Positions 1 through 64,000 of a DNA stretch of 64,000 nt are shown piece after piece. The notes beneath the pieces were generated by a model. That model saw only the letters and a list, made by a program, of their open reading frames with translations, was not told where the DNA came from and ran no database searches. The position numbers were made by a program, and so were the translations under genes. The DNA comes from Chrysomallon squamiferum. Taxonomy: Eukaryota; Animalia; Mollusca. The DNA lies in contig CM022673.1 in assembly GCA_012295275.1 (NCBI GenBank), forward strand, positions 2,728,001 through 2,792,000, in the 5' to 3' direction. Each line of letters starts with the position of its first letter. Position 1 is the first letter of the stretch.

Positions 1-322
1 TGACTGTCTCTAAAGAATATTTTTTGTTATCACTGAATAAAATTTAACTGTATAATTAATATTATAAGATTCTTTGAAAGTCTGTTCAGATAAAAGATTG
101 GAATTGGAAATTAGGTGATCTTAAAACAAACCATAAAGTAATCCATTCTACTAAGTTCTAGTAATGAACTTTGCAGTTTTCTAAGCAACAACTACTGATT
201 TTGCTTCACTGAAGTTTGTGGAGACATTTCTTCCTGCTGTAGTCTATTATTTCAATTTTAGAATATGCATATATTTATTGCTTTATCAGTTTTTCACAAA
301 TGTTTAATACTGTTTGTTTCAG

Positions 323-3300
323 AACCTCCAGAATGGCTGGATTTTGATGAATTTGATGATGTCTTGGATCTTCGTGCCTATCATGTGGTTGGAGAGGTCT
401 TCAACTTTGACCTTCTGGAGTTACCACCCCAGCCCAAGTCTGTCAACAAATGGACCATAACACAGTGTAAGTGAAATAACTGTTTTTGTTAAAACTGAAA
501 TTCATAAATGCTTTAAATCTGGAAAAGTGAAATAGTTTTACAATATATTTACAATAGTAACAATATGTTTGGTGATTGTTGGATATTGTATAAAATAAAA
601 TTGGTTTGCGCTTTGCATACATCTACACTGTAATGATATTACTAATTTGAAATGATCTTGTATTCAACAACCAGAACTATACTAGTAGTAAGAAGAATGG
701 GATGTTCAGGTGAAATATACTTTTTTTTTCTTCTTTGTTATTTATTATTATTGTTGTTTTGTTTTTTGTGTGTGTGTGTTTTTTCCATCATAAATATAAT
801 AATAAAGAAAATAAGTTAACTGTTGTATAATTTCCTGTTTTTTCGTTGTTTTTTTTATCCCTCCCAGTGGTTGACCCTCCTCAACTGAATTACTTGGAGT
901 ACAAGACAGAGATTCCATCCTCCAACCAAACAAAGGATCAGAAGGATGCACACACACAAGAGAAAGAAAAACGAGACGATAAACCACCCATTGGAATCCA
1001 CATTAAGTGAGATACATTCTTAATACATCCCCTCTACTGGACATGCTTAGTAAATATTTCAGCCACATCTAGTTTCATTTCAGTAGTTTGAATAAACAAA
1101 ACAAACTTGACTTAAAACAGTTATGTCAGGATCAAGTATTTTACATATAACAGAAAATTAATATAAGCTTTCTAGTCGTGTTGCAGAATAAATAAAAGTT
1201 TTACTTAAAGGTAATTGTCACTCTGTCAACATCAAATTGACATAACAGGCTATTAGAATTTACGTCTTTTTCTGTTATAAAGTACAAACCATCTATTGAT
1301 GCAGATATTCAGCTTTAAATTCTCAATAAGCTTCATGATATTTAAGAGAATATAAAATGCATGTAGCCATAAATTATACACTCTTAGGGATATTTAAGTG
1401 ATGTGAAGTAGTGGCATTTTTGTTTTATGTGTTCTTATTTACCATGATTTATGAAAGAGTTTTGCAGTATTTCAAATAAAAATGACATCTGTAGTAGACT
1501 TAAAACATGCAATGTTTGATTTCTAGACTTCCAAACAGCCATCTGTTCCTGGAGGAGCCACAAGTTGCCTGGTGGGACATGAAAAACAATCACTGGCGCC
1601 TAGACGGCTTCTCTGACATATCTTACAGTGAAGGTATGATTTGATTTTATTTTTGTGTGTGTTTATTGTATCAGTGGTGTTAATGGTCAGATTATAAAGC
1701 GTGTGTGTGTATGTATATAAGATGCTTATCTAACATGATGCTTATCAAATATGATTTTAGAATTGCAATAGTATTAATGTGTAATTAATTCTTAGAATAA
1801 AGAATATATATATTCCTTAAAAAAAAATAAAGCAAAGAAAAACAAAAAACCCCAAACAACAACAACAAAATAACCGATCAGGTTTTAAAACAAAAATAAA
1901 ATTAAACTGAATTGCTATATTCATCAGTGTAATATAATTATTATCTTAGTGGATAAATATTTAAGAAGAAACAAAGTTAAAATTAAACAACTAAAAAAAC
2001 ATTATTTATAAACCTGTGTAGATAAAAGAACATCTGATATTAAAACTCGACAAAACACATAGCTGATATGTAATTAACATTTGAAAAAACATTAACACAC
2101 TGGTTTTTGAACTAATGTACATGTGCATAATAAACTAATTTGTGTTATTTCAGAGAAACGAACACTTGATTTCAAAACAAGCAGGTTTGGAACACTAGCC
2201 CTCCTGCAAGATGCTCACATCAACATGCCATTTCAATCATGGGAAATCAGACCACGAGGCATCAACAAGGCAGTACTTACCATTGTTGCAGCTATTGTTG
2301 AGATTGAAATTGAGATACAGGTGAAATATTTTTTTTTTTTTTTTTACCTGTTAGTTTCTAATTTCTTTTTAACTTTAAAATATAAAGAGCCTTAAACTGT
2401 TATCTGTCCTAATATATAAAAAAATATATATATCAAAATAATGGGCCATCAAGAAACAGAGTCAATAAAACACACATACATACCTACATACATACATACA
2501 GATAAATAATTTTATGTTTGTATATGTATATATCATCTTAAGAACAAATGACCCAATTCAGCAAGGCTATATATAGATCTTACATTTACCCATATTTTCA
2601 ATTCAATCCTACTCTCGGAAAACTATAACAAAAATAAATTATAAAAAGTATTCACACATTAATATCATCTTTTGTTTTCTATTTCTTTTCTTTTTTTCAA
2701 AAACAAATATGGTGAAATCACATTAATATACTTGTTTCAGGACTCAATGTGTTTTTTGGGCACTTCTACAGAACTGCCTGAGTTGGTTAGCTTCAAGAAA
2801 GTCCAAATGATTCCAAGAGATTTAATAAAGGTAATTCTCATCTTGGTGTTATAAATTTTAAAAATGCACCAAAACATTGGTGACAAGAAAATTATGATTA
2901 ACAAAAATATATATATCTGTTACCACTATAACACTTTTAAACTGGTATTTATTTTGTTTCCTTCTGTGTAAAAAAATTTAGCTGTGATTAATAAGATATA
3001 GTAACATCTGTTATAAGTAGAATAGTTTTTGATTTGAACTTTACAGATAAAATATTTATGTATATATAATGTCTGTCTCTTTAATCCTATACAAAAAAAT
3101 TCAGTTAAGATTAATAAAATAGTGTCTACCTTTTATGATAGTTTTTAAATTGAAATTTACTGGTAAAATGTTCACCTCTGTATAAAGCATGTCTTGTTTC
3201 TCTCTCTCTCTCTACATATAATCATGTACTTGTCTGTCTGTTCAGAAATTGCAGAAAGTTGGCATGAACATATTTCCAGCTGAAGATTCATCAAAGTATG

Positions 3301-4050
3301 TGACAGTGCAAAATAAGGTGGGCCGTAGTCAAAAAATGATTACATATTTATTTATTTATTCATTTATGTATTTTATTTATTTTATTTTGTTTTCCTCGAT
3401 TCTATTTTCCTTTCATTTCTACAGATTTTTTTAAAATTAATTTACAATTTATTTATTTATTTACTTTAAATTTAGTTATATTATTTATTTGTTATTCATA
3501 AGTGTACTATAGATTATTTTTTATCTATTTGTTTTTTGTTGTTTATTTATTATTCTTGTTGTTGTTGTTGCATATTTTTACAAATAGCTCTGAAAATCCA
3601 AGTTTTATTTCCATTACTTAATTAGTAAAAAAAACCTTTAATTTCAAATGTATAGAACTGATTGTAAGTTATGTCAGCATGTTAACACACTGTTGATATT
3701 GGTTTCAGCATCCAGTTGTAGAAGACAGACTATACGAAGAGATGGCTCTGGTAGCATCGTCAATGGCATTTTCACTGAGCAAGTGGAATGGTGAAGTCAA
3801 GGACAAAGATAAAATTTTCTTCCAGGGTGCAGAACATCTAAGTAATGAACGTTTACTTGAGGTAAGTGGGGTTTTTTTTTTAACTTTCACTTTCTTTATT
3901 TTTCAGTCTTTATTTTATTTAACTAATGAACCTTTTACTTGAGATTGGTAGTTTTGGGGAAGGTGGTGTTAGCAGATAATTTATTCTCATTATTTGTTTT
4001 TTATTATTTATTTGTTTGTTTATTTATTTATTTTTTGATTGTTTTTCTGT

Positions 4051-4081
<31 letters not shown>

Positions 4082-4770
4082 TTTTATTATTTATTTAATT
4101 TGGTTTCTTTGTCTACCTGTTTACTTATTTATTTAGTCATTTTTTTGAAAAAACTTTTTATTTAATTATATTTTGTTTGTTTGCCTTTTTCTTTCTTTAT
4201 TTATTTATTTATTTATTTATTCTACAATATAGGAGGACTGGGGGGTGTTCCAGGTAACAAAACGTGAAGCTCAGAAGTTGAAGATGACAGAGTTTGATGA
4301 TGCTTATGTTGAGGAATCAGCACATCCTACAGTAGGCAAATTATAAATTTTATTTCATTAGCTTCATTAACAATACCTTTTAAAATTAGACTTAAAACAT
4401 TTAAGTTGCTCTTCTTTTTTTGCTAACAAAATAATAATAATAATTTCAACAAAAAAACCAAAAAATTATTTGTAAGTAGTAAGAATATTTTTCAGAGGCA
4501 CACATATTTTATAATATATTGGATTTCAGAGTTATATGTAAAAATACACAATAAAAATAATAATAAACAAATAAACAAATACAAGTATTTTTTGTCTTCT
4601 ATATTCTTGTAATTATAGACTTTTCATTTCAGTATCACTCCAACCTCTACCATCTTGTCATGGATATTGGATCTGAAAAAGCCTTGGAGAGGATAAAATC
4701 TTCCAGTGTTGAGTTTATTGACTGTGTAGAACAGATTCTGAAAGCAACCAAAGTACTCACATATTCTTAA
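323..4770 (+). CDS. DNAI7: Dynein axonemal intermediate chain 7 / CASC1 (CFAP94) homolog, 3' partial (gene starts before the window)
   Basis: Nine GT-AG exons join in frame: 323-466, 868-1006, 1527-1633, 2154-2320, 2741-2830, 3246-3317, 3709-3861, 4233-4331, 4633-4770 (TAA). Peptides recognised as CASC1-like: VLDLRAYHVVGEVFNFDLLELPPQPK, FLEEPQVAWWD, FKTSRFGTLALLQDAHINMPFQSWEIRP, GMNIFPAEDS, MALVASSMAFSLSKWN, YHSNLYHL...LKATKVLTYS*. Confidence 0.88.
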
Positions 4771-6549
4771 ACAAGGGAATGGTGTTTAAATCTAATATAG
4801 GTGGGGTAAAAACAAACAAAAAAAACTACGGTATGAATAATAAATTTGAAAATAGTTAATGTAAAAAAAAAAAAAATGTATCTTTAAAATTATTGTAAAT
4901 AATATGTACAGTATTTTTTTTTCTCTTTCACTCTCTCTCATTATTGAAAATACTTGTACTTTATAATAACTCTGCAATGTATCTTGATATTTTATTTAAT
5001 AGAAAAGAAAATGAAGGTAATGCTTCTTCATTAAGTTGAGACTGTTTCATTAAATAACAGGGGCTCTCTTTAGTTTTTATGGGTGTTTTTTTAATAGGTT
5101 TATTTTGTTATTTATATTTCTTTTCCATTTGAATATAAATTCAAAGCAATAAAAAATAAATAATAAGAGAAATTAACAGTTTGAGACAGTGATGAATTTT
5201 AAGTAAATTGTCTTACAACAATCTGTGATAAACTTTACAAAATGTACTTCTACAAATTCACCTCTTATTTTACTTTTTTGTGGATTTATTTTATATTATG
5301 TAACAAAGATTTTATTAAATTACTGAATTTACTTGTTTTCTTTTCTTTCTGTTTTTCTTGCTATTTGCAAATTTTAACATTACTCTAAGTCAAGTAAAAA
5401 AAATTTTGTTTGGATTTTGTTTGTCCAGTATATGTTTTTTGAATGTACATAGAAATGCACAAAACAAAATAAAATAAGAAAAAAAAAAAAACACACACAC
5501 ACACACATACAAACATGCACATAAACAAACACAATAAAATAAAAATAAATAAATAAAAATACTAGTTCATGAAAAACTTAAGGATATGGCAGATAACTGA
5601 ATTAAACAGAATATCAAGAAGAAAAAAAATAAAAAAATAAAAGGAGAATTGACTGGTTTTTTATATAGTCATATATTTGTTTTTTTCCAATGGTTAATGT
5701 GTATCGAGACAAATAGAAAAATGTACACATAAAATGTAATTAGGTTATTTTATATTAAAACAGTACTTTCTTAAAATTCTGTGATATTCTGGAGAAATAT
5801 TCTGAATTCTTCTGAGATAAATATTTATCAACTCATTATGGACCAAAGCAATTTAAGATATTTTTGCATCATTGTATTCATCAAAATTTAAAATGATATA
5901 AATTTAACCGGGGTTATCCCCAGTTTTAGGATGGAATCAGAAACTACATCCTTGCAGAAAAGGCATTTATCTTTGAAATGTATAATCAATTTAATGTTTA
6001 ATACCTTTTTGATAAATCTTTTCAAGACACTTTAAAACATAGATAATAAAGTATTTAAGATTTCAAATTCATATTTTGAGTTCATGCAGGTTTCTTGTGT
6101 ATCTCAATGTGCCAGTATGTGAAGTGATCCAAATGTACATTCAAATATGTAGAATGTATTTTCAATTTTTGAAAACGGTATATAAAAACATCTGATGAAT
6201 TATAAATTTATTACATTTCTATCTGTTCAGTTTAACAGCCTTTATTCTAAAAATTGTTTAAATATAAAAAAAAAAGAGAAAATATTTTCATAAATACATT
6301 AAATTTATTTTATTTCAGTCACTGACTGATAATAAGCACTCATTTTACATATAGGTGATGTTACAAGTTACCTGGTATTTCACAAAACAGGTCTGTAATA
6401 CCACATTACCTCTAAACACTCAATGTCTGTCACTCTGTTTTTGTTTTGTGGTAAACTGACATACAGAAGTGATCAAGTCCAACAAAACAAAACTACCATT
6501 AATATTTTTTTTTAAATGTCTGGGTTTTGGGTGTTGTTTTTTTCCAAAC

Positions 6550-8220
6550 TCATGCTACAATGGGTGGTGCTGGTGGATCGGGAAATTCTCCCAGTTTTTC
6601 AGCATAGTAAGCATTTTGTCTAAACAGTTTCAGGTCAAATGGTGCACGATTTTCAAGTTTTGTCAGTACCACACCCAGATCCTCTAGAGTCGGGCAGTCT
6701 GTCAGTACATCAGTAATATGTTCCTGAAAAACAAAAAACAAATAAATAAATAAATAAACAAATAAAAATTAAACATTTAAAGAAAACAGAAACAAATTTT
6801 TTGGTATAAACTCCTGAAACGGATATGCAAAAAATACATTTTTTAATATTTCAGCAAAAAGAAAACACTATTTTTTTAATTTCTTTGAAACATTCCCTGA
6901 ATTTAAAAATTAGATACAAAATTCTGCTTTGCATAAATTCACAGATCATATTAAGAATGAATAATTCTTAGTACACAGACAAGGGTGAAATTTCCAAAGT
7001 TTTTTTATCTTACCCTTTCCAACTTTTCTAGAGAACAGACTGGATCAGGTGCTATCAAACCAATCAGCTGAGCTTTAAGTCTAAATGAAAATGAAATTAA
7101 AAAAAATAATTTAAATTTAACAATATACTCGAAACATTTTTAATCAACTGTTTATAGCTATGTGCAAATGTTTACGAAACCATTTAAATATTGGAGAAAA
7201 AATATATAATCTGCTGTTGCCATACAGTGGGTTTTTTTTATTAGTAAAGATTTTTTTAAAATAAAGAGTACCTACAAGGTATTTTTATAAACCAGTTATA
7301 GGCTGAACCAAAGACAGAAAAGACAGAGAGTATGTGCATAGGCCTATGTTTGCATGTGCATGCATCTGAGTGCACAGAGAATTCAGAAAGAGAATTCTGT
7401 CCATACATGTGTGTGTGTGTGTGTCAAATTCAAAACAAAATAAATATAAAAACTAAAGACAAATTATATATTTTTTGCATTATGGAAATCATATATAACA
7501 ACTTTTAGGTTTATAACAGACAACAACTTTTAGGTTTATCATCAACAGCTGTGTGTAAACAAGTATTTTGTTGATCATATCTAATCACCTGAAAGCGGGT
7601 GTGAGATATATTCTTCTGAACTGTCTGAATCTCATGCTGTTGTAGAAGAAATCCACTAGATCTGCCAAGTAGTAGCGATGAGGCCTGAAATGTAAAAAAT
7701 AATAATAATAGTCATGACCAGTTTGTATCATTACCCATTATTATTTTACTGGATTTGACCGATTTTGACCAATTCATAAAAAGGAGAAAAAAAAAAAAAA
7801 ATGGGGAAAAAAAAAAGGTTTCAAAAGCTACCAAATATTTCACAAAAAAAAAAAAAAAAAAAAAGAATGTGATTATTTCAGGATATGGAATAGAACAAGG
7901 CCAAGTAAAAGATTGTGATAGTTTAGTATTCATCTCCTTTATTGTACAGGTTTTAATGCAGCATAATAAAACAGAGTATTTAAAATGAAGTTAAGACCAT
8001 TTACGACATTCTGAATGATCTAAAAATTATAATGCAATAATTTGAGATGAAAACTGTTCTATACATTTTTGTGTTAACCTCTTTAATAAATGCTAAAATA
8101 ATAATAATGACTAATAATAAATCACCTACCCAACTGTTTCAAAAGTTTTTCCTACAGCATCTGGGTTATAAATGGCTTGTTTGACACCTTCTGCAACATC
8201 AGCAACCTATTAAAAAAAAG

Positions 8221-8251
<31 letters not shown>

Positions 8252-10536
8252 GATAATATAATACTGTAATTTTCTAAAATATGTAATCCTTTTCATAAAA
8301 ATGTCTTTTTAATCCAAAAATAAATTTTAAAAAAAGAAAAAGATATGCCTTTTTTTCCTGTCCTAAATTTTAGATTTTTTTTTTTTCAGTCTCTATTTCT
8401 GAACAAAAACAAATACCAAAATATTTGAATCTGAAGACAAAAATTAAATTAATTTTAGATGTGAAAATAAAGTTAAGAAAAGTAAACGCACATAGACTGG
8501 TAGTTTAGTTGTTGCTTCTCCTTTTTGCCAAAGGGGTATTCTGGTATTGTGAGCTCGTCTCCCTGTGAAAAGAAAAATGATATAATTGCATAATTATAAA
8601 ATCTCTTAACAAAGGTGTGTAAGATCCAGCTGAAAATGTGACTGTTATGGAACAAAGAGATTAAATATAAATAATATACTTAAAATTTTGGTGTTTTTTT
8701 AAAGGCACTAATATCTGCTAGTAATAAAATGTATTAAAGTAACAACCACTTGAGCAGCTGCCTTGAAATAATCATTTTTCTTAAATTTTAACAATTTTGT
8801 ACACAGAAATATAGAAACCCAATGCTGGCAAGAGCTCCACATTGTATTACTAACTGATGATAAAGATCAAAATAAAAATTCAGTAAAATAATCGTAAAGT
8901 ATATAATGATCTTGTTTTGTGTCTTTTGACTTCTATATTTATACATAAATGACAGTAAAAATTTTGGGATTATTTTTATTGTTGTTATACTTTATTATTA
9001 GCAATAGTTGAGATACAGTCCTGACTAATACAATCACATCGAAGTAAATAAGATGCATTTACACTTTTATAATAGTACTTTCCTAAAGTCATGATCACTC
9101 AACAACAGAAATCATCTATGTAATAAACAAGATTTTGGCAGTCTATTATTTAGCTACCATGTATAATAACTCTATTTGTTATGTGATCTTGATCAATTAC
9201 TGAAAAGTCTTAACAACAGAAAATACAAGTAAAGAAGACATACAGAAGTTGGCATAGTATCTGAGATATCTATCTTCAGCACCATACATGTCTGATGGGC
9301 GAAAGATGATAGCATCTGGAAACTCCTCTCTTACTGCTTGTTCACCAGCGTACTGACAAAAAAAAATTGAAAACATTTTATTTAATGACACATGAAAGAA
9401 ATTTTTTTTAAATTTACCATTATATTTTTAAAAATGTCTTTTCTTTAACGATATATTGTTAAAGAAAAGATATATCGTTGAAGAAAGGTCATTTTTTAAA
9501 TTTACCTTTTTAATGATAGTACTTTTCAGATTAGCAGCAGAGGAAAATGTATGTGACAGCCTCTGATAAACCAGTAAAAATGTTAGTAGTATTTATTTTT
9601 TTTATTTGTTTGTTTGTTTTTAAAAATTTCAATATTGGCTCAGACTAAGTGTTTTTGAGAGTGTGAACTTTGGTTCACAGATGAAACATGTTTGTCACCC
9701 CTATAATTACTCTCTCACACATATCTGCTTGATAAAACATCCAGTTATTGTATATTGCCAGTTTAGACAGCTTGATACTGGTTTACTGAATAAAAACACT
9801 GACCTTTGTCTTAAGAAACTGGGAGCCATCCTTCATGTAGATTTTCTGAGGATCACTGCTGGCGTTTAATGATGAAAAGTGGATGAACTTCTCAATGCCA
9901 CTTTCACGTGCTGCCCTGGCAATAATCCTTGCTCCTTTTACATGGACATCGTCAAATGTGAAATTTCTGTTAAAAGAAATTTTGTTTGAAGAATCAGTTG
10001 AAACTTATGAATGACATTAAATACCATTTGTAGTACTTAATCTGAAAAAAATATTCAACATCACATCCACTAATTTTTTTTACTGAATGAATAAACTATT
10101 ATTTTTATAATGATGATCTTCTTGTCTCTTAATGTTTCTACTCAAAACAGGCTAGTTAGATAAAAAGAAAGAAGAAAAAGTAAAACCTATCTTTTAACTA
10201 ATAAACATTTGTTTTTGCAATTATGTTCATTTCAAGTTTTTTAGACAGATACAGATATATAAAAAAAACTTAACTTAATTAGCTTTGTTTCTCTTTCCTT
10301 TCTTTTTTTTTGTATTAATACTAATAGTTCTAGGAAAATACATAAATATGTTACAATGCATAATTTGGTTACTGATATATAATAATAAAAATATATCCTA
10401 CTTGGTTTCAAAGTCACGTCCAGTAAGATTGATGACAACATTTGAATATTTCATTGCCTTTTTGACGGAGCCTTCATCCCGAATGTCATATGGCTGCCAG
10501 GTAAAAACATTTATAAAGTATATATATATAATAGGC

Positions 10537-10575
<39 letters not shown>

Positions 10576-12117
10576 TTAATAATAACACTAATAATGATGA
10601 TGATGATGATGATGATATTAATGAACAGAAATATAAAGGAAGTATTATCAAAATACTTAAAATATCTGTTATAAAATCTTTTTGGATTAAATGTGTTAGT
10701 ACGTGTGGCTATGTACATATATGTGTATGATAACAAATTTGTTGACAGTCACTTCAAAATATAACCAGAAAGACTAAATAAGAGGTCATTCGAACAACAA
10801 ATTCATAAAAACTTTCTTATTATTCACTAGAAGTTTATAAGATTTTCTTCAACAATTATTCTAACAAATGAATTAACAACCTGTTTGGAAGCTATTTCTG
10901 ATAGACTGTGATACAGTAAGGCTTCAAAACTAGACCTAGAGAACAATTTATGCTTAGTAAGTTTCTTACCATAAACAGTATCTGACCCAATTCACCTGTC
11001 AGTCTCAAATATTGGTAATCTATGGGTTCGCCTCGATATGGAATAATGACTTGAGATCCAATTCGTCCTGAAATATTTAAATAATATTTACTGATTTTTT
11101 TAAAACATATGTGCAATGGTATGAATAAAAATGTCAGTATGTTCTGTAAACCTCAGAATTATTATTATTAATTTTTTTTTTCTTTTGATAAATCATTGCT
11201 AATAATAAAGTATGATAAAATAACAAGTTTATAAGGACTTTTTTAAGCCAGCATATTCCTTATATTAATCATGTTAATGATATTATTTTGTAAATAAAAA
11301 GTTATAATAATGCAAGAATTATCTAATTTTGTAATAAATAAATTAAAATTATACATACCGAGTTTATTGACAACATATCGCCCCAAAAATCCAGTTGCTC
11401 CATAAACTGTTGCAACAATCCCACTGAAAGATGAACGTCCACCAGGTCCCTTTTTAAAGGCAACAATATTTGAGCTTGAGTGCCTTTTGTTGATGTAGGC
11501 AGCACTAGCAAGATGAGTTATCTGCTTCCTAGCTGGCTCTGTGGAGAGGAAAAACTATATAATTGCTATATATGTAGATAAAAAGTATTTGGAAGTATTT
11601 ATTTTATGATTATGATACATATCACAACTAACAACATCACGGTATAACTGTAACAGTGTAACTTGTAAGTGTCACTGTAATTTATAAAACTTTATACTTA
11701 TAGTTTATATATGTAACAATGCTAACATTATCATGATTATGAAAATGCAAGAAGGGGCTGCTGAAGGTTATTGTCTTGGTTATTTTGCTTTTTAAAACCT
11801 TTATTTGTGTCCTTATTTCCCAAGATTATAAAAGATATATTTTAAATCGCACAAGCCCGACAAGGTCATATTTATTTGCATGGCTTTTGACAAGACCAGT
11901 GACAACCCATACTCAGATAATCATACTGCAAACGTTCGGTGAAGGTCAAAGGGGCAGATAAATTGAATAAGCTTTGCAATTGAATTATATAGTTAATGAT
12001 GATCGTTAATTATTTGGCAAAGGTAATAAACTGAATTTATTATTTAAATAAGCATGACATAAACAAAGACTCACTTCCATAATTGACCAGACATTTCTGT
12101 ACGGCTATCGCCGCCAT
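6550..12117 (-). CDS. NDUFA9: NADH dehydrogenase (ubiquinone) 1 alpha subcomplex subunit 9 (39 kDa, SDR fold), complete, 11 coding exons
   Basis: Exons: 12117-12075 (ATG GCG GCG ATA), 11538-11359, 11067-10970, 10493-10402, 9966-9804, 9352-9244, 8562-8492, 8206-8130, 7684-7589, 7080-7014, 6723-6550. Hallmark motifs: [112 protein letters not shown]. Confidence 0.96.
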
Positions 12118-12440
12118 GATGGTAGACTGATCTTTTATTGTCGATTACCACTGGAACCTACTAAAGCTATAAATGTCAACAATGAATCAAATGATACCGA
12201 ATTTAACCAAAATTAATGATTTTCAAACTGATTATTTATTGATTAATCTGGGTCCTACTTATTAATCCGAAATAATTATTATTATTGTTGTTGTTGTTGT
12301 TGTTAAATAAGTTTCAATCAAAAGCCGGCATTATTAGTTTGATTTAAGATATCCATTCGAGTACTAATATCCATTCAAACTACCTAACAAAAATAAAAAT
12401 GGGGGGAGAAAAAACCAGATATTTTTTTTAAAGTTATTTG

Positions 12441-12508
<68 letters not shown>

Positions 12509-13329
12509 AATTGCAGTTTTAAGGATGAAAAATAGTTAAGATTTGTTTTTAAAACATCAATCGGTTAATCTAAACCTACACCGATTTTAAAAGTTTATGT
12601 TGCTATCAAGCACTCGGATATTTACACGCACAAATAGAAATTAAAACATTTTGTTGCATTTCGGACTATTGCTGTAATTACTAAGGCTGGCTTAATGAAG
12701 CGTAGCATAGGAAGGGATCTCGTCTACGACGTGATACGACTGACAGACGTGTTCTTCTTTTAAATTATATATTTAACTGATATTTTATTTTAATTTTAAA
12801 AAGAGTGAGATAGAGGAGGTAATGTGGATAGCACTTATCTGTTTATTTTCTTTATTTGATATTATCTGTAAGTTGTAGTCGTGGATCAATGTATCGTATC
12901 ATTATCATCGGGTATGGTTTTTGACGCATTTTGATTTTCGTTAAATGAATGCGCATCATCATGGACAAAATTTTGTTTACGGATTTATTTATTTATTTAT
13001 TTTTTTTTTTTTTTATCTACCAAATAAAGCAGTGCTTCCTATTCGATTAAACAGTTTACATAACCATATACTGATATAGCTAAAAGTACTGTTTTTCATA
13101 AGGTATTTTTAGCCGTACATAATTATACGATTATGATAAATAAACAATCCCATATCTCCAAACTTTCACAATGAATTTCACTCACAAAGTGACAAACTGC
13201 ACAAAACTTTGCCGTCTGCTGACAGTCAGAACACGATTAAGCAATTAGGCCACGACCACTTCGGTTTGTTTTTATGGAACTCCCTCACAAGTTCTGCGTC
13301 AAAACCCAAACCCATACCGCATTAAAAAG
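12118..13329. promoter_or_regulatory. Putative bidirectional promoter shared by NDUFA9 (-) and TXNL4A (+), including a probable non-coding first exon of TXNL4A ending at 13329
   Basis: The genes are divergent, CpG density is locally raised against the background, and a strong donor AAAAG|GTAAGA at 13329/13330 could pair with the acceptor TTTTAG at 15039. The TSS is not directly visible. Confidence 0.5.
12443..12507. repeat. (TC)n microsatellite in the NDUFA9/TXNL4A intergenic region
   Basis: About 32 perfect TC units read directly from the sequence. Confidence 0.95.
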
Positions 13330-15049
13330 GTAAGAATGTAACACTAACACTAACAGTATACACATAATTATAATACTAATAGCAAGAAACAAACAGAAAC
13401 TCGCAATATGAATATGTACTGAATTTAATGTTTATATTTTAATCATGTATATATATATTATGTTGTGTCTGTTTCAATAATAAGAAGAAAAACGTTATTT
13501 TTGCACAACACAAGATTGTTGCTTATCTGCATCAAAACTGATAGTGATACCATGAGGATATATCAATATCAAATTGATAGATCTTTATTAAAGATTATTT
13601 ATATCATTAAGTTATCATTATGATGCATCAGTATTTTTCATTTTTGTTATGTTATTAATTGTAAAAGGTGGCAGTTTCGAATATCAGTATTGTAACAATA
13701 ATTATTAAAAGTGGATATTTAGCCATGAACTGGTTTTAAATTTCAGCTATTTGGCCATGAGTTCCGTTAAGGCATGTACATTTGTGTAATTTTGTTAAAA
13801 TGACTGCCAGCAACCTGCTTTGTTCTCTATTTTACCTTGAACATAACTGAACTAGGGACCTACTTCAGGCTAAACAATACACAAGCTCTTTTACTGTGAA
13901 AAATGTTGCTGTAGATGTCATCAGCATTGTGTTGTTGTATAACTAGTCTATGTCAATTGAATTTCATTTTTCTTTTGAAATGAATGGGCTTCCTGTGTAT
14001 AACTATCAACATAATTCTACCAGGTTGTAATACATTACATTCTTCAGTCTTCTTTTAGCCACCATGAACAATCTTGTGCCACAAACATGAAACACCCTCT
14101 CTTCTTTCAAAAGTAACATTTTATCAATTAGTAAATGCCAACAGTAAAATGTAGAGAGCACTGTACATGTCATCATATGTACCAGAACTAACAGCCAAAT
14201 GTAAAACCAGTTCACAAGTAAAATATCCACCAAGATTTAACCCCCAAATTCCATATAGCAGTGTATTTGCAGCAATCCCACTCTTAAGGTTAGGATGCCA
14301 AATTCAATTCTTGTTATAAATTTACAATTCAATAACAATATATGCTCCAATAAATATGAACAGATACTGCTTTGAACTTGTTGAAAATGATTATTTTTAA
14401 CACTAGCAAGTATTATAAGGAACAATATTAATCTTTATCACTCATTTGCAAAACCATTATATATAATATCAAAACATACACACACATACACATTAATTGA
14501 ATTTCATAGATGGATTATTATGCCAAACTCAGTCAAAGTCACAACATAATATATCACTGCAGCAGTGCCCAATATGTCAATTAGACAGTCTGGATAGATC
14601 GCATGACACTAAAAAATTACCTATCATCCATAGTGCAAGTGCAAATCATCAGAGTAAAGTGATGGCAAAAATGTACAGACTTGTATTGTGCCATACAGGT
14701 TCATGCTGTTATGCAAGATGCACCAACATATATTGTAACTATAAGGTATACTTAGTATCAATAAATAAATAAACGTTTTGCATTTTTATTGTAGGTAGAT
14801 CATTTTGACTTGGTCATTTAAAAAGTAACTCGCAAGCCAAAAAGATGTGGGCATTCCTGTATTATGGCATAGCAAACCTAATTCAATATGTATATATTTT
14901 GAAATATAAGCTGGGGAATTATTGCCAGTGGATCTTTGTAAAGTAGAATCTGGATTTATCAGGTAGTGTCTATATAGATATTTATTTATTTTTAATTATG
15001 TAACTTACTATGAGTAAAATAATATGTTTTCCATTTTAGGTGAGCCAGA

Positions 15050-15478
15050 ATGTCATACATGCTACAGCATCTCCACAATGGTTGGCAAGTAGACCAGGCA
15101 ATTCTTTCCGAGGAAGATCGGGTAGTTGTAATACGGTTCGGTCATGATTGGGACCCTTCTTGTATGGTGATGGACGAAACCCTTTACAAATGTGCAGAGA
15201 AAATTAAAAATTTCGCTGTTATTTTTCTGGTGGACATTTCGGAAGTTCCTGACTTTAATAAGATGTATGAATTGTATGACCCTTGCACAATTATGTTCTT
15301 CTATCGAAACAAACACATCATGATAGATTTGGGAACAGGAAACAACAACAAAATCAACTGGTCCATGGAAGATGTGCAGGAGTTTATTGATATTGTTGAG
15401 ACAGTGTACAGAGGTGCCAGGAAAGGCCGTGGTTTGGTGGTGTCACCAAAAGACTATTCAACAAAATACAGATACTAA
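15050..15478 (+). CDS. TXNL4A: Thioredoxin-like protein 4A (Dim1, U5 snRNP 15 kDa), 142 aa, single coding exon
   Basis: MSYMLQHLHNGWQVDQAILSEEDRVVVIRFGHDWDP...NKHIMIDLGTGNNNKINW...ETVYRGARKGRGLVVSPKDYSTKYRY is nearly identical to the conserved Dim1 sequence and has the same length. Confidence 0.98.
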   Translation: MSYMLQHLHNGWQVDQAILSEEDRVVVIRFGHDWDPSCMVMDETLYKCAEKIKNFAVIFLVDISEVPDFNKMYELYDPCTIMFFYRNKHIMIDLGTGNNNKINWSMEDVQEFIDIVETVYRGARKGRGLVVSPKDYSTKYRY

Positions 15479-17690
15479 AACTGCAGTATTTAAGTTAACT
15501 CTTAGTCAAGTTATTATTTTAACATCTACAAAACAATATAGTGAACGTGATTGAAAGAAGTATGCATCATAAAGCACTTTCATAAAACATATTCATTATC
15601 ATCTTCAGCAGCTTTTTATAAGATAGGTATGTGAATAGGAGCAAAAGATTTTTTTTGAAAAATATCAGTTTTTGAAAAAGAATTATCTTGTAAAACAGGT
15701 TAATGTCAGAAGAATTTGAGGGTGGGTTGGTGGGTTAAAACAAAATGTCAAACTTTGACCATCAAAGTTACTATCTTAGCCACGTTTATGACTTAAAAAT
15801 GTCAAATGTTGTATGGATATTTATGTCTAAAATTAAGTGTAGATGATATGAAATGCAATAAATCTGCACTGAAATGAAAATGATAATATCCAGTTACATG
15901 TTCTGAATTGGTTACCAACGCAGATACATTTTAAATAAACAAAATTTAAGCTTCTGTAGATATTTGTTAAAGGTGACTTTCAGAATGAGCTTTGATTTTC
16001 TTTAAGTTGTTTGACAAAACAATATCTTGTAAAGTATGAATTTTATCATTTTAAAGTCTGTCCTGTAAAATGTACCTAAATCTGTTAGGTATAAGGTGGG
16101 TTTTTTTTTAAAATTATTGTTGGAAACGAAGGTGGGGATATTGCTCGGTGTAATCCATTAAAACTGGTGCTGTGTGAAAATGTTGATATTTTATCCTGTG
16201 AAATGTGTGCATTATCATGGAAATGTTCTTGAATTGTTTTGGAATTTAATTGGCTTACAGATGTAAGAAATGGAAAAGCATGGAAAAGTGAAAACATTTT
16301 ACTGTAATGACAAATTTGTATATGTCAAATCTCTAGAACTGACTATGAAAGCATTGATTAAAAGAAATAAACTTGTTTTTGTTTTTCCACTTTTATTTAA
16401 TTATTTATTTTTATATTTGGTGCTTTTTTTATAACATAGAAAATTAGTACTTACTTTTTTTTACATGATGAATGTTTATCATACTTTAACACACTGGTTA
16501 CATTGTAATATAAATGATTTTAATTACAAACATGTCTGTTCTGAAATCATAAAAAAAATGAAGAAAAAAACTGCTGCTGTTCCAGGGTTTATTCTTAGTA
16601 GCAAGAAATATTTTACATATAAACCTTAACATGGACAGGAAAGCATTTAAATACAGTTTTATTAATGAATTGTGGGCAACGGTTCTAATGGGAAATAGAG
16701 AAAAATAAGAAATAAGACAAATATTTTCTGATTTGTACATTTAATGTTAACTAGATTCCATGACTTGTTGCAATCCTTGATTAAAAAAAAATTGGGGCAT
16801 TTTTTTTCATCTTCAAAAAATATTATTAAAAAACCAATGTAACAAAAATGTTATCGTTCATTTAAAACAAATTAATATATATACATTTAACACATACGTT
16901 ACTATTTTATTGTTATATTTAGATTATCTATTGCATCATAAACATAATAATGAATGTGCTTTATTTTTCTGCCTGTGTAAAGGAATACTGAAAAGATCTC
17001 TTGCATGTTGTGGTTTAGAAAACCATTGTCTTCTGTATGTGTGCTAAGGAGGTTTGATTGTGTAGGCTGTACTGTTTCATCTTTGATGAATGAGTGAATG
17101 TGTGTTTGATAGTATGTCAACATATTTTTGAATTACTGGTAATAGTTATTTAATATCAAGCATATACAGTGATCAGTGTAAGTAAATAACTGATGTGATT
17201 ACTGTGGATTCTCTTAACCTTGGTTAGGAAAAATACCATTGTCTGGAACAGGCAGTATTATAAAACAGAGCATTAATGAGGAAGTTATGTTAAACTAAGG
17301 AGACACAACTGATTATTTGTTACAGTAAAATCAGTTTGATTTAGAATGGGAAATCCATGTGACATTACAGCTGTAATAATCTCTGTTTCTTGAGCCTTCT
17401 GTCTGAACCTTGACCAAACTATAAAAACGTGTGAGAAGCTAACAATATGGTCAGCCTTGAATTTCACTCTCTTTTTTTTCTGTTTTATTATTTTTACTGT
17501 AGAAAGTTTGTACTAAATCAGATAAGCCTACATATCCAACAAAAAAAAAAAATTAACCAGGCCATTTTATCATATCAGTCCATAAACTGGCAGGTGGCAC
17601 AAAAAAAAACAAAAAAAAAACAATAACTTCATGGAATATAAAATATACATTTAAAAGTGAATCCTCAGACACTCAGCTGGTTTAAAGTTG

Positions 17691-18736
17691 ATGATGCTGT
17701 GCAAGGTGGTGTTGATAGTTTTCCTGTCTTCTGTTAGTTGTCAGGAGATTGTGAAAAATCATGACATGGAGAGCCTGGATCACTGGGTCTGCTGGGGTTT
17801 GCAGTGTCATTTGACAAACATTCACCACAGTGGATCTCATGCTATACAGACTTCTGGAAGGTTTGTATAGTTAATTTAATATACATGATACACACAGATA
17901 TATCAATATTCTTATTATCACATACTTAGATACACTCACATATATATATAACAATATAAACGTGTGTGTGTATGTGTTGCAATATTTATACACGGTGGCA
18001 AGCTAAAAACTGACCTAAAATACAGCTTTTTTTAATTGGACATTTACTTACTTAAACAAATTACTTGCTATTCACATATATGCACATTGTTCAAAGTTTC
18101 TTCGTTAATGTTTAACTGCCAGTTTAGATGTAAAAGACGATTTTGAAAAGCGTTTTTATTTTAAAACTATTAATGCATGAATCTACTATCTTGCAATCTA
18201 AGAGTTGAGAAATAAAACAGTTATTATCTTTATAAATTTAAAAATGTATTTTAGGATTCCATTATAAAATAGAAAAGATAACAGATTATTATCTTAAGTT
18301 ATCAGCTTTATCCAGTGAAGGCTAGAATGCAGAATGGAGTGATCCTCTATCTTAAGACAGCAATCAGAAACTCACTGTATACCTACATACACTTATACAG
18401 TTATACATTGGTATATACATACATATATATAAATATAAATATGTTCATACATATACATGTGCTAATACTCACAAACACATTCACGCATACTTGCATCTTC
18501 CGATACATATATACAGGTGCGCATACAAACGTTTGCGTATTTAAATCAGATTATAAGAAAATAGCAACACGGACAATATTTTTCTTTGATACGGATATCA
18601 AAAGCCTAGGACAAATAACCTCAAATCTAAAAATGCCCAGGTAGTCAAAGCCCCACAGTGAAAAAAAACAAAAAAAAACAAGATAAAACAAAAGTCCCCA
18701 AAGATAAAAAAATAAACGTAGTTCAAACGCTCTCCA

Positions 18737-18779
<43 letters not shown>

Positions 18780-19285
18780 ATTAGAAGAAGAAGAAAATTC
18801 TGTCAGTTTTATAGTTTGACACCTAATTATCAAAATTAAAGATCATGTAATATAACTGACTAACATTAAAAGTAATCTGCTTAATTAGCATACGAGTGAC
18901 ACAGCAGCATACGTTAGAAAACATGGAATAATTTTGTCATGAAGCCACATGTCCAGTGACGCCTCGAGTCTTCGTAAGATTTTGGTTATTATTACCGGAA
19001 ATTATATTCATTTCCAAAAATATACTAAGATAATGTTATCTAGGTACATCATAAATTTAACATAAATTCTCTGTTCATATTGTAACCTTCATCTTAATTG
19101 TAATTATTATCAGTTATTTCGTAGTAATTAATTACGCTGATTTTGATCAAGATAATTATGTGGTATGTAGCCTATGCTTTAATGAAGTGATTGTTTGCTA
19201 AGTTGGTTTTTATCTAAGGAGGGGACTTTTGTCCTACTGTAAATTTCATTTTTTTTTTTTTTTTTTTTTTTTTATAACCATTCCT

Positions 19286-19325
<40 letters not shown>

Positions 19326-22300
19326 AGAAGAAAAGAAAGAAAGAAAGAAAAAAAGGATGTTGTAATTAATGTAATAATTATTTTCGCTTATTTTTATAAC
19401 ATACAGAGTAACTCAAATCGTAACTGTTAAAATATTTTCGTTGCTTTCAATTTCTATTTTCTCACAATAGAACTCAGTACTACCAAGGTCCACGTCAGGA
19501 TGTTACACTTGAACCAAGGAAGAAGTTACAATGTGTCTGCTTATGCCCGGTTAGTGAATGATAAACCAGGAGAAATTAGACAGAACCTGCAAGTAGAACT
19601 TTCTCTGAAATACACTGGTTAGTACCTAATACAGTCATGGGCAAACCGAAGGAAAATAATATTTATTAAATTATTATATATTTTTTTTCCTTCTTTCTCA
19701 CTTGTTCATTCTCTCTCTCACATTTATGGTCCTCTCTTATGGTACCTCCAATGAAATAACTTAGCCCATACCTCGTCTAACATATTATGGATCTGTCCTG
19801 TTTTAAAACTGTTTTTCCATTTATTTATTTATTTATTAATTAGTAGTAGTAGATATTTCTGTACAAAACAAAAATATTAAGAACAAAATAAAGAACAAAA
19901 AATGTAGAAAAATATAATGTTTATATATTGCAGACGATTCTGTTGAGTACTTTAACCTTGCAAATGAACCATTGGCGCGAAGATCAAATGGATGGATCCA
20001 TCTCCAAGGCGATTTCCATATTCCAGACAGACGTAAACATTAATTCAGTTTTATTTATTTATTTATTTATTTTATTAAAATTTATTATATTTATTTATTT
20101 ATTTAAAAAAAAACTGAAAGTGTCTTACGTTTAGAAGTAAATATGTTTTATAATGATTATCACTTTTAAACTGTACCTTTAATGATATGAAGAAATAAAC
20201 AATTAATAACAAAGTATAACTGTTGCTGAAAGTACATGTGTTGTTCTTAGTACAAATATGAAATATAAGGACTGTTTAGTTTTAACTGTTTTATTTCAGA
20301 AATAAAGACAGCGTACATCTACTTTCAAGGCCCACAAGCCGGTGTTGATTTTATCGTTGATGACGTGTCAGTTCATCCTGTACAAAAAGACTTGAACTGG
20401 CGTAATGAGTCACAAGCCAATATTAATAAGTTCAGAAAAAGTGATATTATTATTAAGTAAGTACAGTTTTTTATATTTTAGTGATATCTTATAATTATTA
20501 CCATTTAGTTTTAAATTTTATTATTATTATTATTATTATTCTCTTTTTCATGATTATCATCATCATTTTTTAATTATTGTTATTGTTATTATTTCTACTA
20601 CTCCTTCTATTTTTATTATTGTTGTTATTATTATTTCCATTTATTTTTTATGTTCATATTATTTCTGTTATAACAACAACAACAACTAATTTATGTTTCA
20701 GTGTTCACACACATGGATCTGTGGATTTAAGTCAGGTGCAAGTTGAGGTTTGTTTCAAATGAACCCATATGCAAAAACAGAGTAAACCTACATTTTTTAT
20801 TTTTCTTCATAAAGTATAAAAAAAAAAAAAAAAAAAATAAAAAAAAAAAAATAATAAATAAAAATAAATAAAAATTAATTTTTTTTTTTTTTTTTTTAAG
20901 AAATTAAAATTAAAATAAAAATCTTTTTATCTTTTTTTATATCCATCAAAATGATGATATCCCCTTAATGGAAAATCAGCCTCAAAAATTCATCTGGAAA
21001 CAGCATTGAGGTTAATTGGATAAAATCTTAGAACAGGCTTTTACCACACCAGACTGATAAGGTCTAACACTAATGTTATGTTACCAAATCCTATATAAGT
21101 TATTCTCAGGATAGTGAAATTTTTAAAAAAAAAAAAAAAAAAAAAAAATTGAAGAATGAAAGACAAGATGACAGTACATTTCAAATATTGCTTTAAAATT
21201 ATTGTTATTTTATTTCAGATAAAACAGGATAAAAAATCTTTCCCCTTTGGAACAGCTATTGCCTGCAAAGAATACTATAATGGTGACACGAGATATCAAA
21301 ATTTCATACATCAGCATTTCAACTGGGCTGTCACAGAAAATTGTCTCAAATGGAAGCCAATGGAGAGAATAAGAGTAAGATGAAACACCAGTTTGATTTT
21401 AAAACTGATAGCTAGTGGGTTCAAATCTTGTCAGATTTAATTAGGTGGGTTGATAACAAATATAATTTTTTTTTTTAATTCTCTGTTTCTTATTACTAAT
21501 TGTGGCTGTAAACTACATTGAGGCAAATGTCTCATTCCAAAACTGACCATTTTCTTCTCATTTTTTTACATAAGATATAAATCTCTATTCCAATACCCAC
21601 TGAATGAATTGATAGCTAGCTGGTTCAAATCCTGTCAGATACTTTTTTTTTAAACAAATTTAATTAGTGAGGTGTAGGACAAATATTTGTTGTTGTTTTA
21701 ATACTTAACATTGTTGCGTGGAAAATAAAACTTTTTAAATGATCTGTTGAATCTTTTCTAACCTAAATAAGAATCTTGTATTCTGATAAAATCATTAAGA
21801 AGCAAAATGTAAAGATGGAAACAACTGTTAAACATTAAGATTACAAATAAATGAGAGAAAGAAAAAGACAGAAAGAAAGAAAGAAAAACAAAGAAAAAAG
21901 AGATAGAAAAAAGTCATCCCATTATTTTTCTAATTAAAATAATCCACTAAACATTTTTTTATTATTGTTTTTCTCAGGGACATATTGACTATGATACACC
22001 ACTGCATGCACTTCGAAAACTTCGACAAAATGGGTAAAAAAGCTCTGTGATTTACAAGTTTGTTATTAGTTTTGTTTCCTTGTTTGATGATCTGAGTAAT
22101 CTTTGCTGTCATCATTCATTTATCTCAAACAATCTGTTTAAGATAAAAATAATAAAATAACAGAGCACATATGTGAATCACAACAGTGTTAATTTGTTCC
22201 TTATTTAAAATTTCAACCAGCTTCCCAGCCTATGAGATGGTGTATGCAAAAAATCCTCTTGCAGCTAAAGAACAATAATGCCTTTGGTGGGGGGGGTCCC

Positions 22301-23097
22301 TAAGTTTTCTCATACATCTGTTATCATGTACAAAAAAATAATATCTGATGCCATTAATAATAAAATACATTGATATCTGCTCAAATAAATGTTTGTTCTT
22401 TATTCACAGAATCAAAATAAGGGCTCACAATATTCTTTGGCCAGGTGAACGCTTTATGCAGCCATGGGTAAAAGATTTGTCTGGAGATGAGTTAAGAAAA
22501 GCAGTTCATGACAGAATTGTAGGTGTGGTTTCCAAAACCAAAGATCTGTAAGTTCATTTAATTTGTAATGTATAAAATGCTTCATATTTTTCAGTAACTT
22601 CTGAATCATATTTTCTTCAACTTATATTGTTTAGTTAATAAAAAAAAAAAAAAAAAAAAAAATTAATATAAATATTGACATATATTTTACTATTATATTG
22701 ACTTATATTTTAGTGCAATATTTTATTTTGTTGTTTTAGTGTCGAACACTGGGATGTAAACAATGAAAATCTTCACAATTTTTATTACCAAACCAAACTT
22801 CAAGACTTAAACTACAACCTCGACAATTTCTTGCTAGCCCATCAAACAGCCCCAAATGTGAAGATGTTCTTAAACGAATACAACGTTGTTGCTGGTGGTG
22901 GCACTACTGGGGTAGGTAAAATATGCTTCTTGGCATCATAAAAGTTGCATACTTAGAGGTAACAATAAACAATAATATGATCATCAATTGACCTGTAATT
23001 TAAAACAAATAATGTAGGAATTGAAATAGTAAGGACATTGATAATAAAAACAACATATTCTACTGCTGCTTTCATTACTATTACTGCAAGTATAAAC

Positions 23098-23137
<40 letters not shown>

Positions 23138-24693
23138 GCATTAACAACATTAATAAAAAAAAACAACAACAACTAAAGCAACAGAAACAACAACAATAAT
23201 AAAAATGACATCATAAAATATATTGTCTTAAATACATATTTTTCCTTTCTGTGAGAATTAATTTTAATAACAAACATTTTAAACATCATTTTTGAAAATA
23301 TTTGAAGATGCTAGTAAAAGTTTCATTTCTATTATTTTCAGGCCTATTTGAAACAAGCCTTGAAATTCAAGCATGCTAATGTTGGACTTGGTGGTATTGG
23401 AGTGCAGTGCCATTTTAAACACCACACGCCAGACCCAACACTTATTAAGGTCAATATTTATTTTATTTATTTATTTAGATAATATAATTTTATTAATTTT
23501 AAATATTATATAGGAAGGCTGTATCAGGTTATGATATATCTTAACAAAAAAACCCACAAAAAAAACCCCCAAACATCATCTCATTATATTATAAACCTAC
23601 ATTTAATCATAAAAGTAAAATATAACAGTTATATGTTTTCATCTTGACAGAAACGTCTTGATCTGTTAGCCAAGGCTGGGGTTCCTGTCTGGGTTACAGA
23701 ACTGACTGTCTCTTTCAGCGATGTGAACAAACGTGCAGATGCTTATGAAACTGCTCTAAGAGTGCTCTACAGTCACCCGGCTGTTGAAGGTCTTCTGTTC
23801 TGGGGATTCTGGAGTCTGCACCACTCATCTGGAGAACCTGGAGCTTTAGTCAGTGGGCACGAGTTTAGAGTAAGAAGTTTATTACAAATAATACAACTTT
23901 TCACACAAATGTATATATATATATATATATGTATGTGTGAATGTTGTATTTTTATGTCAGTGTGCATGTTATTATTGTTACGTTTTGTAAAAATATTTAG
24001 TTACTTTATTTCTGGATTTATTCACTTGAAATGTCACATGAAAGTATTCTGAATGAAAATATGTTGAATGTTACATTTTATCATAAACAGTTACTGTGGT
24101 TTTTATCAGACACCAAGATGTTAAACTGTAGATCAATGCAGATCTCTTAAATCAATTGGGAATCATTGCAAATATTTCAAATCAATTGTAGATAAATGTA
24201 GATGTCTTAAATCAATACAAAATCATTGAAGATGTTTTATATTAACTGTAGATCAATGTAGATGTTTTAAATGAATTGTAGAACATGACAGATGTTTTAA
24301 ATCAACTGTTGATCAATACAGATGTTTTAAATAAACTTTTAGATCAATCATGTTTTAAACTGTAGATCAATGTAGATGTTTTAAAAATGAATTGTACAGA
24401 TGTTTTAAACATGGCAGATGCAGATTTTAAATCAACTGTAGATCAATACAGATGTTTTAAATCAACTGTAGATCAATGCAGCTGGACACAGAGTTTTGCA
24501 TCTGCTGGAGAAAGAATGGATGACTCATGAGACTCACACTTTATCACAATCAGGCAAACATTTCACAGTCCGTGGTTTCCATGGAGACTATATGGTACAT
24601 GTCAGGTACAAAGGTCGTGAGGTCATGGATCAGAGACACAGGTTCACGCTTGGAAAATCTTCACACACAATCAATTTGCATGTGTCAAATTAA
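17691..24693 (+). CDS. Secreted endo-1,4-beta-xylanase (signal peptide + CBM4_9/CBM22-like module + GH10), copy 1; +1 frameshift in exon 2 (pseudogene or assembly error)
   Basis: 12 exons: 17691-17860, 19471-19617, 19934-20032, 20300-20456, 20702-20747, 21219-21374, 21978-22033, 22410-22547, 22740-22911, 23342-23449, 23651-23869, 24472-24693. Signal peptide MLCKVVLIVFLSSVSC. GH10 motifs: FPFGTA, FNWAVTENCLKW, IRAHNILW, HWDVNNE (acid/base Glu), MFLNEYNV, GIGVQCHF, VPVWVTEL (nucleophile Glu), HPAVEGLLFWGFW. An extra A at about 19516 leads to TGA at 19559-19561. Confidence 0.88.
24117..24471 (+). repeat. ~30-bp minisatellite (consensus ATCAATACAGATGTTTTAAATCAACTGTAG) abutting the last exon of xylanase copy 1
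   Basis: About 11-12 degenerate units. The final unit supplies the real acceptor CTGTAG|ATCAATGCAGCT. Confidence 0.9.
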
Positions 24694-24805
24694 TGAATTT
24701 GAAAATATGAAAAAACTATTTTATTTTTTTTTTTTTAATCAGAATAAAATGAAATAAATATTTTATACTAAATGTGTTCTTGAATATGATTTTGTTATAG
24801 GATAA

Positions 24806-24807
<2 letters not shown>

Positions 24808-24856
<49 letters not shown>
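24808..24856. repeat. (AT)n microsatellite
   Basis: Perfect AT run just past the 3' UTR of xylanase copy 1. Confidence 0.9.
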
Positions 24857-24857
<1 letters not shown>

Positions 24858-25089
24858 CAGTAGTTTGGTACATTAGTGCAATATGTAAATGTAAAATGTC
24901 ATTTTAAATTTTATTTTCTGTATTCTCTCAGTCTCTGGTCTTTTTTTTTTTTTTTTTTTTTTGATTTTCTGCACTCCTTGAGTCTTTACAAAAAACAAAA
25001 AAAAAATAAATAAATAAATAAAATAATAATAATAATAATAATAATATATGGACAATTTTAATAAAGTAAATTGTTTTAAATAAATAAAT

Positions 25090-25800
25090 ATAAAATGTTA
25101 AATAAGCGGACCTGTTCTTGCCACTTACAATATATGGACATTTTTCCCAAATCCAGATTGTTTTTCAGTGGATATGTCCTTTAGATAAGCGGACACCTAC
25201 TGAACACGAACGCGGACAGCATTTTTTTTTATTATTATTATTATTCCACTGCTAAAGCGTACAGTTATGTCGATCGATTTTTTTTTTTTTTTTTTTCAAA
25301 AATAACTAATTTTATTGTACGGTATTTTTAAAGATGGCCTCACCCAATTCCTGCAGTGCACAATGCGTGTTGTTTTCTCCAATCAAAACAGTCCGCAGCT
25401 GCAGTCACCAAACGTCTGCCGGTCAAACCGCGCGAGTTCATCCCATTCGAAACGTAATTCTGTTAATTCAGATAATCATCATCATCATTCCGTGCATAGT
25501 TTTTTTATAAACACCGCGTCTTAGCACAAATCTGAGCTCTGTTTGAGTTTCAGACGCAATATTTTGTAAAACTTAAATATGTCTTCTTCACATTATGTGT
25601 TTTATAACGTGCAAAATATGTTTTATTTACATCCATCAGTGAACTCGATATGTTTGCATGATGCTTGCTGTGGCATTAAATGCTCGTTGGTGCATTGGAA
25701 TAAAGACTAAATAGGTTAAAAATTGTTTGTAATTTTTGTCACTCTGGTGAAGGGGAACCTGCGATGTAGGGACACTGTTGCTTGGGACACTGTTGATCAT
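25090..25800. mobile_element. Probable non-autonomous DNA transposon/MITE remnant between the two xylanase copies
   Basis: CpG-richer block with internal subrepeats (ATAAGCGGAC at ~25102 and ~25185, GCGGACAGC ~25212, GGGACACTGTTG twice at ~25769-25796). It has no counterpart upstream of copy 1. No clear TIR or TSD identified. Confidence 0.35.
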
Positions 25801-26024
25801 GTACCCTATCATGTCTGTTCTTTAATAAATGAATGAATGTGTGTGATAATCGTATCTCCACATATTTAAGAATTATTGATAATGGTTAATTAATATCAAG
25901 AAAGTACAGTGTGGAGAGAGAGAGAGAGAGAGCTAAGTTCATAGAGCATAACTAGCAAAGAATATTTTGAGTCCACCTCCCCATAGGTCGGAAAACATGC
26001 CACTGTCTTCCTGGAACAGGAAGT

Positions 26025-26166
26025 ATCACAAAATAGAATATTAATGAGGAGGTTATGTTTATCACAAAGTAGAATATTAATGAGGAGGTTATGTTTATCA
26101 CAAAATAGAGTATTAATGAGGAGAATTTGTTTATCACAAAATAGAATATTAATGAGGAAGTTATGT
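26025..26166. repeat. 36-bp tandem repeat x4 (ATCACAAAATAGAATATTAATGAGGAGGTTATGTTT) upstream of xylanase copy 2
   Basis: Four units read directly. The homologous position upstream of copy 1 (~17258-17290) has a single unit. Confidence 0.88.
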
Positions 26167-26604
26167 GAAACTAATAAGACACAACTGATTTGTTACAGTA
26201 AAATGAGTTTTCCTGGGAAATGAATGCATGTGACAGTTCAACTATTTTAAACACCGTTTTGCAAATATTTCTTCATTCTCCTGTCTGGACCTTGACCAAA
26301 CTACAGAAATCTGTGAGAAGGTTGCAATATGGTCAGCCTTGAATTTCATTTTTTTTTTTTTTTTTCCTCTTTTATAGAAGTAAGTTTGATACAAATCAGA
26401 TAACCTACATATCTGAGAGAGAAAAAAAAAAAAAAAAAAAATTAACCAGGCCATTTTATCACATAAGTCCATAAACTAGCAGATGGCATAAAAAAAAAAA
26501 ATAAATAAAAAAAAATAATAATAATAATAAAAAAAAAGAAAGAAGAAACTTCAGGGAACATAATATATTCATTTATTAGTGAATCCTCAGCTGGTTTAAA
26601 GTTG

Positions 26605-27592
26605 ATGATGCTGTGCAAGGTGGTGTTGATAGTTTTCCTGTCTTCTGTTAGTTGTCAGGAGATTGTGAAAAATCATGACATGGAGAGCCTGGATCACTGG
26701 GTCTGCTGGGGTTTGCAGTGTCATTTGACAAACATTCACCACAGTGGATCTCATGCAATACAGACTTCTGGAAGGTTTGTATAGTTAATATACACATCTG
26801 TGTATTAATAATCTTACAAACATACATTCTTGGATATACACAAATACATACACATGTATAGCCAATCATTGTGCGTAGTGGAAAAATAAAATGACAAGAT
26901 ACTTTTTTATATTTTCAGAAACTACCCAAAAATATAGCTTTTTGGGATGAAATTATATTTGTGCCCTCAGAATTCTGGACAAGCTTTTTGCAGTAATCTT
27001 TGTACTGTTGGCCATCTGTAACGATTTCAATGCAGTGAAGCACGTTCACTCAAAATCCACTACAGACAAGGGTATTGGTGGAAATGGCTAACCTTGTCGG
27101 ATTGCCAGATTTATTAAAATACATTTTAAAACAAATACCACCAATATGCATAGAACTGTAGTAATTGTTAATGATATATTTATAGTGAAGATACGGCAAA
27201 CATGGCGCCCAACGTTTAACAAAAATCTAGAATGTGTTAACTTTTTCTTAAAAGGGGAAAGCTATAGTATAATAGACTGCAGAGGATAGGTTATAAACAT
27301 ACATGTAATAGAATCATGATAGTCTGGATGCAATGCTTAACCGTGACAGAAAAAAAAAACAAATGATGATGACTTCTTTGAAGATCTGTTATAGTTTTTT
27401 CTTCAGTGCAATGCGTTGATGCCTGGAGCCAGATCTTTTGACCAATGGGAATTGGTCTTTAGCAAATACTGATGAAGTTGAATGTAGAAAAATGTGGTCT
27501 CACTCACCTGGGACCGAATTAATAAGAAATTTACTGGAGAAAATATTTGTTGTTTTTGTGAGACTTTTATTTTTATTCAACAAATTACTGTT

Positions 27593-27646
<54 letters not shown>

Positions 27647-29762
27647 GTATAATTATTTAATATATTTACACAAAGACAGTTGTACATATAGCTAATTTTA
27701 TAACCATGTACATTAATATACAGTTACTTCAAATATGTAAATAAATCATATGCTGCATTATCAACATCAATATAAAAATAGGACATTTTTTTTTCTTTCA
27801 ACTAAATGAAAATTGTCATACGTCTTTGAAGGTGTATGCATTATGACATTACGATCTTTCAGTAACGCAATATTTATCTTTTAAAAACTAATGTTAATCC
27901 TTTTTATCATAATTCGTTGTTGTTGTTGTTTTTTTTTGGTTCTTTTTTTTTTTTTTTTAATTCAATATCTGCAAACAAATTAAGAGTTCTTTCATAAAAC
28001 GAACTGGGCTGTTAGTTCTGTTATTAAGATGTTAGCCAACTCTGCGATGGGTTTGTAGGATCGATCCTCGTGTTTGGATCGTGTGTGAAAGGTTCCTTGC
28101 TATCCTTGTTCCAATGATGTGACGATGAGGGGTTCCTCCACTGTATTATCACTAAACAACAAAAACAAATATTTTAATTACTTAACTAATCAATTATTTA
28201 AATAAATATTATGTAAATAATTGTGACAGACAAACAAGCAACATTTTTCAATCCAAAAACCACTTTATTCCGTTTGACCATCAATTTCTTTTTCCTCGCG
28301 ACAGAACTCAGTACTACCAAGGTCCACTTCAGGATGTTACACTTGAACCAGGAAGAAGTTACAATGTGTCTGCTTATGCCCAGTTAGTGAATGATAAACC
28401 AGGAGAAATTAGACAGAGCCTGCAAGTAGAACTTTCTCTTAAATACACTGGTTAGTACCTGTTACATACCTATGACAATTTAGAGTTGTATTCATCCCTT
28501 TCGGGTGCTTTAAAATCGTTCTTCTTTAAAATAAAAATAAAAATGATGAGTTGGTCATTCACTTGTTTTTACTCGTTTTAATTTGTATATTAAAATTATA
28601 TTAGAATATTGTTTAAAAAAAAAATCATTTTTTTCTTATTTTGTGTTTTGTTTTGTTTTGTTTTGTTTTGTTTATTTGCTATTCCTCTTCAAAAGAAGAT
28701 ATTACTTAAAAGGCATTAACAGCTTCAAAATTTTTAGCAGCTAGTTTCCATTCACTGATTAGTGGTTTGTGTGTGTGTGCGTGTGTACGTGTGTGTGTGT
28801 GTGTTACTATTTTAATCTGTTATTTTGTTTTCACTTTGATTTCATTTCATAATTTTCATTAAGTATATAATTTCATTGATTAGTCTGGAATGTGTTTTTT
28901 GTTTTTGCATTTTTTTTTATTTTTTTTTTATAGATACACTTTTGAGATTTTGTTTGATTTATTTTACTGTCATTTTATTTATGATGATGATGATGATGAT
29001 TATTATTATTATTATTACTTTAAATTAAGAAAAAAAAGTGTAATAAAATACTAAATATAATGTTTATGTATTGCAGACGATTCCGTCGAGTACTTTGAGG
29101 TAGCAAATGAACCATTGGCGCGCAAATCAGATGGGTGGGTTCATCTCCAAGGCGATATCCATATTCCAGACAAACGTAATGTTTCTGTTTATTTTTATTT
29201 ATTTTTTTTGTTTTTTAAAAACACGAACTTTTACGTTTAAAGTAAATATGTTTTATAATGATTTTCAGTTTTAAAGTGAAATTTAGGTGGTATGAAAAAG
29301 TCATTACGCAAGTTATGTCTCAGATTTTGTATTTATTTATTTATAATTAATACTAAAGTATAACTACACTGGCCTATGTGGAAGAAACATTCTGTTATTC
29401 TTAAAATATACTGCAGTACAAATATGAAATATAAGGACTGTTTAGTTTTAACTGTTTCATTTCAGAAATAAAGACAGCGTACATCTACTTTCAAGGCCCA
29501 CAAGCCGGTGTTGATTTTATCGTTGATGACGTGTCAGTTCATCCTGTACAAAAAGACTTGAACTGGCGTAATGAGTCACAAGCCAATATTAATAAGTTCA
29601 GAAAAAGTGATATTATTATTAAGTAAGTACAGTTATTTATAGTGTTATTGATATCTTATAATTATTACCAATTTCTGAATATTACTATTGTTATAATTAT
29701 TATTACTATTTATTTATTTATTTATTTATTTTTATGTTGTTGTTATTATTACGACTATTTCA

Positions 29763-29795
<33 letters not shown>

Positions 29796-32700
29796 GGAAA
29801 TAATTACTTATTTTTGTTTCAGTGTTCACACACACGGATCTGTGGATTTAAGTCAGGTGCAAGTTGAGGTTTGTTTCAGTTGTATCCATATACAAAAACA
29901 GAGTAATCCTACATTTTATATTTTTCTTCATAAAATATATATAAAAAAAAAAAAAAATAATAATAAAGAAAAAAACCTTTTAATCTTGTATTCATATTAT
30001 TAAAATAATGATGTTATACTTATTCTGGAACTTTGGATCAGTCTCTAATATTCATATGGATGAGTCAAAAAAAAAAGAAAAAAAAAAGATGTCAGTACAT
30101 TTCAAATATTGCTTTAAAACTGTTACTATTTTATTTCAGATAAAACAGGATGAAAAAATCTTTTCCCTTTGGAACAGCTATTGCCTGCAAAGAATACTAT
30201 AATGGTGACACAAGATATCAAAATTTTATACATCAGCATTTTAACTGGGCTGTCACAGAAAATTGTCTCAAATGGATAGAAATGGAGAGAATAAGAGTAA
30301 GATGAAACACCAGTCTCACCGATTAAGTTTTGATTTTTTAAACAAATGATAGTTAGTGAGTTTGTATCTTGTCAGATCTAATTATATATTTTTTTAATTT
30401 TCTATTACTTATACTAACACTGACACTGTTCTGCACAAATAATTTTTAGATTGTAAGTCCATAACAAAGATGCTTGAATTTTTCACTGGATGAATCATTT
30501 CAAATAATTTGATTTAATAATTTCTAAGCAAGTAAATATATTGTATTTTGATAAACCATCAAAAAGCAAAATGTAAAGGTTTAAGGAAATAAATGAGAGG
30601 AAGAGAAAGAGAGAGAAACTGACAAAGACCGAACGTGAGTGAAAGCTATTCCATTATTTTTGTAATTAAAATGAGCACTAAATTTTTTTTTGTTCATTTG
30701 TTTTTTCCCAGGGACATATTGACTATGATACTCCACTGCATGCACTTCGAAAACTTCAACATCATGGGTAAAATTATTTGTAAATATATTGTTTCTTTTG
30801 TCTTAAATCTCAAGTTACACAAAGTTGTTATAACAGTTCTCTAAATAAAAATCAGCTGAAAATCAATACTCCTTGGTGTATCCATTTTCCTATTTTCCAT
30901 TTCCTCAAGACTCATTTATGAAATTCATTGGCATGTATTATCCAGCCAATGAGATGGTGCATGTAAAAGAAACCACTGCTGCTAAAAAACCAATAGCACT
31001 CTTACTATGGGGCCATATATTTTCTCATACATATATTATCATATACAAAAAAAAAATCATGCCTGATGCCACTAATAATAAAATATACTGATGTTTGATT
31101 AAATAAATGTTTGTTCACAGAATCAAAATAAGGGCTCACAATATTCTGTGGCCAGATGATCGCTTTGTTCAGCCATGGGTAAAAGCTTTGTCTGGAGATG
31201 AGTTAAGAAAAGCAGTTCATGACAGAATTGTAGGTGTGGTTTCCAAAACCAAAGATCTGTAAGTTCATTTAATTTGTAATGTATAAAATGCTTCATATTT
31301 TTCAGTAACTTCTGAATCATATTTTCTTCAACTTATATTGTTTAGTTAATAAAAAAAATTAAAAAAAAAAAATATATATATATATATATATAAATATTGA
31401 CATATATTTTAGTATAATATTTTATTTTGTTGTTTTAGTGTCGAACACTGGGATGTAAACAATGAAAATCTTCACAATTTTTATTACCAAACCAAACTTC
31501 AAGACTTAGACTACAACCTCGACAATTTCTTGCTAGCTCATCAAACAGCCCCAAATGTGAAGATGTTCTTAAACGAATACAACGTTGTTGCTGGTGGTGG
31601 CACTACTGGGGTAGGTAAACTATGCTTCTTGCCATCATAACAGTTGCATACTTAGAGGTAACAATAAACAATAACATCATCAGTTGACCTGTAATTTAAA
31701 ACAAATAATGTAGGAATTGAAATAGTAACTATAATGATAATAAAAATGATACTACTACTACTACTACAAATAATAATAATGACAATAACAACATTAATAA
31801 AAAAACAATAATAAAAGCATATGAAATATTAATAATGGCTGCAGCAAATAAAACAAAATAATAAGAAGATTGTCTTAAATACTTTTATTTCATCTTTTCT
31901 GAGAATTAATTTTTAATGACAATCCATTTTAAACATTATTTTTGATAGATATTTGAAAATGCTAGTAAAAGTTTCATTTCTATTATTTTCAGGCCTATTT
32001 GAAACAAGCCTTGAAATTCAAGCACGCTAATGTTGGACTTGCTGGTATTGGAGTGCAGTGCCATTTTGGACACCACACACCAGATCCAGTACTTATTAAG
32101 GTTAATATTTATTTTATTTATTTATTTAGAAAATAAATTTTATTGATTTTAAATATTATAGAGGAAGGCAATCAGGGTAGAGTATATTAATAAAAAACAA
32201 AGAAACTTGCTTTTCTACCAAAAGAAACAAACCCCAAACAAAAAATCTTACCAAAACCAGATGAGTAATTAAATAATTTAATTAACTTCTGTTGTTATGG
32301 AATAACTTTGCTAATTTCTCTAACTTTAAGAGTGTTATCAGCATTTAAGTGAAAAACAAAAAATTGAAAATGATCAGTTGTATTGTTCAGTGACAGATCT
32401 ATAACTGATTAATTCTATATAGAAATAGGAGATTTAGGAATAGATTTTGACATACCATCATTTCACCATATATACAAACCCACAATTAATGATTAAAACA
32501 TAATATGGATACTGACATGATTTTTCATCATTATATACAAACCAAAATATTGATGCAATTTCCATAACATCATAATCATAATCATCTCGTCATATATCCA
32601 CTATTAACCATATGTATAAAGCATGGGTTTTCATAAGATGATCATTATCATCATCACCATCATCATCATCAAGTTTAAAACTGCAATTAATCATAAAAGT

Positions 32701-34349
32701 AAAATATAACAGTTATTTGTTTTCATCTTGACAGAAACGTCTTGATCTGTTAGCCAAGGCTGGGGTTCCTATCTGGGTTACAGAACTGACTGTCTCTTTC
32801 AGCGATGTGAACAAACGTGCAGATGCTTATGAAACTGCTCTAAGAGTGCTCTACGGTCACCCGGCTGTTGAAGGTCTTCTGTTCTGGGGATTCTGGAGTC
32901 TGCACCACTCATCTGGAGAACCTGGAGCTTTAGTCAGTGGGCACGAGTTTAGAGTAAGAAGTTTATCATAGTTACTGCACTTGGACACAAATACGTATGT
33001 GCATGTGTGTGTGTGTGTGTGTGTAAGTGTTATTTCTTTTTCTTAAATATGTTTATCTACTTTAATCTGGATTATTCACTTGACCGAATGAAACCATGTC
33101 GAATGTTACATTTTATGGTAAACAGTTGCTACAATAGGTGTTGGATATGAAGATGTCAGGTAATATGATATAATACAATACCCATAACAAACAAAAGCAA
33201 GGACTTTTTAATACACTTCTCTAAAATGTGTTAAATCAGTATAGATATACCTGTTGGAAAAGAAAAATAACGTAACAAGCAAATATATAACATACCTTTT
33301 ATTAAAGTTTATTATCTGAATGGTAATTATTGTATAATTTAACAATATGGATGTTTGTACATTACATTGTTTCTTCTGTAAATAAATTTAGATTGGAAAT
33401 TTTAAATATTAAATATGTTTTTAATCATTTCATCTGCACACATGGGTGATTTCCTGTTCCAAATAGGTCCACAATTTCAGAAACCATATTTCCTGTCAAG
33501 TTTTTGCAAGTGTAATGAAGACCATTTACAGCTGATAACAAAATGTAGCAAGTTTTCTCTAATGAGTGTTAGAAATAATTAACTGTGCAAGAAGTCAAAA
33601 TATTAACAGTTAAATGTATTTTATTTATTGTAGCATCAAGACAACAAACTGTAGAAAATGTTGAGAAATGTTTCGTTTTTTTATTTTTGAACCACATCTT
33701 GAAGATTACCAATCTGTATATACCAGACTATTTCAGCTTGATGTTTTATGAATTCTTGAACAGTGCAGCTGTTTTAAATCAGTTGTGATCAATTCTAGAT
33801 TATTGCAGATGTTCTAAATCAACTGCAGATGTTCTAAATGAATTCTAGACCATTTCAAGTGTTTTAAATATGTTTTAATGAAATGTAGATCAATACAGAT
33901 GTTTTAAATCAACTGTAGATCAATACAGATGTTTTAAATTAACTGTAGATCAATACAGATGTTTTAAATCAATTGTAGACCAATACGGATATTTTAAATC
34001 AATGTAGATCAATACAGATGTTTTAAATCAAGTGTAGATCAATACAGATGTTTTAAATCAACTGTAGATCAATACAGCTGTTTTAAATCAACTGTAGATC
34101 AATGTAGATGTTTTAAATCAATTGTAGATCAATGCAGCTGGACACAGAGTTTTGCATCTGCTGGAGAAAGAATGGATGACTCATGAGACTCACACTTTAT
34201 CACAATCAGGCAAACATTTCACAGTCCATGGTTTCCATGGAGACTATATGGTACATGTCAGGTACAAAGGTCGTGAGGTCATGGATCAGAGGCACAGGTT
34301 CACACTTGGAAAATCTTCACACACAATCAATTTGCATGTGTCAAATTAA
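26605..34349 (+). CDS. Secreted endo-1,4-beta-xylanase (CBM + GH10), copy 2; +1 frameshift in exon 6 (pseudogene or assembly error)
   Basis: 12 exons: 26605-26774, 28305-28450, 29077-29175, 29466-29622, 29823-29868, 30140-30296, 30712-30767, 31121-31258, 31439-31610, 31993-32100, 32735-32953, 34128-34349. Same motifs as copy 1 (WDVNNE, VPIWVTEL). An extra G at 30152 leads to TAA at 30200-30202. Confidence 0.88.
27596..27642. repeat. (CA)n microsatellite in intron 1 of xylanase copy 2
   Basis: Perfect CA run; it explains the THTHTH stretch in the ORF track. Confidence 0.92.
28005..28170 (+). mobile_element. Degenerate tRNA-derived SINE-like fragment
   Basis: B-box-like GGATCGATCC at ~28058, a GC-richer core and an A-rich simple tail (AAACAACAAAAACAAA). 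Family not verified. Confidence 0.35.
33765..34127 (+). repeat. ~30-bp splice-acceptor minisatellite abutting the last exon of xylanase copy 2
   Basis: Near-perfect units ATCAATACAGATGTTTTAAATCAACTGTAG from ~33889, degenerate units further upstream. The final unit supplies the acceptor TTGTAG|ATCAATGCAGCT. Confidence 0.92.
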
Positions 34350-37300
34350 TGAATTTGAAAATAAAAAAAAAATTTTTATTTTCTTTTAATCAGAATAAAG
34401 TGAAATGAATTGTTTTATACTAGTTTTGTTCTTGAATATAATTTTATTTTAGAATAATTATAAATAACTGAAACAAACAAATAGGGGACCAGAGTTTGAT
34501 GTAACAGAACAAAGTGTAATAGTAACATATCACTTCAAGTTTTATTTTCCATATTCCCTCCATGTCTCCAATTTTTATTATTTTGTTGATGTGACTTACA
34601 CATTTTATTTAAATTGTTATTCTGCTGAAACTTTATTCATCATCTTTGCAGTATATTTTCAACTAATTTCAGCATAAGAAAAATATTACGAAGATATTGT
34701 GGAGTTTACAAACATCTGGCAGGAGTAAAAGATGAATTTCAGTTTCCTTTCAGATAACATTGGTCAACATGTTTCTAAATTATATTTTCAAATAATGGAG
34801 AAAGTTAGCACCCCACAGATTAGATTTTAATCTGGCCATAGAAGTATGATGAATCATGCAGAGAAGTTATAAATACATAGCATTTACTTACCCATTCCCC
34901 AGCATCCTCACAACTCACAATGGGTCAGTATTGTCTAAGCAGAGAATCACTGATCTAATTGTGTCCGATTATAAACAGATGTGTCTGATTCTTCCACATT
35001 TAAAACAAAAGTAACAATTGATATGTATGCAAAATGAAAATATTTATTAGAAAGTGCAAAACAATTTTAACTCAACAGAATTAAAACTTTAAGTCTACAA
35101 ATACAAATGTTTTATGTTACAAATGATGTATTTTACATGCTAATGCAAAACATATCATTGCTGTTGTTCTGTAAATACATATTTATGATAATCACATCAC
35201 TGTTTACAGCAGCAGATAAAATGAATATGAAATACTGGCTGTAAATATCACATGATACCAGCACTGCTATTAACTACTTCAATACGCATCATCAATGCCC
35301 AGATTTGTTATAAATAACATAAAAATTAAAATTAAAAAAAAAAAGAACAAATAAACACAACATCTGTTAAGATTGGACAAAACAAAATTAAGTTAACACT
35401 GAGGAATGTTGTTTTAAAAAATAAATAAACCTAAATTCAGTTACTGTGAGAATGTTAAGTAGTTTTTGTTAAATATATTACAGTGTTCTGAATTTTATTC
35501 AAGAAAAGAAGTATTAAAAATGGTTACAACACATCAAACTACTGTAAAAGTCTGCAAGAGAATATGTACCAGAATTAAATCTTCATAAATACATAATCAT
35601 CTTGGCATTACCATACCCTCAGAATTACATGCACATTTTGGGGGAACATTGCCTTAAACTTTCAGTTTGTTAAAAAGGATGCCTGGTATTCTAAAACATG
35701 ACGTTAATTAACAACAAACAATATGTATATTCAACACTTAAACAGATTAAAACCAATTACAGGTTGACCATCAATGACCAATATGAAATAATTTGGATAA
35801 AGTAATATAATATTTCCAAAATATTCAAATAATCAATTATCTATTTGCATGGTAATCCAGCTGTTACAGATGTATAAAAGTTAATGAACATTTTCATTTG
35901 TTAATCAAGTCCAGATGTTCATTAATGTTATATAATATTTTATTTTTTTACATACAGTTCTATGAATATACATTTCTTAAAGGTTCCTTTCAAAGCAGGA
36001 TATCCTGTGTATGTGTGTATTTGTTTTAAAAATTACTTTACTGTACGAACAATATTCGAGATTGACATTTTCATGAAGAGCTATTTATCTAGGGAGATAA
36101 TATTTGTTTATACCTACTTAAATGTCATGATTTACGAATACGATTATGATTATTATGATTATTTGTTTATTTACTTATGTAATTCTTTTGTTTTGCTTTG
36201 GAATGAATAACACTAACCAGTTAATGTTCTAGTAGTGGTCAGCCTGTAATGTGATCACCTTTTCCTGTGATATTAATAAATAAAAATAATAAATAAATAA
36301 ATAAAACATTAAAAGTGCTCACTCATTTTTTTCCACACATTTCTTATAAAAACACAGCAATCTCTAATATGCTTAGTTTTGGCATGTATAACAGTAAATA
36401 TATCTCCCAGACTTCACAATCATAGTCTATATAAAAATTAAATTTAGATGCCATTAAAATATAGCAAAAAAAGATAAAAATGAACACAACAGATTAATTT
36501 AATTTTTTTAATGTAAATATTATGCCAAAGAATGGAAATAGGAACAATAGTAATAAAAATAAGATCTGATTATATTTCTAGGATTTCACAAAAGAATTTA
36601 ACTTGAAAAATAAAATCATATTTATTATAAAGAAATAAAAACAACAAATGGACAAAGGTTTAGGGACTTGATACATCACCATTTCAGAGTATGGAAATAT
36701 AAGTAATAAAAATGACTATAAAATGTAACATATTATATATCTCTGTATGATACACCTATGGCTGATATAATTATATGCTGGGGTTGTCATTAAATAAATA
36801 TTTATTGACATGTAACACAAAGTATAAAAATAAACAAATAAAAATGCAAAATTAGATTATCAAAATAATAATGATTTTGTATCTTTGATACTTGTAAGGA
36901 CTCACATTCACAAAACAAAAATATAAATTTACATTGTTCTTGCATATATTACATACATAAACATTTATATATTTTCTTTCTTTTTTCATTTTTTTTGAAC
37001 ATTTTTAGTACACAATAACAAATTTATGACACACACCTGTACATTTCAATTTACATACATAAACTTTCAAGCTTTTTATGAATATGTCTCTATGTTCTTT
37101 AATTACAATGTGACCAGGAAAGAATTTTCTTTTTTTAATCTTTTCACATCTTTTTACTTTCATTTAAAAAGAAAAGTGTATCCATATATATATAAAAGAA
37201 ACAACTTCATTTAAATATCTTTTAGATAAAAAATACTAAAAACACACCAAACTAAACAAGATTTTTAGCTAAAGTTTCACATATTTTTCTACAGATTATC

Positions 37301-37742
37301 TCAGTTTCTTTTAATGAGTACAATACCTGATAATTAAACAATTTAAAAAAATAATAATAAATAAATAAAAATACAATTTAAATTAAAACGACAAACATAA
37401 GAAGGTTTAATACAAACATTTCTGTTTTATATACAAGAAGTAAAAATAGTTAAATTAAGAAATGCATTTATTTACAATCTGAATCCACTGTATATACTGG
37501 GAAGATAATCCACTTATTTTAAGAAGAAAACCCACTGATCATGTTCTTAGTAATGTAGGTAAAATTATTGATGTTTTGATATGTATTTAAATCAATCACA
37601 ATTGTTTTTAATCAGTTCAGTAACCACATATCAACTTTAATTTTTAAATTATTATATTATTCAGTAAGCGTCAGGTTAATATTTTATATATATATATATA
37701 TAAACTAATTAAAATCTTCTGTTTTACTCTGTCCAATTGTTT

Positions 37743-38860
37743 TCACTTTTCTTTTTTCACTTCGTGAGCATTTCCATTCTGTACACAAGTTCCATTTGAA
37801 ACTTTCATCTCCTTCTGAAAACAACAAACATTCAAATCCAACACTGAAGTTAATACATAATTTTGACAGCAGGCATTAGACAAAATCTCCATTAAATATA
37901 TATAGTAGGTATAGTGAGAGAGAGAAAAAGAAAAAGAGAAAGAGAGGGAGAGTGTAAGAGATAAAGAAAAAACTCTCCATTAACTGTATGTATAACCATT
38001 ATCAGTGTAGAAAAAGAAACTGACAGACATACAGAAAGACAGAAAAGTGAAGTAAAGAGGGAGAGTGCAAGAGAAAGAGAAAAAGAAAGAAAACTTGTGG
38101 TTTGATTGGGGGGGAAGTAGTGAGATGTATAATGTAAATTTTACAAAGCAAAGAACCATCTGTATAGAATTATGTACATAACATATGAATTCATCATTAG
38201 AAAAAAAAGGAAAGGAATCCATAAAGAGTTTTATATCCTTTTTCAACAACGATTTTAACAGACAATCCTAGTATTTATGCCTGAATTATATACATTTAAA
38301 AAAAAAAAACACAGTTACCTTTAGTTGCTGGGCTTTGATATAGGCATGGAAGTAGAAGTTGAGAAACAGCAACAAAATTGTACCAGCATATATAATTAAT
38401 GCCCAGTGCATCCATGCTGGGAAATCGCAACCGTACACAAGCGACTGGGCTGAGTGGGTGATGCCAGCCATGAACTGAATCTAAAACAAAATTTTCATTT
38501 CCTAAATAATTACCTTGATCTTTTCCTTCAAGTAAGCCTGCATGTAAAAGTTGATGAATAAAGCAATGATTGTAATGCCATACACAAGAGCTGCTAGCTG
38601 CATCCATATCGGGAAATCGCAACCAGTGAGCAGGGTTTGTATGGTGTATACCATTCCAAGAAAGAATTGAGTCTACAAAGCACAAGAGGAGATGGTGTCT
38701 TAGTAAACTGGTGATGGGGGGCATTTTAGTTCAATTTATCTTTTTTTGGTTTAATTTACTTTAATTGCTGATGTAAAATTGTTTAAATGGTATTTTAAAA
38801 TATAACGGAGTAAGATATAATGATCATATAAAATACATTTGTGACAAAACTTATCATCAT

Positions 38861-38907
<47 letters not shown>

Positions 38908-41900
38908 GATATATGGAATCTCAAAAGTTTTTCTTTTTCGTTCCTTGTATCAAACAACAAAAATAGTTGTACAGAAAATGTATATTATATGATGAAATTA
39001 AGCTTATTATTTGTTACTTGGCCAGTGATAATTTAAGATTATAAGTAAGAAAGGTGGCCATCATTTCTTTTATCATGACAGATTTTTTTACAGATGAATG
39101 TAAAAATAAAACTACTGACAAATTCAAACTTAATAAATCATTGAAAAACACACATAAAATCTATTTACATTAATATTTATAAAATAATGTTGTGATAAAA
39201 TTTTTAAATATTTGGTGCAGTATATCCTTACATGTTTATTATTTTGTTTTCATAGTTTACTATTAGACTGGACACAAGTAACAAGACAAAATAATCACTT
39301 GAAGTATATTGTATTTAGACTGCTTGCATAGATGACCTGTCTATGAATTTTACACTTAATGTGATTTAAAAATATTAATAATAAAAACCCTAAATTCTAT
39401 ACCATATAAATATTTAAAGGTATATTAAAGTTTTAACATTAGAAAACAAATTCTTCGAATCTAGAATCGGTAATACCTTATAGCAGTGCTTATTGTTTTA
39501 AAAGGAAGAATACTTTTTTACTTATTTTAAAACCTAAGAATTTAAAAATAATGTCTATTGTGTAATATTTAATTTTGTTTTCCATGTTTAACTTAAATGT
39601 TTATTATGTTAAAAGGAAACATTTTTAAAACTTATTTTAAAACCCAAGAATTTAAAATTAATCTCTAACGTATAATATTTAATTTCATTTATCTTGAATA
39701 TGAAACTAAACCTTAATTAAATATTTAAAAATATTATAAAAAATTAACTTTTGTTTTTAAACAAAAGCCAAAAAATGTATTAAGCGAAGTAAAAATAATA
39801 AACTGGGCAAATAACTAAAAACTGGCAAAAAGGGTTAACAAAAAGCTGAACAACATCTAACTGAAACTAGAACACTGGATGCAGCTAGCATGCTTTAATC
39901 ATCAACTTTATAAAAATAAAACAGTGAAAACTAAAAACACTTTCTGAATACAAAGTTCAAAAACATTATTGAACAAAAATAATTATAAAAAAAAAACGAA
40001 AAAAAACAAACATGCATCATATGTAATCAAATTTTAAAAAACCAAAATAGATATCAAACATTCAAATATTGGGACAACATTTTAAAAAATAAGCATTGTT
40101 TAAAACACTTTACAGCAATATTTATAATATTTTGCTTGTTATGCACTATCAGTGTAAATACAATGCCATATTTGTTTATTTGTTCAATGTTATTGTTTTT
40201 TGTTTTATATTTTTTTTTATCAAAACTGATGTGAAATAATTTCTACATGTATTTAATATTTACTGCAGTGTTCTGACTAATAGTATTTATTTACCATGTA
40301 AATTAACAAAACTTTTCTGATTAATCTCTGAAGACCACTGTAATTGCCATTTGTCATTATGTATGTATATATTTATGAGTAACAACAAATAATTGTGTGT
40401 GTATTCTACAAGTGCTATGAAAACTATAACAAAATTAAATTAAAAAAGAACAAGAACAAGCTCTAAATACCAGCTGTAATTTGGTCAGGTATCGCTTCCA
40501 CCACAGATACTTCTGGAATTGAGGACCCAGTGCAGCCAGGCCATAGTATGAATACATGATCACATGAATGAATGAGTTGATCATTGCACCAAAGAATGCT
40601 GGTATTATCCAAAAAAAAAAAATATATATATATATATACACACACAATAATAATAACATGAAGCATAACATATAATCTTATTAAAATGATATAAACATTA
40701 TTAGATCTATTTTAATACAGTTGTAGGAAAAATGGGATCTGTATAAAATTATTTCAGCAAAGAAACTTAGTTTAAAGAAAATTTGGTTTTGTATATCATT
40801 ATTACTATGTATACTATCATCATCATCATCATCAAAATCATTATAGTTATCATACTGATCCAGTTATCCAAGAATACTATCAATTTATTCAATGTTTAGA
40901 ATAATAACATTATCAAAAAATTAAAAATAACAATAACCATTTTCATATTAAGAAATTTTGAATTTATATAAATTTTCTGACTTAATATTACATGCAGGCA
41001 TATTCTATCTAAATCCTTACACATATCTTTTTTTTGTATATATAAAATAAAAATTGCAATTTAAATTTTTTTTAAAGTTAACTTCAAATACTTACACTGG
41101 CCTCCTGCCACCCATTTCACTCCTATCCACCAGATGGGAAACATGGTTGCATGATGATACACGTGCAGAAAGCTAACTTGGTTATTTTTCTTGCGTAAAA
41201 TGAAAATAACTGTGTCAAGCATTTCTAGAAGCTTTGAGAAGTAAAACCACCATAAAGCGCTTGCAATCTGAGATATAGTAAATAAAAGAAATCATTTTTG
41301 TTAACATTTATTTGTTAAGAAAAATATGACTGCTGTTATATTTTGAGAATTCTCTTTTGCCCTTGCTTTCTCTCTCACAAAAACACACCCATAATCTTAA
41401 AACATATTTTAAGTAGCTTACAGTCTGTAAAAATGTCTTGTAATATTAAGCAAGTCTGAACATTCACCAATAACCTTCAGCATGCAAACATTTTGATTTC
41501 TAATACATAAAGCTTGAACTAATCCCAGGATTTATTCATTACCGCAAGGATTAAAAGAGAATGTTGGGTACTAATCTCTTTAATTTTTCACTAATCTTCA
41601 AAAGCCATATTTACCTATGAACAAGTAAAAAGTGAAGTTTATTTATCATACAAGAAGTCAGATAACATATTAAAGTTTAGCAGAACACCTTAAAAGAGTT
41701 TCCTCTGAATTAATGTTTAAGATATGAGCAAAGAAAACACTGGACACAATGTGATTTCCACATAATTTGTCTGACCACAAACAGGAATGAAAAAAATAAA
41801 AAAAATTAAATAAAATGGATGAATGAACGAATGAATGAATAAATAAATAAAGAAAGAAAGAAAGAAAGAAAAAATGAATATTAAATTTACCTTCATTTCT

Positions 41901-43682
41901 CCTTCATCATATGTATATCTGACTGGCTGACATATGTAACTATAACCCTGTCGTGTACTCCATACTAAAAGCTAAAAATTAAGAATAAAAATATTTTCTT
42001 TATAATTTCATCCAGATATATAAAAATAAAATAAAGGCTTGAACAAGAAATACGCACCACATCTACTGGTGTGAACTCAATTAGCTTTTTCAAGAAAAAC
42101 ATGTTATTTCTTTAGCTTCATTATCAGTGTTACTCCCCTTTGACCATAAAAATTAATATAAACTAAGAAAATTCCTCATTTTCATAATTATATAACTAAA
42201 ATATTTTTATAATTTGTTATATATTTTTTGAAATGAAATTTGATGTTTTGCTCTAAAGATCATATTGTTTCTTTTACAAGGGTTATTTCCCTTTGACTAT
42301 GAAGAAATCAAAAATTGTGAACTATCTCTCACGCTTAAGTTTATTATTTTAACTTTATAAATGAATGTTTAATCAGATAATATAAAGAAACTAATCTTGG
42401 TTTTTTTACTCTTAAAAAATTAAAACCGTAGGCACTTCGTAATTAAAAAGCAAAATCTGTTACTTTTGAAATGAGAATAAGCGCCAGATTATTATGAATA
42501 TTATTATTTTAAAATTATACGTAAATACTTTTTACCTGTTAACACAAATCAGTTAAAAGATATTAAAATATTCTTATACATGCATTGCTGTTTCTTACCT
42601 GTGTGCATATATGGAGGTTCACAAGAATTAGAATGAAATTGTAAAAGTTGATAAACCATTTCAGGTTGAAAGGTTTTCTTTTGGCCATAAGCTTTGGTCC
42701 AATCCAGACAATGGCGAGGTACAGCAGTGTGAAGTAGAGTGTGGGCAGACAACTGTCCATAAGTAGCCAGCCCTTGACACGAACATCTGAAATCAGGTTT
42801 ATCATACACGTGTATGTCTGTGCTCAAAAATATTGATAATAACTAATAATAGTAACAACGAAAGTAATAATAGTAATAATAATAATAACAACAATAATAG
42901 TAATAGTAATAACAATAATTATAATGATGTTAACAACAATAAAAACAACATCAATAATAATTTCAAAATATTTAAAATAATAATGATAATAATAGTAACA
43001 ATTAAAATAACAACATAATTATAATAACAATAACATAATAAAAATAATAATAATGAATGATATTAATAAGAAATTTATCTTGAACTCGAAGCTAAAAACA
43101 TATATATATATAATAGAAGTAAAATAAAGAAAAAGAATAAAAACAGTAACCACTGCCAACAACAAAAACACCCAGATATCATTCTTATCCAAATTAAATG
43201 TTAAACAAATATAACTTCTTCATTTTTTTGTACACAAGTTTGTCTATTACATATACATGTAGATGCAGCAATTTGTATTCAAAGTGCTTGTCCCTTGAAT
43301 AATTTCATATCTGGGAATAATCAACAGCTTCAGGCTGGCAATGAAGCCTAAACCCTAAATCCTATTACATTTCAAATTATATATACATCTCTCCTGATTG
43401 TTGTTTTATATATGATTCTAAATTCATTTTGTACACATAACAAAGTTTGTTATCACTGCATGAAAAGAAAAGAAAAGAATAAAAAAAAACATAATTTAAG
43501 CAATATTTCCAGATTTCGTAAATCTGGATAGAGATTGCTCAAACTATATAAGTTTGTGTATGTTTGTTTTTCACTATTTTAATCTAATGTATGTTCAGAT
43601 GACCAAGTTTCTCACCTGCAGAGTCCAGACATTTCTCATAGAAGGCCTGAAGCTCATAAATCTTGTCTAATATCACCTCCAT
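37743..43682 (-). CDS. ELOVL4: Elongation of very long chain fatty acids protein 4-like, with two alternative versions of exon 6
   Basis: Exons: 43682-43616 ([11 protein letters not shown]), 42786-42599, 41971-41891, 41267-41096, 40598-40471, [38672-38514 or 38480-38319], 37814-37743. Motifs: [31 protein letters not shown] (HxxHH box), [37 protein letters not shown]-terminal KKEK dilysine ER-retrieval signal. There is no intron after ..LDT, as in vertebrate ELOVL4. Confidence 0.9.
38319..38480 (-). CDS. ELOVL4 alternative exon 6b (54 codons, phase 0-0)
   Basis: TTTTAG|ATTCAG...CTAAAG|GTAACT; encodes [54 protein letters not shown]. This is the more canonical ELOVL4-like version (CxFPxWMHWALIxY). 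Confidence 0.9.
38514..38672 (-). CDS. ELOVL4 alternative exon 6a (53 codons, phase 0-0)
   Basis: TTGTAG|ACTCAA...AAGATCAAG|GTAATT; encodes [53 protein letters not shown]. Branch-point-like TACTAAG lies ~30 nt upstream. Confidence 0.85.
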
Positions 43683-44209
43683 GACAAGCTGTGAAATAAA
43701 ATAATGAAAATAAAATATTTTAACACTAAATATATCTGATAAGTATGTGGAAAATAGACATTTCTCATTTCCAAGGCCCTAATAACATGAAAAAAACATC
43801 TGACCAGCTATTACGCCTGATTCAGTTTTATCAATTACTGTAATTTTTAAGACGTTATATATACTCTCTCTCATTCACTCTCACATATACACACAAAATT
43901 ATTTTTATAAACCATTCCAGTGTCATTTATCTTCATGTCTTTATCATATTATTTCATTCACCCACAACACAAGTTCCTCATTTTGGACAATTTTCTCTTT
44001 ATTCTCAGCTGTGCAAAAACATTAATGAACTGGTTTAATAAATAATTATTTTATTCAAATGTTTTAACAAAGGTTCTTTAAAACAGATAAATTATTACAG
44101 TTAAGAATTATCAAACCTTTTTTAGGTTTAGAAAAAATATTAATATCTTAGTAAATTAAAACATTCATTCTTGTAAATTTTATTCACCAGGTGAAATATT
44201 TATCAGTTT

Positions 44210-44520
44210 ATGAAACAGGCAACTAAAAGGTTTATTAACAAATAGAATAGAACAGAATAAAAATAAAAATAAAAATAAAAATAAAAATAAAAATAAAAAT
44301 AAAAATAAAAATAAAAATAAAAATAAAATAAAATAAAATGAAACAGGCAACTAAAAGGTTTATTAACAAATAGAATAAAAATAAAAATAAAAATAAAAAT
44401 AAAAATAAAAATAAAAATAAAAATAAAAATAAAATAAAATGAAACAGGCAACTAAAAGGTTTATTAACTAAAAATTAAAATAAAATAAAATAAAATAAAA
44501 TAAAAACAAAATAAAATAAA
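44210..44520. repeat. Compound tandem repeat: 30-bp core ATGAAACAGGCAACTAAAAGGTTTATTAAC x3 separated by (TAAAAA/TAAAA)n
   Basis: Cores start at ~44210, ~44338 and ~44439; the spacers are simple A-rich repeats of variable length. Confidence 0.9.
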
Positions 44521-46959
44521 ATTAGAATTAAATTTGCTTTTAAAATAAAATAATAACAGGATTATACCATGAAACTGCTCTCTTAAATATAAGAGAAATT
44601 CATTAGATTTTGGCAGAAAATTATATAGCTAATAAAGACATCCAGTTACATCCATCCACCCATAAATACATACACAAACACACAGATCAACACAACAATG
44701 TAACAAAGAATTAAATAAATATAATGCATTCAATGGATCTAATAATGTGTACAAGTCAAATGTTTCTAACAACAAACAAAACAAAACAAAAGCCTGTGAT
44801 TTCCGAAGAAAATACCTATAAAGCTACTTGGAAAAATAATCTGTTGAAAGTCAGGTCTGCAGGTCCAAGCAAGATGAGATCTGCAATAAGTAAATGAATG
44901 ACCCGTAACACAGAAAGACCATATTGCTTACAAACGTAGTCAACTGCAACCATCATAGCAACCATAACCATGAAAGAAAGCTTCTAAACTCTGATGACTT
45001 AGGCCAGTTATTATTATTAGGTCCATTGAAAATTAGGACAATTAATATTAGGTAATAATGTGATTTGTAATTAATGTAATTAATTAAAACGAATCAGTAT
45101 TTAGTGACACCTCAAAAAATTTTGTATCACTTCTTAAATATTATGTGTAAGAAATTTTTTAAATATAATTTGTTTGTTTTTTCATAATGACGGATCCAGC
45201 CTTAATATTAACAAAGCATGGGTTATTTTCTCTGATTAAAATACCACAGTGTATGACTATAACATTTTTATATCAGACTGGAATGGAAAACAGCCCACAT
45301 GGATATAACTAATATACTGAACCTGCTACTCTAAGATCAGTAATTACACAGGGTTAAAAGAAGAAAAGGAGATGATGTTTAAAACATACTTGTAATGGGT
45401 ACATTATCTGTGAGTTTCTGTACACACACTAACATATTACTTGTGGAATAAAACACATACAAATCTTAAATTACTGTGGTTACCAGTGAACAAAGCACTT
45501 GAGGTTAAAAATGATATTCATGTCAGATCAAGCTGGGGCCACTAGTTATCTGTACATAAAAAGATTATGCTGCTTCTTTACAGTATTTTGTGACAGTCAT
45601 TTTAAAAGGTTTGACCCTGGCTTCTCTCTAACTCAATACATATTTTTTAACTGTCCCATTGTTTATTTTTGACACATGTTTAGACAAGTCACTTTTAATT
45701 CAGCAATTTCTTATCCTAATAAAAAAAAATTAAGTACAGTTCCCACATTTGTCTCTCATTTCATTATAAAAATTGTGTGTGTATGTTAATGAGACATACT
45801 AATGAGGTGGTTCAGAAGGGTTATTATTTTTCCTTCTACATCGTGATATTAAAGATTACAAAAACACTTTTTTATAACATGTTATTGAATTATTTATCTT
45901 TTAATTTTTTAAAAGTGTTTCACGCATATGAAAATGAATAAATAAAAAATATAAATATAGTTATAGCTGCTAATTTTCAATTATTTATTATTTCATCAAC
46001 ATAATATTATTATTATTATTAATGTAACAGATTACATACAGGTTTTCTAATTAACATTATTTTGTTATCTTCACCGTCTTCAGTTTTTCCTTGTTTATTG
46101 AAACTCTATTTCTGACAGTATAACTTTTCTATTTATCAGAGGTGTGGAATGTAGTTTGCTTTGAAATGCAGCAATGCAGTTTGCTTTGAAAAAATGTCTT
46201 CATTAATATTATAATCATTATTATTTTTTTATATTTCAATTTTGGAAAACATGGAATAACATTCATTTAACAGAATCTTAATATTTTTATTTTAGAGGTT
46301 CTCTGAAACTCTAGAATTGGTGTTAGTAAGTACCTTTAAATGCTTTAAAAAAATATTCATTATTTAATAAGGTACTGATGATTTTGTTTTACTGATAACA
46401 ACAGCTATTTCATTCTTATAACTTACTCTAGTTTTCAAAATAAAATATATATAATTATTCAATGAAATTAATATTAAATTTGTAAGTTCTACCTCTTGTT
46501 TATTAACATTACAAAACAATGATGAATATGCATTACTTTCAAATAAAAGAAACAAATATTTAATCAATGTGTAATTTATATAAAAAATTATATATTAGCA
46601 AAAAATAAAGACAAGTATTAGTCATTAAATCTCTAAGATTATAATCATTACACTTCTTCTAACCCTAAACAGAACTAATATACCTAATTGTAACTAACGT
46701 GTGAATAATAATAACAGAGATGGAGATTCATCTAATGGGCAAATTTAACTAACTATAAGTTTATTATTTTACATCAATAACATATTTAAATTTGCAAAAT
46801 AATAACAAAACAAAAAAAATAATTAATTGAAATTATACATCATAAATAAAAAATAAATATAAAATTCCGAATAAATGGACAAATAAAAGCATGGTAATAT
46901 TTTTCGTTCTTCAATCTTTTTTCTTATTTGACAGCTACAGATATTATAATTATTTTCTG

Positions 46960-47945
46960 CAGGTTACCTCCCCTCACGTATATAAAAGTGAAGAATCTGC
47001 AGAGTTCTGAATCATAATAAAATATATATATTTTTGCTGTTTTCTTTATATTTTTTTTATCTGCTTATATTAGTATTTAAAGTAAACACAATTTCGTACT
47101 TCATGCGGATTCTTTACTTACAGTACTAGATAATAACAGCATGTATTGACAACATGGCGTCTGAAGTAAATGTATATGTTAATTCAATAATTGTGTTAGT
47201 ATTGATTACCAAAATATAACAAACCTGTTAGGTGAATGATTATATTATGACGAAGATATAAATGTGCAGTTCATATGATAGAATGACCAGGTCAAACGAG
47301 AGAAGTAACGTGTATAATCTTGACAACTAAAAACATGTTGCCAGCAACAAGAAAAAACAAACGGCTGCAAACCTAATGCCGGTTTATGAACCAATCGAAA
47401 CGGGTTTCACAAACATATATCAGATACATCTATTTTTACTGGATTATAGTCCTTTGGGAATTTCTTCTTTTAAACAACACAAACTAATAAATAAAAATTA
47501 CAAATTCCTGCTTGTTACCCCAGTTTTTCAATCCTTTTTAACCGTTTATATTACAGAAATGATTACAAATATTTTACTCTTTCAACAAAAGCAATAGCCT
47601 TTTTAAAAAAAATTTTTTTTTTTCTTTTTTCTTCAGTATTGGATATTGCAATAAAGGAAAATATAAACTACTGAACAGATATAGTGAAACAAAATGATTC
47701 TTCTTTATTATTATTTTATCTGCATATAATGCCACTGACAGGTGTCTCCCTTACATTTCTTTCGGGAATTTCCCTAGGAATTTTGGACATTTTAACCAAT
47801 AAATGAGCTTGTTATTAAATAGTGTTTTCTAGCTCTTCAATATTTTGATTGGTGGAGACGAAGGGAACTTGTACAGAAAAATCAAGTGTGTTGACCCGAG
47901 ATCGTTTATATCAACAACAGCAGGTAACCTAGGGAATTGCAGGTA
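46960..47945. promoter_or_regulatory. Putative bidirectional promoter and first non-coding exons of the two head-to-head ELOVL genes
   Basis: Minus-strand donor GGAG|GTAACC at ~46967; plus-strand donors CAG|GTAACC (~47923) and CAG|GTAATA (~47942); CCAAT (~47796) and ATTGG (~47848) boxes; YY1-like AACATGGCG (~47151). Both ATG exons are preceded by acceptors, so upstream UTR exons are expected. Confidence 0.45.
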
Positions 47946-48531
47946 ATATTTGTGCTTATGTTGGTATATGTATTATAACTTTTATAAAAAGTGTTATTTA
48001 ACTGAAAAAATTACAAAACTTTATTTAATAATGTTTATGTGATTATTAAGTTGAATAAGTCGTACCATGCGTTTTATCGATTTTGGTTTTCTTGTAAAGG
48101 AACTAAATTTTATATGAAAATGCACGTGTGTATTTAAGTTTCCTTGTGTATAGTGTAGTATAACTGTAGTATTTTCGTGTCATTTTTTTGACCATCGATT
48201 ATAATGATTCATGGTATAATAACTTTTTATCTATTAAATTGGATTCAAGGTGCTTAACAATAACATTAACATGTTTCAGAAATTCAAAATTTGAAACAAG
48301 AAACGTGTATGTATATAATATATGTGTATATTTATATATGATAATGTTACAAACCGCACTCATCATCATCTTTATCTTACACCCCCCACTGTTTCCCTCT
48401 CTGAGTGTATATGTGTAAGTGATAATATTAAAGCTAGTGACGGCAGTTTAATAATAAATTTAATACAAAACATTTACCAGGTTACAAAAATATTATACTG
48501 GACAGAGTTGTCGGTGTTTCTGTTTGTGTGG

Positions 48532-48639
48532 TAGTGATAACACTAGCAGTCCACTGACCTGGTTGCCTCAATATTATATTCATGTAGCTTTACAAGATCA
48601 CATGCCTGGACTTGTTAATATAATCTTACATTTTCAAAA
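48532..48639 (+). repeat. Dispersed repeat, left arm of an inverted pair with 51148-51293
   Basis: TAGTGATAACACTAGCAGTCCACT...TGCCTGGACTTGTTAATATAATCTTACATTTTCAAAA matches the reverse complement of 51148-51293. Confidence 0.85.
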
Positions 48640-48923
48640 ACATGATAATAATATTATAATTTTGTTTGGTGTAATGATTTCTTATACATGGTTATATAAC
48701 AATTTGTTAACATTTTTTTTTTTTTTTTTTTAAATGTAGGACTTTTAGCGTAAAATTTGAGATGTTTTATATTAATTATGTTACAGAAATTGTTGAAAGA
48801 AAGTATCCTTTACATTTATATCAATGGAATTCCAACATTTTGAAAATTATGTGTATATATATATTTTTTTTTTCTTTCTAGATTTGATTTTCATTCAGTG
48901 TTTGTATCTTCTAACTGAACATC

Positions 48924-51900
48924 ATGTCATTTTGGGAAACCTATGACAATTTGATTACCAAACAACGAGGTAAATCTTCTTAAATATGCTTTTTTCTGTG
49001 CTGTGCTCTCTTCTATCCACCCTAAATTGAAACAAATAAAATAGATTTTGGTTAATGGTAAAATGTCATATATTTCCTCTGAAGATTATTATTATAGCAT
49101 GATAAAAACACAGTACTTACCATCTGTATGAAAAAATAAATATTTCAATCTTTATATAATTTTCAGATGGTCACAATATTAGACAATAATATGAATTCTA
49201 ATATATATTTAGTGAATGTTTGTAAAAATGTAAGACCCTGTGTTTGCATAAAAAATAATGTCATGTTTTGTATTGATATTATGTCAAAATTTGTAATATG
49301 TAATTATGAAAATATTTTTTGTTTCAATTTTTTATTTATTTAGTTACTTACTTATTAATTTTTTTTTATATAAATTTATTTTATCATTTTTTACTATATA
49401 AGTTATTTAAAAAAAAAATTATTATTTTAATTTTTTTATTATTATTATTTATTTTTATTTTGTTCTTGTTTAAGATACCCGAACAGATAATTGGTTTCTG
49501 ATGTCAACACCATGGCCTACTCTGACTGCTGTCGTCCTTTATCTTTTGTTTGTGGTTTTGGGACAGAAATTCATGGCAGACAGAAAGCCATTTGATCTGA
49601 AAAAAGTTCTCATTTGTTACAATTTTTGTTTAGTGCTGCTTTCAGCATTTATGTTTGAAGAGGTAAAGTTCTGCTAAAATTATTATTATTGTTTCCTTTT
49701 CTTCTTCTTCTCATTATTATTATTATTATTATTATTATTTATTATCATTATTATTATCATCATTATTATCATTATCATTATTATAATTAATGTTTCTTCT
49801 TGTTATGCTTAGTGTTAACAGAATTTTACTATAACTTATAAACTGTAACATTTTTTACACAGCTGTTTACACTGTGTTTTGACTAATTTTGAATTTTAGC
49901 CTAGAAACTTTGACCTTTTTGTTATATTTACCTTTGTTTGACATCTGACCGCTGATATATTTGTTTGTGCTGGTGCGTCGTTAAATATTCGTTCATTCAT
50001 TTATTCAGTATCAGTGTTAAACGTATTAAGGAAATTACAAAAACAAAAAGTATTTAGAAAGCATTTGAATAGGTCAGTTAAATGCATCTATTAACTTAGG
50101 AATAAAAAATATCAAATAAAATTTGAAAAACAATTATTCATCAAAGTATCATTAACATATGTATCTAACTTTTCTTTTTATTTCATTTATTTCAAGGTGT
50201 TTCACAATTTAAATATAATCCTCCCAAAAATTAATAATTTGTTTAATTAATAAATACAAAATGATAATGAATACATTTAAAGAGCTGTAGTTGGACAGAA
50301 AAAGAAAAATAATCATTAATAATATCTGATTGTTGTGATTGTTGTGTTATTTTTTTGTACAGTAATTTTGATTTCTGTTTTAGTTTCTTGTGTCTGCATG
50401 GATGCGGCCTGGTTTCAGTCTGATGTGTGAACCAGTGGACAGCTCAAATGATCCGATGTCAGTACGGGTGAGTCTTTAATACGATAAATTAATCTCTTTA
50501 ACTTTTTGATATATTTAATCTATTTAACTTCATAACTAAAATTTAGTAAATGTAATCTGTTTAACTTCATAACTAAAATTTGATAAATTTTATCTGTTTA
50601 ACTTCATAACTAAAATTTAGTAAATGTAATCTGTTTAAGTTCATAAACTAAAATTTGATAAATGTAATCTTTATTTTTAAAAACTATCTGTCTTAGGATG
50701 AATATAAAATAATTTTGAAAGTGTTCATATACCTGTGAATTATGAATTTAAAGAAAGTGATGATAATTTGAAAGACAACAGCAGTTAGTCTCAGTGGGGA
50801 TGTATGAAAATAGAAATATAAGTCATATTCAGTGGACTTTAAAACTTAAAATACACACATTTTATTTCTTCTTTTATATATATATAATTCTTTTCCTTTT
50901 TAAAAATTTTTTTTTTATTATTATTGTTTTGTTTTTAGCTTGCAGAAGCCTGCTGGTGGTTCTACTTCTCAAAGATTATTGAACTTTTCGATACAGTAAG
51001 TACAAAAATGTAACTAGACACTGTAAATTTGTTGTTTTTAAGAAGGTAAATAAAAAATTATATCACCTGTACAGCTAATCTGAACATATAAAATATATTA
51101 ATATCACGTACTTTGTAGATTTTATTTTATGATAAGAAGCCAACCTATTTTGAAAATATAAGATTACATTAACATGTCCAGGCAGGACTGCAAAAGATAT
51201 AAGATTCAATTCTTCTTTTGTATGTGCTCTTGAAATGACACATGACTATAATACTGAGGCAGCCAGGAGAGTGGACTGCTAGTGTTATCACTATCAAATA
51301 CTGTATAAAAAGAATTGTAGAATTGTAGAATACTGTGACAACGTATTTTGTGTAAATGACATGTTAATTTAATAAGGCTGAATAAAATGATACAGTATTT
51401 GTATTTATTGACTGTGTTTTTTTTTTTTTTTTTCCCACAGGTATTTTTCGTTCTACGTAAGAAGAACAATCAGATCTCATTTTTGCATGTTTATCATCAC
51501 TCAACTATGCCAATTTTGTGGTGGGTTGGAGTTAAATTTGTGCCAGGTGGAGAATGTAAGTGTATCTACTAAAACTTAAAGATGTACTGAAATTTCTAAT
51601 GTATAAATAACAACATTAAGGTTGTCTGGAAGAAAGAATTAAGGCGTGTATGTTAAAATATTTATCCAGTTTTTTCTGTCCTCTTGAAAAGTTTTCAGAT
51701 ATGATTTTTGATTCTTGTTAAAGTTATCATTTAAAATATTCAAAAGGAAGCTGAAAAGAAAGTTTATTTGTTTGTCTTTAAAAACAATTATAAAATAAAG
51801 GAATATTTACAAAGATTTATCTAGTTTTGTAGAAAATATTTTATTATCAGTTTTATTAAAATATATGCTGCATATTAATATAAGTGAGATTAATAAACAC

Positions 51901-52919
51901 AATCAAACACTGAATATATAAAGAGCCAGCAATGCAGATTGTTGATTGGCGAAAAGGATTTTGTGAGTGTCAAAATGACAGAATGAGTGAGAAACCAAGA
52001 ATTAATTTATTCAACACAAAATCTTTGTTAATAATAAAGTAATTTGATTTAGGTATAATATCATTTTATTTCACTTAAGCTGAATTTTATTTATTTTTAA
52101 TATGAGAGAGATAGAGACAGATAAGTAGAAACCCATAACAAATATATCTGTAAGTTGCTAACAGTTTGTTATTTTAATATTTTCTCTTACTTATTTTCAG
52201 CATATTTTTCTGCCAGTCTCAACTGTTTCATCCATGTTCTCATGTATATTTACTACCTGCTGTCAGCGTTTGGGCCGAGGATGCAGAAATATCTGTGGTG
52301 GAAGAAGTACATGACAACTCTACAGCTGGTTAGTACAGTGAAAGAAACCAATATTTGTTTAAATAGATCTTTTAGGTATCAGATGTGCTGTGTTTTGCTG
52401 CTGTTCTTTTTATATTTGACTTATGAGGGCACAACCATTTTTGCAAACATTTGCATATAGGCATGGACACAAAAAATACACAGAAAATATTTAGAAAAGA
52501 ATTTTACTCATACACAAACATTCATACATGCTTTGTTCACTAACATAATCAGTAGAAAAGATATTTTTAAAAAAAGTAGCTTTCACATATGCACAAACAT
52601 GTATGCATGATTACAAATTCAGATTGGGAAGAAAATATTACAAAAATGGACATTAATAAAATTTGCTTTGTTTTTTATTTCAGATTCAGTTTTGGGCCAT
52701 TCTCCTCCATACCAGCCAGGCCATGTACATCAGCTGTGGATTCCCCATCGGCTACGGCTATGCTCTTATCAGCTACATGATCTCTCACATCATCCTGTTC
52801 TCCAACTTCTACTACCAGACGTACCACAAGAAAAACACCTGGCAAAGAAAACTGACAGCATTTCCAATGGTGTTGCTAATGGTTACGACTTTCATAAAGT
52901 GACCTCTAAACAAGAGTAG
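48924..52919 (+). CDS. Second ELOVL family fatty acid elongase (ELOVL4/7/8-like); probable 1-nt deletion near the C-terminus
   Basis: Exons: 48924-48969, 49475-49662, 50384-50467, 50939-50995, 51441-51555, 52201-52328, 52684-52902/52919. Motifs: [98 protein letters not shown]. Confidence 0.9.
50515..50670. repeat. ~37-bp tandem repeat x4 in an intron of the plus-strand ELOVL
   Basis: Unit TTTAACTTCATAACTAAAATTTAGTAAATGTAATCTG, with alternating TAGTAAAT/TGATAAAT variants. Confidence 0.85.
51148..51293 (-). repeat. Dispersed repeat, right arm of an inverted pair with 48532-48639
   Basis: Reverse complement reads TAGTGATAACACTAGCAGTCCACTCTCCTGGCTGCCTCAGTATTATAGTCATG...(extra ~37 nt)...TGCCTGGACATGTTAATGTAATCTTATATTTTCAAAA. 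Confidence 0.85.
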
Positions 52920-54479
52920 TTCTCTATTAAAGGTTTTTGTTTTGTATCAGTTGTGACATATATATATTTTTATTTTTAAAAATGAAAAAAAGAAGAGAAT
53001 TTATATATGCAAGGCTATAGTAATAATAATAGTAACAACAACATTAAAGCCAAAAAGTTGTTGAATTAGGTGAAATATAACAAAGAGCTGAATATTTGAT
53101 GAAAATCTTACAGTAATTTTATAGTGGTTAAACTTTTTATTTAAAAAAGAAAAAGAAAACAAAATTAATTTGACAGCTTAGTAAATATCGAAGATGTTCA
53201 TGGTTATGGTTAATCTTTTCCTTCTAAAAACAATAAGGTTATGAAAGAAATGTTAAAATGATTACATTGGAAACCTTTCCATGTTTTTATAGGAATAGTT
53301 TTCATTAAATAATGAACATACCAAAAATTATTATCTGTCTCTTATAATCCATTTTAATATTGTTACAAATACTGATATGTAATCTTTATTACATTTTTTT
53401 ATTTTAAAAATTAAGAATGACTGTTATTATTTTTATTATTTTTATTATTTTTTTAAATTTATTTATTATTTTATTATTATTTATTTATTTATTTATATAT
53501 TTATTATTTATTATTTTTTTGTAGTAAATTGTTAATAACTATTTTATTTTTCTTTATCTTTAAAAAGAGTTAATATATACATTTGTCAGCAATATTCTCA
53601 TGATACATTGTAATTTTCATTAATCACCTTTTGTTCTGTATGTCTGTGGGCTTTATTTTAATACTCCGGTTTACTGGGTATTTGTAAAAATTAAATGTAC
53701 ATAGTGCATAATATGATCTCTTAGGTCATTAAATTGTACGTATTTTTTTCTTTTTACCTTTGGTAATTATACTTTGTTTCTGTGTTAGACTTTCACCTTT
53801 ATGGGCATCTGTATTGACATAAATAACATTCTGAAATTTATTTTAAATTTTAAAGATATTCCTTTATTTTTAAAACATTTTATATTTATTATTATTATTT
53901 TTATTGTTTTATTTGATTTTAATACAAATTTTCACATCTGTTTTCAAAAATACGATAATTGGTTTTGCACCTCTTGGAACAATTTGTCACATTTTTATGT
54001 AAATTTATGATTTACTGGTATGATTTCTAGTGTTTATATTAACAATTCAAAAATATGTCACATTTTTTTTTAACATGTTTGTGTTTTTTAGTGTTTCACT
54101 TGTTATCACGACAGAGTACATTCTGACTACCAATGTGTACTTGCTGGTACCTATTTCATTAAAGAGTTACCTGTAGTGCAGAATAACAATTTTAATGTTG
54201 AGATACCTGTTTGCCTCAAAATATGCAGGGATTAATACATTATGCACGTGAATTTTACATTTTGTACCTTTCTGTACTGCTGTTTACTTTATTTAAATTT
54301 TATTTATTTTGTCTTTCTGTGATCCAAACATTCCGTCCATTGTTTTTATAATTTTATGTCTTTGTTTTGTTTGTTGTACTTACACCTTTTATAGCACAAA
54401 GTTAGTAATTTACTGTATATTAAGTTTTAAATTATGTCTGTATTAATTTACATAGAAAATATGTTCAATTATTTTAATT

Positions 54480-54521
<42 letters not shown>

Positions 54522-56197
54522 TTTTTTTTTTAATTTATCTGCTATACTGTTACATTCAGTGAGCCTGTCTTGTTATATTTTTTATTTTTTTTAGTCTTTT
54601 CAGAAAGATATATTATACAGAATATTGTTTTGTATTTTTTCAAGTTTTTTTTTGTTACACTTTACTTTGAGAACTATCGCCATTTATTTATTAATTTTCA
54701 AAATTTGTATTATTTATTTATTTATTTATAAATTAATTTGATCTTGTTTAATTATAAATCATATTATTTTAACTGTCAATACATATCACACCCACAACGA
54801 ATCGAAATATCTCACATTTGTTTTGATATCTTTATTGTTTAGATTTGTTTCTTATATGTGCATAATCTTAATATATTCTTTAAAATTTAATTTTTGGACA
54901 TGTTATCTGCAATATTGAATTTACCAGTGATTCCTATATTTAAGAAGTTTTCTTCACTTTATATATTTTTTTTCCTTTCTAAACAATTTGCAAAATTATT
55001 AGAAAGACTAGAAATGTAATTTTTTTTAAATGTTTGTTTACATTTTAAAGTAAATAGAATATATATATATGTATATATATATATTTACTAGTTACAAACT
55101 TACTTAAAAGGAAACTTACATTGTTTATATACATAAGTAAGAAACAAAAAACCAGTTTCAGACATAATTTGTGTAAAATTTACCTTTTACTACTATTTTC
55201 ACAGTACATACGTTCTTCAGCATCTGCAACACAGTTAATTTAATCACTGATATTTATTTATAGGTGGTGTTTACTTTTTAAATTTCACTATGACAATCTT
55301 GGATTTAATTGCACTTATCTGCTTGATCAAATATTAAACAGGTTTTAAAACAACAAAAACTATATATCTTTAACGATAGTATCAGAGTGTGCATTTTTGC
55401 AGCTTTGATAGAACTTCTAGGGTAAAAACAAAAAAACAAAAAAATTCTGCAATGATAATATATGTTTTTTGCTGAACCATAAAATTAAAAAATTAAAATA
55501 ATTATAGTAACAACTTATTGCAATAGATAGAAAAAGAATAATAAAATGGCATTTATTTTACAATATACTCTCAAAAAACAACCAAATTTAATGTTTCAAA
55601 TTAAATTCAGTATTATTTACAAACTGCTTGTAAGACTAATCTGCCAAATTATTTATCCCATGTGTCATTAATTTTACTGTTGGTATTGTTGAATATAAAT
55701 GAAGTCAGCCATTTAGTGGTTTAGAAACAAATGTTTAATTGTTTCCCAGTTTATTTTTATTTCTTTGATTTTGTAGGATTGTAAAACCTTCTTTTGTACT
55801 ACCTTACAAGGTATGAAATTTTTATAAAAATCTAGTACAATCAATCTGATGGGTTAATAATTACTGTGATCTGAAAACTTTAATGAAAGAAAAATTAATT
55901 AAAAAAACGTATGGGTCATAATGTAATACATTTTGATGTAATCGACTGTCAGGTCAGATCCAGAGGGGTGATTTGGTGAATTTTCCATCTGGGTCCACTC
56001 AGAATGTTTAATCCACGACAATCACATTTTCGTCAGAAACAATTCTGACACTGTATTTATTCAAAAAGAGTACACGGTGAGTTACATTTGAATATTCAGA
56101 TTAGATCTAAAATTGGGCATCCACCCATCTTATCAATAATGCATTTCATTCAAACAGTATTGATGTAATATATAATACATAAAATTATATAATATCC

Positions 56198-56248
<51 letters not shown>

Positions 56249-56518
56249 GATGTTGTTTTTAAATGTCAGATAAACAACATCAGGGTAATTTTATTTTATA
56301 TTTTGTATTTTATCCTGCATTTTTTTTCTTCTTGTTTTCAATTTTGTTTTATATGAAATTAGGTTTAGTTACTTGAAGTCATTTTTATTGGCAGTCACAA
56401 ATAAATTAGTTAAATTATTTATATTTATACATTTTAAAAACATTATGTTTACACTACAATACTATTACGAGTTCATTGAATCATATCCTCTTTAACCTTG
56501 TACATAATGATATACTAG

Positions 56519-56561
<43 letters not shown>

Positions 56562-59500
56562 TGCTTCTAAATAGCATTTACACCTCCACTATACAATTCA
56601 TAGTATCTACAAATATTTGAATGTTCACTTACAATTCTTATATCCACTGTGATATAGCTCAAGTTACAGTATTGGTTGTAAAATGACAACTAATATATTT
56701 TGTGGTTATACACACTGTGCAAAATGCCTGAATAATAAATGCATGCTTTACCAGTACCAGTTTGCATCTAGCTGAGAAATGACTTTAACCAATTATTTTA
56801 CAAAAAAAAAACTACTAAAAGTTTAATTTTGTTCTCTAAACTGTGTACATTAGTTTTCTGATATACATGAATATCAGGCAGGGTAATTTTATTTAATTTT
56901 AAGAAGAATCCATTTTTTTTTCAATAATTTTGAAGGATCTTTTACACAGTCCCATTAACAGTAACAGAAAACCACATACTGATATAAGCCAGTCTTAAGA
57001 CATCAGTTGGAATGGGAAATGACAAAGATTGTACCAAGAGGTAATCAGCTGGATAAAGATTAAATTCTGTTAATAGAACCCATCTCAAAGATCCTGTTTA
57101 CAAAAGACATAATTTCATTACCTTAATGTAGCCTCCTGTACATTTGACTTAATAAGTTGATAACAGTTCCTTTTTTAATGAAGTTTTAAGAATTTGTTTT
57201 ATAAAATAAAGTTCTGTTTTAAGTGTGCTCTTGTTGTCTGTTATATTTTGTTTCCATTAAAGATTTCAGTAAAGTTTGCTTGAACAAGTTGATCAGTATT
57301 GATCAGCCATCTCTAAGCTGGTTCCATCACTTATCTAGCACAGACTCTGGCTGGGTTACTGCATGAACTTAACACTAATCTTTAAAATGACACTTCTTGT
57401 TGAATACTGTTGCAAACATAGGCAAGTCATTCCAGTTTTTCTCCACTTATTTTTATAACCTAATATTTTTCAATGAACAAAGGAAGTGCCTCATCTAAAG
57501 CACGAACAATGCACATTGTCTGTAATAGATCAGTTTTATCTTGTGAAAAAAACCCTTGATAGTGGTATTTCAAAGGTAGGATGAGACAGTTAGTTGTTAA
57601 ATTAAGTGTATTTGAACCTAACCATTCTGTTATCTGGTATTCTGAAGGTCCTGGTGATGCTGGATTAGTGATATTTGACCTATAAACATATGTCTACAAA
57701 CATGCATACAGAACACACACATTTATTATTATTTTTTAATCCAATACTGATATAAAAATTATTTAGAGTACCCTTTCTGGAACAAGGAAAATATTAACAT
57801 TTTTCTCTGGCATCTTTATTATGCGACCAAGATAAATATCCTTGAACCTGTCTGTGATTGGATAGAAGCATGATTAAAATGTCTGGTTTGCTTTTCTTTA
57901 AAAAAAAGATAATGAGGTAATGACAGTCATGTTCTACCACAATCAACTGAAGGACACGTATCAACAATGTGAGAGGATAGATATGAGTAATTCATGAAAA
58001 GTAAATTATTATTCCATCCCTACAATGGGTTACTGAAAGATTCGAGTTCCTTTACCAAATTATATCATTTAACATGTTTTGAGCATGTATATTCTGCATT
58101 TGTTTTTAAGTTTAATTTTTTTTTTAACTGTCCAAATTTAATTAGTGACACATACAAAAAGAAATAATTAAAAACCTTTGGGCCATGTCATTTTTGGCAT
58201 ATACAATATAATCATGCACAGGATTGCTCGATTCCTTCCAAAGTTTGACGGGAAAATATGAAAAAATAAAAAGACCCCAAAATTGCATAAGCCATGACAC
58301 TGCATGCTTCATAGGCAAATTGTAGCAAGATTATTATTTTATTATCAAACTTTGTTTTTAATAATGACATGTCACCAAAAAACAAAACTAAAATAATAAA
58401 CAGAAGTATAATGGCTAGACTTCATCCATGCTGCCACAGGTACACCTTAATCTGGTGTCATAACAGGTTTCATTTCATTATTAGATGCAGAGAGTGATCT
58501 GTTATAAACACTTTCTCACACACAGGACAATAAGGGCCTTTGATAAACCAGTTACAGGTGAGGAAATAAATCTACTGTCATACCAAGCAGACCAGATGTA
58601 TTGTGTCATAAAAATACCAACAAGTCATATCCAAATTATAAACAAATATATATGTATGTATAAACAATAAAAAATTGAAAAAAAGACAAATACATTGTAG
58701 TTTAGGTAAAACAATTTAATAATAATTGCCAATAACTGTTTAGGGAAATTTTGGCAATTTCAAAAATACATTTCAAGTCATGATGGCAAGCACAGCTGTA
58801 CATTATTTAACAATATTACATACAAGCATTATGTACACTGGCTACATACATATATACAATTTTATTTGTACAATCTAAATACAACTAAATACAATTTTCT
58901 AATGCATCACAACTAAAAATTTGCAACAGCGATATGCAATTTTAAATATTTGATTAATGTAACCAGCAAATGAGGTATTTCTGTTTGTTTACATTATACA
59001 TTTTTTAAATTATATAATTATGTTCTATTCAATATACAATTCAACTGACTGTAAATTTTAAGTTGTGCAGCCTTCAAAAACAACTGAAGTCGTGTGGCCT
59101 GTTTAGATAAGATATTTCTCAAATGATCACATAATAATGTGACTGTTTAAAAAGAATATAAATGAACCACTGAACTCACATGTACTGTGTTTAATATTAT
59201 TCTAAATTTATTCAGTTATTACACTAACCATAAGTTTATTTTTAAAATTTCATTTTTATATAGATCTACAATATGTAGTGAAACTTTATAAGCTTCAACT
59301 CTTCACATTTTGAAATAGAAGAAAAAACCAAATCAGAATCTAAATTTGCAATCGATTTAGAAACCTGACAGTTTGTAAATATTTATCTTTAAATCTGTGC
59401 CCTTTAAAAATTAAAATTTTTCACATTACAATTATGTCTTGCTTTCCTTTAGTAAATTTAATGTTTATACTTTTCTGTTTAAAACAATCTACAGTTGCTG

Positions 59501-61640
59501 AAGTATTCATTGACATAATTTAAAATATAATTTACAGCCGTAATCTTAATCCTTCCAGTGACTGTAATATTGTTGTGAATGTACCTGTGGATGTATTTAA
59601 TGTTAGAGGAAGTTCTTTTGATCACTGCTTCCTCCTCATTATATTTCACAAATAACTGTTTAATATTTGTGTAAAGAGAATGGGTTGAGGTATTTTGTTA
59701 AAACAATCAAACTGATGTAATATCATGACAAATGTAATTATTGTGAAAGATTTGATCTCACCGACATGCTACTAGCAAAACAATCTGGAATCATTACCTT
59801 TCTCAGAATTTCCATCTTCACCTGATTTCTATAAATAATTTTGAATATTTTATGTAATTTCATTTGTTTTGTTGACATGATTAAGTATATAATGGACGCA
59901 AAAAAACAACAACCTGAATGTCTAAATTTTAATGGTATTAAAAAATAAAAAGCATGCAAGCTATTGAACTTAATTTTAAAATGTTAAAAAAAATCTGATA
60001 AAGCAATCAACTATTTATATATTTTTACCATCATTATGTTTTGTCACAATTTCATTACATTTTTTAAACATGATAGACCAATAAGAAATCAAACCTTAAT
60101 GTAAAAAGATAAGAAAAAAAGAACAGAAAGGAAGTTAATAAGAAAGGAGAGACAAAATAAACAAAAAATAATAATAAAATAAAGGAATGAAGGGAAAGAA
60201 TTATAGTTACAATTTATTTAACTGTTTCAAAATGGTCATTTTCAATGTATGACACAAAGTATATTACAATTTACACATGTAAACATACACAAACTTTAAT
60301 GTGTGTCTGGTAAATTCATTCATAAAAATAAATAAATAAAGAGGTAATTAAATTTAAAATACAAAAATTTAGACATTTCATACTGAATCTTATTTCATAT
60401 CTGAAGGATAAAAGCAAACTGTAAGTACAAATCATAATTAACTTCAGTAAAAAAAATTTCAGGTAACTTGTTCCAGTGTAGGATTTAGGTTTCAATAGGG
60501 TGACACTAAAAGCCTTATATAACCATTAACAAGCATGATAAAATATTAAATACTTTAATAGTTTAAAAAAAAAAAAAAAAAAAAAAAAATAATAATTTAT
60601 TATTCAACTGTGAGAGATAAAAGAAAAATATACAATGATCATAATTTTGTTGCTAGCACCTTACATGACAGATACAACACATCTAAGGTATTTACTCTTT
60701 GTGTATACTTTTATCCTATCAGAAAGCTCACAGCGTCACAACACTGAAAATGTAAATATTAATTTTATTTACTTCTACCATAATTACAAGACACAGAATT
60801 TTTTTTTTTTTTTTTTTAAAAACATTGTATTATGCATTATGAAATTTAAAGAATATTTTTTTATTAATTTTTTTATTCTGCATTGGCTGCAGTGTTGTCT
60901 GGTACAAGGAAGACATTGTTTTAATGTCCAGTTTTTCTTAAGAAGCTGAACGACTGTTTATCTGATGTCGGTCCAAAAAAACAACAACCCAACAACAAAA
61001 AGAGTTATGATCCAAAATTTCATTATTAATAATAAAATAATTTAATTAATTAGATTTCAAAATTTTTTCATTTTATTTCTAAACTGATTTACAGATTCAA
61101 AAAGTGATAATAAACCAGCAAAAATTATTGTTTCTATTTATGTATTTTTATTATTATTATTATACATTTTTTTTTAAATCTGCAATAGATAAAAATATAG
61201 TGTGTTAGTTTCAGAAATAATGAATATGTGAATGTTGCTAACATCATTTCAGGATAAAAATTCATTATAATTATGTATCAGAGGTAAGCAAGTTTCAGAT
61301 GGGTTTTCATACTGAATATTATGCTACATAACAATTATTTGCATGACAAAAAAAAAAAAAAAAAAAAAAATATGTAATAATAAAAATATAGAGAAGTAAA
61401 AAAGAAGAAAATAAATACAATTTCAATATTTTAGTAAAATGAAACTGTTCTAAAGATCACATATTTTATAATGGTGGTTTCTGAAACATAGAATGTACAG
61501 CAATAAAAACATTACAACCATTAATTCCATGATTTTAAATGTCAGAAAAAGTTGAGTAGTAACTCCTGTAGCACAGAGAATATATCATAAATGATTGTAC
61601 ATTCCATTATCTGATGAATTTGTTAAACTGAGAACACATT

Positions 61641-63315
61641 TTAACAGAATGGTGATGCTGTTGGATCTATAGATTTAAACAAGTCTTTTAGTGGTGGTTC
61701 CTGTAGCATTTGTGATGGTTGTTCTACCTGTGGGGGTGCCATCATATTGGGCAAATTGAACCCATCACTTTGTTCTGCAGACACATTCTGTTCTCCACTT
61801 GTCCCTGAGGGATCAGCATTTAGCCCTGTCCCTCCAGAATTGTCATTTTCATTTGGTTTTGTCCTACGAGGCGGATTTGTCGATGGTCTGTTGTAACTGT
61901 TATATCCAGAGGGAGATTCTGAACTGGTTTCGTTCATACCTAATGGAGAACTATATTCCATGCTACTTTTTCTCTGCCCTGTAAAACGTTTTTCTGCCAC
62001 TTCTGTTGAAGCAGGCTTTCTCTTGAATTTAGGATTGTTACGATGATCGTATTTTTTCTGTTCATTTGGCTGGCCATCTTTTGGATCTTGAAGAGAATCA
62101 GATGTTAGAGGGGAATTATCTGTCACTGTGTTGTCAGAGTCTTCAACTGAATGTGGCTCAGATGACTGTTTGGGACAAGCCTGCACTGAACTCACAGGCT
62201 GTGATATTTTGGGGCTGTTATCAAATCGTGGATCACTGGATGGTTTTGAATCTCTACCTGATCTTACATCAAACAATTTTTGTTCTGTTGGTCCAGTAAC
62301 ATCTGGTGACCATGGATCACACAACGGTTTGGAATCATTTTTAAACGTAGTTTCTGCCATCATTCTGACATTGCTGTGAAATCGTGAAATGTTCATTAAC
62401 TGTAAACCACCTGATACTGGAGGAAAACCAGAGACAGAACCGTCCTGAATGTTTGGTCTGTTGAACATGTGAGAATTTGGCGGCTGGATCAGAGGCACTG
62501 GACTCAGATTTTTCTGAAACCGCCTCGGATCTATATTGCGAATTTGAAGGTTCATTAATGCAGGAATCTGCAAGCGCTGCAGATTTGGATCAATGATCCT
62601 AGCATTCAGAGAATTATTTGGTGGAAGAAACTGATCAGGAACTGATCGCTGCACCAAGGTAGGTGGGACATCGCTGCTAACAGCAGGAACTTTGTCATCT
62701 CCAGACTCAGGCTTTCTAAGCCTTGGATCTTTCATTTTCAGTTGAGCTTTATCTTTTTCATCCATACATGTCTGTCTTGCCTTTCTGGGATCCAGAGACT
62801 TTGTAACAGAATCACTTTCACCATTTAACTGACTTTTAGTCACAGACTTTTTGCCACCTGTCCTTGCAATGTATTTTTGAACTCTAGGGTCCGATTTGAA
62901 CTGAGAATCCCATGGATCAACATTGAAAGGTATTGTATAATATGGTTTTTGTTGATTCACATCAACTGAATGCAAGCGATATGTCATGGATAACATTACT
63001 GCATTGGTTACAGGTGGGTCAACATGAAGAGGTGGTAATCGGAATTCTGGGAACTGGCCACAGGCCAAACCTGGTATGCCTCCAGTTTCTGGTCTGTCTT
63101 TTGACGCCTGAGCTTTTCTTGGATCTGGTCGAGAACCTCTCTGTCTGGGATCCCGTGTATCTCTGCCAGCATTTCGAGAACTGATATGAAAATAAAACAT
63201 AAGCAATAAATCTTTTTGGCTTTTTTATAATTTAAACTTCAGAAAACCATCATCTTTATTATTACAACTGTTATTACTGGAAAATCAAAATATAGAAGAA
63301 ATTAACTTTCTAATG

Positions 63316-63346
<31 letters not shown>

Positions 63347-63917
63347 CAAACATATTTTGAAGAGATATGTTATTATGCATTTGTGAAGACTTGTGCAGAC
63401 ACTGCAATAGTTAAACATTTCCAATAAAATTAATTGTCAAAATAAACACTGCGATGCAAAGATATAATATGAACTCAACATAAAGCATACATTTTAACAT
63501 TACAACACTAATATGTATATTGTAGTAGCTGTTTTATCCATGTTTTATAAAAAATATGCAAATATGAACAAACAAAAAAAAAAAACCCCACATACTACAG
63601 CATTTGTGCAAAATCGTCAATTACATTAAAAAAATAAAAAAAAATAAAATAAAATAAAAATAAGTAAAATTCCTGCATGGATAATATACCTATTGAAAGA
63701 CAGTAATTATAAAAAAAAAATTAAAAAATAATAATGGTAACAATATATTAAAATATTTAACAGCATTTGTTTTTTTTGCTCACCCTGAAGCAGACTGTGA
63801 ACTATTATCCCCTGCTGTGGCCTGGTTTTTTATCGACTGAATCATCTGCATGATGTTAAAAGTTGAACCTGTTGCTGTTTTTGCTGCTTGAGGTGATTCA
63901 GGAGTTGTATGAACTGG
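61641..63917 (-). CDS. ZC3H4: Zinc finger CCCH domain-containing protein 4/6-like (Restrictor / Su(s) family), last two coding exons; gene extends beyond the window
   Basis: Exon 63917-63784 (phase 2) joins exon 63180-61641. Many DPR motifs (RDPR, PDPR, SDPR, LDPR, KDPR, IDPR) and the terminal LKDLFKSIDPTASPFC match the characteristic ZC3H4/ZC3H6 C-terminus. The zinc fingers are outside the window. Confidence 0.82.
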
Positions 63918-64000
63918 CTGAAATAACAAACATACATTTCACAAAATAGCTTTGATCAAAAGTATCCAATAGTAACTGACAAGATTTCAAATAACTGTTA

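What the first reader, a model, noticed from the sequence alone, without database searches (positions are those of the whole stretch)
38319..38672. Duplicated, mutually exclusive exon in ELOVL4: two swappable C-terminal transmembrane cassettes
Seen in sequence: two paralogous exons (6a, 159 nt; 6b, 162 nt), both phase 0-0, both stop-free with canonical AG/GT, share the GCDFPxWM...F(I/L)NFY..AY.K scaffold but differ at more than half of their residues. Only 33 nt separate them (GTAATTATTTAG...TTTTAG), and this spacer has an in-frame TAG after 6a. Established: introns this short are below the usual minimum for animal spliceosomes, and steric hindrance between closely spaced splice sites is a known way to enforce mutual exclusion. 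This exon encodes the last TM helices, and in yeast Sur4/Fen1 a residue in the equivalent region sets product chain length. Inference: one gene makes two elongases with different substrate or chain-length specificity, for example PUFA versus very-long-chain or non-methylene-interrupted fatty acids. I know of no such cassette in vertebrate ELOVL4.
Basis: partly seen in the sequence, partly recalled or inferred. Interest (0 to 1): 0.85.

Follow-up and report, generated by a model that had tools for sequence, protein, structure and literature searches.

The report
Ancient either-or exon in mollusc elongase
A snail gene for a fatty-acid-lengthening enzyme carries two side-by-side versions of one exon that its RNA uses one at a time, the same pair occurs in clams, snails, a lamp shell and two worms, and the swap changes a residue predicted to line the fat-binding pocket, so one gene likely makes two enzymes with different fatty-acid preferences.

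Summary
Observation confirmed, on the minus strand. Exons 6a (38672-38514) and 6b (38480-38319) are homologous, intact, phase 0-0, 33 nt apart and 24 of 53 residues identical. RNA contigs join exon 5-6a-7 and exon 5-6b-7 in 2 of 3 RNA runs laid (the third shows 6b only); no 6a-6b joint appears. The pair is old: 22 of 22 hand-picked isoform pairs from 21 species (18 molluscs, Lingula, Tubulanus, Owenia) are identical upstream of the cassette, and 6a-type cassettes form one branch, though AU tests do not reject separate origins. The position matching ELOVL7 I242, which lines the acyl pocket, is Gly/Ser/Ala in 30 of 30 6a-type and Leu/Val/Cys in 54 of 54 other cassettes. A difference in substrate or chain length is likely but untested. 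Novelty is limited: both isoforms are in RefSeq models, and razor-clam and Manila-clam 'Elovl4 a/b' cDNAs are this pair; the razor-clam paper could not be read. No paper describing the cassette or its depth was found. The scan had not noted this pair before; it noted a different exon pair in a crustacean elongase.

The parts
43616..43682 (-). Elovl4-like gene, first coding exon (from ATG)
   Evidence: Open spliced model; matches the Gigantopelta protein; junction not checked in RNA
42599..42786 (-). coding exon 2
   Evidence: AG/GT ends; Pfam ELO 47.6 bits
41891..41971 (-). coding exon 3
   Evidence: Open spliced model
41096..41267 (-). coding exon 4 with the HxxHH catalytic box
   Evidence: Pfam ELO 76.5 bits; 98% identical to Gigantopelta aegis
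40471..40598 (-). coding exon 5, common upstream exon (TM5, start of TM6)
   Evidence: Its 3' end is the loose end of both 6a and 6b RNA contigs
38514..38672 (-). exon 6a, derived-type cassette (Tyr at ELOVL7 position 221, Ala at 242, Gly at 246)
   Evidence: RNA contigs 5-6a-7 in runs X1 and X3; 47 of 49 residues identical to Gigantopelta isoform X1
38481..38513 (-). 33-nt spacer between 6a donor and 6b acceptor, with in-frame stops
   Evidence: Sequence; no RNA contig covers it and no joint skips it; the other six introns are 497-1798 nt
38319..38480 (-). exon 6b, canonical-type cassette (His at 221, Leu at 242)
   Evidence: RNA contigs 5-6b-7 in runs X1, X2, X3; 45 of 49 identical to Gigantopelta isoform X2
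37743..37814 (-). exon 7, common last coding exon with a lysine-rich end and the stop
   Evidence: Its 5' end is the other loose end of both cassettes

Best explanation
This Elovl4-type elongase gene splices either exon 6a or exon 6b between exons 5 and 7, likely kept either-or by the 33-nt gap between them, and the two proteins are predicted to differ in the shape of the acyl-chain pocket and so likely in which fatty acyl-CoAs they extend or release. SHOWN: both spliced forms exist in RNA; the pair is conserved in gastropods, bivalves, a brachiopod, a nemertean and an annelid; the exon encodes the second half of TM6, the luminal loop and TM7; catalytic and structural residues (ELOVL7 Q214, C231, F253) are the same in both, while positions 221, 242, 246 and 250 carry type-specific residues. 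INFERRED: (1) exclusion is steric, because a branch point for the 6b acceptor lies either under 33 nt from the 6a donor or inside exon 6a; (2) 6b is the canonical, ancestral-like copy and 6a the derived one from an old duplication; (3) Leu to Gly/Ala/Ser at 242 plus Gly at 246 widens the pocket beside the proposed TM4-TM7 entry portal, shifting preference between bent polyunsaturated and straighter chains or moving the chain-length stop; (4) the choice is regulated by tissue or condition.
For: RNA: contigs of 215 and 218 nt in X1 and X3 each cover exactly one cassette with 27-28 loose letters that are the ends of exons 5 and 7 (checked); X2 has one 1290-nt contig through 6b. Conservation: 22 of 22 same-species pairs 100% identical upstream of the cassette and 17-26 of 48-49 identical within it. 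Like cassettes of gastropods and bivalves are more alike (64% for 6a, 74% for 6b) than 6a and 6b of one species (51%). Trees: 30 6a-type rows at 99/94 among 87; 20 of 20 at 100/97 among 52. Order 6a then 6b in 6 of 6 gene models that hold both whole cassettes. Pocket: ELOVL7 F238 and I242 line the acyl site and the portal is proposed between TM4 and TM7 (bioRxiv 10.1101/2020.11.11.378570); three alignments agree on the 242 register; 242 small in 30 of 30 versus 0 of 54, 221 Tyr in 28 of 30 versus His in 52 of 54. Single changes near here alter specificity in ELOVL5/2 and ELOVL4 (passages). Steric threshold about 50 nt (PMC7969005 passages).
Against: No product data for either form were seen. 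6b-type enzymes already make long products: octopus Elovl4 (P0128, 6b type) makes >C24 PUFA (PMC5367039 abstract) and mollusc Elovl4 reach C34 (PMC11286186), so a small residue at 242 is not needed for length. The position matching F238 is Met in both types. Pocket geometry rests on alignments; no cavity was measured. RNA evidence is contigs from three runs of one study, which drop rare forms. Six public gene models, and part of a seventh, join both cassettes in one protein; probably prediction errors, but unchecked. AU tests on 49 columns rejected none of six alternative groupings (p 0.12-0.67), so a single origin is favoured, not proven. No branch-point consensus lies in the spacer.
Confidence: 0.62

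Rival explanations
1. The two isoforms have near-identical substrate ranges. The swap tunes something else: turnover, stability, or contacts with the other elongation-cycle enzymes or lipids through the outer faces of TM6 and TM7 and the basic residues after TM7.
For: Many type-specific differences lie outside the two named pocket residues (positions 216, 219, 222, 250, 258-259). TM6 and TM7 form the crystal dimer contact of ELOVL7. 6b-type enzymes already cover long products.
Against: The cleanest split of all columns is at a documented pocket-lining position (30 of 30 versus 0 of 54). 221 is i+7 from catalytic Q214 and 246 is i+4 from 242, so they would face the same way (inference from helix period).
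Confidence: 0.27
2. The 6a form is a low-activity or inactive variant used to turn elongation down in some tissues, since it replaces a His that most elongases keep.
For: His at 221 is kept in 52 of 54 non-6a cassettes and in ELOVL7, and is Tyr in 28 of 30 6a-type.
Against: H221 is not among the catalytic residues named in the parts of the ELOVL7 paper read (0 hits). 6a keeps Q214, the disulphide Cys and the F253 equivalent, and is as conserved as 6b against Gigantopelta (47 versus 45 of 49). The Gigantopelta 6a isoform folds like ELOVL7 (TM-score 0.81-0.91).
Confidence: 0.07
3. 6a is a dead or recent duplicate, or both exons are routinely included together.
For: 6a is absent from the contigs of run X2; co-inclusion would keep the frame; fused gene models exist in other species.
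Against: 5-6a-7 contigs in two runs, no 6a-6b joint, spacer uncovered in RNA; cloned cDNAs of each single form in two clams; conservation across several phyla.
Confidence: 0.04

Closest known systems
Sinonovacula constricta Elovl4_a/Elovl4_b (QCF41171/QCF41172) and Ruditapes philippinarum Elovl 4a/4b (WDP79934/WDP79935) cDNAs
   Same: The same event: each pair is identical over 213 of 213 residues upstream, shares its tail, and differs only in this cassette; 'a' is 6b type and 'b' is 6a type.
   Different: Bivalves rather than a gastropod. Whether the source papers call them splice forms or compare their products could not be checked (Ran et al. 2019, title only; not held).
RefSeq isoforms X1/X2 of mollusc, Lingula and Tubulanus 'elongase 4-like' genes, nearest Gigantopelta aegis XP_041365541/2
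   Same: Orthologous exon pair; 47 of 49 and 45 of 49 residues identical to the window's exons.
   Different: Automatic annotation only; no description of the event was found.
coq-2 exons 6a/6e (PMC7434440; abstract and one results section read)
   Same: Homologous mutually exclusive exons in the core of a membrane lipid-pathway enzyme, found in helminths, annelids and molluscs; one exon canonical, one lineage-restricted; two fixed residue changes near the substrate.
   Different: Unrelated enzyme family (prenyltransferase); there the substrate switch was shown genetically, here it is inferred.
Sterically enforced mutually exclusive exons (OGDH 4a/4b, alpha-tropomyosin; PMC7969005 passages)
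   Same: Donor-to-branch-point distance under the proposed threshold of about 50 nt.
   Different: Those use distant branch points in longer introns and were mapped; here the whole spacer is 33 nt and no branch point is mapped.
Human ELOVL7 structure 6Y7F and vertebrate ELOVL4
   Same: Same fold (Z 30.3, rmsd 2.1 A, 249 aligned for the Gigantopelta 6b isoform) and catalytic motifs.
   Different: No alternative cassette known to me in vertebrates (recalled); 'ELOVL' does not occur in the main text or the one held supplement of a catalogue of human tandem-exon events (PMC9741552), which may not list all events.

Membership tests
ELO (GNS1/SUR4, PF01151) elongases | Pfam ELO match above the curated cut-off | tested here: met
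   5 of 5 exons of this gene scanned pass 27 bits, including 6a and 6b
ELO (GNS1/SUR4, PF01151) elongases | HxxHH box and the KxxExxDT, NxxxHxxMYxYY, TxxQxxQ motifs (as listed in PMC12405942) | tested here: met
   Visible in the exon 4, 5 and 6 translations; the last Q is supplied by either cassette
ELO (GNS1/SUR4, PF01151) elongases | Seven-helix ELOVL barrel fold | tested here: met
   Tested on the Gigantopelta isoforms as stand-ins: pLDDT 87-89, best match 6Y7F
Elovl4 subfamily | Orthology with characterised Elovl4 enzymes | tested here: inconclusive
   Top hits are named Elovl4 and include the cloned octopus and clam enzymes; the quick tree of the shared part places it among them but had no named vertebrate ELOVL4 and weak deep support
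Elovl4 subfamily | Makes products longer than C24 | not testable with these tools
   Needs an enzyme assay
Mutually exclusive exons from tandem duplication | Adjacent homologous exons of equal phase | tested here: met
Mutually exclusive exons from tandem duplication | Each exon spliced alone between the same flanking exons | tested here: met
   RNA contigs, 2 of 3 RNA runs for 6a and 3 of 3 for 6b
Mutually exclusive exons from tandem duplication | No co-inclusion | tested here: inconclusive
   No 6a-6b joint in contigs of three runs, but contigs drop rare forms
Mutually exclusive exons from tandem duplication | Conserved in distant species | tested here: met
   21 species in four phyla; trees
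Mutually exclusive exons from tandem duplication | Tissue- or condition-regulated use | tested here: inconclusive
   6a seen in X1 and X3, not X2; samples are coded and contig depth is a poor measure
Sterically enforced exclusion | Donor-to-branch-point distance under about 50 nt | tested here: inconclusive
   Spacer is 33 nt; nearest YTNAY motifs lie inside exon 6a at -53 and -65 from the 6b acceptor; branch point unmapped
Yeast Elop caliper mechanism | Juxta-luminal lysine whose position sets chain length (PMC3966703 passage) | tested here: not met
   No lysine among the four commonest residues at any of the first 16 cassette positions in either type, and none there in the window's exons; the yeast residue itself was not aligned
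coq-2-like substrate switch (works-like only) | Isoforms shown to prefer different substrates | not testable with these tools
   Needs assays; the key clam paper is not held

The most novel reading that the evidence does not exclude
Spiralian animals have carried, since before molluscs, brachiopods, nemerteans and annelids parted, a second elongase hidden inside the Elovl4 gene. A splice switch trades one pocket-lining leucine for a small residue and a conserved His for Tyr, giving a distinct product class (for example much longer, or unusually unsaturated, chains) that single-cDNA studies of invertebrate lipid synthesis have missed.
Probability: 0.3. Interest if true: 0.72.

Novelty: new member of a known kind. 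Interest (0 to 1): 0.5.

Why it matters
What sets chain length and saturation preference in ELOVL enzymes is still argued from a few point mutants. This pair is a natural swap experiment, repeated in at least 21 species, with everything but TM6-TM7 held constant, and it names two residues to test. It also bears on estimates of how much long-chain omega-3 shellfish and worms can make: the cloned octopus and Namalycastis Elovl4 sequences are the 6b form only, so a second activity may have gone unmeasured where 6a exists.

Tried and rejected
No whole genome is held, and the metagenome scan kept 80 loci, none seen with the two cassettes in tandem, so spacer length and dN/dS in other species were not obtained. 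A protein search with exon 6a alone found nothing (28 candidates); the exon 4 search and a 6a-region search did. Only the 421-base stretch around the two exons was laid, so upstream junctions and run X4 were not examined. Absence of 6a from X2 contigs is not taken as absence. Only 6b-type sequences were seen for Octopus, Lottia, Patella, a chiton, Solemya, Capitella and Namalycastis, but no genomic search was possible, so loss is not claimed. The idea that Macrostomum split the two cassettes between paralogous genes is not supported: the free tree suggests it but a tree with its three cassettes together scored higher. The window_gene2 row came from wrong exon ends and is ignored (corrected). 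Rows dropped: 102 cassettes reduced to 87 distinct; 3 paralog rows left out of the 30/54 counts; 57 and 52 rows kept for AU tests. Over all 218 fetched proteins, paralogs included, 32 lacked the anchor and 11 distinct cassettes broke the Tyr/small pairing. The caliper-lysine and non-methylene-interrupted readings found no support. Literature: eight searches for the cassette found no description; Ran 2019 and three other recalled ids are not held; Platynereis supplements not held. No complex prediction was run, as no binding is claimed.

Full report
Observation. The + strand reading has stops; the gene is on the minus strand. The exons share 24 of 53 residues, far above 2000 shuffles (score 145 versus a maximum of 47), and each matches the same stretch of the Pfam ELO model above cut-off. 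A seven-exon model gives open proteins of 288 aa with 6a and 289 aa with 6b; both together would give an in-frame 342 aa, so frame does not enforce exclusion. The other six introns are 497-1798 nt. The nearest named protein is from the gastropod Gigantopelta aegis (exon 4 98% identical), so the organism is likely a close relative.

Expression. Five public runs hold the region, four on record as RNA, all from one study. Three RNA runs and run X5 were laid on 38310-38730. X1 and X3 each give two short contigs, 215 nt over 6a and 218 nt over 6b, whose loose ends are the 3' end of exon 5 and the 5' end of exon 7 (checked against the window). X2 gives one 1290-nt contig through 6b only. No RNA contig covers the spacer and no joint links 6a to 6b. 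X5 spans the whole stretch in one piece, like DNA. This shows both single-exon forms. It does not exclude rare co-inclusion, because contigs drop rare forms, and it cannot rank isoform levels.

Conservation. An exon 4 search returned 248 proteins, of which 120 were listed; a second search and three cluster look-ups brought the set to 218. I picked every same-species pair in which I saw both types: 22 pairs from 21 species (18 molluscs, plus Lingula, Tubulanus and Owenia). All 22 are 100% identical upstream of the cassette, 21 share a tail of 23-44 residues (the Tubulanus X2 tail differs), and they are 17-26 of 48-49 identical inside the cassette. Six gene models hold both whole cassettes, always 6a then 6b; these are probably mis-joined predictions but were not checked. 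The window's 6a is as conserved against Gigantopelta as 6b (47 and 45 of 49) and more than residues 1-112 (90 of 112). In a tree of 87 distinct cassettes, 30 6a-type rows form a branch at 99/94; in a reduced set all 20 do so at 100/97. Against this, only 49 columns are available and AU tests rejected none of six alternative groupings (p 0.12-0.67). One old duplication is the best reading, not a proven one. The single cassettes seen in hemichordates, a starfish and an acoel are closer to 6b, so 6a is probably the derived copy.

Structure. Models of the Gigantopelta isoforms, used as stand-ins, have pLDDT 87-89 and put the cassette in the second half of TM6, the loop and TM7; both match human ELOVL7. 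The ELOVL7 preprint (10.1101/2020.11.11.378570, parts 1-3 of 5 read) names W158, G161, G170, F238 and I242 as lining the acyl site, Q211 and Q214 as catalytic, F253 in the cysteamine pocket, and a portal between TM4 and TM7. Three alignments agree on the register at 242. There, 6a-type cassettes have Gly 18, Ser 7, Ala 5 (30 of 30) and the others Leu 48, Val 5, Cys 1 (54 of 54). Position 221 is Tyr in 28 of 30 versus His in 52 of 54; 246 is Gly in 30 of 30 versus 14 of 54; 250 is Ile/Val in 30 of 30 versus Leu in 48 of 54. Q214, F253 and the 238 position are unchanged. These rows are related, so the counts are not independent events. Passages in PMC10449689 and PMC9823237 report that the TM6-loop-TM7 region governs substrate preference, that one residue at the start of TM7 switches rat Elovl5 and Elovl2, and that ELOVL4 W246G cuts saturated products more than polyunsaturated ones.

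Mechanism. Shown: either-or splicing of two conserved cassettes that differ at a pocket-lining position. Inferred: steric exclusion, since any branch point in the spacer is under the roughly 50-nt threshold (PMC7969005 passages) and the nearest consensus motifs lie inside 6a, which would also exclude joint use; and a wider or reshaped pocket in the 6a enzyme that shifts substrate class or chain length. The direction is open, because 6b-type enzymes already make very long products. I give 0.62 to this whole chain and about 0.95 to the splicing and conservation part alone.

What is known. The razor clam cDNAs Elovl4_a and Elovl4_b and the Manila clam 4a and 4b are exactly this pair. The razor clam paper's title says four elongases were characterised (reference lists); its text is not held and may already describe the splicing and compare products. 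I recall that it calls them two isoforms, but that comes from no call. Eight searches found no description of the cassette or of its spread. A survey of mollusc elongases lists both oyster isoforms as separate entries; its one hit for 'splic' concerns a desaturase (PMC4550275 passages). The closest functional analogue is coq-2 exon 6a/6e (PMC7434440, abstract and section 6). Other papers were seen as passages only: PMC13701199, PMC5367039, PMC12405942, PMC8080000, PMC3966703, PMC9741552 (83, with a supplement search); PMC11286186 as Results and part 1 of 2 of the Discussion, supplements not held (64). Earlier scan notes hold nothing on this pair.

Verdict. Real, expressed and old; a new member of a known kind of event, partly in databases and probably partly in print. 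Its value is as a ready-made test of what sets elongase specificity. Interest 0.5.

Noticed in passing
window 48924-52902 (+): A second elongase gene lies head to head with this one. It has a single, unduplicated last exon and an extra intron in the exon 4 region; seven coding exons give an open 278-aa protein. Another frame after an A-run near 52831-52835 reads more like a usual elongase tail, so a one-base slip (assembly or real) is possible.
   Followed up: partly
window 38415: RNA contigs of X1 and X3 differ from the window at one base in exon 6b (A to G on the transcript, a synonymous third position); allele or editing cannot be told apart.
   Followed up: partly
P0076, P0101, P0118 (Macrostomum lignano): Separate paralogous genes, one with a 6b-like and two with a 6a-like cassette (small residue at 242 but no Tyr at 221); possible split of the splice choice between genes, not supported by the AU test.
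   Followed up: partly
P0126 (Octopus vulgaris model): A predicted isoform lacks the cassette altogether; no 6a-type sequence was seen among the octopus proteins examined.
   Followed up: no
PMC11286186 (Platynereis EloB and EloC): Two Elovl4 genes with different chain-length reach (C22 versus C24) and brain versus eye expression; whether they carry different cassette types could not be checked.
   Followed up: no
window about 17700-34400 (+): Two or more tandem copies of a multi-exon gene whose motifs look like a GH10 xylanase (name recalled, not tested), with near-identical repeated exons.
   Followed up: no
window 15044-15475 (+) and 9786-10748 (-): An intronless ORF resembling the spliceosomal protein Dim1/TXNL4A and exons resembling NDUFA9 (names recalled, not tested).
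   Followed up: no
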